Below, piece after piece: positions 1 through 64,000 of a stretch of 64,000 nucleotides of DNA. Position 1 is the first letter of the stretch. Each line of letters starts with the position of its first letter. This stretch comes from Vulcanimicrobiota bacterium (GTDB taxonomy: Bacteria; Vulcanimicrobiota; Xenobia; Xenobiales; JADMJV01): NCBI GenBank assembly GCA_050250895.1, contig JBFWNU010000011.1, forward strand, positions 1 through 64,000. Direction: 5' to 3'. Below the pieces are notes generated by a model that made no database searches, was not told the DNA's origin, and worked only from the letters and a program-made list of their open reading frames with translations. The translations under genes and the position numbers were made by a program.

Positions 1-16
1 CATTGACATCCGTGAT

Positions 17-128
17 GCTTCAATAGGGCCAGCTCGTCATCGAGCTGGATGGAACGCTTTGAGCTTCGCCGACCGTCGACTGGTCGAACTGGCTTCAATA
101 GGGCCAGCTCGTCATCGAGCTGGATGGA
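17..128 (-). CRISPR. Leader-proximal end of a type I-G CRISPR array: 2 repeats (17-53, 92-128), one full ~38-nt spacer (54-91), partial spacer 1-16; array probably continues beyond the left edge
   Basis: Two identical 37-nt repeats. Minus-strand sense TCCATCCAGCTCGATGACGAGCTGGCCCTATTGAAGC, with hairpin CCAGCTCG-ATGA-CGAGCTGG and the ATTGAAGC end typical of I-G repeats. Adjacent to cas2. Confidence 0.93.
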
Positions 129-333
129 GCGCTCGCCGGAGTCCCTTTCACCACAACGCTTCTCGACCCTCCTTGCGAGCGTAGGCGTCCCTTCAAGCTC
201 AGTAGAGCGAAACTTGAGGAGAAATCACGGCGCAAGAAGGGTCGAGGCGTTGCCCTATCTGGGCTGCGAGCGTCGACTGGGGTCGAAGGCACCACCGAGA
301 CCCTCGACCCCTCACCTATGCGATTGTCAAAGA
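129..333 (-). promoter_or_regulatory. CRISPR leader
   Basis: Non-coding gap between the cas2 stop and the first repeat, oriented with the repeats. Confidence 0.7.
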
Positions 334-627
334 TCACAGAAGTGTCGGGCCACGCCTCGGCGGCTCGTAGGGCACTCCGACCCATTCGACGCGGGCAGCT
401 AAATTCTTACTGGGCCCGAGGTCAAAAATGAGCACCTGGTCCATATCGTGATTGACAATCTCGGTCAATTCTCTAACCATCCGCGTCTTCAAGAGATCAT
501 CGAGCTGGCAACGAAAGACCGACAATTGCACATGCTCGCCGTAGGCCTTCATGGTCTCGAACACCAGGCGGAGCCGCTTGGGGTCGCAGATATCATAGGT
601 CACAACCATATCCCGTTTGAGGCTCAT
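334..627 (-). CDS. cas2: CRISPR-associated endonuclease Cas2
   Basis: VVTYDICDPKRL and YGEHVQLSVFRC motifs. ATG at 627 overlaps the cas4/1 stop (ATGA). Confidence 0.95.
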   Translation of the reverse strand: MSLKRDMVVTYDICDPKRLRLVFETMKAYGEHVQLSVFRCQLDDLLKTRMVRELTEIVNHDMDQVLIFDLGPSKNLAARVEWVGVPYEPPRRGPTLL

Positions 628-2261
628 CTTGTTACAAACACCGGATACTCCTCGATCTCTCCGGCCAGGCAACGGGCCAACAGACGAGCCTGCACGTAGA
701 GCACCCGCCGATAGCTGAGCTGGTATCCGAAGACGGGATGGGACAGCTCCGCGTCCAAGCGTCGCTCGAAAGCTCGAATGACGGCGTGTCGGCCGTCCCT
801 GGTCAGGCTCACGGCGCCAGCCCGACTATAGAAGTTGCCCGGACCCAACTGCCGCTTGTTGATTAGACTCAGCAACGTCGAGTCAGCCACCAGCGGACGG
901 AATTCCTCCATCAAGTCAAGGGCTAGAGCGGGTCGGCCGTAGCGCGGTTGATGGTAGAATCCCTGGTATGGGTCGAGCCCGATGGACTCGCAAGTCACCA
1001 CCAGCTCTTTGCTCAGCAGTGAGTAGAGATACGACAGCACGGCGTTGACCGGATCGGTCGGGGGCCTTCGGGTTCGCGACTCGAAGCTGAATGTCTCAAT
1101 GTCCTGGGCGGCGCGGGCGCGAAACATGCCAGAAAGTCTCGAGAAATACCATTTCGCGGCCATCCCCTCGATGCCGAGCAGCGAGCCCAGATTGTCCGTT
1201 TTGAGGGCGGCTCGGCGCAACCGTTGCATCTCGTCGAGCACGTCATCGCAGTCACCCCGGTAGTTCCTTCGGAGCATCGTTCGCTGGTTCTGGATCTTGG
1301 CGGCCACGAAGCGTCGGGCCAGGCTCAAGCAGTAGTCGTTGTCAAAAGCACGCCGGAATTGGTGTTGGCGCAGCTCGATGTTCTTGTGGGTTGGCCCCGT
1401 AGTCATGCCCGCAAACCAACCGCCGTAGCTGAAGTAGCAGATCGGGATGCCACGTTCACAGAGTGTCCGGACAGCCTGGGTGCTGACCTGAATGTTGCCC
1501 CTCAAGCAGACCTGAGACACCTCGATCAGGCGACAGGTCTTGACCAGTTCCCCCTTGCGCTTGACCTCCAGCACGCCTTTGCTGACACCGATGGTAAGGC
1601 CCTGCTCGTCCACGTACAGGGGTAAGGCGTCATCCTTGGGCGCGAATAGACGGCGGGGCTCTTTCTGGAGCCCCCGCAGCAGATTCACTTCGTCTGGCAG
1701 GCAGATGCTGTTGAGTGAGCAGGCCGGGCACCTGGGACTGTCTTCGAGCGGCGGGGGGATGGCCGGTATGCTCAGGGTCAGGCGAAGCTGGCGTAAGGCA
1801 TCCAAAGTCAGCTTCACCAGTTCGTCGTCGAAGGGTACCTCCACGCGGCTACGCGTGGTCGCAAAATAAACAAAGCCCCGCTCGCAACGATAGCCATTTT
1901 CACGCAGAATGAGGCCCTGGGCACAAAGTTGCACCCGTTCAGGGTCCCACACTGGTTCGTCTCGTTTAGAGGGCTTGCCTCGCTTGGTCTCGACCGGCGA
2001 CACCTCGCCGCCCTCACCCTCGATCAAGTCGAACTTGGCTAACAGGCCCACGCCCGGTGCCGACATTAGCACCGAGCGTGCCTCGAAATCTGGCGCTTCC
2101 ATCTGCCCACCGCCCCGGTCGACCCGGCGATGTTGCAGGTGGCCGTCCTCGGTAAAGTAGTTGTCGCGCCATTCTTGCTGAGCCCACTCGAGATAGGCCA
2201 GTCGGTTGCAATAGACGAACTCGTTGAGCATCCTGGCCGGCACCAGGTCGGGCACCTCCAC
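624..2261 (-). CDS. cas1: Cas4/Cas1 fusion (type I-G)
   Basis: N-terminal Cas4 (EFVYCNR, D-L-I-E, E-T-K, QLCAQ, CPACSLNSIC) fused to Cas1 (GIEGMAAKWYF, RRPPTDPVNAVLS, GFYHQ, LALDLMEEFRP). Confidence 0.95.
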   Translation of the reverse strand: MEVPDLVPARMLNEFVYCNRLAYLEWAQQEWRDNYFTEDGHLQHRRVDRGGGQMEAPDFEARSVLMSAPGVGLLAKFDLIEGEGGEVSPVETKRGKPSKRDEPVWDPERVQLCAQGLILRENGYRCERGFVYFATTRSRVEVPFDDELVKLTLDALRQLRLTLSIPAIPPPLEDSPRCPACSLNSICLPDEVNLLRGLQKEPRRLFAPKDDALPLYVDEQGLTIGVSKGVLEVKRKGELVKTCRLIEVSQVCLRGNIQVSTQAVRTLCERGIPICYFSYGGWFAGMTTGPTHKNIELRQHQFRRAFDNDYCLSLARRFVAAKIQNQRTMLRRNYRGDCDDVLDEMQRLRRAALKTDNLGSLLGIEGMAAKWYFSRLSGMFRARAAQDIETFSFESRTRRPPTDPVNAVLSYLYSLLSKELVVTCESIGLDPYQGFYHQPRYGRPALALDLMEEFRPLVADSTLLSLINKRQLGPGNFYSRAGAVSLTRDGRHAVIRAFERRLDAELSHPVFGYQLSYRRVLYVQARLLARCLAGEIEEYPVFVTR

Positions 2262-2263
2262 CG

Positions 2264-5200
2264 CTAACGCTTCAAAAGTCGCAACTCTTTGGAGCGCGGT
2301 CCGGCTATGGCCTGGGCCGGCGTGAAGTTGCGCACTTTGAGAACGGTGATCCTCTGTGAGCGCATGACTTCGGCCACTCCGATCTCGTCGAGGTCAACAC
2401 GCTTCGAGAGAAGCCAATCGCAGTGCGAGACCAGGCTCCTAACGGAGTCCTCCGTCAATGGTGCCAACCAGATCGGCCAGCGGAAGTAGGTGTTGCGACT
2501 GCCCTTGCCCTCGAATCCCAAGGTTTGCATCTGGCGGACCGTTGGCACGGTGGCAAACAACGGCAACGCCTCTACAGCTAGCCGGTTCGCCCCCCGAACT
2601 GTGCGAATCGGGTCTCGACTCGGTTCGGTCCACCGCAGAGCGTATCGTCGGTCGTCGGCCGGGTCGAAGCGCAGACTCGGTTTGTCATCTTGATAGCCCC
2701 AGGGCTCAAAGAGAGCGTGACGCAGGTGTTCGGGCTCGGTCAGCGTCTGGAGGTCTCTCATCGTCTTGAGGAAGTGTTGGTGGCCGACGCCGCTCATAGT
2801 GCGAAAAGCGGTGTCTTGCACCATCTCGCCCTGCCTCGCAGCCTCGCACCCCAGAGCAGTAAGCCAGTCGGCCCAATCGCGGTCGCCCATTTCCAGCCAG
2901 TGCTTTACCGCCTCCCGGGCGCAGTCGCGGTAGGTGCCCAATTCGATCTTGTTGGAGTCATCTAAGCTGTCCATCGGTGCTGGCCACCGCGACTTGCTGA
3001 GGTTCTGGTGGAGCAGGTTCACCAGTTCCATCTCTGACATCTCCTCCGGCAGGTGCAGGACCGGTGACCAACAGGCTTGGGCCTCCCACGACAACCGGAC
3101 CTGGGTGTCCAGGCATCGGTTGAGCGTTCTCAGCACACCGATGGCCGCCAAGAAACCGAGGAGATTTCCGCCATCAAGACCTGCTAATTTGAGACAGTGG
3201 GCCGGACTGGCCGACGTTACCCGCGGCTGGGCCGAGGACTTCAGCTCAAGAGGCGGCGCCTGCCAGCCCCCTGGTTCAGAGCATCGGTGGTCCGCGCAGA
3301 CGATTAGTGACTCCAGATAGGCGAGACCCCACCAGCCATAACGCCGCACGCAGCGCCAGAAACGATCCAGGTGACCACTTTGGAGAGATGGCAGCGCGCT
3401 GTCAGCCGTGCCGTCAAGCTCCACGCCGAGATAGTCTAGATTGACCTGGCCGACCGTCTTGCCTTCGGGCACAGTGTCGGCCAACGGACGGGCCTGGCCA
3501 TGGTGTACCGCCACTAAATGCAGAACCAGGTCCGGGTCGTGCGCTTGCCTAAGCAAATCCGGACGACTTTCGGAGAGAGTGGCTGAAAGAAACTCGTGAC
3601 GCTTGCCCTTCGGGTACCCGGCCCACCGCCGAGCCAGGTCTCTCTGAGCCTTGGTCTGAAATCGCTGGGACTTGGCCAACAAATCGTCATTGAGGCTGAC
3701 GCTACCCCCTCGAAGCCAGGCCTGAAAACGAGAATCGGCTTTGCCCAGGTCGTGGAGTTCGCCGGCAAGTTGCAGATCTGAGACCAATTCCGGAGCGAGC
3801 GTAGCAAGTTGGGCCCAGCCAGCCGCCGTATTCGCAACGTTGTCGCAGTGTTCTCTGAGAGGAACCTCTCGATCACCCTGGTTGGAAGACTCGTCTTCGT
3901 GGGTGAAGTCATCCGAAGGCCTCTTGGAGTCAAGCTTGCACACAAGCACCCACCCTTTGCCATCAGGGCAACGCTGGAGCTTCTCAATCACCTCCGCGCC
4001 CTTCGACCTTGCTGGCTCTTCGGCATAGGGCTTTCGTGCTTTCTCACTACGCGAGGGCTTCTGTGCAGCGTCCAATACTCGAGCAAGCCAGTTGTCTTCC
4101 GCCACGTGGCTCCTTAGAGTGTCAACGGCGGCCTCGACGGTTTCGGGGTCCAGTAGCTCGACCTCCGTGGCCTCAAAGGCCGCAAAGAACTCGCTCCAAG
4201 TCTCAGGATGGACCCCCGGCAATTCGCGACCGGGCCGAATCCTCAAGACACCTCGCCGACGCGTCCTCTGCTGCGCCTCATCCCCTCGGTCCAGTGCGAC
4301 CTTGACGGGTATATCGACAATCTCCCCGAGCCGCGAAAGCTGGTCTTTTGTAACCACTACGGTGTCCCCAGGGCGTAGGTAAGCTTCGGCCCCGGCGGAC
4401 CGTGGACGTTGCAACGCCACATAGCCCGTTGTTGGGTCATCCGGACCGCGCCAGACCAAAGTTCTCAAGCCACTGAGGTCTGGAGAGGTTTCCTCAGCTG
4501 CTTCTCCCGATTCGATGTCACTTGTCAGGTCAGGTTCAGATTTTTTGGCCAGCCAACTCTTTGCGACATGGAGTGGCACCGGGAACGTCTCGGCGACAGC
4601 CGGAGGCACCAGCGAGAGAGTCTCGCGGAAGACGGATTGAGGGATGTCGAACGGTTGCCCCTCAGCGTTGAGTTGGCTCAGGTCCTCGCGACAAACAAAG
4701 CGTACCTCTGGTAGGCCCGCATCAGTTCCGCGTAGGAAGACTGAGGGATCAACATCGGGCGCGGGTCGGGGGTTCGTCTGGACCAGGCAGTCCAGGTGAG
4801 AAGGCATCAGAATGGGTGCATCGGAAGCTGCTTTCGATAACCCTTCTGGCTTAGCAAGCTTGTCCAAGCTGTCGACGCCAAAATCCACGAAACCATCGAC
4901 GGCCACCGACCTGAGCCAATTCCAGGTGTTCGTCAACGCCTCACCATAGATGGCATCTGGCTCTTTGGCTTCGACATGCTGCGGCCCGGCAACTACCACC
5001 CCCGGCGCGGAGGCGGACACTCCCAGACGATTGAGTCGGCCGAACCGTTGGCGGAGCGCGTCAAGAGAGGCGCATTCCGTGACAAGTCCGTCGAAGTCGA
5101 GATTGGCACCCACCTCGATACACTGCGTAGCTACGACAAACAACGGGTCGGCTTGCTCTCTGGCACGACCAGGGGTGGCTGCAATCCGTGCCCGATGCTG

Positions 5201-6214
5201 CCGGTAAAGCTCCTCGCGGTCGAGTTCGCGCATGCGCCCCGTCAACAGAAGAGTCTGCTTGCCGGCTTCTCGCAACCGCCTTTCGGCGGAACGGGCCGTG
5301 GCCACTCGATTCACCAAAATCGCCACAGTATCGAGCGGCCCGCTTCGCTGCAGCTTCACCGCCTCGTCCACTAAAAACTGAGCGAGCTGCTCGTGCCACC
5401 GCTTTCCCTTGACCTTCTCGGCGAACTCCAATCGGCTGGGCTTGGCTGCCGAGAGACGAGGCCCCAGCGTGGGGTCTCTGTGGTCCTGCTCGTCGAGCTG
5501 GAACAGCCTGCGATTGGTCGAAGGTGTGGCCGTCATGGTCGTCAGCTGGAAGGGTCGCCCGACAGTCTTCTTGGCCTGGCCTCTAAAACTCTTGACCCAG
5601 TTGAGCGTCTGGCGAAACGGCTCAGAGCAATGGGCCTCGTCGAGAATGACCAAAATGTCATTACCGACCAAACCCGCGTGATAAACACTGGCCGCCCGGC
5701 TCACTCCGTAACCTCTGAAGAAGAGGCGGGAACCCAACTGGTCGACGGTGCTACACACAACGAGGGGCTGGGTCGGGTTTTTAGCCCAACCGTTGTCGCG
5801 ATAAATGCCGCCACGTAACTGAAAGGCCTCGAGGGGGCTGACCAGGTCTTCGCCAAAACGGTCGGCTCCGGCGCTCTCAAGGAGATGCTCTCGGACTCGT
5901 CGCACCACGTCGCTTTGTGGATTCTTGAGGGCCGTTACAAGCTTCTTTGCGTGCTCATAGGCTTCATCGACTACCACGCGACGGTCAACCACAAAGAAGA
6001 TCCGGCGGGGGGCGTCGGGCTGGCCCATCGCGAGGGCAAAGACCGCAACGTCAATGCAAGCGGTCTTGCCGCTGGCCGTAGGCAGGGAGATATCCGCGGG
6101 CCAGCGGTCTTCGGCTAAGACCGTCTTCAACAATCTCTCTTGCCACGGAAATGGTTGAAACCCGTGGACTTCTTCCATGAAGGCTCGGAAGTCACTTTCG
6201 CTGAGGTTACTCAT
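2264..6214 (-). CDS. cas3: Type I-G Cas3 (helicase plus C-terminal HD nuclease) fused to a Cas8g-like Cas3-extension domain (~2264-3200)
   Basis: Helicase motifs PTASGKT, DEAH, TAT, QRFGRLNR. HD domain LREH...HDLGK...HE...HHG...ADH. Then GLDGGNLLGFLAAIG...LRFDPADDRRYA...GANRLA...WPIW. Confidence 0.9.
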   Translation of the reverse strand: MSNLSESDFRAFMEEVHGFQPFPWQERLLKTVLAEDRWPADISLPTASGKTACIDVAVFALAMGQPDAPRRIFFVVDRRVVVDEAYEHAKKLVTALKNPQSDVVRRVREHLLESAGADRFGEDLVSPLEAFQLRGGIYRDNGWAKNPTQPLVVCSTVDQLGSRLFFRGYGVSRAASVYHAGLVGNDILVILDEAHCSEPFRQTLNWVKSFRGQAKKTVGRPFQLTTMTATPSTNRRLFQLDEQDHRDPTLGPRLSAAKPSRLEFAEKVKGKRWHEQLAQFLVDEAVKLQRSGPLDTVAILVNRVATARSAERRLREAGKQTLLLTGRMRELDREELYRQHRARIAATPGRAREQADPLFVVATQCIEVGANLDFDGLVTECASLDALRQRFGRLNRLGVSASAPGVVVAGPQHVEAKEPDAIYGEALTNTWNWLRSVAVDGFVDFGVDSLDKLAKPEGLSKAASDAPILMPSHLDCLVQTNPRPAPDVDPSVFLRGTDAGLPEVRFVCREDLSQLNAEGQPFDIPQSVFRETLSLVPPAVAETFPVPLHVAKSWLAKKSEPDLTSDIESGEAAEETSPDLSGLRTLVWRGPDDPTTGYVALQRPRSAGAEAYLRPGDTVVVTKDQLSRLGEIVDIPVKVALDRGDEAQQRTRRRGVLRIRPGRELPGVHPETWSEFFAAFEATEVELLDPETVEAAVDTLRSHVAEDNWLARVLDAAQKPSRSEKARKPYAEEPARSKGAEVIEKLQRCPDGKGWVLVCKLDSKRPSDDFTHEDESSNQGDREVPLREHCDNVANTAAGWAQLATLAPELVSDLQLAGELHDLGKADSRFQAWLRGGSVSLNDDLLAKSQRFQTKAQRDLARRWAGYPKGKRHEFLSATLSESRPDLLRQAHDPDLVLHLVAVHHGQARPLADTVPEGKTVGQVNLDYLGVELDGTADSALPSLQSGHLDRFWRCVRRYGWWGLAYLESLIVCADHRCSEPGGWQAPPLELKSSAQPRVTSASPAHCLKLAGLDGGNLLGFLAAIGVLRTLNRCLDTQVRLSWEAQACWSPVLHLPEEMSEMELVNLLHQNLSKSRWPAPMDSLDDSNKIELGTYRDCAREAVKHWLEMGDRDWADWLTALGCEAARQGEMVQDTAFRTMSGVGHQHFLKTMRDLQTLTEPEHLRHALFEPWGYQDDKPSLRFDPADDRRYALRWTEPSRDPIRTVRGANRLAVEALPLFATVPTVRQMQTLGFEGKGSRNTYFRWPIWLAPLTEDSVRSLVSHCDWLLSKRVDLDEIGVAEVMRSQRITVLKVRNFTPAQAIAGPRSKELRLLKR

Positions 6215-7679
6215 CTGTGCGCTCCTCTCTTAGCGGTCGAAATAGCCCATAGCCACGGTAGCGCCCCGCCCCTAGCAGCACTGGGCCTTGGACCGGCATC
6301 TCAAACTCCAGTCTTGCGTGGGTCATCATGCGTTGGCCGCCACGTCCCTTCGGCAATCCCGGAAAGTCGGGGCTCGTCGGGCACCCGCGAAAAGCGGAAA
6401 CCCGACTAACACTTACAAGGGGCGACGGGAGCCCGATACGCTGGCAGGACCGAACGATCAGGCCTTCTATTTCGCGCTCTCGACGCTCGCGGTCTGAGGG
6501 ACGCGACTTCAGGTGACGGTCGAGCACGACTGGTGTGACTGATGCCCACAATCGCGCTCCCCTACGAGCGGTCCAGGTGGAAGATTGGAGGCTCCGCTCT
6601 CCGGTCATCGAGGCCTTGGCGCGGACTCTGGCCTCACCAAGCCGCCCCATCTTAAGAAGGATGCCATCGTCGTCTTCGATGATGAGTATCAGTCGCTGAA
6701 GCTCATCGTTGGGAATGTCCCGCTTTGGTAGTGCCAGACCCAAGCCCAGTAGATGCCCGTCGGCATGTTCGTGGCCGATGAACGGGAGTGGCACAATAGC
6801 CAGATGGTCTTCTTCGACGGGCGTGCCGTCCTCGTGATGGCCGCTCAACCAGGCTGGACAAGGGTCAGGATATCGCGAGAGCAAGGTATTGCGTAGTACT
6901 CCTGTGAGCAGCAGGGTGGACCTGAGACCATATCGCTGCTTATTCTGAGGGTCGAGCTTGAGAACCAATAGATTTGGCCTAAAGCAAGTACCCCTCACTT
7001 CCTTCTCTGGCGATTCGTCAGCCTCGGTGTAGCCTTGCCAATAGCCGATGCTCGGTCGCTGACCGCCTTCGAAGGCCCGTTCTAACAGCCTCAAGCGTCC
7101 ACCTCGAGGTATTCGCAGACGAATGGCCGGGTTCTTTAAAGTCGGCAACAGTGTGCGCCCGACGAAGGCGTCTGTCTCGTCCAACCAGACCCAAGTCAAA
7201 GAAGCGGAGTGGCCCACGTAGGTCACTCGCGAGCAGAGTTCACGCAGCGCCTCCCTGACCTCGGCCGGGGCATCGGAGGCCCAACGGTAACCCACCGCCT
7301 CGTCACCCACCACGGCAACTGGAAACTGACGAGCCTGCTTGGGTCGGTCGTCCGGCAACAGGGCGAGGGCGGATTTGAGCTGAGCTTCCTTTACGTTGGC
7401 GATGTCTTTGATACGCGGGCGCTGGACATCGTTGACAGGGACGAAGTGGGTTACCGTCGCGCGCTCCCAAGCTTCGGGAACGATCAACTCTGGGGCCGGT
7501 TGGCACTCAAGCCACTCCAGCGCCCGTCGCCCCTCATCGTTGGGTTCGCTGAAGTGAGCTGCCGTCAAGGCCATGAACAGTCGGTCGGGGTGAGGCGGCC
7601 ACTCCGGCTCGAGGCGAGAGCCGACTGAAGTTGCCATGGCGCGCCCCAATAGGAATCGGACGCCTATCGTCAGCCCCAT
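6207..7679 (-). CDS. csb2: Type I-G Csb2 (Cas5/Cas6 fusion)
   Basis: N-terminal EWPPHPDRLFMAL. WASVTPVVLDR. C-terminal GPVLLGAGRYRGYGLFRP glycine loop. Confidence 0.92.
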   Translation of the reverse strand: MGLTIGVRFLLGRAMATSVGSRLEPEWPPHPDRLFMALTAAHFSEPNDEGRRALEWLECQPAPELIVPEAWERATVTHFVPVNDVQRPRIKDIANVKEAQLKSALALLPDDRPKQARQFPVAVVGDEAVGYRWASDAPAEVREALRELCSRVTYVGHSASLTWVWLDETDAFVGRTLLPTLKNPAIRLRIPRGGRLRLLERAFEGGQRPSIGYWQGYTEADESPEKEVRGTCFRPNLLVLKLDPQNKQRYGLRSTLLLTGVLRNTLLSRYPDPCPAWLSGHHEDGTPVEEDHLAIVPLPFIGHEHADGHLLGLGLALPKRDIPNDELQRLILIIEDDDGILLKMGRLGEARVRAKASMTGERSLQSSTWTARRGARLWASVTPVVLDRHLKSRPSDRERREREIEGLIVRSCQRIGLPSPLVSVSRVSAFRGCPTSPDFPGLPKGRGGQRMMTHARLEFEMPVQGPVLLGAGRYRGYGLFRPLREERTDE

Positions 7680-8887
7680 TAGTCTGACTCCGGCGCGGTC
7701 AGCGCGAGCAGTTGGCTCCGCTTGACCAGTTCTCCAAGGTCAGGGGAGGGAGCCAGCTCTATCTCCTTTTCGTGCCACGGCAGACCAGCCTTCTTAGCAT
7801 CCTCCACCGCCCGCTTGAGAATGGCGATAGCCCCTTCGGACTCGACCTGATAACGCCTGGGCTCTTGTCCCGGTTGAGCGAGCAGCTCCCATTCGGGGAC
7901 TTGAGTAGGGATCAGGAAGCAACGAGAGCGCAGGTCCAGACCCTTTTCTGACGCGAGCGCAGCCGCGCAGATACCCAGTGCGGCGAGCACCGTTCGGCCC
8001 GCCTGATTTTGGGTCAGAGTGGCGGCTTTGCCGCCCACAGGAAACTTCAACCGGCGAAGCCCGGCCAACGACAGAACCGTGGTTTGAAAGGCTCGTTCGA
8101 CGGTAAAACCCCCGGGCGTGATCGACGGGGCGATGTTGCCGTGGTTGATCTCGGAGGGCTTGCCCTCCTTACCGTAGCGTTTCGGTTTGCCTTTCACCGT
8201 GACAGCCGATTGCTCGTCCATGGTCCAGCCACCGTCTTTCGCCTCGTAGATTGTGGCTGAAGCCTTCTCGATCTGAGCAGGGTCGATCCGGCTCGACGTC
8301 TTGACGCCCCCTACCGCCTTGACCCCGACGATTTCCGAGACCAGGCTACGAGCAAACTTCGCCCCCAGCCCGCCGCGCGGTCCGGTCGAGTCCCAGAGTC
8401 CGAAGATGAGCGCGGTGGGACAGTATTCCAGAAGTGGAGTCGCATTTCCATTGGAGACAATGTCAAGTACACTGCCAACTTTGGACTTGCGGAAGGGTTC
8501 ACCGTTGTGGAGGCAGTCTCTCAACAGAGCATCGGCAATTCGGTGGGGGGCATCGAGGCTAGTCACTCGCAAGGGTCGCGGCAAGTCATAGTCTTTGAAA
8601 TCGACCGTCAACACCGGCAGTTCTAGTCGTCCCTCCTCCCAGGCATCGAGCAGAGCCACTTCCATGCGGTTAGCCTGAGAAGCGACCGAGTCGAGCAACA
8701 CACAATTGACCGCATCTTCGTGCCCGGGCAGTCGGCGGCTCTCGGTGGCGTAGTTGCCGCCCTCATAGGTTGGCGGGAAGATCTTGTCGCCCGGCCCACC
8801 GGCCGGCTGGAGTTCCAGTGTGCAACGAAAGGCGGCGCCGCTTCCGGCGACCGCATCACGAACAGTCTCATAGCTCAACTTAGACAT
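7679..8887 (-). CDS. csb1: Type I-G Cas7 (Csb1)
   Basis: LQPAGGPGDKIFPPTY, LLDSVASQANRME, APHRIADA, ALIFGLWDS and DLRSRC motifs. GGAGG RBS. Confidence 0.93.
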   Translation of the reverse strand: MSKLSYETVRDAVAGSGAAFRCTLELQPAGGPGDKIFPPTYEGGNYATESRRLPGHEDAVNCVLLDSVASQANRMEVALLDAWEEGRLELPVLTVDFKDYDLPRPLRVTSLDAPHRIADALLRDCLHNGEPFRKSKVGSVLDIVSNGNATPLLEYCPTALIFGLWDSTGPRGGLGAKFARSLVSEIVGVKAVGGVKTSSRIDPAQIEKASATIYEAKDGGWTMDEQSAVTVKGKPKRYGKEGKPSEINHGNIAPSITPGGFTVERAFQTTVLSLAGLRRLKFPVGGKAATLTQNQAGRTVLAALGICAAALASEKGLDLRSRCFLIPTQVPEWELLAQPGQEPRRYQVESEGAIAILKRAVEDAKKAGLPWHEKEIELAPSPDLGELVKRSQLLALTAPESD

Positions 8888-8943
8888 GTTACCTCCGATA
8901 ATTCAACATCAAGATTACCTCCACGATGGAAGGCTTTCGAACA

Positions 8944-8979
8944 ATAATAACGAGGCGGAGTGACAGAGAATGTCACTCC
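8944..8979 (-). promoter_or_regulatory. Putative cas operon promoter: palindrome GGAGTGACA-GAGAA-TGTCACTCC followed by a -10 box TATTAT
   Basis: 9-bp inverted repeat at 8957-8979. On the minus strand it reads TGTCAC-N10-TATTAT (-10 at 8949-8944). Confidence 0.6.
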
Positions 8980-9027
8980 TAGGACGACCCAGGAGGGTCC
9001 ATTCAAGGTTCCCTAGCGAGTAACCTG

Positions 9028-9042
9028 CGACAGGATCTGTCA
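9028..9042. promoter_or_regulatory. Second operator-like palindrome CGACA-GGATC-TGTCA
   Basis: Same arms and 5-nt spacer as 8961-8975 and 16563-16577, with one mismatch. Confidence 0.45.
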
Positions 9043-9044
9043 GT

Positions 9045-9070
9045 GGGGTGGGCGGCCGGCCGCCCACCCC
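9045..9070. other. Perfect 26-bp GC-rich palindrome just downstream of the YjzC-like stop (hairpin without U-tract)
   Basis: GGGGTGGGCGGCC/GGCCGCCCACCCC. Confidence 0.7.
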
Positions 9071-9078
9071 TGAGGGGT

Positions 9079-9255
9079 CTACTGGGTGGGGTCAGCTAGC
9101 ACGTAACAGTGTCCCGGCTTCGCCGTGGGAGGAAAGGGCTCACCCTGCACCACTGTCGCCTCGTGGCCGGTGCGATGGTCGTCGTGACAGCGGACTACCG
9201 CCCACTGACCTGATCGTGGGCAGATCTGCCCCGGTCTGTATTTTACTCTACTCAT
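9079..9255 (-). CDS. 58-aa YjzC-family-like small protein (absent from the ORF track)
   Basis: Translated by hand: MSRVKYRPGQICPRSGQWAVVRCHDDHRTGHEATVVQGEPFPPTAKPGHCYVLADPTQ*. The PG-x-x-x-P-x-SG and GEPFPPT pattern resembles YjzC. GGAGG lies 5 nt before the ATG. Confidence 0.8.
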   Translation of the reverse strand: MSRVKYRPGQICPRSGQWAVVRCHDDHRTGHEATVVQGEPFPPTAKPGHCYVLADPTQ

Positions 9256-9345
9256 CTATACCTCCATGAATGTGAAATGGAGGAGTCTTGGGATGTCGAG
9301 CCAAATCAAAGGGTGTTAGATCGATTGGCCTTGTCCGTCGACTCC

Positions 9346-9385
9346 AGAGAGGCTCGGGTGGCCACCCGAGCCTCTCTATCTTTTT
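9346..9385. terminator. Perfect 32-bp palindrome (9346-9377) followed on the + strand by ATCTTTTT; either a + strand intrinsic terminator or a 5' hairpin of the yjzC mRNA
   Basis: AGAGAGGCTCGGGTGG/CCACCCGAGCCTCTCT plus T-run. Confidence 0.6.
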
Positions 9386-9409
9386 ACCACATCGCGGGGG
9401 GGAAGTCAA
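9381..9409 (-). promoter_or_regulatory. Sigma70-like promoter candidate P2 upstream of the YjzC-like gene
   Basis: TTGACT-17 nt-TAAAAA, with TG at the extended -10 position and a T-rich UP-like tract upstream. Last -10 base is non-consensus. Confidence 0.5.
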
Positions 9410-9435
9410 ACAAAAAAACTTCCTAAAACCATCTA

Positions 9436-9483
9436 GTTATACAGAATAACAAAGAGACATCGGAAACATCTCGTGATCCAGAA
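9436..9483 (-). promoter_or_regulatory. Promoter candidate P1 overlapped by a TTC-PAM protospacer for the adjacent repeat-like guide
   Basis: TTC (9483-9481) then TGGATCACGAG (9480-9470). Extended -10 TGtTATTCT (9451-9443) and TATAAC (9441-9436). Confidence 0.6.
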
Positions 9484-9577
9484 AAAAAGTGAGGCCGGGG
9501 AGTAGCTCTTGAGGAGCCAGAGAAACCAACTCGTGATCCATCTGCAATGAGGCCCGACCTCGCTTTCGGATTCGCGT
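9483..9577 (-). ncRNA. CRISPR-repeat-like regulatory RNA (CreA/CreR-like mini-array): degenerate repeat, guide, second degenerate repeat/poly-U
   Basis: Pseudo-repeat 9577-9541 has a hairpin, 4 nt and an ATTGCAGA handle, versus hairpin, 4 nt and ATTGAAGC in the true repeat. The guide starting at 9540 matches the site at 9480. Downstream TGGCTC/GAGCTA hairpin and GGCCTCAC-T7. Confidence 0.7.
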
Positions 9578-9676
9578 TCCGTGCTTAGAAGCCTCCTCCA
9601 AGCGAGCGGGTACAAACACTCTGCTGACCGGCGGCTGCGAGACACAACGAAGCCCGCCATCACGGATCAGTGTTCA

Positions 9677-12600
9677 TCACCCCAGCACCCTCGAGCCCGC
9701 CTGGTCTTTGACCACGCGAATCTGCACGGGTAATCGCTCGGCCAACTCCGAAACGTGAGTGATGACCCCGACCAGGCGACCCCGCTGCTGCAGCATCTCG
9801 AGGGTCTGAGCCACAACTTCCAGGGTGTCCTGGTCGAGGGTCCCGAACCCCTCGTCGATGAACAGGCTCTCGAGGGGCCTCCCCTCACTCAAATAGTCCA
9901 CCATCGCCAAGGCCAAAGACAGCGAGGCCAAGAACGTCTCGCCGCCAGAAAGCGAGCGAACGTCGCGGGCCTCGCCGGCGTTCCAGCCGTCCTCGACCCA
10001 GATGTCATCACCGCGAAGACACAGGCGATAGCGACCCGACAGCCGCTCGAGCTCCACGCTAGCCCGCTCCAGAATCTCCTCGAGCAGGCGATTGGCCACG
10101 AAGGCCTTGAGGCCATCGGCGTTGAGCAAGCCCGAGAGCACCTTGTAAGTGCTAGCCTGCGAGCTGTGCTGCTCGAGCAAGTCTCGCAGGTCCTGGGCCT
10201 TGGCCAGACCCTCTTTCATCAAGCCATGCTCGCGGGTGGCCCCGCCGAGCTTGGTCTGGCACTCGCCGAGGTCCTCACTACACTGCTTGAGTTCCGCTTC
10301 GGCGGCCTCGACCTCGGCCTGGTTCACGCGCCGGCCAGCCAGCGTCTCTTCGCACTCCGCGATCCGCTGGCAGGTCAGACGCCGCGCATCCTCATAGACC
10401 TGCAGGTCCCCTTCCAGTCGCTTCATCTGGTCCGGCGCCATCAGTGCCAAAAACAGGTCCTTCTCAGACGCCAGACCCAGCTCCTCAAGCCGCTCCAAGA
10501 ACCGGGTCTCCACGGCCATCAGTTCAGCAGCCGCATCGGCCCGCGACCGAATCCGCTCTCGCTCGAGCGCCTCGGCGCTAGCCTTGCAGGCTTCGGCGGT
10601 TCGCTTCGCGTCCAACGCCTGGGTCCTGTCCTTTTCCAGAACTCGCGCGCGAGTGGTCACGGTCGCGACTTCCTGCTCGCAGGCCTGCAGATAGTCGACA
10701 CCCTCACCGAACTCGGCCGAGAGCTGCCGGTCAAGCTCGGCGGCCTGCGCCTCACATTCCAGCGCGGCCGCCTCCAGCTCTGACAGACGTTGCTGGCCGG
10801 TGCGCCGGTCGGCCTCTAACTGGGCAATGGCCCTCTCCAGTCCACGAAGGGCCTCGCTCTCCTGAGACTTCAGCAGAGCCAGCTCGTCCAGACGACCACG
10901 ACGCTGGTGTTCCGCTGCCAGGGCAGACTCGATGGTGCCCACCGCATCGTCGGGCCAGCCCGGCCAACCCATGGCCTCGATCAGATCCTGGCGAGCGGCC
11001 ACCAGTTGCATCGACAGCTCCTGCCGCTTGGCCTTGACCTGCTCCAGCTCTTCCTCGGCCTGTTCCGCTTCGAAGTCGGCTCGCTCCAGACGGAGCCGCC
11101 GAGCGTCCAGGGTCTCGCGAGCGTCCTCCAGCGCCTGCTCGGCCTCGGCCAAAAGCTCGTCGACCTCCAGGACCTCGCCATCCGGCTCGGCGGGCGCCTG
11201 GGCAACTTGCTGCAGACAAACCGGGCAAGGCTCACCCACCTTCAGATTGTGCCTGAGACGGTGAGCCAGATGCTCTTCACGAACCCGACGGGCCTCGCGG
11301 CAGGCCCGCTCGCTCTCTTTCAAGACTCGGTCGGCCGTAGCAAAGCGCTCCTCGGCAACCTTCAAGTCTTGCTGCGCTTTGGCGACGGCTTTGTGAGCTG
11401 CCTCGAGGTCGAGTTCGGCCAACCGTCCAGCCAGCTCGTCGGCGGCTCGAGCCTTGACCCGGCAGCCGGTCAGAGTGGCCTCGAGGCCGGCCTCGCCCGC
11501 CAAAGATTGTCGCTCTTCCTCAAGCAACTTTAGGCGAGCCTCGAGCTTGCCGAGGGTGGTCTGTTCGGCGGTCAGCGTCTCGTTCAACCTAATCATGGCT
11601 GTGCGGCGTTGCTCGAGTTCACCTCGAGTCTTGACCAGCTCGCCCGTGTGGCGCGCCCACTCGCGGGCCACCTGAGCCAGGCCTCCCAGAGCCTCAAGCC
11701 GACTTTCCAGGGCGGGTATGGCACCGGCCGCCGTCTCGGCTTGGTCGAGCCCCTCCGCAGCCTTTGCCAATCCCTCCTCCGCCTTGGTCAGCGCGTCTTT
11801 GGCTTGCTGATACTGAACCTGCTTGTCCCGGTGATTCCTGCGACAGCGAGTCACCTCGTCGAGTTGCGCTCGTTCGCCTTCTAACTCACGCGCCCGAGCC
11901 AGCTGGCGGCGGCTGGCTTCCATCTCGTCGGCCCTCTGCTCGAGTAGCTGAGCCTGCTCGAGAGCCTTCTCCAGCGTGCGGGTGGTCTCACCCAGACGCC
12001 TGGCTAGCTGGGCAGCCAGATCAAGCTCTCCCAACCGACGCTTCAAGGCTTTCTGCTCGGCCTCGAGCGCCTGAATGCGAAGCTCCAGCTCGGCCAGAGC
12101 TTCAGGCGAGATATGCTCATGCTGGCCCAGAGCGAGAGTCAACTTGTCTTGCTCGGCTTCGGCCTGCTTTTGGCGCGCCCGTGCCAGTTCAGACATCTGG
12201 TCGTAGATGCCGAGGTTGGCAAGCTCCATGAGCAATAGTTTGCGATTGGCCAGTTTCTCGGGCTTGAGCAGACGATCGAACTGTCCCTGCGGCAGCAGCA
12301 GCGCCCGGGTGAAGACCTGATACTTCATCCCCAAGAGGGCTGTGATTTGCTGGGTGGCCGCACCCTGCGGCGTCCGCTCGGACGAAGCTTCCCATTCCCC
12401 GTCACGAAACGGCCGAATCTCGACTTCATGGTTGGGGCCGCTCTTGCGCAGCTTGACCGTTCGCACCACCTGATAGAGCTGATCCGAGAGCGAGAACTCG
12501 ACCTCGATGCGAGCTTCCTTGCATCCCTGAGCCACGATCTCCGAGGCGGCCTTGGCGTTGTCCCAGCGCGGGGCTTTGCCATAGAGCGCAAAACAGATGG

Positions 12601-12730
12601 CATCGAGCAGGGCCGATTTACCCGAGCCGGTGGGGCCCACCAGGGCGAAGATGGAGTGCCCGGTGAAGGTCACCTCCTGGCGTTTGCGATAGGGCATGAA
12701 GCCTTCAACCGTCAGCCTATGCAGGCGCAT
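9677..12730 (-). CDS. sbcC: SbcC/Rad50 SMC-family ATPase
   Basis: Walker A GPTGSGKS, LLPQGQF, zinc hook CPVC, LSGGE, FIDEGFGTLD, ITH, long coiled coils. Confidence 0.95.
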   Translation of the reverse strand: MRLHRLTVEGFMPYRKRQEVTFTGHSIFALVGPTGSGKSALLDAICFALYGKAPRWDNAKAASEIVAQGCKEARIEVEFSLSDQLYQVVRTVKLRKSGPNHEVEIRPFRDGEWEASSERTPQGAATQQITALLGMKYQVFTRALLLPQGQFDRLLKPEKLANRKLLLMELANLGIYDQMSELARARQKQAEAEQDKLTLALGQHEHISPEALAELELRIQALEAEQKALKRRLGELDLAAQLARRLGETTRTLEKALEQAQLLEQRADEMEASRRQLARARELEGERAQLDEVTRCRRNHRDKQVQYQQAKDALTKAEEGLAKAAEGLDQAETAAGAIPALESRLEALGGLAQVAREWARHTGELVKTRGELEQRRTAMIRLNETLTAEQTTLGKLEARLKLLEEERQSLAGEAGLEATLTGCRVKARAADELAGRLAELDLEAAHKAVAKAQQDLKVAEERFATADRVLKESERACREARRVREEHLAHRLRHNLKVGEPCPVCLQQVAQAPAEPDGEVLEVDELLAEAEQALEDARETLDARRLRLERADFEAEQAEEELEQVKAKRQELSMQLVAARQDLIEAMGWPGWPDDAVGTIESALAAEHQRRGRLDELALLKSQESEALRGLERAIAQLEADRRTGQQRLSELEAAALECEAQAAELDRQLSAEFGEGVDYLQACEQEVATVTTRARVLEKDRTQALDAKRTAEACKASAEALERERIRSRADAAAELMAVETRFLERLEELGLASEKDLFLALMAPDQMKRLEGDLQVYEDARRLTCQRIAECEETLAGRRVNQAEVEAAEAELKQCSEDLGECQTKLGGATREHGLMKEGLAKAQDLRDLLEQHSSQASTYKVLSGLLNADGLKAFVANRLLEEILERASVELERLSGRYRLCLRGDDIWVEDGWNAGEARDVRSLSGGETFLASLSLALAMVDYLSEGRPLESLFIDEGFGTLDQDTLEVVAQTLEMLQQRGRLVGVITHVSELAERLPVQIRVVKDQAGSRVLG

Positions 12731-13868
12731 CCGTAACCTCCTGATAGAGCGAGGCGAAGGCCTGATCCAACTCGTCGGGCACGGATTGGCCCGGAAAACG
12801 AGTGGCGTAGAACTCCCGGAAAGTGCCGGCCGGATCGTGCAGGCTCTGAGTGTCGCGGGCCTTCGAGACCGAGGTGACGGTGGCCAGGCTCTTGACGATC
12901 AGGGCGCTGGGCAGAATCTCGCGCACTCGCCCGGCCAGGTTGGGCTCGGGCTGCTCGAGCCGGACCACGACCTTGAAAAATCCGGGCTGGCCACGATGCG
13001 CTTCGAGGTCGACCAGGCGACTGGAATCGACTCGCACCTCGCGCAGCGGCTGGGCACAAGAGAGCCCGATGAATTCGGTCTCGGTGAACTTGCCTCGCTC
13101 GAGATCGACCCGATAGAAGCCCCGCGGTTGGCCCGCCTCGCCGAAGTCCATGGGCCGGGGCGCCCCCGAATAGGCAGTTCGCGAGGGAGCTTGCCGCGTT
13201 TGCGGCACATGAACATGGCCAAGGGCCACGTAGTTGAGGTTGTCGGGTAAAGAAGCGGCCGAGATCCAATAGCAGTCGCTGATGGTCAGCTGCCGTTGGG
13301 TGTTGGAGATCTCCGAGCCTTCGAGCATCAAGTGGCCTACGAAGACGCGAGGGCCTCGATCTTGGAGCTGAGCGCAGAGGTGGCGAATGAAGGCCGTGAC
13401 GTTCTCCATCCAGGTTGTCTTACGTTGGTCATCTCCGCCCACCGCTCCGACCAGGGGAGCCATCATGCGCTCGGAGGGCCAGGCGAGTCCGGCCACTTCG
13501 AGGCAACCAGAAGGAGTGTCCACCGTGAACACCGTCTCGAGCGACGGCCGGGCCACCACGTGGACATTAGCCAGTCGCAGCAAGGGCTCGAGAGCCGACC
13601 ACTGCCCATAGGAGTCGTGATTACCAGCGACCAGCACGGCCGGAATACCGTGCTTGAAGAGGCGCAAGAAGAAGTCAAAGACGATGGCCTGGCTGTCGCC
13701 GGTGGGGCGGGGAGTTTCGAAGATGTCACCCGCAACGATCACCGCGTCCACCTTCTCGTTGACGGCAAAGTCGCCCATCTCGGTGAGAGCCGAAACCAGG
13801 CCAGGGTCCAGGCTGTGACGGGCCAGCGTTCGCCCGGCGTGCCAGTCGGAGGTGTGCAGGAGCCTCAC
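12717..13868 (-). CDS. sbcD: SbcD/Mre11 nuclease
   Basis: LHTSDWH, AGD, GNHD, ALGHVH and YSGAP motifs. GTG at 13868 overlaps the herA stop. Confidence 0.93.
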   Translation of the reverse strand: MRLLHTSDWHAGRTLARHSLDPGLVSALTEMGDFAVNEKVDAVIVAGDIFETPRPTGDSQAIVFDFFLRLFKHGIPAVLVAGNHDSYGQWSALEPLLRLANVHVVARPSLETVFTVDTPSGCLEVAGLAWPSERMMAPLVGAVGGDDQRKTTWMENVTAFIRHLCAQLQDRGPRVFVGHLMLEGSEISNTQRQLTISDCYWISAASLPDNLNYVALGHVHVPQTRQAPSRTAYSGAPRPMDFGEAGQPRGFYRVDLERGKFTETEFIGLSCAQPLREVRVDSSRLVDLEAHRGQPGFFKVVVRLEQPEPNLAGRVREILPSALIVKSLATVTSVSKARDTQSLHDPAGTFREFYATRFPGQSVPDELDQAFASLYQEVTDAPA

Positions 13869-15532
13869 CGGCGGGACCCCGGCGGCAGCAGCTTGCGCAG
13901 CGCTTCTTCCCTCTGGCCATCGAGGGGTTCGTTGGCCACTTCCTGGCTTCGGGTTGCCCAGGCCGGAAAGGGAAAGCGAACGGCCAGCGGTGAGGGTAGC
14001 TCGGGTTGATGGACGATCATTGTGCCCGGCTTGAGGATAGCCGCTCGCTGACGGTAGGAACCGGCCAACCATCCGTAGTGGGCTTTCTGCCCTTCGGCGG
14101 CATCCAGTCGTCCGGCCACCCTGAAGGCGGCATTTGACACGATGCGATCTTCGATCTCGCTGGCTGTTTGTTGAGCCCCGATGAGGATGATGCCCATACT
14201 GCGTCCGCGTTCGGCTACATCGAGAAGGATGTCCTTGATGGGGTTCCAGCCCCGCTTGGGGGCATACTTGTTGAGCTCGTCGAGCACCACATAGACCCGC
14301 GGCTCGGGCGTGGCCACCTGGTCTTTGGCCTCGAACAGTGTCTTGAGCACGGCTCCCACTACGAAGGCCTTGGCCCGGGCGTGCAGGTTGTGAATGTCGA
14401 CCACGGTCACTTGCCGGTTGGTGAAGTCGATGCGGTGGCGGCCTGGCTCGTCGACCTGCTCCCGCAGCAGAGGGTCGACATAACGAACCGAGGCCTGCAG
14501 CCTGCGCACCAGCGCCTGGCGAGTGCCCGTGGCCGTCTTGCCGAACCAGTCGTCATCCTCAATCGCCTCAGACAAGAAATCGGCGAACTGCTCCAGACTG
14601 CGCAATGGCGTTCCCCCCAGCAAGACGCGCCCCGCCGGGCTGGCCTGAGCTGCTCGCTTCAAGAGATGGGTGATGCGCTCGACGGCAAACTCCAGTTGCG
14701 ACAGGGTCTGGCCCCCCTCGGCAAAGAGATAGCGAAACAGCTCTGCCTCGGCAAACTCTCGCATGCTCCAGACAAAGGCCGTCACCCCCTCGGTGCGCAC
14801 CACCTTCGGAATGAGGCTTTCCCCGTCGTGTGGCGGCGCATAGAAGGCCACCGACGAGAACGGCTCGCACGAGAGCCCTAGCTTCTGGTAGGTCTGGCGA
14901 TCGATGTCGCGCAGCTTTTTGTTGGGCTTATCGAGATAGAGCAGATCCTCGCCTTTGACATTGAAAACCAGGGCGTGCGAGTTCGTGCTGGCCTGGATGT
15001 CCTTCATCCGAAACAGGCTATACAATAGAAAGAGCGCGTAGGATGTCTTGGTGGCCACTCCGGAGATGCCCGAGATGTTGATGTGGGCACCTTTCTCGCC
15101 AGCCAGAAAGTCATAGTTGAGGTAGGCTGTCTCGCCGTTACGCATCTGGCCGGCCACCATCCGGTTGTTCATCCCATCAAAGTAGAGGGCCACATCCAGG
15201 GCATCGCCTTCGGCCCGAGCCACCGATGAGCCGGGCTGGGGAGGGACGAACAATTCTGGCTCGACCCGGGTGACCAGCACGTGAGCGACGTAGGCCGTGT
15301 TGACCGGCAAGATTCCCGCCTCCACCAGTTCGACATCGGTGTCAAAAGCCAACCCTTCGTGAACCTTCTCCACCGATTCGACCACGCCAAAGAACTCGAC
15401 TTCGCCCCGCCCCGGCACGGTCGACCGACAGCAAACGACATCATCGAGTTGCAGATAGGCGTCCTCGCTCACTGCCACCCAGAACTCGAGCGGTGAGCAG
15501 GTGCGACGACCCAGCACCTTACCAACCGTCAT
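13865..15532 (-). CDS. herA: HerA-family ATPase/helicase
   Basis: N-terminal HAS-barrel-like region, HINISGISGVATKT, VVLDELNKYAP, ERGRSMG, GAQQ. Confidence 0.88.
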   Translation of the reverse strand: MTVGKVLGRRTCSPLEFWVAVSEDAYLQLDDVVCCRSTVPGRGEVEFFGVVESVEKVHEGLAFDTDVELVEAGILPVNTAYVAHVLVTRVEPELFVPPQPGSSVARAEGDALDVALYFDGMNNRMVAGQMRNGETAYLNYDFLAGEKGAHINISGISGVATKTSYALFLLYSLFRMKDIQASTNSHALVFNVKGEDLLYLDKPNKKLRDIDRQTYQKLGLSCEPFSSVAFYAPPHDGESLIPKVVRTEGVTAFVWSMREFAEAELFRYLFAEGGQTLSQLEFAVERITHLLKRAAQASPAGRVLLGGTPLRSLEQFADFLSEAIEDDDWFGKTATGTRQALVRRLQASVRYVDPLLREQVDEPGRHRIDFTNRQVTVVDIHNLHARAKAFVVGAVLKTLFEAKDQVATPEPRVYVVLDELNKYAPKRGWNPIKDILLDVAERGRSMGIILIGAQQTASEIEDRIVSNAAFRVAGRLDAAEGQKAHYGWLAGSYRQRAAILKPGTMIVHQPELPSPLAVRFPFPAWATRSQEVANEPLDGQREEALRKLLPPGSRR

Positions 15533-16515
15533 GCGACTCCCCTTCCGTGGATGCTCTTGCGAAGGATTCTAGTAACCAGGGCCGCGTCGCCCATGCGATG
15601 CCGCAACTCCTTTTCGAGAGCCGCGATGGGAGCCAGATTCTGAGGCGAACGAGCGTCACGATGGCGGCCGCCCACAAGGCGAGGCAACACCCCCGCCGTG
15701 GCTTGCGCGCGTTCACGAGCCGCTTCCAACCCAAGGTCCGCCAGCACCTCTAAGCGAACGATTCCAGCCAGGCCGGTCTCGTGCGGCGCAGGTGCGGCCA
15801 AACGAAGGTACCAGGTGAAGCGCTCAAACGCATCGCTGCCCTCCGGCGCTTTTAGCAAAACGATCGGTGTCCTGGTTCGGACCGGGAGGGAGTGGAGTGT
15901 GCTCAAGAGGCGATCCGGCAACAGCATTCGCCGATGGCTCTTGATATAGCCCACGACTCCGGCCCCGCGCATCTTCAAGACATTCTGCAGTGGGCCATCG
16001 GCGAGCACTAACGCTCCGTGTTGTTCGGCTAGTTCAGCCGCGATCAGGCTTTCATGCAGACGCATCCGTTGCTGAAGCTCGAGGGTCAGTCGCTCGGGCT
16101 TTTGTCCCATTACCGGTAACACTTGAAATTCGGCGGGAAATCTGGCTGCACTGGGGATCTCTCCTAACACGAGAGCGACCCGCTCGACGACAGGTGTGCG
16201 CAGAGCCTGCCAAAGGTTGCTTTGCTGCCCGAGTCTCAGAAAGATCCCCCCGGCCGCGTAGGTTCCGACCAGAACCGGGATGGAGGTCGTAGGGCCCTCT
16301 AGCCTCAGATGGGCATCGACTCGGCGAACGCCGTCGACAATGACCAGTTCGTCGAGCGACGATGCTTCGCATGAGATGGGCGTCCATTCGGACTCGGAAT
16401 ACTCGGACTCCGTCTCGACTTCGACTTGTTGCTCGTCGTCTGTCTCGGAGAACGAGACAGATGGGCCAAAATCGGAATTCCAAGGGTCAAACTTGAGCTG
16501 CAAACAACCCCCCAA
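15529..16515 (-). CDS. nurA: NurA-family nuclease
   Basis: VDGVRR, ADGPL, VGYIKSH, FTWYLRL and DARSPQNLAPIAALEKELRH motifs. Overlaps herA. Confidence 0.82.
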   Translation of the reverse strand: MGGCLQLKFDPWNSDFGPSVSFSETDDEQQVEVETESEYSESEWTPISCEASSLDELVIVDGVRRVDAHLRLEGPTTSIPVLVGTYAAGGIFLRLGQQSNLWQALRTPVVERVALVLGEIPSAARFPAEFQVLPVMGQKPERLTLELQQRMRLHESLIAAELAEQHGALVLADGPLQNVLKMRGAGVVGYIKSHRRMLLPDRLLSTLHSLPVRTRTPIVLLKAPEGSDAFERFTWYLRLAAPAPHETGLAGIVRLEVLADLGLEAARERAQATAGVLPRLVGGRHRDARSPQNLAPIAALEKELRHRMGDAALVTRILRKSIHGRGVA

Positions 16516-16562
16516 ACCAACCTAGAGAAAACTGGTTCTACCATCAGCAGAAAGCTCCTCTA

Positions 16563-16577
16563 TGACAGATTTTGTCA
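16563..16577. promoter_or_regulatory. Operator-like palindrome TGACA-GATTT-TGTCA upstream of nurA
   Basis: Perfect arms, about 50 bp upstream of the nurA start. Matches the motif upstream of csb1. Confidence 0.55.
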
Positions 16578-17321
16578 GCGAACGTCGGTTCTGTATACCC
16601 GAGCACCCCCGAGCTGCCGGTTCAAGTAGCATTAACCCTCCGGGAACTGCGACACGAGCATGGCCTCACCCAGGACGAGATCGCCAGGCGAATCGGCGTG
16701 CCCCAATGCAATCGACGGACCGAATCGTAGCTCCGCCTCGTGGCTTTGGGCCATTTCTCGACCAGCTCCGATGCTCAGCGCAATTCAGCCGGCCGAAGTG
16801 GCCCTCGTCCGTGGCGAAGAGAGAGTTCGACCGGGCTACAGCCCTCGCCCACAGAAAAACTGCTGGCTGGGGCATGCGATCCCCGGGCCTTTCTGGGTTG
16901 GCTGGTCAAAGCAGCCCCCGTGCCCGCCCTCGTGAGCGTGGCCGCTCCACCCGGTCAGTAACAGAGGGGGCTGCCGGCCGGAATCGAACACATCAGAGTG
17001 GCCACTATCACCAGGGAAGTTCGCGGCTTTACCGTCGGGTCCAACAGCTTGGCGGTAGCGTCGCTTGTTTAAGAGAATCGCCATCGACAACTATCGAAAC
17101 CTGGCTGCTCGCCTTACTCCGTTACGAGGCTGTGAATGAGTCCGAGAGCCTCAAGCAGGCCTATGAGCAACTTTACGGTGCAGACGAGAGATCAGCCCTC
17201 GAACAGGCCGCCTCCGGTTGGCCTGCGTCCAGTCAGGCTCTTCCGTCGCTGACCGACGGCCGCCGCGAGATGCAACGCCTCGTCCGGTAGACTCCCGTGC
17301 CGACCACAGTCGCTACGTCCG

Positions 17322-17843
17322 CTAGCAGGCACCCGCCAAAGAATACGAGGTAGCCGGAGTGCCCGGAATCAGGCTCTGGGTGGTACTGGTACAGTCGACC
17401 GTGCCGAAGTTCGGCCCACACGAGCAATCGTTGTTGTTCGTGCAGAAGAAGACATCAAGAGTCCCGGTGGTACGGCCGCACAGATCCACGCAGACCTGCT
17501 GCTGGGAATAGTTGTTGACGGTGTAGACGGCGCAATCGATCGATGTCGCGACGGCTGGTTTGGGTGCGGCGATAGTGAGCACCATCGGCGCGAGAGCGGC
17601 TTTGAGGAGCTTGCGCCGAGAGATGCCTGACCTCGTTTTGAAATCGACCACGAGACCAGCTTCGTCGAGTCGGCCGATGGCTTCTTCGAACGACTCGCCA
17701 GGCTCACAACCCGACGCCACAACTTGAAAGGCAAGAGTGGCGGTGGGGTCAAGCAGGTGGGCCGTTCGTGACGACGGGTCGTAGACCAGTGTTTCTTCAC
17801 CGCAGTCGCTCGTGATGAGACCAGGCTTTAGCTTGACAGACAT
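17322..17843 (-). CDS. PqqD/RRE-domain protein with internal twin-arginine motif and 8-Cys tail
   Basis: ETLVYDP..AHLLDPTA (PqqD-like), GISRRKLL, AAPKPAVATS, Cys-rich C-terminus. Confidence 0.75.
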   Translation of the reverse strand: MSVKLKPGLITSDCGEETLVYDPSSRTAHLLDPTATLAFQVVASGCEPGESFEEAIGRLDEAGLVVDFKTRSGISRRKLLKAALAPMVLTIAAPKPAVATSIDCAVYTVNNYSQQQVCVDLCGRTTGTLDVFFCTNNNDCSCGPNFGTVDCTSTTQSLIPGTPATSYSLAGAC

Positions 17844-17891
17844 CTCCCCCCCCAGAAAGGGCAATTTGCTATCGCCCCCAAGCATCCTCTT

Positions 17892-19016
17892 TCAAGCCAT
17901 GTTTTCTGACAGCTGCACCAGCTCGGCCAGTCCGCGTTCGACCCGCGACCAGTGCGATAGCCGCGGTCGGGCAAACCCTACAGCCGCCGGCAAAGCGTGC
18001 AGAATCTCTGGCTCACGCTCGTCGTCCTGGTCGCAGCGAGTGGTCAACAAAAGCGTCTGGGAACCATCCGACAAGGCCAGATAATAGCGGTCGAGGCAAG
18101 TGATGTCCAGGTGGTCGAGGTCATGCTCGAGGTCGCAGCGCACCAGCTCGTCAAAGGCCATCTCCACCGGGCCATGGCGCAGACGACGGGCAGCTAGGTC
18201 CAGCACCAGCTCGACCTCTCCTTCGGCGCCGAAGTGATAAACATCACCCCGCCGAGAAACCGACGAAAAGTCGACCGTCAAAGCCTCTCGTCGCTCTTCC
18301 CAAGGCACGAAGAGGCCGGCCAGATCTAGCTCGACCTCAGGCCAGCTCAGCTCATAGACACAGACGAGCCGGTCAAGGTCATCCTCGTCTAGAAAATAGA
18401 TGCCCGGACGATGGCTGGGCGGCGGGATGCGGCTCATCACCTCGTCGGTCTCGGGTAGCACCGCCCGGGCCTGGCGAAGGTCCGCCAGGCTCAACAGCAG
18501 CGGCTCGTCATCGTTACCCCCGACATCCTCAAACAGAGCCATCTGCTCCAGGCGGTCCAGCTCTTTTTGCTCGTCAGCCTCGAGAGGCGACTCAGACTTC
18601 AAGTCGACCATGCGGGTGATGGCCGAAGCGCGCGCCCGGGAGCCACGGTTGTAATCCGTCACGAGCTGTGCCAGCACCCGGTGATAGAGGCCAGCCAGGC
18701 GAGGCTCGAGGGTGTCCCAAGATTGGGGGCCAGTGGGAAAGAATGCCACCCGAAAATTCGGAGTGGTGCCGTCGCCCCCGTGAGCCTGCTTGCGACCTTG
18801 AGCCACGACCACGAATTCGCCTTCGTAGTCGCCCTCAAAGTCGCCCATGAAGCTCACTCCGGGCAACAGGCCGGGCGGCAACACGAGCGGGGGGCGGGAC
18901 TGGGCGGACACGCTGGGGGGCAAACCTGGGCCCGAAACGAAGGCCACCCGAGCCCACTCGGGACCCAGCTCGGACGAGCCGCCCAGATACCCCATGATCG
19001 ACTTCCAAAACGCCAT
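17892..19016 (-). CDS. Hypothetical protein
   Basis: 374-aa ORF coupled to the upstream gene. Confidence 0.7.
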   Translation of the reverse strand: MAFWKSIMGYLGGSSELGPEWARVAFVSGPGLPPSVSAQSRPPLVLPPGLLPGVSFMGDFEGDYEGEFVVVAQGRKQAHGGDGTTPNFRVAFFPTGPQSWDTLEPRLAGLYHRVLAQLVTDYNRGSRARASAITRMVDLKSESPLEADEQKELDRLEQMALFEDVGGNDDEPLLLSLADLRQARAVLPETDEVMSRIPPPSHRPGIYFLDEDDLDRLVCVYELSWPEVELDLAGLFVPWEERREALTVDFSSVSRRGDVYHFGAEGEVELVLDLAARRLRHGPVEMAFDELVRCDLEHDLDHLDITCLDRYYLALSDGSQTLLLTTRCDQDDEREPEILHALPAAVGFARPRLSHWSRVERGLAELVQLSENMA

Positions 19017-19017
19017 C

Positions 19018-19467
19018 TCAATCGTCGTGGTCGATGGTGGCTTTCATCAGACCACTGCAGCTCTTGCAGCGGGTGAGATAGGTGGTGGTGTTGTCGTAGT
19101 GCCCGCGGGTTCGCTCGAGTTCATGATAGAACCACATGCTCTGGCCGTGGAGCGAACTCGACCCGCAATGGGGGCAGCCGCCGTAATACTTGGGAAGATT
19201 GCTCAGGTCGAGGTCGGGGGGCAGGGCCGGCGGCTGGGCCGGCTTGCGGCCGTGCAGGCTGTCCATCACCTCGTCAAAGCGGCCTCGAAATCTCACCACC
19301 TCGTAGCCGCCTCCCAGCGGTTCGCGGGTGACCTGCACTCGGGACGGGTCTGCGTCTTGCTCGGGTTGCTCGTTGGGCGAGCGCCGGTGACGTCGCCACC
19401 CGTCGTAGAGGCCGACCGCGACGAGCGCAGAGAAACTGAAGGCGAAGGCTTTATGCAGAAGTGACAT
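19018..19467 (-). CDS. Membrane-anchored hypothetical protein with CxxC...CxxC zinc-ribbon
   Basis: Hydrophobic N-terminus, CPHC and CKSC. TAAGCT-N6-ATG promoter-like start. Confidence 0.65.
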   Translation of the reverse strand: MSLLHKAFAFSFSALVAVGLYDGWRRHRRSPNEQPEQDADPSRVQVTREPLGGGYEVVRFRGRFDEVMDSLHGRKPAQPPALPPDLDLSNLPKYYGGCPHCGSSSLHGQSMWFYHELERTRGHYDNTTTYLTRCKSCSGLMKATIDHDD

Positions 19468-19602
19468 GCAGCCAGCTTACGCCAGGCTGCCGAGGAAGGA
19501 TGTATGCCAGCTCACTTCCTGGTTGAACCCACGCGGAGTGGATGCGGAAATGCGAACCTTTGTCTTCTTGTGTGGCCGACGCTGGTGCCGTATGCTGGGT
19601 CA

Positions 19603-19998
19603 ATGGAAGAGCTACCCCAACAGATCGCGAAGCTGGCCGCCGACCTGGCTCAGGTGAAAACCCAGGTCGGCGAAAACAGCCTCGAAATCAAAGAGAACCG
19701 TCGCGGAATCGAAGAGAACCGCCGCGAGATTGAAGAGAACCGCCGGGGGATCGAAGAGAACCGCCACGGGATTCAAGAGAACCGCCGCCTGCTCGAAGAG
19801 CACTCCCAATGGATGGCGCGCAAAGACCAGGCTGATGCCGAGCTGATGGAGTTTCTGCGCGAGCAGTTCCAGCAGCAGGACGCCAAATTCGCGATGATGG
19901 CCGAGGAGTGGCGCTCGGACCATCGCGCCGTGGTCGAGGTGGTGCGCTCCAACAGCCGTCGAATCGACCGGCTGGAACAAAGACTCGGCATCGACTGA
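19603..19998 (+). CDS. Coiled-coil protein with IEENRRG heptad repeats
   Basis: About 5 imperfect 21-bp repeats at ~19687-19790. TATGCT-N6-ATG start. Confidence 0.7.
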   Translation: MEELPQQIAKLAADLAQVKTQVGENSLEIKENRRGIEENRREIEENRRGIEENRHGIQENRRLLEEHSQWMARKDQADAELMEFLREQFQQQDAKFAMMAEEWRSDHRAVVEVVRSNSRRIDRLEQRLGID

Positions 19999-20002
19999 CC
20001 GA

Positions 20003-20365
20003 CTAGCCGCTGCGTAGGATCTTCTCCAACTTGCGACCCTTGGCCAACTCGTCCACCAGCTTGTCCAGATAGCGCACCTGGCGCGTCAGGGGGTTCTCGA
20101 TTTCCTCGATCCGATAGCCACAGATCTTGCCGGTGATCAGGTGAGCGTTCGGGTTCAAGGTGGCCTGCTCGAAAAACGTCTCGAAGGTAGCCTCGGCCTC
20201 GATGAGGGTTTGCAGTCTTGATTCGTCGTAACCGGTCAGCCACTCGATGACGGCCAGCAGCTCTTGCCTGGTGCGACCCTTCTTCTCGACCTTGGCCACA
20301 TAGTGGGGGTAGACCGAGGCGAAGGTCATCCTGGCCATGCGTTCATCGTGGTTGGGTTTGCTCAT
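20003..20365 (-). CDS. DUF2200 family protein
   Basis: FASVYPHYVAKVEKKGRT, ITGKICGYRIEEIE and RYLDKLVDELAKG motifs. Confidence 0.9.
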   Translation of the reverse strand: MSKPNHDERMARMTFASVYPHYVAKVEKKGRTRQELLAVIEWLTGYDESRLQTLIEAEATFETFFEQATLNPNAHLITGKICGYRIEEIENPLTRQVRYLDKLVDELAKGRKLEKILRSG

Positions 20366-20369
20366 TTTG

Positions 20370-21401
20370 CTAACTGTCCACCTTCGGCAGTCTTTCCAGT
20401 TCGACGGGCAGGCGAGCCAGAAAGTCGGGCGGCGCTTCTCCTTCGATGATCAAGATGTGGCCGGTGAGGGCCGCCTGCAGTAGATAGTCCCACTCTTCCT
20501 GGTCGCGGACATCCTCGGCCCGCAACAGAATGAGGTCGACGCCCATTCTCAGGGCCGAGCGAATCTTCTGGCCCATCGTCTCGCCAGCCTCGAGGCGCAG
20601 GCGGACGGCGTTGAAGTTGGCCAGGCGGGCTTCTAGCTGGTCGAGGGTTCCCACGGGCGTGAGAGCGCAGAATTCGTGCTCGCTCGAGTCGAGTCCGAGG
20701 GCGGTGGCCAGCGGGTCGAGTTGACGGGCCACGACCTGCGCGTCGCCCTCGAAATGGACCCACTCGCCCAGGCTCTGGCAGATGCCGCTCGGCCGGCGGC
20801 TGACGCCCGCGAAGAAGTCGTCGAGTTCCTGGTCGCTGGCCCCGGCTTTCCAGAGGTTGTAACTGGTGGTCTCGATCAGGTCCCCGATGGTGAGCTGGGG
20901 CAGCTCGGCGACGACCAGCCGGCAATCGGGATAGCGGGGGCGACCGGCGGCCGGCGCAACCGTGGCTCGGGTGAAGGGTGGGGCCTTCAACGACTCTGGA
21001 GACAGGTTTTCATCCCAACGCTCCACCAGGCTGTAGGTCCAACCGGGATTCCAGGCCACAGACCAGACGCACGGGATGACGCTGGTCATGGCCACTCCGC
21101 GCTGGGCATTCTGAATCGTCCAGCGGAGAAGGTCGGCGGTCTCTTCGCCCAGAGGACGGCCGATCTCGGCCAGGCCTTCGTAGATAGGGTCCCACTCGGG
21201 GCCGGACAGGTTCTGATGCCAGATATGAAGGCGGTGGTCCAAAAGGCTGATGAGCAGCTCGCCCAGGAGCCACGCTACCTTCTCGACATTGTCGAGTTTG
21301 GCCCAGGCCTGGTGATGGGTGAGACCGCTGCCGTAGCCGAGTTTCTGGTCGACAGCGTCGCGGACGGATTGGTGGGTGCGCACGGATTCCGTGAGAAGCA
21401 T
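20370..21401 (-). CDS. Hypothetical protein with degenerate PilT/GspE-ATPase-like C-terminus
   Basis: IRSALRMGVDLILL...RDQEE...QAALTGHIL resembles LRxxLRQDPDVI..GEIRD.ET...AAxTGHLV. Confidence 0.65.
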   Translation of the reverse strand: MLLTESVRTHQSVRDAVDQKLGYGSGLTHHQAWAKLDNVEKVAWLLGELLISLLDHRLHIWHQNLSGPEWDPIYEGLAEIGRPLGEETADLLRWTIQNAQRGVAMTSVIPCVWSVAWNPGWTYSLVERWDENLSPESLKAPPFTRATVAPAAGRPRYPDCRLVVAELPQLTIGDLIETTSYNLWKAGASDQELDDFFAGVSRRPSGICQSLGEWVHFEGDAQVVARQLDPLATALGLDSSEHEFCALTPVGTLDQLEARLANFNAVRLRLEAGETMGQKIRSALRMGVDLILLRAEDVRDQEEWDYLLQAALTGHILIIEGEAPPDFLARLPVELERLPKVDS

Positions 21402-21511
21402 GGCTCGGGATTCGGAGCCGGAGTCGCTCGCGCCTGTTGCCGGCTTGGTGTAGGGACAGTCGACAGCCCGGCGAGCCGTGCTCGCGGGCCGTCCACTGTC
21501 GCGCCATCATC

Positions 21512-21588
21512 TGGTCTAGGTGGACGGGTTCGAACCGCCGACCTCTTCCTTCCAAGGGAAGCGAGCTACCGTTCTGCTCCACACCTAG
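21512..21588 (-). tRNA. tRNA-Pro (anticodon UGG), CCA encoded
   Basis: 77-nt cloverleaf: acceptor CTAGGTG/CACCTAG-A-CCA, D arm GAGC/GCTC, anticodon stem CTTCC/GGAAG with loop CTTGGAA, TTCGAAC T-loop. TAATAT -10 at 21605-21600. Confidence 0.92.
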
Positions 21589-21673
21589 GCGACGAGGCAA
21601 TATTACCCTTAGGGAGGGACGAGTTCTGTGAAATTTTCCCTGAAAGACCTCTTCGCGAGCGCCCTGAGACGGA

Positions 21674-22720
21674 CTATGTCTGTTGGTAGTTCACCGCCGA
21701 CACGCGGCAGTCGTTGCAGAAGAAAGCATAGTAGCGGCCGTCGCCATCGTCGAGCTGAGCCACGTAGCCCATCCATTGCCCGCACTCCGGGCAGTTCGGG
21801 TACTGGGCATCCTGGATCCAACCGGGCGCACCGCCGAGGGCCGATGCGTCCGGGAGTCCGAACGGCTCCGTGATGGCGAACGCGGGCAGCCTCTCCGGAC
21901 GACGAGAACTTTGGTTGCCTGCCTCGTCTCGTTCGAGACCGGAATACTCGGTGGCTGGATGGACTGCGGCTCCCCGGCTGAAGAACCGGCCAAAGGCACT
22001 GCAAACCGGGCAGTGGAGGACGTTCTGCGGACCGTCGGGCAGCCCGGAGAAGTCGAACAGCCATTCCAGGGTCGTCGAGCAACCCGGGCAGCTAGAGGCG
22101 AGGGGCACCCGGCAATGAACGGTCGCCTCAGCCTCCGTCGGGACCAGGAGGTAGCAGTCCGGGGAGAAGAGTTCCTTTCTGGCGCCGTCGGGTCCGAGAC
22201 ACCACCCCGCTTCGGTCGGGTACGCCTCCGGTGGAACGTAGAACGCCTCCGCCCATTGGGGCCTCTGGTCGCGCCACCGTGAAAAAGCCGCGGTGGCCAC
22301 ATCCCCGCGAGTCCAGGCCAGCGCCGCCAGGGCGTGGTTGAGGCGAGGCTGCGCCAATCCGGCTTCCTCGATTCGCTGGCAGAGTCCCTCGGCCACATCG
22401 CTGGGGGCGTCCCGGTACAGGTTGGGAGGCCAGTAGATCTCCCTGTGCAGCGTGTCGCGCAGCCTCGAGCCAAGGCCTTCCGCCCGGAAATTGGCCAGAC
22501 AGACCAGAATTGCTTCCCCCACGGCCGGCCCAGCCCCACCCGAGTCCAGCAGCGAGACGGCCCGGTCAGCCAGGTTTTCGGCTTGACCGTGAGACAGCGC
22601 ACAGTGGCGAGCTATCCAGCCTGGCCCCGAGGGCCGTGTCGTGATACGGCTTGCGAGCCATCTCAGGGCCTGGCGAGCATCGTCTGGCACCCCGCTCAGC
22701 AAGTCACGCGCGGTCTGCAA
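21674..22720 (-). CDS. DUF1963/YwqG-like Cys-motif protein (start uncertain)
   Basis: LGGAPGWIQDAQYPNCPECGQWMGYVAQL, several CxxC pairs, YQQT terminus. Confidence 0.75.
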   Translation of the reverse strand: MQTARDLLSGVPDDARQALRWLASRITTRPSGPGWIARHCALSHGQAENLADRAVSLLDSGGAGPAVGEAILVCLANFRAEGLGSRLRDTLHREIYWPPNLYRDAPSDVAEGLCQRIEEAGLAQPRLNHALAALAWTRGDVATAAFSRWRDQRPQWAEAFYVPPEAYPTEAGWCLGPDGARKELFSPDCYLLVPTEAEATVHCRVPLASSCPGCSTTLEWLFDFSGLPDGPQNVLHCPVCSAFGRFFSRGAAVHPATEYSGLERDEAGNQSSRRPERLPAFAITEPFGLPDASALGGAPGWIQDAQYPNCPECGQWMGYVAQLDDGDGRYYAFFCNDCRVSAVNYQQT

Positions 22721-23054
22721 CGCTTGCCTCAGACGCTGGACCTGGGACGCGGCCTGCGCCTGCCGCGGGGGGGAGAATCCCCCTCGCTGTGCCGAGCACG
22801 GCCAGGTAAGGCCGAATCCCGCGCATCAGGCCCGGAACGCACAACCCGTAGGAAAGCAGAAAGGGATCACTTTCCGTCTCGCCCAGGGCCGCCAGATGCC
22901 CTTTCAGCTGCTCGAGATGAGCCTGGATGAGCGGGTCATCGGCCGCCGGAACTTGCCCTTCGTCTTCTGCTTAGATGACTAAGTTCAGGTTTCCGGCATA
23001 GGACGCCAGGTGGCGCAGCGCGTGCTCCCTCAGCAGTTCCTCTTCGGGCGTCAT
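22721..23054 (-). pseudogene. Disrupted ORF upstream of the DUF1963-like gene
   Basis: ATG at 23054 (MTPEEELLREHALRHL...), in-frame TAA at 22973-22971, protein-like continuation, apparent frameshift near the G-run at ~22767-22773. Confidence 0.4.
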
Positions 23055-23123
23055 GTCTGACCGTTCGAAAAAGCCGGCCCGCGTCCTCCGCGGTACCGGC
23101 TGGTAGCTCAGGCTCAGAAAAGA

Positions 23124-23966
23124 TTAGTAGTTGGGGCAAGCGCTCTCGCCCAGGCTGGCGTTGAGCGAGTCGTGAAAGACCCCGAATCGGGTCTGGTCAC
23201 GGCCGCCCAGACTGCCCTGCGTGCCCCGTTGGATCTGACTGGTGGGGGTGACGAGTTGGGCTTCGACCTGACGGTATTGACGGTCGAGCAGGTTCTGAAG
23301 GTCTTCGAGGTATTCGGTGTCCTTTTCGTAGCCGTTGCCTCGATAGTCACGAACCGTGTCTCGATACATTCCCAGCACGAACTTCAGGTGCTGGCGGGCC
23401 TTGTCGCGTTGAGCCGCGTCGGAAGCTTGTCTGACGTCGCGTTTGAGCCGATTGACCCAGTCCTGCATCTCGACGAAGGTGGCGTGCCAGGCCTCCATTT
23501 CCATCGAGTTCTCGCCGCCGGTAGTGTTTGAGGACTGGGAGCTATAGTGCCTCCAGGCCGATTGGCGAGTGTGAATCATCTCGTGGAAGAGGATGCGGGA
23601 TAGAGCGACGATGTTGGTCCATTGCCCGTTGTTGTTTGGATCCCAGCTTCTGGAGGTCGAGATCCAGGTGCGGTCGATGGTAGTATGCCCGGTAATGCCC
23701 GTTTCGGCATTGCCGTCATCGACCGCAGCCACCGAGATGTCGCCGTTGGCCAAACGGGTGCGGATGGTTTGAGCCGTTTCGGTTTCACCCATCGACTCGA
23801 GAAAATCGGCGGCCGCCCGAATGTTGGCGGCCGCCGAGGCCGTGATGGAAGCGTCCATCCGGGGAGGCGGAGGCGCATCGCCACCGGTGACCGGGGCGAT
23901 ACCGGATTGGCTCTGGGCCAGGGCCGGCGCGAACGCCAGCAGAACGATCAGGAGAAGTTTCTTCAT
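23124..23966 (-). CDS. Secreted zincin-like metalloprotein
   Basis: Signal peptide MKKLLLIVLLAFAPALA, HEMIH motif and downstream EMEAW. Confidence 0.75.
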   Translation of the reverse strand: MKKLLLIVLLAFAPALAQSQSGIAPVTGGDAPPPPRMDASITASAAANIRAAADFLESMGETETAQTIRTRLANGDISVAAVDDGNAETGITGHTTIDRTWISTSRSWDPNNNGQWTNIVALSRILFHEMIHTRQSAWRHYSSQSSNTTGGENSMEMEAWHATFVEMQDWVNRLKRDVRQASDAAQRDKARQHLKFVLGMYRDTVRDYRGNGYEKDTEYLEDLQNLLDRQYRQVEAQLVTPTSQIQRGTQGSLGGRDQTRFGVFHDSLNASLGESACPNY

Positions 23967-24085
23967 GTTCCTCACCTTAGCCGAGGTCCTGATGGCGGCG
24001 CCGTAGCCCGGTTCACACTGTGGGCGAGTTCACTTTCGTCTAACGGCCCGGGAAGATCGGTCTTCTCCCTCGCGACAGGGGCTGC

Positions 24086-24622
24086 ATGAAACGTCTGCTG
24101 TTCGTGATGCTGATTCTGCTCGCTGCCTGTTCGGGGCGCGAAACCGTCCAGACTCTTCCACCGACTCCAAGCGCCTCGGTCGACCAAAATGCGCTGCTGC
24201 TGCACTGGGTGGCCGAGGGCGGCAACACGCCCCGAGGCATCGGCCGGCACGAGGTCAAGGTCTGGCGAAACGGCAAGATCAGCTGGTATGACGCCTATAA
24301 GGATGAACGCATCCCCGCTTACGGACAGACCGCCACTCCCCCACCCGACGCCTTCGATGGCTGGTCGAGCGCCACTCTTACCAGCGACGAATTGTCCGGG
24401 CTGACCGAGACGGTCGACGGCGCCGACTATGGCGCCCTTGCAATCAACCCGCAAGCTCAGCGTCCGAGCGCCTCTGACAGCCAGGACGAAACCCTCACCC
24501 TGGGCGCGGCCAGCGGCGAGGTCAAACTCGAGCTGTGGCAGCTCGAAAGACCAGAGCAGCTCCCGCTGCTCGGCCAGCTCGACCTTCTCAAACAGAAATA
24601 CGTGATTGCCCGCCATGATTGA
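24086..24622 (+). CDS. Lipoprotein
   Basis: MKRLLFVMLILLAAC lipobox. Confidence 0.75.
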   Translation: MKRLLFVMLILLAACSGRETVQTLPPTPSASVDQNALLLHWVAEGGNTPRGIGRHEVKVWRNGKISWYDAYKDERIPAYGQTATPPPDAFDGWSSATLTSDELSGLTETVDGADYGALAINPQAQRPSASDSQDETLTLGAASGEVKLELWQLERPEQLPLLGQLDLLKQKYVIARHD

Positions 24623-25604
24623 ACTGCGCGGCCAGAAAGCGCTGGTATTCTCGTTTCCCGAGGTGCACCCTCAAGCCCAGTTGACCGTTACCTTCGTGCG
24701 CACTTTGAGGGTGCCCGATGACGGTCACACCTATCCCCTGCCACCCGGACTGGGACTCTTTCCGCTGCGGCATCTAGACGACCACGCCGGGGCCGTGCCC
24801 CAGAGCTGGTTGACTAGCGGGGGGGTCATGTTGCCGATGTATCAATCCGAAGCCCTGTGGCTCTATTTCACCAGCGCCTACATCCCCAATCAAGAGAGCT
24901 ATCCCTTCGCCCTCAAAGTGGCGGCGGGCAAGATCAATGCGCTCACCGGTGAACCTTGGAGCCACCCTCTGCAAGGGCAACCGCAAGACTATCTGGTGGT
25001 GCCCCCCCAGCCGTGGCTCGACGGCTTCGCGGTGGGTCCGGGATTGGTTCGCCAGTTCGTGGCCATGCCGCTGGGCAGCGGTTGTAGCGCCGAAGAGCAA
25101 ATCACCGGCCGGGCCGAGGTGGGTGGAATCCAGTTGATGGTCTATCCTATGAAGCGGTCGGTCTTCGAAGAGCGGTTTCCTCAGCAGGAGGGAGTCTGCG
25201 ATATGGTACGTTGCTGCTCGGTCGGCGAGGGGATGGGCCTTTCGCCCGGGGGCAAGCTCAAGCAGCAGATCTTCGCCGACCCCTTTGAGCTCGACGACTG
25301 GGACACCGAACATAGTGGCTGCTTCGCCCATATCGTCAACTCGCGCTCCTGGCTCGAGTTCACCGGCCAGCTGCCGCCCCACCCACCCATTACGGCTCAG
25401 GAGTACAACGAGCACGGGTTTCCATGGTTTGACTACTATCGTGATGAGCTGGCCGAACTGATGGGCTCCCAGCAACTGGCCCGCCTCAAATCGCTGGTTC
25501 AGATGATGGCCGACAAGAGCCAGGTCTTGCCCTACAACCAGACCATCGAACCCAGGCGAGTCGTGCGAGTGCTCAAGGAAATGGTCCGCGAAGGCGAGTT
25601 CTAG
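24615..25604 (+). CDS. Conserved hypothetical protein
   Basis: RTLRVPDD..YPLPPGLGLFPL, PMYQSEALW, QPWLDG, VRQFVAMPLG and PWFDYY blocks. Confidence 0.8.
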   Translation: MIELRGQKALVFSFPEVHPQAQLTVTFVRTLRVPDDGHTYPLPPGLGLFPLRHLDDHAGAVPQSWLTSGGVMLPMYQSEALWLYFTSAYIPNQESYPFALKVAAGKINALTGEPWSHPLQGQPQDYLVVPPQPWLDGFAVGPGLVRQFVAMPLGSGCSAEEQITGRAEVGGIQLMVYPMKRSVFEERFPQQEGVCDMVRCCSVGEGMGLSPGGKLKQQIFADPFELDDWDTEHSGCFAHIVNSRSWLEFTGQLPPHPPITAQEYNEHGFPWFDYYRDELAELMGSQQLARLKSLVQMMADKSQVLPYNQTIEPRRVVRVLKEMVREGEF

Positions 25605-25644
25605 CTCGACAGGTCGCAGCCGGCCAGGCCAAGAAAAGCAGAGA

Positions 25645-26949
25645 ATGGGGAGAGTTCTGGCCGCCCTGCTGGTGGTCTTGCTGAGCGGTCCTGCCTGGGC
25701 CCGGATGCGCACCCTCGAAGTGGTGACCCACCCTCCGGGGGCGGTGGTGAAGGACCAGTTCGGCAACGTGCTGGGCCGATCGGGCACTCCTTTGGCCATC
25801 GACCCGGACCACTACGACACCAGGCAGGTCCAACTGCATCTTTCCCTGCCGGGCTACAAGGCCAGTCGCTATGCCTATCTGCTGAGCGACTCCGACCAGG
25901 GTCGCATTCCTCCCAGCGGCGCCATCGTGCTCGAACCAGCCAGTCTGTGGGTCAGAGTGCGCGATGGAGTACGCTATCAGAGCTGGACGGTGCTGGTGGC
26001 GGGGTTGCTGCTGGCCGTCGGAGGCCTGGGGTTGCGCCATCGCCACCGCCTGCGTCACCACCAGGAGTGGCTCGAACGCTATCAGGGCGGGGCGGCCGCG
26101 GACTCGTTGATCCTGACCGAACTGGGAGGGTACCGGCTGGTGCAAGAGGTGGGCCACGGGGGAATGGCCACGGTCTATCGGGCCGTGCCGGCCGACAGCC
26201 TCGACGAGAAAGCGGCGGTGGCCATCAAGGTGCTCGACCGAAAGTTGGCCCAGAGGCCCGAGTTCGTCGACCGCTTTCGCCGCGAGATCGAGGTCAGCCG
26301 CTGGCTGGTGCATCCGGCCGTCGTCAAGATTCTCGATTGGGGTGAAGAGCGCGGGTATCTCTACCTGGTCATGGAGTTTGTCGACGGCCAGAACCTGCGC
26401 GATCACATGCAGCAGCCACTGAGCCTGGCCGAAGCGGTCGCTTTGCTCGAGCCGATCATGGCCGGGGTGCACTACGCCCACAGGCGCGGAGTAGTGCATC
26501 GCGATCTCAAGCCAGAGAACATCATGCTGACCCGTTCGGGCAAGCCCAAGGTGATGGACTTTGGGCTGGCTCGCGAGCTGCAATCCCAGAAGCTGACCAA
26601 GACCGGCACGGCAATGGGCACTCCCGCTTACATGTCGCCCGAGCAAATCCGGGGCGACGAGCTGCATCCAGCCTGCGATCAATACGGCCTCGGTGTGTTG
26701 GCGTTCGAGCTGTTGACCGGGCGACTGCCCTTCGACGGCGACCCGATGCAGCTGATGTTCTGCCACATGAGCGAAGACCCGCCTCCACCCAGCCGCTGGC
26801 GACCCGAACTCCCCCCGGCCCTCGACGAGGTAGTGCTGCGCATGCTCGACAAGGAGGCCGAGAACCGCTACCCCGACCTGGAACAGGCCAGCCGGGCCCT
26901 GGGCGCGGCCCTGGAGGAGAGTGCGCCCGATAGCGCAAATCATGCTTAG
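25645..26949 (+). CDS. Membrane Ser/Thr protein kinase with extracytoplasmic PEGA-like N-terminus
   Basis: [34 protein letters not shown]. Signal peptide and TM helix. Confidence 0.93.
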
Positions 26950-27032
26950 AACACTGGGAGAGGATTGCGACTCTGAAGGTTGTCTCCGATTCCGGGGCGC
27001 GGGTTGTCTTTGAGGAAGCGATCAAGGTTCTG

Positions 27033-28598
27033 GTGCGTGAGCTCAAACCAGAACGAGCCCTGATTCTCTATGACGAGAGCGGCGGCCCCGAGATGGAGGT
27101 CGCAGCCGCCCACGGCATCGACCCGAAGACGGTCTGGGTCAGCGCTCCGCTGAGCACCAGCCTGCTCGACAAGGTTCGCCTCTCGGGAGTGCCCCTGCTC
27201 ACCAACGACGCCCGCCGCGACCCCGATTTCACCGACTCTTTCAGCCTGCAGGTGTCGGAGATCCGTTCGGTCCTGTGCGTTCCGCTCTTTGGCCCCAACG
27301 ATGCGGTGGTGGGGCTGCTTTATGCCGACAGCACGGTGGCCAGCGGCGCCTTTCGTCGCCAGCATCTGGCCGGCGTAACGGCCTTTGCCCGCCAGCTCGA
27401 GCGGCTGCTTTTCTCGTCCGAGTCGGGCCGCCCTCGTTGGCCCCACCCTCAAACTCCGACCTCGGCCGCCCCGACTCGAGCCAATCGCTCCTCGAGGCCG
27501 GTGCCGGTGGACACCTCCCCCACTCCTACCTCGCCCCCCCCGCCCACAGATGCCGACCTGCGCCTTCCTCTAGCTTCCAAGGTCTGGCTCTTTCGCTCGC
27601 TGGCCACCATGGTGGCCTCGGGCATCTCACTGGCTCGCGGCCTGCACCTTTTGGCCGCTCAAGATGAGCAACAACAGCTGGCCACCCTGGCCCACGGCAT
27701 CGTGACGCGACTCGAGCGCGGTCAGGCTTTGAGCGCGAGCATGCGCCAGTTCCCTCGAAGTTTTGCGGCCTTCGAGTGCAACCTGGTCGAAGTGGCCGAG
27801 CGCTCGGGCAAGCTGCACCTGGTGGTCGAACGCCTGGCTTCGCGCATCGAGGGCAGTCACCGCACCCGCCTGAAAGTGCGCTCGGCTTTGACCTATCCGG
27901 CCCTGTTGCTGGGGGCCTGCCTGCTCTTGTTGCTGGTGGTGCCCCCCTTCTTGCTCGATGGCCAACTTCGGGTGCTGGCCCAGTCGGGTCTCGAGCCTCC
28001 CCTGCTGACCCGCGCCATGATCGGGCTCTCGGGCCTGGTCCGCTCTCCCTGGTTTGCCCTGGCCTCGGCCGTGATGGTGGTGGCCCTGGCGACCCTGGTG
28101 GCCCAGCTGGGCCGTCGACCCGCCTGGCGTCTGGCCGGCATGCGAGCCGGGCTATCGATTCCTTACGTGGGCCCGGTGCTGCGTCTGATGGGAGTAGCCG
28201 AGTTCTCGCACGCGCTGGCTCTGCAGCTCGAGGCTGGAGTGCTTCTCTCCCAAGCCCTGCCGATGGCCGGCCAGGCCAGCGATAATCCGGTGCTGGCCGA
28301 GCAGGTCCCCCACGGCGTGGCCGCACTTTTGGAGGGAGCCAACCTTACCCAGGCCCTGAGCCAATGCTCGTTCTTTCCCACCACCTACCTCTCGCTGCTC
28401 GAGGTCAGCGAGACCTCGGGACACACGGTCAAGACCCTCGACTGGCTAGCTCGTTTCTATGAAGAAGACATCGAGACCGGATTGGCTCGCTTTGCGGCCG
28501 TCTTCGAGCCGCTGATGTTGCTCTCGATGGGATTGATGGTGGCGGTCACGTTGTTGGCCACCCTGCTACCCACCCTGCGATTGGTCGAGACGCTGTGA
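27033..28598 (+). CDS. GAF domain fused to PilC/GspF platform protein
   Basis: GAF-like IRSVLCVPL...VGLLYAD, Pro-rich linker, and two T2SSF repeats (FRSLATMVASGI, ERSGKL, SALTYP, FEPL). Confidence 0.85.
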   Translation: MRELKPERALILYDESGGPEMEVAAAHGIDPKTVWVSAPLSTSLLDKVRLSGVPLLTNDARRDPDFTDSFSLQVSEIRSVLCVPLFGPNDAVVGLLYADSTVASGAFRRQHLAGVTAFARQLERLLFSSESGRPRWPHPQTPTSAAPTRANRSSRPVPVDTSPTPTSPPPPTDADLRLPLASKVWLFRSLATMVASGISLARGLHLLAAQDEQQQLATLAHGIVTRLERGQALSASMRQFPRSFAAFECNLVEVAERSGKLHLVVERLASRIEGSHRTRLKVRSALTYPALLLGACLLLLLVVPPFLLDGQLRVLAQSGLEPPLLTRAMIGLSGLVRSPWFALASAVMVVALATLVAQLGRRPAWRLAGMRAGLSIPYVGPVLRLMGVAEFSHALALQLEAGVLLSQALPMAGQASDNPVLAEQVPHGVAALLEGANLTQALSQCSFFPTTYLSLLEVSETSGHTVKTLDWLARFYEEDIETGLARFAAVFEPLMLLSMGLMVAVTLLATLLPTLRLVETL

Positions 28599-28978
28599 GA
28601 CGCGGCTATAGTCTGCTCGAAGCGGTGGCGGCGCTCTTTCTGTTGAGTCTGATCACCATTCTGGTGCTCGATCTTTTACCCAGCACCCGCCTGACCATTC
28701 GCCAGGGCGAAGACCGCTATCAGGCCCAGCTGTTGGCCCAATCGGCCCTGGCCCAGGCCGAGGCCGAACGCTTTGAGGAGCTGGTGGTGGGCGAGAGTCG
28801 CGAACTCGATGACCAGACCCGGGGCACGATCGTCTTTCACCTCGAGCGCAAGGTGCAGACGGTGGCCGGCCACGACCCCGACCGCCTGCGCCGGGTGGCC
28901 GTGACCGTGCGCTGGCAAGAGCGCACCGGAGCCAAGTCGATCACGCGGGAGGTCTATGTCGCCAGAGTCCCGCGCTAG
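28595..28978 (+). CDS. Type IV pilin-like/pseudopilin protein
   Basis: RRG-YSLLE prepilin motif plus hydrophobic helix. Confidence 0.85.
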   Translation: MRRGYSLLEAVAALFLLSLITILVLDLLPSTRLTIRQGEDRYQAQLLAQSALAQAEAERFEELVVGESRELDDQTRGTIVFHLERKVQTVAGHDPDRLRRVAVTVRWQERTGAKSITREVYVARVPR

Positions 28979-29552
28979 AGGCTTCACGCTGGCCGAGCTG
29001 CTGGTGGCCATCGCCCTGGGAGTGGTGACCCTGGCCATTCTGGTGAGCCTGGTCATGGCCACGGTGCGGGTGTCCTTTCGAGGCACGGCCCGGGTCCAGC
29101 TGCAGCAATCGGCTCTGACGGCTACCAACCGGTTGGCCGAGGACCTGGCCAATGCTCCTATCGCCGGTGTGACGATGTGGCAGCAACCCGACAGCTTTCG
29201 CCTGGCCATCCACCGGCTCGGCAATGTCGGCCTCGACGGAGAGCAGGTCTGGGCCGACACCCTGCTGGTCTATGGCTGGAACAAGTCGGATGGCCGGCTG
29301 GTCCGACTCGAGGTCCCCGGCATGGGCACCGAGCGAGCGCGGCGACCGACCCGGGCCGAGGTCCAAGGTTGGCTGGCCGACTCCTCGCTGCCCCGGCGTG
29401 GCCTGGCTGTCGAAGTGATCCGGCTTGAGCTCAACAGCTCGCTGCCGCCGCCGGCCCTGGCCCAGCCCCTGAAGCTGGTGATGGACCTCGAGCGCGGCTC
29501 GGAAAAATTTCGCCTGGAGCGCGACTTCTTCCTGATGAATTCTAGCCTATGA
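28956..29552 (+). CDS. Type IV pilin-like/pseudopilin protein
   Basis: RG-FTLAEL prepilin motif. Confidence 0.88.
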   Translation: MSPESRARGFTLAELLVAIALGVVTLAILVSLVMATVRVSFRGTARVQLQQSALTATNRLAEDLANAPIAGVTMWQQPDSFRLAIHRLGNVGLDGEQVWADTLLVYGWNKSDGRLVRLEVPGMGTERARRPTRAEVQGWLADSSLPRRGLAVEVIRLELNSSLPPPALAQPLKLVMDLERGSEKFRLERDFFLMNSSL

Positions 29553-29569
29553 CCTGGTATGATAGACAG

Positions 29570-31186
29570 ATGGGGAAAAAACGGGGCGTGTCGGTGGGAA
29601 CGACGCTGCTGGCGGTCAGCCTGGTAGCCGTGCTCGGCTTCACCCTGGCCAGCCTGAGCGTCACTCACCTTTCTCTCACCACCCGCGAGGCCAATAGCCT
29701 GCAAGCCCACAACCTGGCCCGCTCGGCGGTGCGCCAGGCCATGGCCAGCATTCTCGAGCAGAGGTCGTTCGGTCTCAACGGCACCGCGGCAGAGAACCTG
29801 ACGGTGCGTCTAGAAGGCAGTCAGGGAACGGGTCGCCTGACCTTTCACCGCGATGTCGCCGAGGATTGGCGCATTCCGGTCTCGGTCAACAACATCCAGG
29901 GAACGGCCTCGGTAGAGGGCGGCCAGGCCCAGATCGTGCCCGTCGCGGCGGCCCACCTGGTAGGCGTGGGCGAGAGCGGCGGAGTGGTGGCCACCGTCGA
30001 GGCCATTCTAGTGGTTCCGCCCTTCCCCTTCGCCATCGCCTCGGGAGGGCCCATCGTGTCGCGGGGCAGCGTCTTGATTGCCGGCTTGCCGGCCGGCACC
30101 GAGCCGACCCTGGACCTGACCCAACTCGACCCGGCCGACCTGCTCACCAACGACACCAGTAACCACTCGGTGCAACTGGGAGCCGACACGACCGTGGCCG
30201 GCGACATCCAGTCGGCCGGCCAGGTGGTGCTCGACGATCCCACCGTGAAGGTCCTGGGAGAGATTCGCAGCCAGGCCTCTCCCGAGAAGATTCCGACCCT
30301 GCAGGCCGAGCAGTTCGACCCGGCCGCACTCGGCATGGCCTATGACACGCTGGGTGACAACAGCCTGGGCCAACAGGGCGACGGCCAGCAGGGGGACGGC
30401 CAGCAGCCGACCCACCTGAGCGGCGCCGTGCGTTCCAACCATTCCGTCCGGTTCCGAAAGGGGCTCGAACTCGACGGAGCCACCTTGTTTATCGACGGCG
30501 ATCTGGTGGTCGAGGGCGGCCTTAAAGGCAGCGGAGTGGTGGTGGTCAAGGGGAAGACCACCATCTCGGGCGGCACTTCGCTCGACACCGAAAACCAGGT
30601 GGCCATCCTATCCGAGGGCGACATCGACCTGACCGGAGTCGGCCCGATGAGTTCGCGCTTTCAGGGCCTGCTCTACACCGACGGTGGCTTGCGCGCCGAA
30701 CAGATCTCGCTGGTGGGCACGCTGGTGGCCCGGGGCGAGCGGGGAGTGCGCCTGGCCGACACCTATGTTTTTGTCGAGAAGAGAGCCGTGACCGAGCAAA
30801 CGGAATCTCTTCCACGTGGCAACTGGACCTTCGACTTGAGCGGGCCAGGCTATATCGGGCAGGGTGGCGGTGCCCCCCTGCCTGACGAGATTCGTGGCCC
30901 TCAGCCTCCACTACAGGTCGACATTCAGGCCGATGGTCAGCAGTTCTTCGTCACCTTCACACCGGGACCCAGCGGCACTTTCACCGACGTGAAAGGCCTC
31001 CGAACGTTTATCCAGGCCAACATCATCGATCCAGCGATGGCCAAGGCCATCCTCAGCCAGGTGTTAGCCGGCATGACCCTGCCCGGAGTCCACTATGTCG
31101 ACGGCACCGGACTGGTGTCGATGGAGCCCAGCCAATTCCTCAAGGCCGAAGAGGACATCCGCCTGGCTCTCTGGCGTGAACGGTAG
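29570..31186 (+). CDS. PilX/GspK-like minor pilin protein
   Basis: KRG-VSVGTTLL hydrophobic N-terminus lacking Glu5, QAHNLARSA, beta-rich body. Confidence 0.75.
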   Translation: MGKKRGVSVGTTLLAVSLVAVLGFTLASLSVTHLSLTTREANSLQAHNLARSAVRQAMASILEQRSFGLNGTAAENLTVRLEGSQGTGRLTFHRDVAEDWRIPVSVNNIQGTASVEGGQAQIVPVAAAHLVGVGESGGVVATVEAILVVPPFPFAIASGGPIVSRGSVLIAGLPAGTEPTLDLTQLDPADLLTNDTSNHSVQLGADTTVAGDIQSAGQVVLDDPTVKVLGEIRSQASPEKIPTLQAEQFDPAALGMAYDTLGDNSLGQQGDGQQGDGQQPTHLSGAVRSNHSVRFRKGLELDGATLFIDGDLVVEGGLKGSGVVVVKGKTTISGGTSLDTENQVAILSEGDIDLTGVGPMSSRFQGLLYTDGGLRAEQISLVGTLVARGERGVRLADTYVFVEKRAVTEQTESLPRGNWTFDLSGPGYIGQGGGAPLPDEIRGPQPPLQVDIQADGQQFFVTFTPGPSGTFTDVKGLRTFIQANIIDPAMAKAILSQVLAGMTLPGVHYVDGTGLVSMEPSQFLKAEEDIRLALWRER

Positions 31187-31221
31187 AAGGGTCCCACCCG
31201 GGCAACGGCCAAACGAAGGGG

Positions 31222-32079
31222 ATGTCGAACGAGAAGACCCTCGAATCCTTCGGGTCGCTGCCAGAACCCGAGAAATCCCCCGGCACGCACCCGTGCCTGC
31301 TGGTGCTATCGGGACCTGAGGAAGGGGCCGTCTACGGTCTGACCGATGGCGAGACGGTGTTGGGCCGCTCGGCCGAGCAAGCCCAGATCGTGCTGACCGG
31401 CCGCGGTATCAGCCGGGCCCATGCTCGCATCTACTACGAAAACGGTCAGTTGCTGGTGGTCGACCTCGAGTCGACCAACGGTATCTACGTCAACTCTCAG
31501 CGTGTGACCGAGCGCTATCTGCAGGGCGGCGATGTGCTGGCGCTGGGCTCGGACGTGACCATGAAGGTGACCTTTCAGGACGAGGCCGTTCGCAAGCTCA
31601 TCGATGCCCTCTACAAGGGCGCCACGCTAGACGAGTTGACGGGCGTGCTCAATCGCAAGAGCTTTCTCGCCCGGCTCGAGCAACGCCAACCCGATAGCGT
31701 CGTCGCCATGGTCGATGTCGACGACTTCAAGACCATCAACGACACCTACGGACACCAGGCCGGCGACGCGATCCTTCAGCAGCTTTCACGCCGCCTGAGA
31801 GCTAGCCTGGCCCAGGACGGCTTCGTTGGTCGCTACGGCGGCGAGGAGTTCATCCTCTACGTGCGCCGCCCCCTCAACGCTGCCACGCTGCTGCTCGAGG
31901 GCATTCGGCTGGGCATCGCCTCCTCAGGCTTTCTGGTGGAAGGCCACGACAACATCCGCCTCACGGTCAGCATCGGTGTGGCCGCCTGCGAGGGCACGAT
32001 CGACGACATGGTGGGCCGGGCCGACGACGCCCTCTATGTCGCCAAGACCGAAGGCCGCAACCGCGTCATCTCGGCGTGA
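31222..32079 (+). CDS. FHA-GGDEF diguanylate cyclase
   Basis: FHA (LGRS, ISRAHA, STNG) plus [20 protein letters not shown]. Confidence 0.93.
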
Positions 32080-32270
32080 AGAAGAGGGGGTCGCGCAGCC
32101 AGTCCGAGGTTCGTCGCGAGCTCGAGGCCCTGCTGGCGCAATCGCACGATGACTCGAACTTGCGAGAAAGACTTGAAGAACTCGCTGGCGAGCTGGCCTT
32201 CGCCGGCCTGACCTTCGTCTGGGCGCCCGCGAGCTCACCCGGCCGGGCGTCACCCCGAGCGGCGAGCTGA
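32076..32270 (+). pseudogene. Probable 5' gene fragment truncated by repeat sequence
   Basis: Coupled GTG start and ~51 protein-like codons (…LEELAGELAFAGLTFVWAP), then it runs into element repeats and stops. Confidence 0.5.
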
Positions 32271-32474
32271 CCTGGCCCGTCATCCCGGGCGGCGAGCGGC
32301 TGACTCGTGAACGCCTCTGTCTTCCGCACGGAAGTAGCCGCCTCTTTAGCCGCCCGCCATCCCGGCCTTAAGGTCACCCGGCCGGGCGTCACCCCGGGCG
32401 GCGAGCGGCTGACTCGTGAACGCCTCTGTCTTCCGCACGGAAGTGGCCGCCTCTTTAGCCGCCCGCCATCCCGG
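32235..32474. repeat. Direct repeats at the 3' end of the HNH gene
   Basis: 82-bp duplication (32284-32365 and 32393-32474, 1 mismatch), each copy with CTTCCGCACGGAAG. CACCCGGCCGGGCGTCACCCCG at ~32236 and ~32374. Confidence 0.85.
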
Positions 32475-33473
32475 GTCTCGCGCGAAGTCTTCCTCGTGGA
32501 CGACACCGTGGCAGGCAGGGCAGAGCAACCTCAACTCGCGAGCCAAATTGCGACCACCCCGAGCGACCGGCCGACAGTGATGCACCTGCAGCGGCCCCCC
32601 TTTGCATCCGCAATTCTCGCAGCGTCCCTCGGCTCGGGCGAACACGGCCTTCAACTCGTCAGCGGGAATCTTTTTGCGGCCGGCAGGCACGAGCGCCTCT
32701 TCCACTACCCGCATTGGCGCCGGAAGGGGCCCGCGCTCGGTGTCGTAAAAGCCTTGACCGCTCTCGGGGTCAACCCAAACACTCACCTGATGACGCACTT
32801 TACTGCGGCTGTCCGCTGAAGAAAGGGACCCCTCGGCGAGTGACACCAGGGCAGCCTCTCGATTGACGCGCTTGCCCGCCCGTGCTCGGGCCAAACTGAT
32901 GGCTTGTTCGAGCACTGCGTACTGCTCGGGGGTGAAACGCAGAGTCACGGTGATCAGCTGGGGCAAGACTTCGGGAGCGGCGGATAGCGGACTCTCGCTC
33001 TCAGGCAGCGTCTCTTGGGCCTGGCGCTCGGCTTGGCGCGCTTTGCCACGCTTGTACTCCGTTGGCGACACCGCCACCATCCGTGCAACCGTGTTCGCGT
33101 CGTGCTTACGGGCCCGCTCCAACCAGGCGTTCTCGGTGGCAGGCGTGGCCACCCGTGTGATCTCGCGCACTTTGGTCCAACACAGTTCAGCCCGCCGGAA
33201 AGCCTCAGAGATATCGGGCATGGCTTCAAAGCAACGAGCCACCCGCAATAGCTCAAGCGCCTTGTGGCGCGAGAGATCCAGCAGCTTCTCGGCGTAGGCA
33301 AGCACGTCGCCATAGCCTTTCAGGCGGTGGAGGCCGGCTCGTTCGGTGGCGAGCAGGTGGACGGCCATGGTCCATTCGCTGCGGGCAAGCTCGAGGCGAG
33401 CGGCCTGGTTGCGCTCGTGAAGTTGGTCGGGAGTAAGCTGGCGCAAGGTGGAAACGAGAGCAGAAAGAGACAT
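32346..33473 (-). CDS. DUF222-like HNH endonuclease
   Basis: C-terminal CENCG...LQVHH...GG.N...LLCPACH. N-terminal region with ELCWTKVREITRVATP..E.AWL. GGAGG RBS. Confidence 0.88.
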   Translation of the reverse strand: MSLSALVSTLRQLTPDQLHERNQAARLELARSEWTMAVHLLATERAGLHRLKGYGDVLAYAEKLLDLSRHKALELLRVARCFEAMPDISEAFRRAELCWTKVREITRVATPATENAWLERARKHDANTVARMVAVSPTEYKRGKARQAERQAQETLPESESPLSAAPEVLPQLITVTLRFTPEQYAVLEQAISLARARAGKRVNREAALVSLAEGSLSSADSRSKVRHQVSVWVDPESGQGFYDTERGPLPAPMRVVEEALVPAGRKKIPADELKAVFARAEGRCENCGCKGGPLQVHHCRPVARGGRNLARELRLLCPACHGVVHEEDFARDPGWRAAKEAATSVRKTEAFTSQPLAARGDARPGDLKAGMAGG

Positions 33474-33588
33474 GGGACCTCCAGAGAGTTGGTTCGGGGA
33501 TTGCTCCTATTTTAGCATTTTTCAACCCCGAACAACAAGCGAAAACACCGATGAAATCTACCTTTGGAGCGGTTATCCACCTGAAGAC

Positions 33589-35553
33589 GGGGCCGGCAGA
33601 CTTCCGCCCGGAAGAGCGCCGCTGAGGACCGCCAGGTCGGCCCACGCTACCCGGTGGCGAGCACCAGCGGGTCGCCGGTCCCAGCGGGTCGCCGGTCCCA
33701 GCGGGTCGCCGCCTCTGAGAGGAGCCCCGCCGCCCGAACAAGCAACTTCCGCACGGAAGAGCGCCGCGAGGACGACCAGGTCGGCCCACGCTACCCGGTG
33801 GCCAGCCCCAGCGGGTCGCCAGCACCAGCGGGTCGCCGCCGGGATGGCCGGGCGTCCAGCGGCGGGCCGGCAGACTTCCGCACGGAAGAGCGCCGCGAGG
33901 ACGACCAGGTCGGCCCACGCTACCCGGTGGCGAGCACCAGCGGGTCGCCGGTCCCAGCGGGTCGCCGCCTCTGGACGAGCCCCCGCCGGGAAAGCCCCCG
34001 CCGGGATTGGCCGGGCGCTCCAGCGGCGGCCGGCAGACTTCCGCACGGAAGAGCGCCGCTGAGGACGACCAGGTCGGCCCACGCTACCCAGTCGCCAGCA
34101 CCAGCGGGTCGCTGCCGAGATTGGCCGGGCGCTCCAGCGGCGGGCCGGCAGACTTCCGCCCGGACGAGCGCCGCGAGGACGATCAGGTCGGCCCACGCTA
34201 CCCGGTGGCGAGCACCAGCGGGTCGCCGGCCGAGGCTAGACTCGCCTGCCGGGGCCGCTCGCCGCCACGGGAAAGCCCCCCGCCGGGATTGGCCGGGCGC
34301 TCAAGCGGCGGGCCGGCAGACTTCCGCACGGAAGAGCGCCGCGAGGACGACCAGGTCGGCCCACGCTACCCGGTGGCGAGCACCAGCGGGTCGCCGGCCG
34401 AGGCTAGACTCGCCTGCCGGGGCCGCTCGCCGCCACGGGAAAGCCCCCCGCCGGGATTGGCCGGGCGCTCCAGCGGCGGCCGGCAGACTTCCGCCCGGAA
34501 GAGCGCCGCTGAGGAGGGCCAAGTCGGCCCACGCTACCCGTGGCCAGCCTCAGCGGGTCGCCGCCTCTGAGAGGAGCCCCGCCGCCCGAACAAGCAACTT
34601 CCGCACGGAAGAGCGCCGCGAGGACGACCAGGTCGGCCCACGCTACCCGGTCGCCAGCCCCAGCGGGTCGCCGCCTCTGAGAGGAGCCCCGCCGCCCGAA
34701 CAAGCAACTTCCGCACGGACGAGCCCCCGCCGGGATTGGCCGGGCGCTCCAGCGGCGGGCCGGCAGACTTCCGCCCGGAAGAGCGCCGCTGAGGACGACC
34801 AGATCGGCCCACGCTACCCAGTCGCCAGCACCAGCGGGTCGTCGGCCCCAGCGGGTCGCCGCCTCTGAGAGGAGCCCCGCCGCCCGAACAAGCAACTTCC
34901 GCCCGGACGAGCCCCGCCGGGATGGCCGGGCGCTCCAGCGGCGGGCCGGCAGACTTCCGCCCGGAAGAGCGCCGCTGAGGACGACCAGGTCGGCCCACGC
35001 TACCCAGTCGCCAGCACCAGCGGGTCGCCGGTCCCAGCGGGTCGCCGCCTCTGGACGAGCCCCCGCCGGGATTGGCCGGGCGTCCAGCGGCGGGCCGGCA
35101 GACTTCCGCACGGAAGAGCGCCGCGAGGACGACCAGGTCGGCCCACGCTACCCGATGGCCAGCCCCAGCGGGTCGCCAGCCGAGGCTAGACTCGCCTGCC
35201 GGGGCCGCTCGCCGCCACGGGAAAGCCCCCCGCCGGGATTGGCCGGGCGCTCCAGCGGCGGGCCGGCAGACTTCCGCACGGAAGAGCGCCGCGAGGACGA
35301 CCAGGTCGGCCCACGCTACCCGGTGGCGAGCACCAGCGGGTCGCCGGTCCCAGCGGGTCGCCGCCTCTGGACGAGCCCCCGCCGGGATTGGCCGGGCGCT
35401 CCAGCGGCGGGCCGGCAGACTTCCGCCCGGACGAGCGCCGCGACGACGACCAGGTCGGCCCACGCTACCCGGTGGCCAGCACCAGCGGGTCGCCGCCGGG
35501 ATGGCCGGGCGCTCCAGCGGCGGCCGGCAGAACTTCCGCCCGGAAGAGCGCCG
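33589..35553. repeat. About 2-kb mosaic array of modular GC-rich repeats
   Basis: About 16 copies of ACTTCCGC(A/C)CGGA. 13 copies continue into a ~75-bp core containing TCGGCCCACGCTACCC, joined by a few recurring modules. Single-base indels argue against coding. Confidence 0.92.
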
Positions 35554-35560
35554 TCAGCGC

Positions 35561-36238
35561 CTAGACATTTCTTCCCCAGGCTTCCACGAAAGTTCTCTGC
35601 ACCGCGTTGATCGGCTGCACTTCCGACTCCGTCAGCCGTAGAGCTTCAGCGACGGTCAGGCCCTGGGCGATCCGGTAACAGGCCACAAAGGTGCCGGTGC
35701 GTCCCCGGCCGGCCATACAATGAACCAGCCAACGGCCCGTTCGGGTCAGGTCCAAGAACCGTTGCACCTGGCCGGACGTAGGAGCCTGATCGTCCACCAC
35801 GGGCAGGTGGTGATAGGCCAGCCCGAGTTGGGAGCAAAGGTCCCGAGAGATCTCTGACTCGGCCCGCAAGTTGAGCACGCCGTCCAACCCCTCGAAACCC
35901 TGTAGGTGCTCGAGGCGCGGCTGGCAAGAGCGCCAGAGATGAGGCGAAACTTGCAGAGCGCGGTAGTGCAACTCGGCCCGGAACGCGTCCATGTATGACG
36001 GTGGTGTCGGTGGAAGGGCGAGCACGGCCGCCAGGTCCGACCACCAGTTTTCCGGCGCGGCTCTCAAACGGTCGAGATAGCTCGAGGGTGGCATCTGATG
36101 CAGACACTGCAGGCAGGTCTCTCCATCGCGCGCTTGGACCGCCTGGGCAAATCGTTGCAGGCGCTCCGGCTCTTGATCGAGCCAGGCACGAGCCAGCTTC
36201 AAGCCCTGGCGCCTAAGAATCCTTTGCAACGGGTCCAC
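35561..36238 (-). CDS. Dual-specificity/tyrosine protein phosphatase
   Basis: VHCMAGRGRTG (HCx5R), LNLRAE, PVVD. TACAAT-N6-GTG start. Confidence 0.9.
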   Translation of the reverse strand: MDPLQRILRRQGLKLARAWLDQEPERLQRFAQAVQARDGETCLQCLHQMPPSSYLDRLRAAPENWWSDLAAVLALPPTPPSYMDAFRAELHYRALQVSPHLWRSCQPRLEHLQGFEGLDGVLNLRAESEISRDLCSQLGLAYHHLPVVDDQAPTSGQVQRFLDLTRTGRWLVHCMAGRGRTGTFVACYRIAQGLTVAEALRLTESEVQPINAVQRTFVEAWGRNV

Positions 36239-36270
36239 GCCTCGATTGTAGCGAAAAGAGCCTTGCCTGC

Positions 36271-39200
36271 CTAGCGACTGCGGATGGGGCGGGGGTCGAA
36301 CTTCGGCTTGCGATAGCGCTTCTGGCGCAGGGCCTTCAGGCAAATCTCGATACCTCGTTCAAGCTGGGGGTCGACGTTGTCGCGGAAGTGCTGAGGAGCG
36401 ACCTCGATCTCTTCGTCGGGGTCGGTGCCGTAGTTCTCGATGCTCCAGCCCACATCTTCGAACCAGAAGGCGAACTCGGGCTGAGTGGTCACGGTACCGT
36501 CGACCAGGGCGTGGCGCGGCCAGATGCCGATGACGCCTCCCCAGGTGCGCTTGCCCAGCAGCGGACCCAGCTTCATCAGCTTGAAGCAGTGGCTGAAAAT
36601 GTCACCGTCCGAGCCGGCCTGCTCGTTGGTCAGGGCCACCAGCGGACCGGCGGGGGATTCTTGGGGGTAAGGGATGGGCAGACCCCAGCGCTGCACGTCA
36701 AAGCCGAGCCGGCGCCGCGCCAGCTTTTCGAGCAACAGCTGCGAGACGTTGCCTCCGCCGTTATAGCGCACATCGACGATCAGGGCGTCGCGCTCGACTT
36801 CCGAGAAGAAGCCGCGGTGGAACTCGGCAAAGCCGTCCACTCCCATGTTGGGGATGTGGACGTAGCCCACTCGCCCTTTACTGGCCTGATGGACTTTGCT
36901 GCGATTGCCCTCGACCCACTCGCGATAGCGCGCCGGAGTCTCGGCCCGCAGCGTCTTGACCACCAACTGGGCCGGCTCGTCCTCGTCCTGGCGCTGGACG
37001 GTCAGGTGCACCTCGGTAGCGGCCCGATGCACCAGACAGCGCTGGGGCGAGCGCTTCTCGGTCAGGGGCACGCCGTCGACAGCCAGCAGCAGGTCGCCCT
37101 CGCGCACTTTGAGGGCGGGGCGGGCCAGCGGCGAGGTCTGTTCGTCGTTCCAGCTGTCGCCGATCGCGATGTGGCTGATGCGATAGGCTTTCGCCTTCTT
37201 GTCCCAGACAAAGTCGGCGGCCAGCTTGCCCTGGCTGTAATAGGGGCCCGAGCGGTAATCTCCGCCGTATTCATAGGCGTGGGAAGTGCCCAGTTCGCCC
37301 TGGAACTCCCACAACAGATCCGAGAGTTCGTAGCGGGTGGCCACCCGGTCGAGCAAGGGCAGATAGTGTTCGTAGACCGCTTGCCAGTCGACTCCCGACA
37401 TGGCCTCATCCCAGAAGTGGTCGCGCATCAAGCGCCAGGCCTCGCGAAACATCTGCTTCCACTCGAGAGTCGGGATGATCGACACGCGCAGGCGGTTGAG
37501 TTCGACATAGCCTGACTTGCGCGAGGGGTTGGTCCCGTTGTTGTCAGGCTTCTTGCCGGCCGCAACCAGGCGCAGGCGATTGCCCGAGCGATAGGCCAGC
37601 GTCTTGCGATTGGCAGAGAGACGAAAGTTGGTCACCTGACTGAGGTGCTCGTTGGTCTCGAGACTCTTCCACTCGAAGCAGTAGATCGTGCCTTTGGCGG
37701 CGGGGCGACGCGAGTCTTCGCGCACCAGGGCGCTTTCGACCGGGTAGTACGAGAAGAGCACTTTGCCCGGGATTCCCATGACCTTGCCGTAGCGGCCTTC
37801 GCCCACGGGAAAGGCCAGCACCCGCTGCTGGATGCCGTCGAAGTCGATGGTGATGGGTTTGGTCTTGTCGTCTTTCTTAGGCTTGTCCTCGTCGGCGGGC
37901 TTGTCCTCTGCCTCGCCTTCGGCCGCCTCTTCCGCCTTGTCCTCAGCCTTGTCTTCGGCTTTCTCGTCGGCCTTGTCGTCGGACTTGGGAGAGGGCTTTT
38001 TGGGGTCTTCGCCCGGGGCCCTGGGGATCGGTAGGAAAGGGTCGGGCTGGTCGGCTCGCAGGGTTACCAGGTAGGGCTTGACCCCCTTGGGAAAAGAAAG
38101 CTCGAAGAAAATGTTGTCGCGCACCGGGTCGAAGTCGCGGCACGACAGAAAGTAGAGATAGTTTCCGTCGGGGTCGAAGTCGGGGGCGAAATCATAGAAG
38201 GCCGGCCCGGTCACGGCCCGGATCTCGCCGCTGGCCACCTCATAGAGGCGGATCTCGGCGTCCTGGCGACTGACGTTGAAGCTGTAGGCAATCCAGTTGC
38301 TGTCGGGAGACCAGCAGGCGCCGTTGATGCGCGCAAAGGGATTGCTCTCGATCAGCTTGATGGAGCGCTCTTCCAGGTCGATCAGGTGCAGCTCGTGACG
38401 GTGATTGGCGAGCAGCGCGCGCTTGCCGTCGGGGGCCACCTCCAGGCCAAGGGCCCGGCCCAGGTCATAGTCCTCGCCAATCACCTCGGGCTCTTCGCCC
38501 CTCTTGTGCAGCTCGAGTCTCTCTTCGCCGCTGGCGTCCGAGACACAGAGCACGGCCTGGTCGGCCCAGCGGGCACAACGATAGCGGATGCCGTCGCGGT
38601 GACCGAACTGGTGCACCGCTCCCTCCCAGTTGGCGAAAGCAAAGGGGCGCCCGCGCACGGTGACGGCCAGCTGGTCACCCTCTTTGTTGAGATCGTAGCC
38701 TTCGAAATAATGGTAGGGATTGACGAACTTGCGGGCTCGCTGGGGCTTGGGACTGCGTAGCTCGATGTCGATGCGGCGCGACTTCTTTCTGGCGGGATCG
38801 AAAAGATAGAGGTCGCCCCCGGCCTGATAGACGATGCGCTGGCCGTCGCTCGACGGGTGACGCAGATAGAAATCGTCGTGGTCGGTGTGCCGCTGCAGGC
38901 CTCGACCGTCGGGCTTGCAAGAGTAAAGATTGCACACGCCTTCATGGTCGGAGCCGAAGTAGATGCGTTTGCCCACCCACAGAGGGCGGGTGAGGTTGCC
39001 GTCGAGCTCGATGAGCACCTCGAACTCGCCCTTCTCCTTGGGGTCGACCCAGAGCTGGCCGGCGGTGCCGCCGCGGTAGCGCTTCCAGCGGGCCGGGTCC
39101 CAGGTGTGACGGCCCAACACGGCGCCCTTCTTGGGCGCATAGTCGATATGGGCGGCCGGCCCCCACGGCAGCAGTTCGGTCAGCCCCCCTTCGACCGGCA

Positions 39201-39558
39201 CCGAACCGAGCTGGAAGACCCGCCCAAAGGGGCTTCCAGCGTTGGTGGCATAGATGACCCGGCGACTGTCGCGGCTCCAGCCGGTAGCCCGGGTGTCACC
39301 GCCCAGAAAAGTGAGGCGGCGGCTCTCCCAATTTGTGGTATCGAGCACGAATACCTCGGGCGGGCCTTCATCGCGACTGGTGAAGGCTATCCAACGCCCG
39401 TCGGGCGAGAAATGGGGGTCGCTCTGGCGACCCGGATTGGCGGTTACTCGCGAAGCCACGCCACCGCTGGCGGGCACGCTCCACAGGTCGTCTTCACAGG
39501 TGAACACGACGGTATCGCCGTGCAAGGTGGGTCGCTGGTAATAGCCGGGACTGCTCAT
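36271..39558 (-). CDS. Tricorn protease (S41) homolog
   Basis: Beta-propeller repeats, WKRYRGG, PDZ region, DVRYNGGG, AGSDGD, RTWGG. Confidence 0.95.
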   Translation of the reverse strand: MSSPGYYQRPTLHGDTVVFTCEDDLWSVPASGGVASRVTANPGRQSDPHFSPDGRWIAFTSRDEGPPEVFVLDTTNWESRRLTFLGGDTRATGWSRDSRRVIYATNAGSPFGRVFQLGSVPVEGGLTELLPWGPAAHIDYAPKKGAVLGRHTWDPARWKRYRGGTAGQLWVDPKEKGEFEVLIELDGNLTRPLWVGKRIYFGSDHEGVCNLYSCKPDGRGLQRHTDHDDFYLRHPSSDGQRIVYQAGGDLYLFDPARKKSRRIDIELRSPKPQRARKFVNPYHYFEGYDLNKEGDQLAVTVRGRPFAFANWEGAVHQFGHRDGIRYRCARWADQAVLCVSDASGEERLELHKRGEEPEVIGEDYDLGRALGLEVAPDGKRALLANHRHELHLIDLEERSIKLIESNPFARINGACWSPDSNWIAYSFNVSRQDAEIRLYEVASGEIRAVTGPAFYDFAPDFDPDGNYLYFLSCRDFDPVRDNIFFELSFPKGVKPYLVTLRADQPDPFLPIPRAPGEDPKKPSPKSDDKADEKAEDKAEDKAEEAAEGEAEDKPADEDKPKKDDKTKPITIDFDGIQQRVLAFPVGEGRYGKVMGIPGKVLFSYYPVESALVREDSRRPAAKGTIYCFEWKSLETNEHLSQVTNFRLSANRKTLAYRSGNRLRLVAAGKKPDNNGTNPSRKSGYVELNRLRVSIIPTLEWKQMFREAWRLMRDHFWDEAMSGVDWQAVYEHYLPLLDRVATRYELSDLLWEFQGELGTSHAYEYGGDYRSGPYYSQGKLAADFVWDKKAKAYRISHIAIGDSWNDEQTSPLARPALKVREGDLLLAVDGVPLTEKRSPQRCLVHRAATEVHLTVQRQDEDEPAQLVVKTLRAETPARYREWVEGNRSKVHQASKGRVGYVHIPNMGVDGFAEFHRGFFSEVERDALIVDVRYNGGGNVSQLLLEKLARRRLGFDVQRWGLPIPYPQESPAGPLVALTNEQAGSDGDIFSHCFKLMKLGPLLGKRTWGGVIGIWPRHALVDGTVTTQPEFAFWFEDVGWSIENYGTDPDEEIEVAPQHFRDNVDPQLERGIEICLKALRQKRYRKPKFDPRPIRSR

Positions 39559-39609
39559 GGGAGGGGGGCCTTCGTCAGGCACAGGTCTGTGCCTTCTGCC
39601 CACAAGACT

Positions 39610-40458
39610 CTAACTGGGAACGGCTTTTGACTTGAGCACGCGCATGCCGTGGTAAAGGTAAACCAGCCCGGATAGCAGCGTGTCCGCCTGCGAGATGCCT
39701 AGCGAAGCCGGGTCGACGCCGGGCTTGGCCCGACGGGTGAGCAGCATGGCTTTGACCCGGTGGCCGCTACCGTGGACGACCGACCTGGCCAGACCGGCGG
39801 GAGGAGGTCCCGCCGCCTGCTCGAGTGCATCCAGGGCGGGATAGACCCGCGGCGAGGCTTTGAGGTCAAAGGTGAGACGTTCGCAGACTTTCAGCTTGAC
39901 CGAGTTGCCACGGCGCTTGGGTTTGGTCTTCTTCTTGACCAACTGCTCGACTTGGACTTTGAAGGCCGTGCCATCCAGAAAGCGGCCCTGCAATACCAGC
40001 CAGGTCTGGCGAAAAGTTCCAAGAGCCATTTCACCGCTGACTAGAAATGGCGCCTGGTCGGGTCGGCGAAAGTCGACGGTGACCTCGAGTTCTTTGGTAG
40101 TGGGCAGGTCGTGCCGGAGGTGTTCGATCAAGGCACGCAGCATCTCGAAACGCGCGTCATCGAGGTCTTCCTCTGAGGCCTTGAGATAGTAACGCACGCC
40201 GAAGAAGATCAGCAAAACCGGCCCGACGACGGCCATCAAGCCCAGGAAAACCTTGAAGTTCACCTTGCCCGAGGACAGCGCCAGGGCGGCCGCCAGCCCG
40301 AGCGGCCACAAAAAGAACAGCGAAATGCAGCTGATACCGGCCACCGCGCCGCTATACCACATGCGGCTTTCGGCGGCCTTGTCTGAAATGGCCGCCTCGC
40401 CCAGCCTGGTCAACAGAGCAGTCGGAGTTCCCCGCAGGGTATGGAGATCTGCCCTCAT
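39610..40458 (-). CDS. Two-TM hypothetical protein
   Basis: Start MRADLH overlaps the upstream stop. Two hydrophobic helices. Confidence 0.7.
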   Translation of the reverse strand: MRADLHTLRGTPTALLTRLGEAAISDKAAESRMWYSGAVAGISCISLFFLWPLGLAAALALSSGKVNFKVFLGLMAVVGPVLLIFFGVRYYLKASEEDLDDARFEMLRALIEHLRHDLPTTKELEVTVDFRRPDQAPFLVSGEMALGTFRQTWLVLQGRFLDGTAFKVQVEQLVKKKTKPKRRGNSVKLKVCERLTFDLKASPRVYPALDALEQAAGPPPAGLARSVVHGSGHRVKAMLLTRRAKPGVDPASLGISQADTLLSGLVYLYHGMRVLKSKAVPS

Positions 40459-40856
40459 GGCTTCTTCTCCTCGGTCTTGAGTCGGGCGATCTGTTCTTTG
40501 AGCCATTCGACCCGGGCCTGGCGCTCTTGCACAATCGGCAACTGGGCTCGAATCTGGCGAATCTGCTGGTCGATCTCGACGATGCGCGGGTCTTCGTCGG
40601 TGGCGAGCGGAGGGGCGCCCGAAGGCGTGTAGGGGGGCATCTCTGGTAGCGGCGCGTCGCCGTGAATCTTCTGGTGGAGTGCGCCAAACTGCTTGTCTAG
40701 CTCTTCCATCTCGGCCGTGAGCTGCGGCAGATCCCGGATCTCTTGCTCGAGGTGCTGGAGTTCGGCCTGCTTGGCCGCCAATCGCTCTTCCGTATCGGGA
40801 TTGGGCAGCGAACAACCAACCAGTAACAGCGTGAGCAACACGACGGAGCTGCGCAT
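40455..40856 (-). CDS. Coiled-coil lipoprotein
   Basis: LLLVGC lipobox, GGAGG RBS. Confidence 0.75.
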   Translation of the reverse strand: MRSSVVLLTLLLVGCSLPNPDTEERLAAKQAELQHLEQEIRDLPQLTAEMEELDKQFGALHQKIHGDAPLPEMPPYTPSGAPPLATDEDPRIVEIDQQIRQIRAQLPIVQERQARVEWLKEQIARLKTEEKKP

Positions 40857-40876
40857 ATAATAACCCTCCAATTAAA

Positions 40877-40903
40877 GACATTTTGCCAAATAAGCAAAAT
40901 GTC
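40877..40903. promoter_or_regulatory. Inverted repeat in a divergent promoter region
   Basis: GACATTTTGC-N7-GCAAAATGTC. Confidence 0.55.
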
Positions 40904-40955
40904 CTGTCGAGGAAGGCGAGGTGCGCTTAGAGACAGAAGCTAGGCGCACCTAATT

Positions 40956-43067
40956 ATGCTAGAGATCCGCGCCGAGCAACTCCTTTCCCGCCCCGACCTT
41001 CCTACCAGTCGCCGTCCTCCCGCCGAGCAGGCCGGGGCCCTCGAGCATCTACTCGAGACCTATGAGGGCTCGGTCACGCGAGCCCTGGGCGACTACCAAT
41101 TTCTGGTCCGGACCGAGACCGGTCAGCTCGATCAGGCCGCCCAGTTGTTGACCGATTTTAGCCAGCGCCTCGATTCGCGGGGCGAGGGCCGACGGGCACT
41201 TTTGGAATACAACCGCCACGGCCATGGTCAGCTCGAGCTTTTCCAGGCCGCCCTCAAGGGGGTCGACCTCGACACGGCTCTGGAGCGGTTCGAGCAGGCT
41301 CGCCAGGCCGATATCGAGCCCACCCAGCGTCTGGAAGCCCTCGAGTTAGGCCAAACTCCGGCCCTTTTCCACGAGCTGCTGGGCCACCCCCTGGGCCGTG
41401 AGTCAGTCGCAGCCTTGCGCTCCTTGTTGCGCCTCGAAAGCGGACCCGGATTGAGTGGCGACCACTGGCGGGTGCGCGACGGAGCCTGGGTGCTCGAGGC
41501 CGATAGCAACTTTCGTTACGATCTCGAAAGTCAGCCCCTGGCTCTCAACGGGCTCCTCGAGCCTCGCCTGTGCTTCGACCTCGAAGGCGCAGGACCAGCC
41601 GAACTCGAGATCGGAGTCAAGCCCGATGGCTCCTTTTCCAACTCGAGCCAGAAGCTCGACCTTCATAACGGCTCGGTGGAGGTGCCCCTGGGCGAGACCG
41701 GCGACCGTTTCAAGCTGGAGCTACGGGTCCGTCCCGAGAACATGAGCCAGCGCTTGTCGGTCAGGCTGAGCAACCCTCGATTGGTGGCGCAACAGCCGCG
41801 CCTGCTGGCCACGCCCCGCTGGTCTCCAGAGGGCGATTGGGGCGAGTCTGACGATGACGGGTTCGCCCTGACCTGGGCCGATAGTCCGGGTCGCGACTAC
41901 CGGCCCAATGTCAATCAGTCGCTGACCTCCGACTGGCTGGATCTCGGCGGCAGCCAGCGGCCCCAGTTGAGCTTCAAGGCCCGCTATGATATTGAGCGTT
42001 TCTCGGACAAGTGCCATCTCGAGGTGCGCACCGAGAACCAGGACTGGCAGCCCCTCGACGCCTTCAACGGTAGCTCGGACTGGCAGGCCCACGCCTATTC
42101 GCTCGACGCCTTTCGAGGCCAGAAGGTGCAGTTGCGCTTTCGACTGCAAAGCGACGATAGCCGCGAAAAAGAGGGCATCGAACTGAGTGCCTGTCGCATT
42201 CTGGACAGCTCGCCGGTCACCGCCACCATTCCCCTGGCCGGCCATGGTGGTGAGCCGGGGCGGGTTGCCGAAGCTCTGCTGGCCGAGCCACGAGAACGAC
42301 GCGACCAGGCGCTGGCCAGCTGGGAGCGGATCGCCCGCCGGGCTCAAGACACCGAGGCGGCCCTGGATTTTTGGCCGCATCTGCGCCACGACCAGGAGCA
42401 GCCCGGCCAGGAAGATGCCTTCCTGACCTTGCGCCAGGTCTTCGGCGACAAAGCCGGTGAGTGGTTGGGCCGCCTCAACCAGACCTATCAGGGGCACGAG
42501 TTGCTCGAACAAGCCCAGCTGGCGGCCCAGATCAAGGACGACTATGGCCGCGTCCAGCAACTGCTCGAGCGCTCCCAGACTCCGACCTCTTTCTACTTGC
42601 GTCTGCTGGACCACGGCTCGGGCGCGGATCAGGTCATTCACCAACTGGCCGTGCCCTTCGGCGACGAACAGGCCGAGCTGCGCCGGAGCTGGTTCGAGAA
42701 GTTGCTCGAGCGCACCGGCGACAACTCCGAGGCGGTCACGGCCTGGAAGACCCTGAGCCGCTGGGTGCCGGGCCCCGAGACCTTACCCCAGGCGCTGAAT
42801 GCCTATCTGGCTCTGCACACCGCTCTAGGCCGCGACACCCAGGCCAGCAACCTGACCTGGCGCCAATTGCAAGACGCCCAGATGCAAGGACCGCTGCTCG
42901 GCAAGAGCCTGTCGGCCTGTGCCAGCGAGCTGGCCGAGGGCTTGCTGGTGGGCGTGCCCCTCGAACGTCTCATGGACGGCCTTCTGCACGGGCGCAATCT
43001 ACGCGAACTGGTCGAAGAGGTCGACTATCTCATCGTCGGCGATACCCAGGTTCCGCGCCAGGATTAG
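40956..43067 (+). CDS. Hypothetical protein with immune-inhibitor-A/MAM-like beta domain and a conserved C-terminal motif
   Basis: WADSPGRDYRPNVNQSLTS...VQLRFRLQSDDS. Ends LIVGDTQVPRQD. Confidence 0.8.
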   Translation: MLEIRAEQLLSRPDLPTSRRPPAEQAGALEHLLETYEGSVTRALGDYQFLVRTETGQLDQAAQLLTDFSQRLDSRGEGRRALLEYNRHGHGQLELFQAALKGVDLDTALERFEQARQADIEPTQRLEALELGQTPALFHELLGHPLGRESVAALRSLLRLESGPGLSGDHWRVRDGAWVLEADSNFRYDLESQPLALNGLLEPRLCFDLEGAGPAELEIGVKPDGSFSNSSQKLDLHNGSVEVPLGETGDRFKLELRVRPENMSQRLSVRLSNPRLVAQQPRLLATPRWSPEGDWGESDDDGFALTWADSPGRDYRPNVNQSLTSDWLDLGGSQRPQLSFKARYDIERFSDKCHLEVRTENQDWQPLDAFNGSSDWQAHAYSLDAFRGQKVQLRFRLQSDDSREKEGIELSACRILDSSPVTATIPLAGHGGEPGRVAEALLAEPRERRDQALASWERIARRAQDTEAALDFWPHLRHDQEQPGQEDAFLTLRQVFGDKAGEWLGRLNQTYQGHELLEQAQLAAQIKDDYGRVQQLLERSQTPTSFYLRLLDHGSGADQVIHQLAVPFGDEQAELRRSWFEKLLERTGDNSEAVTAWKTLSRWVPGPETLPQALNAYLALHTALGRDTQASNLTWRQLQDAQMQGPLLGKSLSACASELAEGLLVGVPLERLMDGLLHGRNLRELVEEVDYLIVGDTQVPRQD

Positions 43068-43084
43068 TCGCGAGCAGTTGGCGA

Positions 43085-43843
43085 CTACGGGCACTCGCAA
43101 CAACGATACTGGAAGTTGTTGATGGCGGCGGCCTGATTTCTGGCCGTCTGGCAACTGTTGGCGATCAATACCGTGGAACCGTCCTGACGGCATTGCGAGA
43201 CAAAGCCGGGAGCCGCGAAGTCGGTGGTTCCAGCCTGGCAAATGGAACCATTCGGGGCCAGGCTACAATCAACAAAGTTCACGCCGTCATTTGAACAGCG
43301 ATAGACTCGGCTGCAATAGCAATCAGCCGAGCAGGCGGTGGGACAAACGTCGCACGGGGCAGCCGCCGCGATCGCTCCACAGCAAGCCTGGCAGGGACCG
43401 GTGGGCGCACCGTTGGCCCCTCCGAAGAGTCCGGCGTTGGCGCAACCCGTGTCTCCACCCATTTCGCAGGCAGACGCTGCCCGGGCCGGCCTGGGTGCCG
43501 CCGCTGACAACACGAAGGGCATGACAGCCGCTACTTTGCCGACCTTGCCCAGCAGGTCTCTGCGGGTCAGGCCCTCGACTGCTGACCATTCGATCAGGCC
43601 GGCCCCCTTTAGTTCAAACAGAGCGAGCTCGAGCAGGGGACCAGACAGCGGTCCGAGTTGGGCCCGAACCTGACCCATCGGAGTGATTCCGTCGCAGGCT
43701 TGATAGACCTCGGCAGTGATCTCGTTGAGAGCGTGGACTCGACTGGAAGAGGGGTCGTAAAGCAGCACCTCTCCGCTTGCCAGCCGCTGAATCAAGGGTT
43801 GGACAGCAGGGTCACGATGGGTCTTTCTCGGCATGAGTTCCAT
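43085..43843 (-). CDS. PqqD/RRE-domain protein with internal twin-arginine motif and 18-Cys tail
   Basis: EVLLYDP..VHALNEITAEVYQACDG, GLTRRDLL, AAPRPARAAS, Cys-rich tail. Confidence 0.82.
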   Translation of the reverse strand: MELMPRKTHRDPAVQPLIQRLASGEVLLYDPSSSRVHALNEITAEVYQACDGITPMGQVRAQLGPLSGPLLELALFELKGAGLIEWSAVEGLTRRDLLGKVGKVAAVMPFVLSAAAPRPARAASACEMGGDTGCANAGLFGGANGAPTGPCQACCGAIAAAAPCDVCPTACSADCYCSRVYRCSNDGVNFVDCSLAPNGSICQAGTTDFAAPGFVSQCRQDGSTVLIANSCQTARNQAAAINNFQYRCCECP

Positions 43844-43959
43844 GGGTTAGCTCCTTTATCGACACCTGGGTGAAGGACTGGCTTCGTTACCGGGAGGTTC
43901 TCTCCTGGAAACCCAAAACATCCTTAGGTTTCCTGAGATTCGAGCAGCCCAAAGCAGAG

Positions 43960-46809
43960 CTAGTCGCGGACGGGCACCGAGATGTCGCCCACCCAGAGAG
44001 CGTCGTCGTCGATGACCAACTCGCGGCTCTCGCCGTTGAGGGCGGCCGCCAGGGCCTCGACCTCGGCTCGGGTGGTCGGAGCGAGCTGGTCGAGCAGAGC
44101 CAGCAGGCCGGCCTCGTCGAGTTCGAGGTTGGGCTTGGTGGGGCTCAGGTCGGCCAGGGCCTGGGCGGCTCCCCGCAGCATCTTCAAGCGGTCGTCGGCC
44201 GGCACGCTGGTCAGCACCTCGCGAGCCAGGGCCGACGGTGCGGGTGACTGATCGTTCGCCCACAGGTTGAGGGCCCGCCCGGCCACCTTGGTCCGCTCGC
44301 GATAGTCTGAATTGTTGTTCATCATGCCGCGGAGGATGAGGTGGCGATGGCGCCGGGGACCGTCGGTGGCCTGATGAGCCAGGGTCGAGAAAATGGCCGT
44401 GGCGATGGGGCCCTTGTCCTGACGGTCGCCGCTGACGGTGCCGGCCTCGACCAGGGAGCGCCCGAGGGTGCCCAGTTCGACCGGCGTACCGGCTCGATCA
44501 TCGCGAAGGGCCCGCAAAGTGACCTCGGCACAACCCACTCCGGAGGGCGTGAAATGCGAGGCCTCGAGGGCGGCCAATCCCAGGTCGAGAGCCAGCTTCT
44601 GCTGGCCGACCTGGGGATGGGCGGCCAGGGTCTGCAGCACGGCCCGAGCCACCCGAGTCTTGTCGTCGTGGTATTGGCCGGCCGCGTCGTTGGTGGCCAG
44701 CGCCCCTTCGACCATCGATAATCCCACTCGAGCCACGGCCTGGAGAGAGTCGTCCCCGGCCGCCAGGGCTTTGAAGACCGCTTCACCCACGGCCACTCGG
44801 GTGCGAGCGTAGGTGATGTGCTCGGTGGCCTTCTGACCCAGCTCGGCCAGCGGCCCGCTCAGCCGGGGCAGCAGGTTGACCACCACATGGGCCTTGTCGT
44901 TGCGATAGGCGCCGCTATTGTCACTGCCTTCATAGGCCCCCGCCACGAAGGTCGAGCACAGCCGGCCCGGCTCGGATTTGCCCTCGGCCATGGCCGACAG
45001 GGCTGCTTTGGCCAGCTCCTCGGCGGTGCTCGCGAAGGTGCAGCCGTCGATGGCCGCCTCCCACAGCTCGAGAGGCTGGCGGGCGGCGGAGTCGGTGACC
45101 TGACCGAGCAAAAACTCGCGCAGCTTGGCCGCCACCCGAGACTTGTCGGCCTGAAAGTTGCCGATACTGTTGTTGCTATTGAGGGCTCCGTCCACCACCC
45201 GCCGGGCCGTGCGGGCCAGCTGAGCCGGGTCGTCGGGCTGGTCGGCCGCAGCCGTCAGGATGGCTTCGGCGGCGGCCACGTTGGTGTCGGTGAAGCGCCG
45301 GCCGTCGAGGGCGGCCACCAACATGGCGCCATAGGTGCCCACTGGCCCAGGCTGCTGGCTGAGATACTTGGCGCAGGCGCGGGCCACGGGGGTCTTGTCA
45401 TCTTTGTAGTCGCTGCCCACGGTTCCGGTCGAGGCCAGCTTGACCATGTCGGCCGCCACCCGAGCCAGGCTCTGAGGGGTGGGTTGGCCGTCTTCGAGGC
45501 GGCGCAGCAGGGCCTCGGTGGCGTTCGAGGTGGTGTCGGCGAAGGTCACCTCTTCGATGGCCGACTCGAGCATTTGCATCGCTTCGGGAAATTGGCTCTT
45601 GATCACGGGAATGATGGCCCGACTGACCCGCACCTTGTCGGCCTGCCACTTGCCCTGGCCGTTGTCCGAGTTGGTGGCCTGCTCGATCATCTGACGGGCC
45701 AGACGAGGAAGGTTCTTTTCGCCATTGGCCATGGCCGAGAAGGCGATGCGAGCGATGGCCTGATTGGAGCTGGTGAATTTGCCCGGCGCCAAAGCCGCCG
45801 TGGCCAACCGGGCCACTTCGGCCAACTCGGGCACTTGCTCGAGCTGTGCAGCCACGGCTCGGGCCGTCTCGGTCTGGTCGTCGCGGTATTTGCCAGCCGA
45901 CTTGGAGATGGTCGAAGCCTCGACCATCTGCTCAGCCAGGCGGGCCAACTTGCGAGCATCGGGGGGAGAATCCAGATTGGCCAGAGCCAGCCTGCAGACG
46001 GCCTCGGTGGTACTGGAAAAGGCGGCCGCCTCGAGGCTGCCCAGGGCCATGGCCACCAGCACCCTCTCTTCGGGCGTCTCGACATGATCGCCCAGCCAGG
46101 TCAGCACGTTGCGCATCACCGGAGTCTTCTCGTCACGCCAGTTGCCTTTCTGATCTTTGCCGGCATAAGCCAGGTCGAGCCACTGCCAAGCCAGCTTGGC
46201 CAGGGCCGGTGTGCCCCGGGCGTCGAGTGACGAAAGGGCGAGATTGCGAATCTTATCCTTGGTGTCGGAGTAGTAGGCTCCCTCGGCGGCCCGCTGGGCC
46301 AGGCCCACCAGCTTGTTGTCGGTGGACAGATCGTTGAGAGTGGCGGCGGCCGAGAGGGCCAGTGCCGAAACTCCGCCGCCAGCCCGGGCCAGGGTTTGGA
46401 AGGCAGCCCCCAGCGCAGCGCCGGTGGCAAGTTCAGGGTGGGCTTTGAGAGCCAGTCCCACCAGATCGGTCTCGGTCTCGCGGTTGAGGGGAGCGACCAG
46501 AGCCCGGGCCACTGCTTCGTCATTGTCGACCGACTGCAGCAGGCGCACCGCGATGCCAGCGTGCAACGAGGCCCCGGCTTCGATGGGTTGGGCCAGCAGG
46601 TCGAAGGCGGTCGCGCCCAGCGGCCTGGCCCGCTCCGGCGCGGCCGTCAGGGCAAGCCGGGCCAACTCGAAGATCTCGTCGCCGACCTTAGGATACTGCT
46701 TGGCGTAAGCATCCATCTCGGCGGCCGGCTCGGCCCCAGCCCGAATACGCTCGGCAGCAGACCGAGCGTGACGCACACGGGCGGGCGTGAAGAGCCTGTC
46801 GAAAATCAC
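43960..46809 (-). CDS. Large alpha-helical tandem-repeat protein (~950 aa) with conserved C-terminal motif
   Basis: About 8 repeats with G-x-[YWF]-x-x-D-K-like motifs. TATCCT-N6-GTG start at 46809. Ends LWVGDISVPVRD. Confidence 0.8.
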   Translation of the reverse strand: MIFDRLFTPARVRHARSAAERIRAGAEPAAEMDAYAKQYPKVGDEIFELARLALTAAPERARPLGATAFDLLAQPIEAGASLHAGIAVRLLQSVDNDEAVARALVAPLNRETETDLVGLALKAHPELATGAALGAAFQTLARAGGGVSALALSAAATLNDLSTDNKLVGLAQRAAEGAYYSDTKDKIRNLALSSLDARGTPALAKLAWQWLDLAYAGKDQKGNWRDEKTPVMRNVLTWLGDHVETPEERVLVAMALGSLEAAAFSSTTEAVCRLALANLDSPPDARKLARLAEQMVEASTISKSAGKYRDDQTETARAVAAQLEQVPELAEVARLATAALAPGKFTSSNQAIARIAFSAMANGEKNLPRLARQMIEQATNSDNGQGKWQADKVRVSRAIIPVIKSQFPEAMQMLESAIEEVTFADTTSNATEALLRRLEDGQPTPQSLARVAADMVKLASTGTVGSDYKDDKTPVARACAKYLSQQPGPVGTYGAMLVAALDGRRFTDTNVAAAEAILTAAADQPDDPAQLARTARRVVDGALNSNNSIGNFQADKSRVAAKLREFLLGQVTDSAARQPLELWEAAIDGCTFASTAEELAKAALSAMAEGKSEPGRLCSTFVAGAYEGSDNSGAYRNDKAHVVVNLLPRLSGPLAELGQKATEHITYARTRVAVGEAVFKALAAGDDSLQAVARVGLSMVEGALATNDAAGQYHDDKTRVARAVLQTLAAHPQVGQQKLALDLGLAALEASHFTPSGVGCAEVTLRALRDDRAGTPVELGTLGRSLVEAGTVSGDRQDKGPIATAIFSTLAHQATDGPRRHRHLILRGMMNNNSDYRERTKVAGRALNLWANDQSPAPSALAREVLTSVPADDRLKMLRGAAQALADLSPTKPNLELDEAGLLALLDQLAPTTRAEVEALAAALNGESRELVIDDDALWVGDISVPVRD

Positions 46810-46935
46810 CCTCTCAGGATAGCCTCTCGTGCTGAAAAATCGCTGACCACACCTCGAACGGGGACCATTGGCACTTTCTAGCCGAAAGGGTTTCCCTATA
46901 AAGGAAGACCGGCGCGCCGCTCGAAGTTCTGGGGC

Positions 46936-47499
46936 ATGAACAAGTTGCTCCGCGGCCTTCTCTTTCTGGGCGTCTTCGTGGTCACGTTGGTGGTCAGCTT
47001 CAACCGCACCAAAGCCAACATTCTCTTTGAAGCCATCCATGCTGGCAACGAAGCCCGGGCCATCGAGATCGTCAAGGCCCACCCCAATTACATCGGCCAA
47101 ACCTATGCCGTTCGCCACCAACAAGGCGAGGACTCCTATTGGGTAGATGGCGGCGAGACGGCTCTCCACGAGGCGGCTCGGGCCGGAATGGACCAACTGG
47201 TGGCGGCCATGGTCGAGGCCGATCAGGTCGACATCGACCTCCAGGACAAGCAAGGCCGCACCCCGATGTATCTGGCCGCCGTACTGGGGGTCAAGGGCAA
47301 CCCTGACAAAGTGGTCGACGCTTTGATTGCCGGGGGCGCCGACATTAACAACGGCAAACCCGGTCTGACCCTGGTCAGCGAAGTGCTGCAACGAAAGCGC
47401 ACGGCCATCGCCCGCAAACTGGTGGACGCCGGCGCCAAAACCACGCCGGACGACCTCGCAGAGCTGGCCAAGCTAGAGAAAGAATCCCCCGAGAGCTAG
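46936..47499 (+). CDS. Ankyrin-repeat protein with N-terminal signal/TM helix
   Basis: GETALHEAA, QGRTPMYLAA, AGADIN. Confidence 0.88.
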   Translation: MNKLLRGLLFLGVFVVTLVVSFNRTKANILFEAIHAGNEARAIEIVKAHPNYIGQTYAVRHQQGEDSYWVDGGETALHEAARAGMDQLVAAMVEADQVDIDLQDKQGRTPMYLAAVLGVKGNPDKVVDALIAGGADINNGKPGLTLVSEVLQRKRTAIARKLVDAGAKTTPDDLAELAKLEKESPES

Positions 47500-47517
47500 T
47501 CCGAGGATGGCCTCCGC

Positions 47518-49395
47518 TCAGGCCTGGCCGTCGCTGACCGGCTTGAAGTCGAGCACCTTCTTCGAAAAGCGGGCCACCGGCGTGCGTAACTGAGCTTCGT
47601 AGAGCTTGCTGTAGAGACCGTTCTTGGCCAGCAACACGTCGTGGGTGCCCTCTTCCACGATGCGCCCCTCATCGAGCACGATGATGCGATTGGCATGGCG
47701 GATGGTGTTGAGACGATGGGCGATGACCAGGCAGGTGCGGCCTCTCATGATGCGCTCGATGGCCTCGGTGATGAGGTTCTCGGACTCGGTGTCGATGCCC
47801 GAGGTGAACTCGTCGAGAATGAGCACCTTGGGCTCGCGCAAAAGCGCCCGGGCGATGGCGATGCGCTGGCGCTGGCCACCCGACAGGCGCACGCCGCGCT
47901 CGCCGATATCGGTGTCATAACCTTCGGGCATGCGCTCGATGAACTCTGCGGCATTGGCCACTTTGGCGGCTTCGACGATCTTCTCCCGGGTATAATCGCT
48001 GCGGCCGCAGGCGATGTTGTCGGCGATGGTGCCGCCGAAAAGCACGGATTCTTGAATGACGGTGCCCACCTGGGTGCGCAACGACTCGAGGGTCACGTCG
48101 CGAACGTCGTGGCCGTCGAGGCAAACCGAGCCCTGAGTGACGTCGTAAAACCGCGGGACCAGGTTGACGAAAGTGGTCTTGCCCGCCCCGTTGGTGCCCA
48201 CGATGGCCACCACTTCGCCCGGTTCGACCTCGAGGTCGATGCCTTTGAGCACCTCCTTGGTGTCATCATAGGCGAAGTGGACATTCTTGAAGGTCAGCGC
48301 GCCCTGCAGGCTCGGCAGCTCGATGGCGCCGGGCTTGTCCAGCACCTCAGGCACCAGATCCAGCACCGAGAAAGCTCGTTTACCGGCCACCGACGAGGCG
48401 TAAAGGCTGGAGTAGAAGCTGGAGACGACGGTGACTGGCTGAATGATGGTAGCCATCAAAGCCCAATACTTGACCATCGACTCGAGAGTGGCGTCGCCGT
48501 GCAGAATGCGCGAAGTGCCGAAGTAGACGATGGCGATGATGCCGATGGTCGACAGAAATTCGACCACCGGAGTCTGGGTGGCGGCCACCTGCACCAGCTT
48601 CATCTGGGCCCGGAAGTTCTGGTTGTTGGTGCTGTCGTAGCGCTCGATCTCGAAGCTCTCGCGATGATAGGCCTTGACCACCTTCTGGCTGCTGGTGTTC
48701 TCGATCATGATGGCCGAAAGGTCGGCCACCCTCGATTGCAGGCGGTCGGTGATGATGCCCATCCGCTTGCCGAACTTGCCCACCGCCACTCCGATGAGTG
48801 GACTAAGACCCAGCACCAGGAACGTCATCTGGTAGTCGAGATAAAACATGGCGCCCAGGGCTCCGGCCACCACCAGGAAGTTCTTGAGAAAGTCGGCCAG
48901 GCCGTTGTAGATCACGGTGGCCGCCAGGATATCGCTGGTGGCCCGGCTCTGGATCTCTCCCAGGCGCATCGACTCGAAGAACTTCAGCGACAGCGACTGA
49001 AGATGGGCGAACATCCTGCTTCGCATGTCGCGAATGGCCGACTGGGCGGCCAGGTCGGTAAGATATTTCTGGAAAAACCAGGCCACGCCGCGTACCAGCA
49101 TCAGCACTACAAAGCCCAGCACGATGAAGTTCAGTCGGGCCCACTGGTCGGCCCCCGGGGTCTCGAGCCAGGTGGTTCCGGTCACCTGGGCGGCATCGAG
49201 ATGCGCCAGGTCCTGGGTGCTATTGACCTTGCCGTTGGACATCAAGCCAAACAGACGCCCGATCAGCTCGGCCTGGGCCAGCCGAGTGCCAGCCACCAGC
49301 ACGGTGAACACCAGAGCTCCGCTGACGACCTTCCAATAGGGCGTCAGGTAACCGAAAATCCGGCGCTGCACCGAAAGCAGCTCGCGGAAACTCAT
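47518..49395 (-). CDS. MsbA-like ABC exporter (TMD plus NBD)
   Basis: GTNGAGKT, LSGGQRQR, ILDE, IAHRL and N-terminal TM helices. Confidence 0.93.
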   Translation of the reverse strand: MSFRELLSVQRRIFGYLTPYWKVVSGALVFTVLVAGTRLAQAELIGRLFGLMSNGKVNSTQDLAHLDAAQVTGTTWLETPGADQWARLNFIVLGFVVLMLVRGVAWFFQKYLTDLAAQSAIRDMRSRMFAHLQSLSLKFFESMRLGEIQSRATSDILAATVIYNGLADFLKNFLVVAGALGAMFYLDYQMTFLVLGLSPLIGVAVGKFGKRMGIITDRLQSRVADLSAIMIENTSSQKVVKAYHRESFEIERYDSTNNQNFRAQMKLVQVAATQTPVVEFLSTIGIIAIVYFGTSRILHGDATLESMVKYWALMATIIQPVTVVSSFYSSLYASSVAGKRAFSVLDLVPEVLDKPGAIELPSLQGALTFKNVHFAYDDTKEVLKGIDLEVEPGEVVAIVGTNGAGKTTFVNLVPRFYDVTQGSVCLDGHDVRDVTLESLRTQVGTVIQESVLFGGTIADNIACGRSDYTREKIVEAAKVANAAEFIERMPEGYDTDIGERGVRLSGGQRQRIAIARALLREPKVLILDEFTSGIDTESENLITEAIERIMRGRTCLVIAHRLNTIRHANRIIVLDEGRIVEEGTHDVLLAKNGLYSKLYEAQLRTPVARFSKKVLDFKPVSDGQA

Positions 49396-49457
49396 GTGTC
49401 CCCTAGAATTATCTTCCACCTTCTGCATATGCCCGATGCTGGCGTTGGTAAACTCGT

Positions 49458-50501
49458 CTAATTGCGCCAGTGCGAATAGGTCCGTCCCAGCTCGAGCATG
49501 GTGGTGATTCGCTCGAACATGGCCTCGATGGCCTCTGTTGGCAACAGCGGCTCGAGCTCCTGGCTGACCTGGGCTCGGCTGGTCAGCAGGTGCTCGAGCT
49601 GATCCCGCTCGTGGCGATTGAGGGCAAACTCCTCAGAGAACTCGAAGTGGCCGCCGTCCTGTTGCTGGTTGGCCGTGGGAAAGGCCAGATCGTGGTCGAT
49701 GGGCACGAGCTGGCCCTGCTCTAGCACCAGATAGTTGCGCCGGTGCCGGTCGAGATTGCCGATGACGTTGTCAAAGATGGCCAGGTTGCGATAATCCGAG
49801 CGCTCGGGGTGAGACACGATCCAGCCCGTGGCCGGATCGTTGAGCGCCGGCTGGCCGTCGGGGATGTAAAGGGTCCGCAGCCCGTCGGGCGTCGGCACCG
49901 AGGGCGGCACACCCACCAGATGGCCCAGCCAACGGTCGACCACGTAGGCGGCCTGTTCGCGGTGGTGGGCCCGAGCGGGCAGGATGTTCTTGCGCACCTG
50001 CTTGGGGTTGGCGCCGGCACTGGGCTTGTCCAAGGCCGTGGCCCCGTTCTCAAGGGTGACCAGCGAAACTTCGTTCATGCTTTTGCTGACGGCCGAACTC
50101 GTCTTCGCCGGCCCGGTTTCGAGATTGGCCTGGAGCTCGGCAAAGAGGGCCTGTCGTCGGGCCGGGGTGGTGTCGGGTTGGCGAGCCTCTAGATAGGCGC
50201 CGGCCAGGTCGGCGCGCTGGCCAAAAACCGGCGCCTGCGGCTTGGGGTCGAGATAGTCGAGCACCGAATAACCGACCCCGCAAAGGGCCCCCAACCCCAA
50301 CACCACCCGATACTCGGGCGGGGCGATCAGGGCGGCCGCTCCGGCGACCAGACCGGCCGCGGCCGCCACCAGCTTTTGAGTCTTTCGGCGCGAGATGGCC
50401 CGCGAGCGAATCTCGGCAAAGTCGACCGCCTCTGGGGTCACTGGCGCACGGGCGCCGGCACGGCGAGGCACGGGGTGACCGAAGGCGGGGCGAATGACCA
50501 T
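49458..50501 (-). CDS. PI3/PI4-kinase-like (HipA-like fold) protein
   Basis: REQAAYVVD, VPP, FDNVIGNLDRHRRN, IDHDLAFP. Confidence 0.8.
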   Translation of the reverse strand: MVIRPAFGHPVPRRAGARAPVTPEAVDFAEIRSRAISRRKTQKLVAAAAGLVAGAAALIAPPEYRVVLGLGALCGVGYSVLDYLDPKPQAPVFGQRADLAGAYLEARQPDTTPARRQALFAELQANLETGPAKTSSAVSKSMNEVSLVTLENGATALDKPSAGANPKQVRKNILPARAHHREQAAYVVDRWLGHLVGVPPSVPTPDGLRTLYIPDGQPALNDPATGWIVSHPERSDYRNLAIFDNVIGNLDRHRRNYLVLEQGQLVPIDHDLAFPTANQQQDGGHFEFSEEFALNRHERDQLEHLLTSRAQVSQELEPLLPTEAIEAMFERITTMLELGRTYSHWRN

Positions 50502-50626
50502 AGATAAAGCCTAGCAGAAGGGTCCCAAAAAAATCTGACTGGCGAGAGTTTACAACGCGTGGCCCTCTTTCCAACAGATCTTCCACTTGGGGACTTTAGA
50601 ATGGGGAAAACTCGCAGGAGGTAGTT

Positions 50627-51091
50627 GTGCTAGTTATCAATCGTACGCCACCCATTCTTCCGAGGCGGGCCCACGAGCCCACCAGGCCAGCGCCCGCCCA
50701 AACCGAAGAGCTTCCCCAGCAGGATCAGCTAGAACTCAGCCCTCAGAAGCCCTCGGTGGGGACCCGAGCGGTCGTGGCTGGGCTCAAGGCCATGGTGGCC
50801 ACCGGCATGGCGCTAGTAAGCAATCTGATTTGCGGCGGCGGCCTGGGAGGAATGGTAGCGGCCGTCGGCACCGGGATCGCCGCCACCGGCGGCTACCAGG
50901 CCATCGCTGGTGGCGAGAACTGGGTCGACAAGGTGATCCCCGGGGTGGCAGCCGGCGTCTATATCTCGGCCGCGGCCAACCAGTTCGGGCCGGTAGGTGG
51001 TCTCGCAGTGGCTGTCGGAAGCTCGGTTCTAGTAGGAGTCGGGACAGCGATCAACGAGGCTCGCAAGGAGAAGTACGGTTTTCGCTGTTGA
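50627..51091 (+). CDS. Gly/Ala-rich hydrophobic-helix protein
   Basis: AGGAGG RBS, Pro-rich N-terminus with DQLELS, glycine-zipper-like helices. Confidence 0.75.
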   Translation: MLVINRTPPILPRRAHEPTRPAPAQTEELPQQDQLELSPQKPSVGTRAVVAGLKAMVATGMALVSNLICGGGLGGMVAAVGTGIAATGGYQAIAGGENWVDKVIPGVAAGVYISAAANQFGPVGGLAVAVGSSVLVGVGTAINEARKEKYGFRC

Positions 51092-51123
51092 CGTTTCTGT
51101 GACGTTGGTCGGCTAAAGTTAGC

Positions 51124-51342
51124 TCAGTGAGATGAGCATTTGGTTGGACCTTCAGCCTCGGTGAAAGCCGGGGCTTTTTCTTTTTCTGGCTCGGCCCCGA
51201 TGAAGCTACCGGCTAACTCGAGAAAGGCCCGGACATCGTCGAGGTTCGAGGCCAGTCCAAAAGAAACGCGGATGGCGCCAACCCCGCTCGGGTCGACGAC
51301 GGCGAATATCGACCTCGAAATGGTCGCTCTGAGTTCCGTCAA
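51124..51342 (-). pseudogene. C-terminal remnant of a class V aminotransferase/MoCo-sulfurase-like gene
   Basis: GAIRVSFGLASNLDDVRAFLE motif with no upstream coding region. Confidence 0.5.
51155..51186 (+). terminator. Possible intrinsic terminator
   Basis: AGCCTCGG...CCGGGCT bulged stem followed by TTTTCTTTTTC. Confidence 0.5.
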
Positions 51343-51393
51343 TCCGGGTCGATCGGGGGGGGTCGGGTGGACCTCTGGCGAAGGGGGGGATCC

Positions 51394-51627
51394 GTGAGCA
51401 TCGAAGATTACGACGATGGAGATCCCTATTCTTGTATAGCGGCCGGCTTTTTCGAACGACTGCCGGCCGAGGTCGAGGCCTGTTTTGACTCGCGGCCCGA
51501 CGACCTTGCCAGGTTGGTGAGGGTGGATCGGGGAGCGGTGAAGTCCATCTTACGTCAGATTCTCGAGCGCTCGCAGGGCACGCCCAAGGGCGACTGGGCA
51601 GCTCGCCAGCTAGCCGCCCTGCAATAG
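51394..51627 (+). CDS. Small hypothetical protein
   Basis: G-rich RBS, GTG start, protein-like composition. Confidence 0.45.
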   Translation: MSIEDYDDGDPYSCIAAGFFERLPAEVEACFDSRPDDLARLVRVDRGAVKSILRQILERSQGTPKGDWAARQLAALQ

Positions 51628-51774
51628 CCCCCCCACGGCCGATTCCCACTCCGCCGAGTGGACGATTATCACTAGCCGATCGGACGACGCCCTATCGGCG
51701 ATCCGAAACAGGGTGCCCGGTTGCTTATCGTGAAAGGTAAGAGGGGGATCTTGGGGAGCACCTGGCTTTTTTCC

Positions 51775-52404
51775 ATGCGGTTAGTCATTCTAGACGACCA
51801 CCTCATTACGGTTGAGGGGCTGGTCAAGCTTTTAGATCAGGAAGATGGCATCTCTGTCGTTGGACAGGCTACCCATCGCAATGGCATCTTTAAGCTGTTG
51901 CAGGATGGGACGCCTGATGTTTTGCTGATCGATATCGACCTGGACGGCGACGATGGAATGACCTGCCTGGAGGATATCTGTCTGCGTTGGCCCGGGCTGG
52001 CCTGCCTGGTGTTGACCATGCGCGCCGACGACAAGGCCGTGGTCCGGGCCCTGGATGTGGGAGCCTGCGGCTACCTGACCAAGAGCGCCTCTCACGTAGA
52101 GATCATTCGCGCTCTGCGGGTGGTCAAAGACGGCGGGCACTATCTGCAAGATTGCGTGCATTCGGCCGTAGTTCGCGCGATGCGAGCGCGGGCCCGCCGC
52201 TCCGAGTCGGGCCTGAGCGAGCGTGAAGAAGAGGTCCTGGCCCTGGTGGCCCAGGGGCTCACGAACACCGCCATCGCCACCCAGCTTCATATCTCGCTGG
52301 GGACAGTGAAGTCACACCTGACCAATATCTATCGCAAACTCGAGGTCACCGACCGAACCCGAGCCGTGGTCGAAGCCTCCAACCGAGGCTGGCTGCATCC
52401 CTGA
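51775..52404 (+). CDS. NarL/LuxR response regulator
   Basis: LDDH, PDVLLID, GYLTK, LSEREEEVL...TVKSHLTNIYRKL. Confidence 0.93.
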   Translation: MRLVILDDHLITVEGLVKLLDQEDGISVVGQATHRNGIFKLLQDGTPDVLLIDIDLDGDDGMTCLEDICLRWPGLACLVLTMRADDKAVVRALDVGACGYLTKSASHVEIIRALRVVKDGGHYLQDCVHSAVVRAMRARARRSESGLSEREEEVLALVAQGLTNTAIATQLHISLGTVKSHLTNIYRKLEVTDRTRAVVEASNRGWLHP

Positions 52405-52641
52405 GCGGCCGATCGAAACCATCCCTTCGGATTGACAGAGTCTGCCGAGCTGGCGAGGGAACCTTCCTTCAACTGTCAGAACACTTATAGCAAGTCCTTT
52501 TGCTCGGGGGGTCGGGTAGGTGGGGGCTGGGTCCGGCCATTCCGAGGGGGGAGGGCCGGACCTGGCCACGGGTACTATCCAGGCCAGAAAATCGCGCTCG
52601 GCCCAGGCAGGTCCGGCTGCCATGCGTTAGAACAAAGCTCG

Positions 52642-53418
52642 ATGGGAACAGACAAACTTGGTGACTTCACCGAGCTTGCCAGCGACTATGCTCGCTACCG
52701 CCCCGGCTACAGCTCCACGGTTCTCGAGGCGATTGTAGCCCTTTTGCCCCAACCCGCGCGCGAGTTGGACGCCGTCGACATCGGGGCTGGCACCGGCATC
52801 TGGACGCGCCAGCTGGCCGACCAGGGCTTGCGCACCGTCACCGCTGTCGAGCCCAACGATGCCATGCGCCACTTCGGCCAAACAGGCAACCAGGGACGTC
52901 CCATCACCTGGCTCGCCGGCTCGGCCGAGACCACCGGACTGCCCGACGCTTGCTGCGATCTGGTCACCATGGCCTCTTCATTCCACTGGGCCAATTTCGA
53001 GCAGGCCTGCGCCGAGTTCTATCGTCTGTTGCGACCCGGTGGCCTCTTTGTCGCGCTTTGGAACACCCGCATCGTCACCCAGAGCGCTTTGCTCGAGCGA
53101 ATCGAGCAGCGAATCCGCGAACTCGAGCCCAACCTCAAGCGGGTCAGTTCGGGCACCTCGGAATTCACCAGCACCCTGTCCGAGCGTCTGGCCGCCCATG
53201 ACGCCTGGCGAGAGGTGCGCTACCTGGAAGGCACCCACGTCGAGCATCAGAGCCCAGAGCGCTACCTGGGAATCTGGCGCTCGGTCAACGACATCCGGGT
53301 CCAGCTCGGCCCAGAGAAGTTTCAGCGATTTCTGGACTTCGTCGAGCACGAGGTGGCCGCCATCGAGTATGTCGAAGCCAGTTACCGGACCAGGGCCTGG
53401 CTAGCCTGGCGGAGCTAG
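52642..53418 (+). CDS. Class I SAM-dependent methyltransferase
   Basis: YARYRPGY, DIGAGTG, AVEPN, SFHW, LRPGG. Confidence 0.92.
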   Translation: MGTDKLGDFTELASDYARYRPGYSSTVLEAIVALLPQPARELDAVDIGAGTGIWTRQLADQGLRTVTAVEPNDAMRHFGQTGNQGRPITWLAGSAETTGLPDACCDLVTMASSFHWANFEQACAEFYRLLRPGGLFVALWNTRIVTQSALLERIEQRIRELEPNLKRVSSGTSEFTSTLSERLAAHDAWREVRYLEGTHVEHQSPERYLGIWRSVNDIRVQLGPEKFQRFLDFVEHEVAAIEYVEASYRTRAWLAWRS

Positions 53419-53561
53419 CCAGGCCGATTTCGTCAAACGTTTTACAGGCTTTTAACTTTCTTTAGGTTTCCGAAACATTTTTCGGGCCCGCCAGCCGAGG
53501 GAGCGGGTTAGACTGCAACCACATATAGATAAGTCTAACCAGAAAGGTCATCTCAACCTCG

Positions 53562-54323
53562 ATGTCACTCAGACCAGCCTCTCGGCGCCCGATGTTCGGG
53601 CGTGCCGGGCGACCGCGTTTTCGGCGGTTCTCTCAGCGGGGAGGGTGCCGCTCCTGCGGCCAACGCTCCTCCGGCCAGCTCCAACGCACTTCCTCCCAGG
53701 GACTCTCCTCCCAGGGCAACTCCCAACGCGTTTCTAACCAGACCAACGGCGCTCAGGGCAATTCCTCGGGCCGCACGGCCAACCAGGGCTCTTCAGCCGC
53801 GACCAATCAGGGCAACTCGGGGACCCAGGGCAACTCGGGGACCCAGGGCAACTCGGGGACCCAGGGCAACTCGGGGACCCAGGGCAACTCTGGCACTCAG
53901 GGCAACTCTGGCACTCAGGGCAACTCTGGCACTCAGGGAAACACGAACTCAGACAGTAAGTCCTCGGGCTTCGTCGATCCTTTCAAGGCCCTCAACGAAA
54001 AGTATCTCAAGATCACCGACATGGGCGACGACGCCCAGCGCGACGCCGCTTTCAAGAACTTCCTCAAGGACCTCACCCCCGAGCAGCAGCGCATCTACCA
54101 GTGGAGTTACGACAACATCCAGGTTCATGGCGACTCGGGCCCCAGACCCAATCCGTCCCCGACCCCGCCGCCGGTGAACGTCAATCCGCCGGTCAACAAC
54201 AACGTCACTCCCCCGGTGAATAACGTCAATCCGCCGGTCGACGTGACGCCGACGCCCCCCATTCGCATCAACCCGCCCGTCTACCGCATCACGCCCCCCA
54301 ACGGCTGTTCTGGAGGCACTTGA
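53562..54323 (+). CDS. Low-complexity protein with QGNSGT repeats and Pro/Val/Asn tail
   Basis: Intact frame. Repeat variation is synonymous. Confidence 0.65.
   Translation: MSLRPASRRPMFGRAGRPRFRRFSQRGGCRSCGQRSSGQLQRTSSQGLSSQGNSQRVSNQTNGAQGNSSGRTANQGSSAATNQGNSGTQGNSGTQGNSGTQGNSGTQGNSGTQGNSGTQGNSGTQGNTNSDSKSSGFVDPFKALNEKYLKITDMGDDAQRDAAFKNFLKDLTPEQQRIYQWSYDNIQVHGDSGPRPNPSPTPPPVNVNPPVNNNVTPPVNNVNPPVDVTPTPPIRINPPVYRITPPNGCSGGT
53808..53933 (+). repeat. 7 x 18-bp coding tandem repeat
   Basis: 4x CAGGGCAACTCGGGGACC plus 3x CAGGGCAACTCTGGCACT. Confidence 0.95.
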
Positions 54324-54375
54324 GGATCTCGGCGTGGTGCAGTTAGCACCAATGGCTTGAACCTCTACAATGGCC

Positions 54376-54696
54376 TTATGAACTGGTAGCCTCGTCTAGA
54401 TACTCCTCGATAGCGCCCACCCGGGCGCTTATTTGTTTCTGCCCCAGGGCACCGAGGTGTTGAAAAAGTCGCAAGCGCGCCAACTGGCTACGTTGATAGT
54501 GGCGCATGCCGGACAGGACCACCGACAGCGGAACCTCGGTCTCTTCGTCTCGAGCCAGGGCGGTGGCCACTCCGCTTTCGAACTCGACTACCAGGTGGTC
54601 GGTTTCTTCGACGGCGGCGATGAGCTCGGCCAGACGGTCGCGGTCGTGATCGGTGAGGTCGGCTTCGAGCCAATCCAGGGCGTATTGTTCCAACAT
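54376..54696 (-). CDS. Hypothetical protein
   Basis: 106-aa helical ORF filling the gap. Confidence 0.6.
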   Translation of the reverse strand: MLEQYALDWLEADLTDHDRDRLAELIAAVEETDHLVVEFESGVATALARDEETEVPLSVVLSGMRHYQRSQLARLRLFQHLGALGQKQISARVGAIEEYLDEATSS

Positions 54697-54827
54697 GAGG
54701 CTTGCTTCTGCGTCGAGGGAGGGTTCCCTAGCGTGCTCTACTAGCGGTTAACATATTGGCAACAACGTCATCGGGGACAGACGGATATAACCTGGCCAGG
54801 GGAAAAAGCCAAAGCCAAGGAGGCCTC

Positions 54828-56456
54828 GTGATCATCCAGAACCAACTCAGCTCCGCAAGACTTGCAGCCCATTCTGCGGCCCGTAAGCAAACGGAAACCC
54901 AGGAGCCTCCCGCCCCCCCTGCCGACGAGGTCAGCCTCTCGTATCTGCCCCAGAATCCCGATCTACTCGGAGTCAAGCACGCCAAGGTCCCGGCCGGCGA
55001 ACTGGCTGACGGACCCAGCGGCAAGCGCTTGCGGGTCACCGTTCCACGCAACTTTCCCGAGGCCAAAGCCAGCGACAAGGGCAACTTCTTGTTCCGCCCC
55101 GACGACCCGCGCTTTGACGCGGTCAACACCTACTATGTGGCCGCCCAGACTCTGGCCATGGCCGAGAACTATGCCGGCCGTCCGCTCCCCTGGTCGTTCA
55201 CCGAGGAACTTGGCCGCGAGCAGATGCTGGTTCACCCTCACGCCGGCCAGGACACGGCTAACGCCTTCTATACCGCCGAGGGCGGCTCGATCAACTTCTT
55301 CAGCTACACCGGCGCCAACAACGAGGTGCACCGCACCGGCCTGCAATCAGACGTAGTGGCCCACGAGACCGGCCACGCCATTCTCGACGCCCTCAAGCCT
55401 GTCTACATCAACTCGCTGGCCGTGCCGGCGGGCGGATTCCACGAATCCTTCGGCGACATGGTGGCCATGCTGCGCGCCCTCAATGAAGAGAGCGTGGTAG
55501 CTGCCCTCAAGAGCGAGACCTCGGGCGACCTGAGCGGCTCGAACCTGGTCTCGCGGGTGGCCGAACAGTTGGGCTTTGACGCCTACGGCACTCCGGCCTT
55601 GCGCGACGCCGTCAACGACCACAAATTCGCCGACCAGCACTTCTTGCCTTATTATGACCGCAAAGACGGCAGCGCCTTCGGCACCGAGGCCCACGCCTAC
55701 GCCAACCTTTTCACGGGCGCCTTCTACGATGTTTTCCAGGGTCTTTACGACCTGCAGAACCAGGACCCCAACAAGTCCTTCGCCCAAGCGCTGGGCACCG
55801 CTCGCGACCAGGCCGGCAGGTTGCTGTTGCGGGCCGTGGAGTTCTCGCCGGTGGGCAACCCCGCCTATCCCGAGGTGGCCCTGGCCTTCTTGCAGGCCGA
55901 CCAGATCGACACCGGCGGCCAGTTCAGGCCGCTACTCGAGCAGGTCTTCAAAGCCCGCAAGATCCTGACCGACGAAGACATCCAGGGTCTCGACGCCCGC
56001 TCGCTGCCCAACATTTCGCTGCGTGGCGACGTCATGACCGAAAAGGGCGCCGACAAGTTTTTGGCCTCCAAGCGCGACAAGCTGGGCCTGCCCGGCGATG
56101 TCGAGTTCTCGTTCGCCCAGGCCTACAAGACCGACAAAGGAGAGACCTTCCTGGTGTGGGAGACCCATCGCGATGCGCTGCTCGACGACCCCGATTTCGG
56201 TATGCAAGAAGGCTCGAAGTTCCGCGGCGTCGGGGGCCTGACGCTAGCCTTCGACAGCGCCGGCAAGCTGATGGCCTGCAACTATGACGAGGTCAGCGAC
56301 CGCGAGATGAGCGACATCCGCGACCACCTGCGCACCACGATGGCGGCAGGGGCCCTGGCCACCGACGCCAATGATCACGACCACTCCAAACTGCACGTCC
56401 AGGTCATTCAAGACGGCGGGCCGGTGCTGCAGAAGGCTCCGGTGGTCTACTGCTAG
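54828..56456 (+). CDS. M4/M36-like zinc metallopeptidase
   Basis: NAFY, DVVAHETGH, GFHESFGD, EAH. AAGGAGG RBS before GTG. Confidence 0.88.
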   Translation: MIIQNQLSSARLAAHSAARKQTETQEPPAPPADEVSLSYLPQNPDLLGVKHAKVPAGELADGPSGKRLRVTVPRNFPEAKASDKGNFLFRPDDPRFDAVNTYYVAAQTLAMAENYAGRPLPWSFTEELGREQMLVHPHAGQDTANAFYTAEGGSINFFSYTGANNEVHRTGLQSDVVAHETGHAILDALKPVYINSLAVPAGGFHESFGDMVAMLRALNEESVVAALKSETSGDLSGSNLVSRVAEQLGFDAYGTPALRDAVNDHKFADQHFLPYYDRKDGSAFGTEAHAYANLFTGAFYDVFQGLYDLQNQDPNKSFAQALGTARDQAGRLLLRAVEFSPVGNPAYPEVALAFLQADQIDTGGQFRPLLEQVFKARKILTDEDIQGLDARSLPNISLRGDVMTEKGADKFLASKRDKLGLPGDVEFSFAQAYKTDKGETFLVWETHRDALLDDPDFGMQEGSKFRGVGGLTLAFDSAGKLMACNYDEVSDREMSDIRDHLRTTMAAGALATDANDHDHSKLHVQVIQDGGPVLQKAPVVYC

Positions 56457-57228
56457 GGCCCAGTTCGGCCACCATCACGGTCACGGCCTGACCGGCCAGG
56501 CCGACCCGTTGGCCTCTCACGGTGACGCGCACCACCCCACCTCGACTGCTAGCCTGATAGGCTAGCAGTCGCTGTTTATCCAGGCGGCTCGCCCAAAACG
56601 GACCCAAACAGCAGTGGGCCGAGCCGGTCACCGGATCTTCCGGCACTCCCACCGCCGGAGCGAAAAAGCGCGAAACGAAGTCAACCTCGGCCTGGCCGCG
56701 GGCGGTCACGATCACTCCCCGGGCCTCGACCCGGGCCAGCGCGCCAAGATCGGGGGCTAACTCGCGCACCGCCTCTTCGCTGGCCAGTTCGACCAGATAG
56801 TCGAACTGGTTGCGACCCACATAGACCGGCTCGGCCCCTAACGCCTCGAGCAAACCGGCCGGCGGCTGGCAAGCCGACTCGAGCTTGGCGGGAAAGTCGA
56901 GTTCGATCCAATCCGCCTGGCGGGTCGCTCCCAGAGGCCCGCTCAGCGAGCCAAAGGTCAGGGGCCCTTCCCCACCCAGCTCGTGCCAGAGCACATGGGC
57001 CGAGGCCAGGGTGGCGTGTCCGCACAGAGCCACCTCCGCGGTCGGGGTGAACCAGCGAATCTGATAGCCGTCGCCCTCCCGGTGAACAAAGGCTGTCTCG
57101 GAGAGATTCATCTCGAGAGCTAGCGACTGCATCCACCCGGGCTCGGCCGGTTGCTCGAGCACGCAAACGGCGGCGGGATTGCCACGGAAAGGCCGGTCGG
57201 TGAAGGCATCGACCTGATAGATACGCAT
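56404..57228 (-). CDS. PhzF-family isomerase
   Basis: QVDAFT..FRGNPAAV, NLSETAF, LCGHATLA, EDPVTGSAH. Confidence 0.93.
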   Translation of the reverse strand: MRIYQVDAFTDRPFRGNPAAVCVLEQPAEPGWMQSLALEMNLSETAFVHREGDGYQIRWFTPTAEVALCGHATLASAHVLWHELGGEGPLTFGSLSGPLGATRQADWIELDFPAKLESACQPPAGLLEALGAEPVYVGRNQFDYLVELASEEAVRELAPDLGALARVEARGVIVTARGQAEVDFVSRFFAPAVGVPEDPVTGSAHCCLGPFWASRLDKQRLLAYQASSRGGVVRVTVRGQRVGLAGQAVTVMVAELGPSSRPPEPSAAPARRLE

Positions 57229-57325
57229 GCCGGGGCCTTCGCCGTGGACATTTCATGGACATTCTCGTCACGATTGTGGGAAGGTTTATCCTAAGCTGGG
57301 AGCATCAAGAACAAGGAGTTGCCCG

Positions 57326-57919
57326 ATGAAAAAACAGTTGATCATAGCCCTCTGCGCCGGATGCTTACTGGCCGGTCCGGCCCAGGCCGACGAACTCACG
57401 CTGCCTCCCATCGCCCAGCAGTACGACGCCAATGGCGACGGTCGCCTCGATGAGGCCGAAGTGGCCGCCCTCAAAGAGTATTTTCGCCAGACCTACGACC
57501 GCAACGGCGACGGCAAGCTCGACGCCAACGAGCGCAAAGCCGCCCGCGAAATGGTCAAGCAGCAGCTGATGCCCCAGCTCGACAGCGATGGCGACGGCCA
57601 GCTGAGTCAGGCCGAGAAGCAGCGCGCCGCCGGACTCTTGCGCGAGCGCCTCAAGCGGCGCGCCGACACCAACCATGACGGTCAGATCGACGATAACGAG
57701 CGCCAGGCTGCGCGCGGGAAGCTGCGGGCCGCCGTGGTCAAGCACTTCGACACCGACGGTGACGGTCAACTCAACGAGCAAGAGAAGGCCGCGGCCGAAG
57801 AAGAGGCCACTTCCAGGGTGCTCGAGCGTTTCGACGAAAACCAGGACGGGTTGCTCAGCCGCGACGAAATTCGAGGAGCCATCTCGATGGTACGGAACTT
57901 CTTCGGTGGGAAACGATAA
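57326..57919 (+). CDS. Secreted EF-hand protein
   Basis: Signal peptide and six DxNxDGxL-type loops. AAGGAG RBS. Confidence 0.88.
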   Translation: MKKQLIIALCAGCLLAGPAQADELTLPPIAQQYDANGDGRLDEAEVAALKEYFRQTYDRNGDGKLDANERKAAREMVKQQLMPQLDSDGDGQLSQAEKQRAAGLLRERLKRRADTNHDGQIDDNERQAARGKLRAAVVKHFDTDGDGQLNEQEKAAAEEEATSRVLERFDENQDGLLSRDEIRGAISMVRNFFGGKR

Positions 57920-58577
57920 GATACTGGTGGTGGAGGACGAACCCGAGATCCGTGATCTGCTGGTCCACTACCTCCACAAAGACGGCTACCACGTCCTGAC
58001 GGCAAGCTCGGGCTCGGAAGCGCTCGAGAAGGCCCGTCAGGGCGTGGCCCTGGTCATTCTCGACATCATGATTCCCCGCCCTGACGGCCTGGATGTCACC
58101 CGCATCCTGCGCTCGTCTAGCGCCGTGCCCATCCTGATTTTATCGGCCCGAGGCGAAGAGGCCGACCGGGTGGCCGGCCTCGAGCTGGGAGCCGACGACT
58201 ATATGACCAAGCCGTTCCGTCCTCGCGAGCTACTGGCTCGAGTCAAGGCGCTCTTGCGCCGCTCGGCCATGCCGGCGTTCACCTCGGTCGAGAGCGGCCC
58301 GCTGGCCATCGACCTCGACAATCGCACGGTGCGACTCGAGGGCGAGCTGCTCGAGCTGACCCCCACCGAGTACGAGCTGCTGCGAACTCTGGCCGGGGCT
58401 CCCGGCAAGAACTTCACCCGCGAAGAGCTGCTGGATCGGGTCTGGGGGGTCGAGTATGTCGGCGACCTGCGCCGGGTCGACAACTACGTCAGCCGGCTGC
58501 GCCAAAAACTCAAGCGCGAGGACGGCCCCGACCTGATCCGCTCCATCTGGGGCGTGGGCTACCGGATGGAACTCTAG
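57906..58577 (+). CDS. OmpR/PhoB response regulator
   Basis: ILVVEDE, LDIMIP, GADDYMTKPF, winged helix IWGVGYR. Confidence 0.93.
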   Translation: MGNDKILVVEDEPEIRDLLVHYLHKDGYHVLTASSGSEALEKARQGVALVILDIMIPRPDGLDVTRILRSSSAVPILILSARGEEADRVAGLELGADDYMTKPFRPRELLARVKALLRRSAMPAFTSVESGPLAIDLDNRTVRLEGELLELTPTEYELLRTLAGAPGKNFTREELLDRVWGVEYVGDLRRVDNYVSRLRQKLKREDGPDLIRSIWGVGYRMEL

Positions 58578-59876
58578 ATGCATCTCTCCGTCCGCCTGGC
58601 CCTGTCGCACCTGGCCGTGATCGTGTTGTTCCTGGTCGTCTTCGGAGTGACGTTCACCTTGCTCAACGCACCCGCCCAGCCCGGCAATCGCCGCCAACTC
58701 TGGCGGGTGCGGCAGTTGCTCGAGAGCGGCCAGGAAGAGCGCATCCCGTCGCTGGGGCTGGCTCCAGAGGCCAGCCTGGAGCTCTATCTGCCGGGCGGCC
58801 AGGTGCGACACCTGCACGGCCCGGCCCGCTCCACTCCCCAACACCTGCCGGACGGTGTCTGGCAAGGAGCCGACATCGCCCAATTTTCGAGCGCCGAAGG
58901 CGTCAGCTTCTGGTTTCCCATCCGCCGTCAGGGCCAGATCACCGCCGTGGCTCGCCTGTCCGGGCTGCGCAGCCGTGAAGAACTGCGGCGCACGGCGGCC
59001 GGCGGCGTGCTGATGGCCTGTCTGGCCGCCACCGTCTTCTGCCTATTGGCTTCCTGGGGGCTTTCCCGGGCTCTGGCCGGGCCCGCCCGCCGCCTGGCCG
59101 CCACGGCCGAGCAGTTTGGCAGCGACAACCTGGAGGTTCGGGCCAAACCCGAGGGCCCGGTCGAGATGGTCGAGCTGGGCAAAAGTTTCAACCGCATGGC
59201 CGATCGCCTGAGCCAGAATGTCGAAGAACTCCAGCGCTCGGAATCGGCACGGCGCCTCTTCTTGAGCGACGTGTCCCACAACCTGCGCACACCGCTGGCC
59301 GCCATCGTGGGTTGGGCCGACGCCCTGAGCGAAGAGCCAGAGCCCGGCGAGGCGGCGGTTATGCTGACCCGCCTGCGGCGCGAGGCCCTCTATGTCAGTC
59401 GCACCATCGAGCGCCTGCTGGATCTGTCGCGCTGGGACCAGGCCGAGCCCGTGCTGCGCCTGGAGCCGGTGCCGCTGGCCGACATCTTGATGGAAGTGGC
59501 CGAGACCCTGGAAGAAGCCGCTCAGCGCAAGTCGATCGAGCTGGAATTCGTGGGGCTCGAAGCGGGCCTGAAGGTTCAAGCCGATCGCCATCGCCTCCGC
59601 GAACTGGTGCAGATCCTGTTGGAAAACGTGGTCGAGCACGCCGGCAGTCAGGTGAAAGTCGAAGTGGCCGTGGAACCGGTCGGCGAGCGTGTCAAGGTCT
59701 TGATTCGCGACGATGGAGCGGGCTTCGCTCCGGCCGCCTCGCCCCGCGAACATGGCCGGATCAGCCTGGGTCTGGCGATCGCCCGCCGGCTGGCCACTGC
59801 CCACGGTGGCAGCCTTGAACTTGACAGCCGACCCGGCGCGGGAACACGGGCCAGTTTTAGTCTCGCTCGGGCCTAA
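58578..59876 (+). CDS. HAMP sensor histidine kinase
   Basis: TM helices, HAMP, SHNLRTPL, N box, DDGAG, LGLAI. Confidence 0.92.
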   Translation: MHLSVRLALSHLAVIVLFLVVFGVTFTLLNAPAQPGNRRQLWRVRQLLESGQEERIPSLGLAPEASLELYLPGGQVRHLHGPARSTPQHLPDGVWQGADIAQFSSAEGVSFWFPIRRQGQITAVARLSGLRSREELRRTAAGGVLMACLAATVFCLLASWGLSRALAGPARRLAATAEQFGSDNLEVRAKPEGPVEMVELGKSFNRMADRLSQNVEELQRSESARRLFLSDVSHNLRTPLAAIVGWADALSEEPEPGEAAVMLTRLRREALYVSRTIERLLDLSRWDQAEPVLRLEPVPLADILMEVAETLEEAAQRKSIELEFVGLEAGLKVQADRHRLRELVQILLENVVEHAGSQVKVEVAVEPVGERVKVLIRDDGAGFAPAASPREHGRISLGLAIARRLATAHGGSLELDSRPGAGTRASFSLARA

Positions 59877-59999
59877 AGCTTCCGGCCGATCGGACGATGA
59901 GTAACAGCAGAGGCATCTAACGGTATATTGTTCTTCCCCAAAGACAGGAACCCCACCGTTCCTGCCCAAATAAGCTTAGATTCCAATTGGGAGTAGTTC

Positions 60000-60563
60000 G
60001 TGGACGAGCAACTCGAGCGCATGCGGCGGGCCACCCACGCCGAATTCGAAATGACCTGGTCGGCTCAAGCCCAGGCCAACAACTGTTTCGCAGCCATGGC
60101 TGGCCGAATCGACGACCTGTCGGGCACCGTCGGAGAACTCTCGGGCCAACTGACCACCGTATCCGACTCTTGCCAGATGATGAGCTTCGATGTCAACAAC
60201 CTGTCCGACGGCGTGTCGCGCGTCTCGGGCGAGGTGGTTTCGCTGGCCAACCAGGTGGCCCAGCTCTCGGGCGGGGTGGTGCGCCTGTCGGCCCGGCTCG
60301 AGCAGATCGCCAAGGATGTGCAGGCCGCCGCGGGCAAAGCCGGACGGATGGCCGACTTCGGCCACGAGGCGGCCGAATTTGGCCGGCAGGGAGTGCAGCT
60401 GGGGCGTCAGGTCGAGGAGCGGCTCAAGGGTCTCGACTCGAGCTTCTCGCGCTTTCTGGACGCCCTCCAGGCTGACCTCAGGCAGCGGGTCACGCCCGCG
60501 CAGTTCAAGTCGCTCGAAGAGCGAATCGAGCGCCTCGAGGGTGAACACTCCCAGGAACAATGA
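60000..60563 (+). CDS. Coiled-coil hypothetical protein
   Basis: Heptad pattern, GGGAG RBS. Confidence 0.65.
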   Translation: MDEQLERMRRATHAEFEMTWSAQAQANNCFAAMAGRIDDLSGTVGELSGQLTTVSDSCQMMSFDVNNLSDGVSRVSGEVVSLANQVAQLSGGVVRLSARLEQIAKDVQAAAGKAGRMADFGHEAAEFGRQGVQLGRQVEERLKGLDSSFSRFLDALQADLRQRVTPAQFKSLEERIERLEGEHSQEQ

Positions 60564-60603
60564 CGCCAGGGGTTACCCCACCGTGCCTTGAACAAGGGCG
60601 ACG

Positions 60604-61608
60604 GTGAAAGGCAGCCCGCTCAACAGAATCTATCGCCTGGGTGTGGTCGCCCTCGGCATGATCGTTTTCGGGGCCCTCGGCTACCGGCTCACCGCCCAGC
60701 TCGATTGGCTCGACGCCCTTTATATGACTGTCATCACCTTGAGCACCGTGGGCTTTCGCGAGGTGGGCCCGGGTCTTGACGACGACGCCAAGGTGTTCAC
60801 CATCGTGCTCATCGTGGGCGGGGCGGGCGTTCTGGCCTATGCGGTTACCACCACCACCGAGGTCCTGCTCGACGAGACCACCAGACACTACTTCCAACAG
60901 CGGGCTACCCTGCGGAGATCGAGAAGCATGAAGAATCACTACATCGTTTGTGGTATCGGACGGGTCGGCAAAGCGGTTTGTGAAGAGCTCGAAAGCGAGG
61001 GCATTCCGTTTCTGGTGGTCGAAGCCAATCAAGAGCTGGTGGGAGAAGCCTCGTCGCGCGGTTGGCGGGCTATCCAGGGCGACGCCACCGAGGAACGGAT
61101 CCTTCTACAGGCCGGCATCGACCGGGCCCGGGGCCTGATGACCTGCATCGACTCGGACGCCAACAACCTCATGGTCATCATGTCGGCCCGGGGCCTCAAC
61201 GAGAAGATCGAGATCTCGGGCCGGGTAGCCGAAGAGCGCAACATCGACAAGTTTCGCCGAGCCGGCGCCTCGCATGTCTACTCGCCCTTTTCACTGCTGG
61301 GCCGCCGCATCGCCCGCGCCCTGACCCGTCCCCGGGTGACCGAACTGCTCGATCTCGCTCTCGAACAAACCAACTACGACCTGGCTATCGAAGAGTGCCC
61401 CGTCAGCCAGAACTCGTCGCTGGTCGGCCAGACCCTGGCCGAATGCGGGTTTCGGGTGCGCTTCGGAGCCGTCGTTCTGTCCATCATTCGCGAGACGCGC
61501 GAAATTCTGCACAACCCCAGCGCCGACACGGCCGTGCTCGCTCATGACATTCTGGTTGTGCTGGGCAAACCCGACCAGCTGAGAGCCATCCGCGAAGCTT
61601 TATCCTAG
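60604..61608 (+). CDS. Potassium channel protein with RCK (TrkA-N/TrkA-C) domains
   Basis: Filter TLSTVGF, CGIGRVG, GDAT. Confidence 0.92.
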   Translation: MKGSPLNRIYRLGVVALGMIVFGALGYRLTAQLDWLDALYMTVITLSTVGFREVGPGLDDDAKVFTIVLIVGGAGVLAYAVTTTTEVLLDETTRHYFQQRATLRRSRSMKNHYIVCGIGRVGKAVCEELESEGIPFLVVEANQELVGEASSRGWRAIQGDATEERILLQAGIDRARGLMTCIDSDANNLMVIMSARGLNEKIEISGRVAEERNIDKFRRAGASHVYSPFSLLGRRIARALTRPRVTELLDLALEQTNYDLAIEECPVSQNSSLVGQTLAECGFRVRFGAVVLSIIRETREILHNPSADTAVLAHDILVVLGKPDQLRAIREALS

Positions 61609-61687
61609 TCTGGAATTCGGTTTACCCGGTTGTAACATCTCGATCGCTAGCGACTGCTAACTTCTTAGCAGGAGGAATCCAGCGACG

Positions 61688-64000
61688 TTGTTAGTCAGAC
61701 TGCAACCAAATCTAAAAAGTCAAATGCAGTTTGGCATGTTGCGCCGCATTGAAGATTTTAACGAAGCCGACGGTTTCGAAACCGCCTTCGAACCCTCCGA
61801 CCACCTCGACAAGAGCGAAAACACCAAGCGCGCCCTGGCCATTCTGGTCGACGAAGACGTCATCACTCCGGACCTGCTCGAAGACTTCGCCAAGTCCGCC
61901 TCCAAGATCAAGCTCGACAGCTCCATTAAACCCTCCGAGTGGCGCGCCATGGCCCGCGAGCTTCGCGAAGACGGCCTGCTCGCCCCCGAGAGCATGGACA
62001 GCGTGCGCGAGTTCGCCAAAGATGTCCGCTCGCTCCACTCGGATCTACACCGCCAGTTCCGCGATTCGGGCTACGAAGACAAGAAGATCAGCCGCGAGCT
62101 CGAGAACGTCCACGTCTTCCTCCAGCACTTCGAAGAGCCCCGCAAGAAATACCTCGAAGTAGCCTCTCAGGTAGCCCTCGAAGCCGTCACTGGCGCCACC
62201 TTTGGCCCCAGCGCCGCGGTGGCCGCCTATGTCGCCTGGTCGCAGCCGACCCGCCAGCAGGTCGACGACATGCTGGTGCAGCTCGAGGCCCTCGAGACCA
62301 AGAAGAGCCCCATCGTCTGGGCCGGCAACAAAGTCAAAGGCGTCCATCAGGAAGAACTGTGGAAAGCCATGAACGAGATGCTCGACGGAGCCATCGAGTC
62401 GGCCAAGAAGGGCCAACCCGTCGAGATCAACGCCCAATATTTCGAACTCACCAGCGACGAATTTATCGGCAAACTCGCCGAAGCCGCTCAGCTGGGTTGC
62501 AAGCTCCGAATCAACATCGACCCCTCTCGTCCGGGCAACGGCGGCATGTATGGCGTGAGCGTCGACGACGGCCCCCGCAAGATGCGCGCCCTCTTGCAGC
62601 TGGCCAGTCTGCCCAACGCTGACGTGGGCGTATCGGTCTATCCCGTGCACAAGAAACTGGGCAGCCTGAGCAAGCTGATGCACCGCAAGCTGCTGCGGGT
62701 GGGCGACAAGGTCCTGCTGGGCGGCATGAACGCCAACAAGGGCTCGGGCGAGAACGTCGACGCCGGCTATATCATCGAAGGCCCGGCCGCCCGCCGCCTG
62801 ACCGAAATCTTTAGCCGCGATGTGCACGACTCGATGGGCGCTGGTTCTAGCGAGGTCTTCGGCGACGCCAACGTCGAGAAGCTGATGAACGGCAACGTCT
62901 CGTTGACGGCTTTCGGCCTGGCTCACTTGCTCGACGCTCTGGCCGGCGCCAGCCCGGCGGGCACTACCCTCGACGCCGATCCCAGCTACGCCACCCTCGA
63001 GGACCTGGCCACGAAGGCCGGCTATGATTTCCCGGAACTGGTCGACCTGTCCCAGGAAGAGCTGCAGACTCTGGTCGATAACCCGTCGAGCCGACGCAAG
63101 TCGCTACCCCTGTCGGACACCGGCAAAGAAGCCCTGGCTGCCCTCTCCGAAAAAGTATTCTCGGTCACCAACTCCGAGGCCAACAACAAGAAACTCGACG
63201 ACATCTCCTTGCCCGAGGGCAAGGTCGCCGGCAAGACTGCGGTGGGCATCGGCGACCTGCCGGCCGAACGCGAGGCCCTGGTGCTGCACGCCATCTCTGA
63301 AGCCGAAGAGTTCGTCTATATCCCGACCTTCGTCATCACCCGAGCTGTGGCCCGCGCCCTGGCTGCCCGCCAGGCTGAACTCAAAGCCAAAGGCAAGACC
63401 CTCGACGTGAAAGTCATCGCCGACGCCGGCATCTACTCCTATGGCGGCACCCCCAACACCCACGGCGTGCTCGCCCTGGAAGACGCCGGTATCGATGTGC
63501 GCTGGTCACTGCTGCCCCGCTCGACGGCCGACCACGACCGCAAGATTCATGCCAAGCAGCTGATCACCGACAAGATGGAGTTCTTCGGCAGCACCAACTT
63601 GTCCAATAAGGGCCTGACCGACAACTGGGAACTCAGCGGCCTGGTAATGTTCGACCCCGACGACCCTGACTCGATGGCCACCCGCGAGCAGAGCAAAGCC
63701 TCGTTCCTCAAGCTATGGGAGCGCGAGTCGTTCTCGCTCGACAGCCGCAAAGTGGCCGAGAAGCGCCTGGAAGAGTCGGTCGACGTGAAAGACTACGCCA
63801 TGCGCGTGGAAGAAGCTCGCCAGAGTGCGCTCAAGTCGCTGCTCTCGCGCATTCGCCAATTCGAACTCGAAAGCGCCGCCTGGATGCAGACCCAGGCCCA
63901 GGACCCGGCCGTGGAAAAGCGCCGCCAGGACAACCTCCTGGCCGGCATGGCCGAAGGCTACGCCCTGCTGAAAGCGGTCGAAGACACTCTCGGCACCGAC
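61688..64000 (+). CDS. Phospholipase D superfamily protein, 3' truncated by the window edge (absent from the ORF track)
   Basis: TTG start after AGGAGG. In-frame HRKLLRVGD..GGMN at 62681 and HAKQLITD..GSTN at 63548. Confidence 0.85.
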   Translation, partial: MLVRLQPNLKSQMQFGMLRRIEDFNEADGFETAFEPSDHLDKSENTKRALAILVDEDVITPDLLEDFAKSASKIKLDSSIKPSEWRAMARELREDGLLAPESMDSVREFAKDVRSLHSDLHRQFRDSGYEDKKISRELENVHVFLQHFEEPRKKYLEVASQVALEAVTGATFGPSAAVAAYVAWSQPTRQQVDDMLVQLEALETKKSPIVWAGNKVKGVHQEELWKAMNEMLDGAIESAKKGQPVEINAQYFELTSDEFIGKLAEAAQLGCKLRINIDPSRPGNGGMYGVSVDDGPRKMRALLQLASLPNADVGVSVYPVHKKLGSLSKLMHRKLLRVGDKVLLGGMNANKGSGENVDAGYIIEGPAARRLTEIFSRDVHDSMGAGSSEVFGDANVEKLMNGNVSLTAFGLAHLLDALAGASPAGTTLDADPSYATLEDLATKAGYDFPELVDLSQEELQTLVDNPSSRRKSLPLSDTGKEALAALSEKVFSVTNSEANNKKLDDISLPEGKVAGKTAVGIGDLPAEREALVLHAISEAEEFVYIPTFVITRAVARALAARQAELKAKGKTLDVKVIADAGIYSYGGTPNTHGVLALEDAGIDVRWSLLPRSTADHDRKIHAKQLITDKMEFFGSTNLSNKGLTDNWELSGLVMFDPDDPDSMATREQSKASFLKLWERESFSLDSRKVAEKRLEESVDVKDYAMRVEEARQSALKSLLSRIRQFELESAAWMQTQAQDPAVEKRRQDNLLAGMAEGYALLKAVEDTLGTD

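What the first reader, a model, noticed from the sequence alone, without database searches (positions are those of the whole stretch)
9436..9577. Hidden CRISPR-repeat-like guide that targets a PAM-flanked site in the adjacent promoter (candidate type I-G CreA/CreR module)
Seen (minus strand): 9577-9541 ends ...TCCGA-aagcgagg-TCGGG-CCTC-ATTGCAGA. This copies the true repeat geometry (hairpin, 4 nt, 8-nt handle ATTGAAGC), with 10 of the last 14 nt identical. The sequence immediately after the handle (TGGATCACGAGTTGGTTTCTCTGGCTCCT) recurs 60 bp downstream as TGGATCACGAGATGTTTCCGATGTCTCTT. Positions 1-11 are perfect and 22 of 29 match ungapped. Three of the mismatches fall at positions 12, 18 and 24. 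The downstream copy is preceded by TTC, whereas the guide copy is preceded by AGA. The site overlaps the upstream half of a promoter (TGtTATTCT / TATAAC). A second repeat-like hairpin, GGCCTCAC and a T7 run could close the RNA. Established: type I-G uses a TTN PAM, type I Cascades flip out every 6th guide base, and CreA/CreR RNAs of other type I systems repress promoters through partial seed pairing without cleavage. Inference: Csb2 processes this RNA, and I-G Cascade represses the promoter driving the YjzC-like gene and/or the cas operon, acting as autoregulation or an anti-CRISPR sensor. The guide 3' boundary (about 15-30 nt) is uncertain.
Basis: partly seen in the sequence, partly recalled or inferred. 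Interest (0 to 1): 0.92.

Follow-up and report, generated by a model that had tools for sequence, protein, structure and literature searches.

The report
CRISPR-like self-regulating guide RNA gene
Upstream of a type I-G CRISPR-Cas operon sits a worn-down CRISPR repeat followed by a short guide that matches a nearby, correctly flanked site in the operon's own control region, which is the signature of a known kind of self-regulating guide RNA (CreR/CreA) that has not yet been tested in this subtype.

Summary
On the minus strand a degenerate repeat end (GGCCTCATTGCAGA, ending at 9541) is followed by a guide (9540-9512). The guide recurs 60 nt downstream (9480-9452) behind a TTC PAM, with positions 1-11 perfect, 22 of 29 matching, and mismatches at 12, 18 and 24.

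The locus is a complete type I-G system: cas7g, csb2, cas3g with an extension domain, cas4/cas1, cas2, and 187 repeat copies in the genome.

- A related genome (G013) has the same layout with an unrelated guide and a matching TTC-flanked target 58 nt downstream.
- Across 81 I-G loci, 19 of 46 standalone repeat-like elements upstream of cas7g have a TTN-flanked seed match nearby, against 0.34 expected.
- Pairing runs to about position 17, with positions 6, 12 and 18 free. This is the type I Cascade signature.

It is therefore a CreR/CreA-type element. Such elements were already predicted for I-U (the former name of I-G) in a supplementary figure of Liu et al. 2023, so it is a new member of a known kind.

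Untested: RNA processing and repression. It is open whether the regulated cargo is the cas operon, the small YjzC-like gene, or both.

The parts
9541..9577 (-). Degenerate CRISPR repeat (PsiR1). Only its 3' end, GGCCTCATTGCAGA (9554-9541), resembles a repeat. ATTGCAGA (9548-9541) is the would-be 8-nt 5' handle.
   Evidence: 10 of 14 to the own repeat. (12 of 14 to the I-G consensus end). (aligns with the clearly repeat-like PsiR1 of G013). (shuffles reaching the score: window 144 of 2000, G013 0 of 2000).
9512..9540 (-). Guide (PsiS). The seed plus second and third segments (positions 1-17) are 9540-9524. The 3' boundary is unknown.
   Evidence: In 19 loci the pairing signal extends to about position 17.
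9481..9520 (-). Stretch between guide and target: weak hairpin 9520-9502, GGCCTCAC 9496-9489, T7 run 9488-9482. It may form the 3' end of the RNA. It is not demonstrably a second repeat.
   Evidence: fold not better than shuffles. (1248 of 2000 shuffles reach the alignment score).
9481..9483 (-). TTC, the PAM of the target (type I-G uses TTN).
   Evidence: The PAM rule is from the passage read. 19 of 24 seed hits in I-G loci carry TTN.
9452..9480 (-). Target (protospacer). It matches the guide at 22 of 29, and a 36-nt footprint would reach 9445. It is unique in the genome.
9436..9441 (-). It is not conserved in G013.
9382..9409 (-). Promoter-like element TTGACT-16 nt-TAAAAA, with TGG just before the -10.
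   Evidence: Read by eye. Equivalent TTGACA-17-TACAAA in G013 and TTGACG-17-TATCGT in G008. It was not called by the tool's consensus scan.
9346..9377 (.). Perfect 32-nt palindrome at the predicted 5' end of the small-gene mRNA.
   Evidence: z -6.25; 0 of 200 shuffles. (reads as a terminator on the + strand). Hairpins at the same place in G013 and G008.
9079..9255 (-). Small ORF, 58 aa, distant YjzC-like. It is the first gene downstream of the target.
   Evidence: (PF14168 at 17.4 and 21.1 bits against a cut-off of 25).
9045..9070 (-). GC-rich hairpin directly after the small ORF.
   Evidence: Hairpins follow the homologous ORFs in G013 and G008.
8960..8976 (-). Conserved inverted repeat GTGACA-N5-TGTCAC upstream of cas7g. 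It may be a second promoter or an operator.
7679..8887 (-). cas7g (csb1).
6207..7679 (-). csb2 (Cas5-Cas6 fusion), the expected processing enzyme.
   Evidence: Function from the passage read.
2264..6214 (-). cas3g fused to a 'Cas3-extension family' domain (residues 1010-1301).
334..2261 (-). cas4g/cas1g (2261-624) and cas2 (627-334).
17..133 (-). First two repeats of the CRISPR array, cut by the contig end. The genome holds 187 copies of the repeat.

Best explanation
The stretch 9577-9452 (minus strand) encodes a CreR/CreA-type crRNA-like regulator of the adjacent type I-G system, together with its DNA target.

Shown:
- a degenerate repeat end with an 8-nt handle-like ATTGCAGA;
- a guide directly behind it;
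- a unique TTC-flanked site 60 nt downstream that pairs through the seed, with the every-sixth-base pattern of type I Cascades;
- the same design, with different guide and target sequences, in a related genome and in many other I-G loci.

Inferred:
- the RNA is transcribed from the conserved ~130 nt upstream of the repeat;
- it is trimmed by Csb2 or otherwise to carry the handle, and is loaded into I-G Cascade;
- the complex binds the target without completing an R-loop (no pairing beyond position 29; mismatches at 15, 20, 21 and 28), so Cas3 does not cut;
- the bound complex lowers transcription of the downstream unit (small YjzC-like gene, then cas7g-csb2-cas3g), either by occluding promoter or upstream elements or by blocking RNA polymerase reading through from the guide gene.

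The result would be negative feedback. Repression would be relieved when Cascade is titrated by crRNAs or disabled by anti-CRISPRs, as shown for CreR in subtypes I-B, I-E and V-A.
For: 1. Sequence facts are verified, and the PAM plus seed is unique in the genome.

2. The system is complete and apparently active: all I-G genes score far above their cut-offs, and the genome holds 187 repeat copies.

3. Covariation within the same architecture. G013 (same family, different genus) has PsiR1 …GGCCCCATTGAAGA, then CGTGTATGGCAATTAATATT. 58 nt downstream it has TTC plus CGTGTATGGTAATTAATATT. After that come the same promoter-like element, a hairpin, the small ORF and cas7g. PsiR1 and about 130 nt upstream of it align between the two genomes, but guide and target do not.

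4. Generality.
- Repeat-like 14-mers (at most 2 mismatches) occur at 0.322 per kb in the 1.6 kb upstream of cas7g, against 0.027 per kb elsewhere. They are present in 30 of 81 loci.
- Of 46 candidates (at most 3 mismatches) in 33 of 81 loci, 24 have a seed match within ±500 nt, and 19 of those carry TTN.
- Random 32-mers from the same regions give a TTN-flanked hit in 33 of 4485 cases, so 0.34 would be expected among 46.

5. Cascade signature. Among the 19 pairs, mismatches per position are 9 at position 6, 14 at 12 and 12 at 18, but only 1, 1, 2 and 2 at positions 13, 14, 16 and 17. Positions 12-17 were not used for selection. Beyond position 18 mismatches are near random (10-16 of 19). There are 18 distinct seeds.

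6. Compensatory differences between related loci: L017 against L036 at positions 8-11, and L064 against L066 at position 5.

7. Orientation is consistent. 18 of 19 protospacers lie on the cas7g coding strand with the PAM upstream. In many loci the target abuts a -10 or overlaps a -35 by eye.

8. The handle variant ATTGCAG also occurs in L085, which has its own TTC-flanked match.

9. Literature passages read. I-G uses a TTN PAM, and Csb2 leaves an 8-nt handle by cutting 4 nt 3' of the hairpin. CreR represses cas promoters by partial pairing, and PsiR1 mainly conserves the handle nucleotides. CreA can derive from one or two ectopic repeats, with PsiR1 the more diverged (abstract).
Against: - There is no expression or processing evidence of any kind.
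- The window's PsiR1 is weak. Its handle matches 6 of 8. Its likeness to the own repeat is reached by 144 of 2000 shuffles. Its hairpin is no better than shuffles, so Csb2 processing is doubtful.
- No second repeat can be shown, so the 3' end of the RNA is undefined.
- The target does not overlap the best-conserved promoter-like element. A 35-nt protospacer ends 36 nt upstream of its -35 (12 nt in G013).
- A conserved inverted repeat or possible promoter directly upstream of cas7g, together with a hairpin after the small ORF, means the cas genes may not depend on the targeted region.
- Both copies are preceded by GGCCTCA, and similarity continues to position 29 (7 of 11 matches in positions 19-29). 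This fits a local duplication or a self-acquired spacer as the origin, and it makes autoimmunity avoidance less obvious than in the 17-nt cases.
- 48 of 81 loci showed no candidate element with my motif, and 22 of 46 candidates had no seed match.
- The 81 loci were chosen by Cas7g similarity to the window and are not phylogenetically independent.
Confidence: 0.72

Rival explanations
1. CreTA-type reading. The guide is a CreA antitoxin RNA whose main cargo is the small YjzC-like gene. That gene would be harmful when derepressed, making cells dependent on an intact I-G Cascade. The cas operon would be driven mainly by its own promoter.
For: - The small ORF is the first gene after the target. It is bracketed by a 5' palindrome and a 3' GC hairpin.
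- A conserved inverted repeat or possible promoter lies between it and cas7g.
- All 3 of its 3 close homologs found among the 401 genomes searched lie directly upstream of effector genes: I-G in the window and G013, I-C in G008.
- G008 also has a standalone I-C repeat end plus a guide with a 5+1+5+1 match next to the small gene's promoter.
- Other I-G loci also carry unannotated small ORFs between target and cas7g.
- Liu et al. use the name creR only until a coupled toxin is identified.
Against: - Nothing indicates toxicity.
- The protein is a distant member of a broad family (YjzC-like).
- More distant homologs show no cas neighbours: 14 loci in another family within ±1.5 kb, and 5 of 6 metagenome loci. 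The sixth metagenome locus is the same sequence as G013.
- The G008 match is flanked by GTT, not by the I-C PAM TTC that I recall.
- The hairpin after the ORF has no T run in the window.
Confidence: 0.13
2. Evolutionary fossil. The element is a decayed remnant of an old repeat-spacer unit that was duplicated locally, or of a self-acquired spacer. It no longer yields a functional RNA, and the match is historical rather than selected.
For: - The window's PsiR1 is the most degenerate of the set: handle 6 of 8, no hairpin, shuffle test 144 of 2000.
- Both copies are preceded by GGCCTCA, and similarity extends beyond the usual 17 nt.
- The target lies unusually far from the promoter-like element.
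Against: - The seed is perfect (11 of 11). The PAM is intact at the target and absent at the guide. Three of the seven mismatches fall at positions 12, 18 and 24.
- The homologous G013 element keeps the same design with other sequences, which means repeated renewal or maintenance.
- The I-G genes are intact and the array is very large.
Confidence: 0.1
3. The two copies of TGGATCACGAG are direct-repeat binding sites of a protein regulator, or a chance repeat. The likeness to a CRISPR repeat is coincidental.
For: - The window has 150 direct-repeat pairs of at least 11 nt within 20-300 nt.
- Intergenic regions often hold repeated operator sites.
Against: - A protein operator would be conserved in the orthologous G013 region, where the repeated sequence is entirely different.
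- Chance does not explain the repeat-like end immediately before copy 1, TTN before copy 2, and the period-6 mismatch pattern across 19 loci.
Confidence: 0.03

Closest known systems
CreR (Cas-regulating RNA) of type I-B, I-E and V-A systems. Source: Liu et al., bioRxiv 10.1101/2023.03.10.532045; passages and section 8 read.
   Same: - A degenerate repeat in the cas locus that mainly keeps the handle nucleotides.
- A spacer-like guide that pairs only PAM-proximally.
- A cognate PAM at a target close to the effector-gene promoter.
- No obvious toxin.
- The paper states that creA-like elements were also found by manual search in I-U, the former name of I-G (its Figure S7).
   Different: - No I-G case has been tested experimentally in the papers I could search. 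I could not see Figure S7, so I cannot tell whether this layout is shown there.
- Here no second repeat can be shown.
- The target lies downstream of the guide gene and 36 nt upstream of the -35-like box rather than in the core promoter.
- Pairing potential reaches position 29.
- The effector has Cas3 fused to an extension domain.
CreTA (CreA antitoxin RNA with CreT toxin) of haloarchaeal type I-B. Source: Cheng et al. 2022, PMC9458426; abstract and passages read.
   Same: - One or two ectopic, degenerated repeats, with PsiR1 more diverged than PsiR2.
- A guide that partly matches the promoter of the neighbouring small gene.
- A TTC PAM.
   Different: - The CreT described there is an RNA toxin that sequesters rare tRNAs.
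- Here the neighbour is a conserved 58-aa YjzC-like protein gene with no evidence of toxicity.
- A rare-codon feature is not shared by its homologs: AGA codons occur only in the window's copy, as read.
Regulatory mini-arrays of type I-E and I-F1. Source: Shmakov et al., PMC10120712; passages and Table 1 read.
   Same: - Standalone repeat-like sequences in cas loci.
- A spacer with a seed match of at least 10 nt to a PAM-flanked site at the effector promoter.
- Every sixth base not pairing.
- Their Table 1 lists I-G: 235 loci, of which 0.46 have at least one repeat-like sequence and 0.04 have a mini-array.
   Different: - That study names I-B, I-E and I-F1 as the subtypes where mini-arrays are common, and describes targets for I-E, I-F1, I-D and I-B. 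No I-G target is described in the text I read.
- The window's element is a single repeat end rather than a two-repeat mini-array.
tracr-L of type II-A (known to me only from the introductions read).
   Same: A natural guide with short complementarity that makes the effector repress its own promoter.
   Different: It belongs to a different class of effector (Cas9), a different RNA architecture and a different PAM logic.

Membership tests
CreR/CreA-type crRNA-like regulators | A standalone degenerate copy of the cognate CRISPR repeat inside or beside the cas locus, keeping the nucleotides that become the 5' handle. | tested here: met
   GGCCTCATTGCAGA at 9554-9541. It matches the own repeat at 10 of 14 and the I-G consensus end at 12 of 14; the handle matches 6 of 8. 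It is homologous in position to the strongly repeat-like PsiR1 of G013. On its own the window copy is only marginal (144 of 2000 shuffles).
CreR/CreA-type crRNA-like regulators | A spacer-like guide directly after the handle, with PAM-proximal partial complementarity to a site in the same locus. | tested here: met
   Positions 1-11 are perfect, 22 of 29 match, and there is no match beyond position 29. The site is unique in the genome.
CreR/CreA-type crRNA-like regulators | The cognate PAM next to the target and not next to the guide. | tested here: met
   TTC at the target against AGA at the guide. The TTN rule for I-G is from the passage read. 19 of 24 seed hits in I-G loci carry TTN, against 33 of 511 control hits.
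CreR/CreA-type crRNA-like regulators | The target lies within or next to the promoter of effector cas genes or of a toxin gene. | tested here: inconclusive
   The target lies 197 nt upstream of the small ORF and 565 nt upstream of cas7g. It ends 36 nt before the conserved -35-like box. The alternative TATAAC box is not conserved.
CreR/CreA-type crRNA-like regulators | A second degenerate repeat giving the 3' handle (mini-array form). | tested here: not met
   The alignment of the own repeat to 9528-9481 is reached by 1248 of 2000 shuffles, and in G013 by 1752 of 2000. The literature allows one-repeat forms, so this feature is not strictly required.
CreR/CreA-type crRNA-like regulators | Guide and target co-vary among related loci. 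| tested here: met
   The window against G013; L017 against L036 and L064 against L066; 18 distinct seeds in 19 pairs.
CreR/CreA-type crRNA-like regulators | The RNA is made, processed by the Cas6-type nuclease (here Csb2) and bound by Cascade. | not testable with these tools
   No RNA run was listed. The fold of PsiR1 gives no support.
CreR/CreA-type crRNA-like regulators | Cascade-dependent repression of the target promoter without DNA cleavage. | not testable with these tools
   Inference from analogy only.
CreTA addiction modules | A toxic gene product expressed from the Cascade-repressed promoter. | not testable with these tools
   A conserved 58-aa ORF sits downstream. Its toxicity is unknown, and distant homologs are not linked to cas genes.
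Type I-G CRISPR-Cas | cas7g (csb1), csb2, cas3g and cas4g/cas1g genes, with repeats ending in ATTGAAGC. | tested here: met
   NCBIfam TIGR02570, TIGR02165, TIGR02621 and NF049935 all score above their cut-offs. Repeats. No separate cas8g was called; instead Cas3g carries NF049934.

The most novel reading that the evidence does not exclude
The Cascade-guided site mainly controls the small YjzC-like gene. That gene would be a protein-type CreT-like safeguard, or some other Cascade-gated effector. It travels with effector operons of two subtypes in this bacterial family (I-G in the window and G013, I-C in G008). More broadly, I-G loci carry small, unannotated ORFs of several unrelated families between the crRNA-like target and cas7g. 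This would make Cascade-gated small proteins a common hidden layer of I-G systems, whose effector has Cas3 built in and must therefore bind its own DNA without cutting it.
Probability: 0.17. Interest if true: 0.75.

Novelty: new member of a known kind. Interest (0 to 1): 0.5.

Why it matters
Self-repression of cas genes by degenerate crRNA-like guides has been demonstrated for I-B, I-E, I-F1, II-A and V-A. In the papers I could search, type I-G appears only through a supplementary figure and one table row.

I-G is an interesting subtype for this mechanism. Cas3 is a stable part of the effector and helps R-loop formation (passage read), and here it is even fused to an extension domain. A guide that binds the host's own DNA safely must therefore stop short of activating a nuclease that is already on board.

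The 19 natural guide/target pairs collected here show pairing to about position 17, free sixth positions, frequent mid-segment mismatches and a TTN PAM. They give a ready-made rule set for testing that limit and for building I-G based repression tools.

The finding also explains a long intergenic region in this locus, and it flags the small ORF as a candidate regulated cargo.

Tried and rejected
- **RNA evidence.** One search for public RNA runs holding 9050-9700 was made. No RNA holder was listed.
- **Rfam.** A permissive scan of 8800-9800 gave only three sub-threshold matches (best E-value 0.071, all far below their gathering scores). I treat them as chance.
- **Strict first screen.** Requiring handle similarity of at most 2 mismatches and a perfect seed within 300 nt downstream on the same strand found only the window plus two hits that look spurious (non-TTN flanks) among 81 loci. 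It even missed G013, which has one seed mismatch. It was replaced by the two-strand, one-mismatch screen.
- **More examples of the window's exact layout.**
  - The small ORF was found by tblastn only in the window and L007 (the G013 contig) among the 81 loci.
  - A DNA search of 61 relatives found only G013.
  - The metagenome scan returned 6 loci. One (L115) is the same sequence as G013, and the other five have no cas neighbour.
- **Viral copies.** The 19-nt handle plus seed has no exact match in the viral contig collection.
- **Second repeat.** Rejected on shuffle statistics.
- **Pseudo-repeat hairpin.** Rejected on fold statistics. A long-range stem (GAGGTCGGG with CCCGGCCTC) followed by the T7 run appears in the 105-nt fold, but 20 of 200 shuffles fold as well.
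Not found by the scan and not conserved.
- **Protein operator idea.** Rejected because the repeated sequence is not conserved in G013.
- **Other small ORFs.** The small ORFs upstream of cas7g in other loci have no Pfam or NCBIfam family.
- **Steps not taken.** Structure prediction of the small protein and complex prediction were not attempted, because neither would settle toxicity or regulation.
- **Closed or unavailable sources.** Supplementary figure S7 of Liu et al. and the supplementary tables of Shmakov et al. were not available to me; they may already show I-G (I-U) examples.
Full report
**Setting.** The window is the first 64 kb of contig C11 of a 9.5-Mb genome. On the minus strand the gene order is as follows:
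- sbcD (14072-12717) and sbcC (12730-9677);
- a 421-nt intergenic region (9676-9256);
- a 58-aa ORF (9255-9079);
- cas7g/csb1 (8887-7679), csb2 (7679-6207), and cas3g fused to a 'Cas3-extension' domain (6214-2264);
- cas4g/cas1g (2261-624) and cas2 (627-334);
- a CRISPR array cut by the contig end (repeats at 133-92 and 58-17).

All I-G models score far above their curated cut-offs. The repeat occurs 187 times in the genome, mostly at the end of contig C13. The system therefore looks complete and has a very large spacer memory.

**The observation.** Read on the minus strand and recomputed by script:
- The sequence ends …TCCGA AAGCGAGG TCGGG CCTC ATTGCAGA at 9541.
- The last 14 nt match the true repeat end GGCCCTATTGAAGC at 10 of 14. 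They match GGCCTCATTGAAGC, the commonest I-G repeat end in other genomes, at 12 of 14.
- The 29 nt after the handle (9540-9512) recur at 9480-9452. Positions 1-11 are identical, 22 of 29 match, and the mismatches fall at 12, 15, 18, 20, 21, 24 and 28.
- The downstream copy is preceded by TTC and the upstream copy by AGA.
- TTN plus the seed (position 6 free) occurs only once in the whole genome.

**What did not hold.**
- The hairpin proposed for the pseudo-repeat is not in the minimum-energy fold, and the stretch folds no better than shuffles (z 0.09).
- A local alignment of the own repeat to the pseudo-repeat region is reached by 144 of 2000 shuffles.
- The alignment to the stretch between guide and target (the supposed second repeat) is reached by 1248 of 2000 shuffles.
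- The consensus scan reports no sigma-70-like promoter in 9000-9800.

**The decisive test: related loci.** A DNA search of 61 relatives found one homologous region, in G013, a different genus of the same family. That contig carries:
- a 14-repeat I-G array (repeat …GGTGGCCCCATTGAAGC) and a divergent cas4/cas1;
- then, on the other strand, …GAAGCTGGCCCCATTGAAGA followed by CGTGTATGGCAATTAATATT;
- 58 nt further on, TTC followed by CGTGTATGGTAATTAATATT;
- then TTGACA-17 nt-TACAAA, a hairpin, a homolog of the small ORF, cas7g, csb2 and cas3g.

In the pairwise alignment the pseudo-repeat and about 130 nt upstream of it are conserved. The guide and target regions cannot be aligned. The geometry is therefore kept while guide and target have changed together. 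G013's pseudo-repeat is unambiguous (0 of 2000 shuffles). This lends identity to the more decayed window copy at the homologous position.

**Generality in type I-G.** With an alignment of the two Cas7g proteins I fetched 80 further loci from many phyla (50-63% identity).
- Their arrays end in …GGCC[C/T]CATTGAAGC.
- Standalone 14-mers within two mismatches of that end are 12 times denser in the 1.6 kb upstream of cas7g (40 hits, 0.322 per kb, 30 of 81 loci) than in the rest of the loci with arrays masked (34 hits, 0.027 per kb).
- I took all 46 candidates (at most 3 mismatches, 33 of 81 loci) and asked whether the 11 nt after the handle recur within ±500 nt on either strand, comparing positions 1-5 and 7-11 and allowing at most one mismatch. 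24 do, and 19 of these are flanked by TTN: TTC 9, TTT 5, TTG 3, TTA 2.
- Random 32-mers from the same regions give a TTN-flanked hit in 33 of 4485 trials. That predicts 0.34 among 46.
- The five non-TTN hits have low overall identity (13-21 of 32) and look like chance.
- 22 candidates had no hit, and 48 loci had no candidate. The element is common but not universal, or my motif misses some.

**The pairing pattern.** Among the 19 pairs, mismatches pile up at positions 6 (9 of 19), 12 (14) and 18 (12). Positions 13, 14, 16 and 17, which played no part in the selection, mismatch in only 1, 1, 2 and 2 of 19. Beyond position 18 mismatches are near random (10-16 of 19). This is the five-plus-one periodicity of type I Cascade targets, and pairing stops at about 17 nt. 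The 19 pairs have 18 distinct seeds. Related loci show compensatory differences: L017 against L036 at positions 8-11, and L064 against L066 at position 5. 18 of 19 protospacers lie on the cas7g coding strand with the PAM upstream. The window and G013 differ from the rest in that similarity continues to position 29 (7 of 11 matches in positions 19-29 in each).

**Where the target sits.** By eye:
- Loci with a divergent mini-array have the target immediately after a -10-like box (for example L036: TTGACT-17-TACCCT, then the PAM; L085: TTGATT-16-TATATT overlapping the PAM).
- Loci with a co-directional guide have it overlapping or just upstream of a -35 box. L014 and L032 overlap it. L047 and G013 end about 12 nt upstream.
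- In the window a 35-nt protospacer ends 36 nt upstream of TTGACT (9409-9404), which with TAAAAA (9387-9382) forms the only promoter-like element conserved in the window, G013 and G008.

The mode of repression in this locus is therefore open. The options are occlusion of an unconserved promoter, interference with upstream promoter elements, or a block to polymerase reading through from the guide gene. The PAM-proximal side faces such polymerases.

**The downstream cargo.**
- The 58-aa ORF is conserved (69% and 58% identity to its homologs in G013 and G008). It hits Pfam YjzC below threshold in two genomes (17.4 and 21.1 bits against 25), and the protein atlas places it nearest YjzC clusters.
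- A perfect 32-nt palindrome sits at the predicted mRNA start (z -6.25), and a GC hairpin follows the stop codon. Both features recur in G013 and G008.
- Between the ORF and cas7g, the window and G013 share an inverted repeat GTGACA-N5-TGTCAC embedded in a possible promoter.
- In G008 the homolog precedes a type I-C operon. A standalone I-C repeat end with a guide matches a site next to the small gene's -35 in a 5+1+5+1 pattern, but with a GTT flank.
- More distant homologs have no cas neighbours.

These facts keep alive the reading that the small gene is the main regulated cargo (CreTA-like), but nothing shows toxicity.

**Comparison with what is known.**
- Liu et al. (bioRxiv 2023; passages and section 8 read) showed CreR-guided autorepression in I-B, I-E and V-A. 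They state that creA-like elements were found by manual search for I-D, I-C, I-E, I-F and I-U (their Figure S7, which I could not see).
- Shmakov et al. (PMC10120712; passages and Table 1 read) list I-G in a table (235 loci, 0.46 with a repeat-like sequence, 0.04 with a mini-array) but describe targets only for other subtypes.
- Cheng et al. (PMC9458426; abstract read) note that CreA can come from one or two ectopic repeats and that the first is the more degenerate. This matches what is seen here.
- Shangguan et al. (bioRxiv 2022; passages read) give the I-G facts: the TTN PAM, Csb2 cleavage 4 nt 3' of the hairpin leaving an 8-nt handle, and Cas3 as a stable effector subunit.
- Three searches of the held library found no experimental I-G case.

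**Verdict.** It belongs to a known kind (CreR/CreA crRNA-like regulators) in a subtype where only bioinformatic hints existed, so it is a new member rather than a new mechanism.
- Confidence that it is a functional Cascade guide/target pair that regulates the downstream unit: 0.72.
- The main uncertainties are the decayed repeat in this particular genome, the unknown RNA ends, the distance to the promoter-like element, and which gene is the real cargo.
- Interest is moderate (0.5). The I-G angle (nuclease built into the effector), the 19-pair rule set and the possible small-protein cargo are the parts worth an experiment.

Noticed in passing
window 2264-6214 (minus strand): Cas3g is fused to a ~300-aa 'type I-G Cas3-extension family' domain (NF049934, residues 1010-1301). 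No separate cas8g/csx17 gene was called in the operon. The extension may stand in for the large subunit.
   Followed up: partly
L090 (G008:C137) 5950-6400: The third close homolog of the small YjzC-like ORF sits directly upstream of a type I-C operon. A standalone I-C repeat end (GTGGATTGAAAC, minus strand) is followed by ATGTTCTAACTCA. That matches ATGTTATAACTAA next to the small gene's -35 box, with mismatches only at positions 6 and 12. The flank is GTT, not TTC.
   Followed up: partly
window 9346-9377; also L005 ~3603-3622 and L090 ~6084-6105: A strong hairpin (in the window a perfect 32-nt palindrome, z -6.25) lies right after the -10-like box of the small gene in all three genomes. On the opposite strand it reads as an intrinsic terminator, because the A run of the -10 region becomes a T run.
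   Followed up: partly
window 8960-8976 and L005 ~4003-4019: A conserved inverted repeat ([G/T]TGACA-N5-TGTCAC) between the small ORF and cas7g. It may be an operator or a second promoter for the cas genes.
   Followed up: partly
L042 4937-5167, L072 1814-2023, L012 3985-4224; L017/L020 9765-9959, L036 9770-9958: Other I-G loci also carry small ORFs (62-79 aa) between the crRNA-like target and cas7g. At least two conserved families are present (one with DDIL.DPELRE.FL…LRK..LPRSR). None has a Pfam or NCBIfam match.
   Followed up: partly
19 guide/target pairs: Besides positions 6, 12 and 18, mismatches are also raised at positions 3, 9 and 15 (3, 6 and 7 of 19). These are the middle of each 5-nt segment. 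It may be a way to weaken binding.
   Followed up: no
L116 1510-2298 and L119 58-840: In two metagenome contigs the YjzC-like domain (57% and 53% identical to the window's protein) is the N-terminus of a ~260-aa protein with a hydrophobic, membrane-like C-terminal part.
   Followed up: no
L009 9700-9822, L012 3468-4010: ECF-sigma-like sequences (region 4 motif) lie just upstream of cas7g in some planctomycete-type I-G loci.
   Followed up: no
window 32229-35553: A dense field of nested tandem and dispersed repeats (units of 17, 109-317 nt) containing the palindrome ACTTCCGCACGGAAG. 17 copies of a 24-nt motif were found.
   Followed up: no
window 53790-53969 and 19651-19818: In-frame-length tandem repeats: 18 nt x 7.5 (CAGGGCAACTCGGGGACC) and 21 nt x 5.4. 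They are likely repetitive protein segments.
   Followed up: no
window 1-133 and G000:C13 ~80700-88111: The CRISPR array is split across two contig ends. 187 repeat copies make it an unusually large array.
   Followed up: partly
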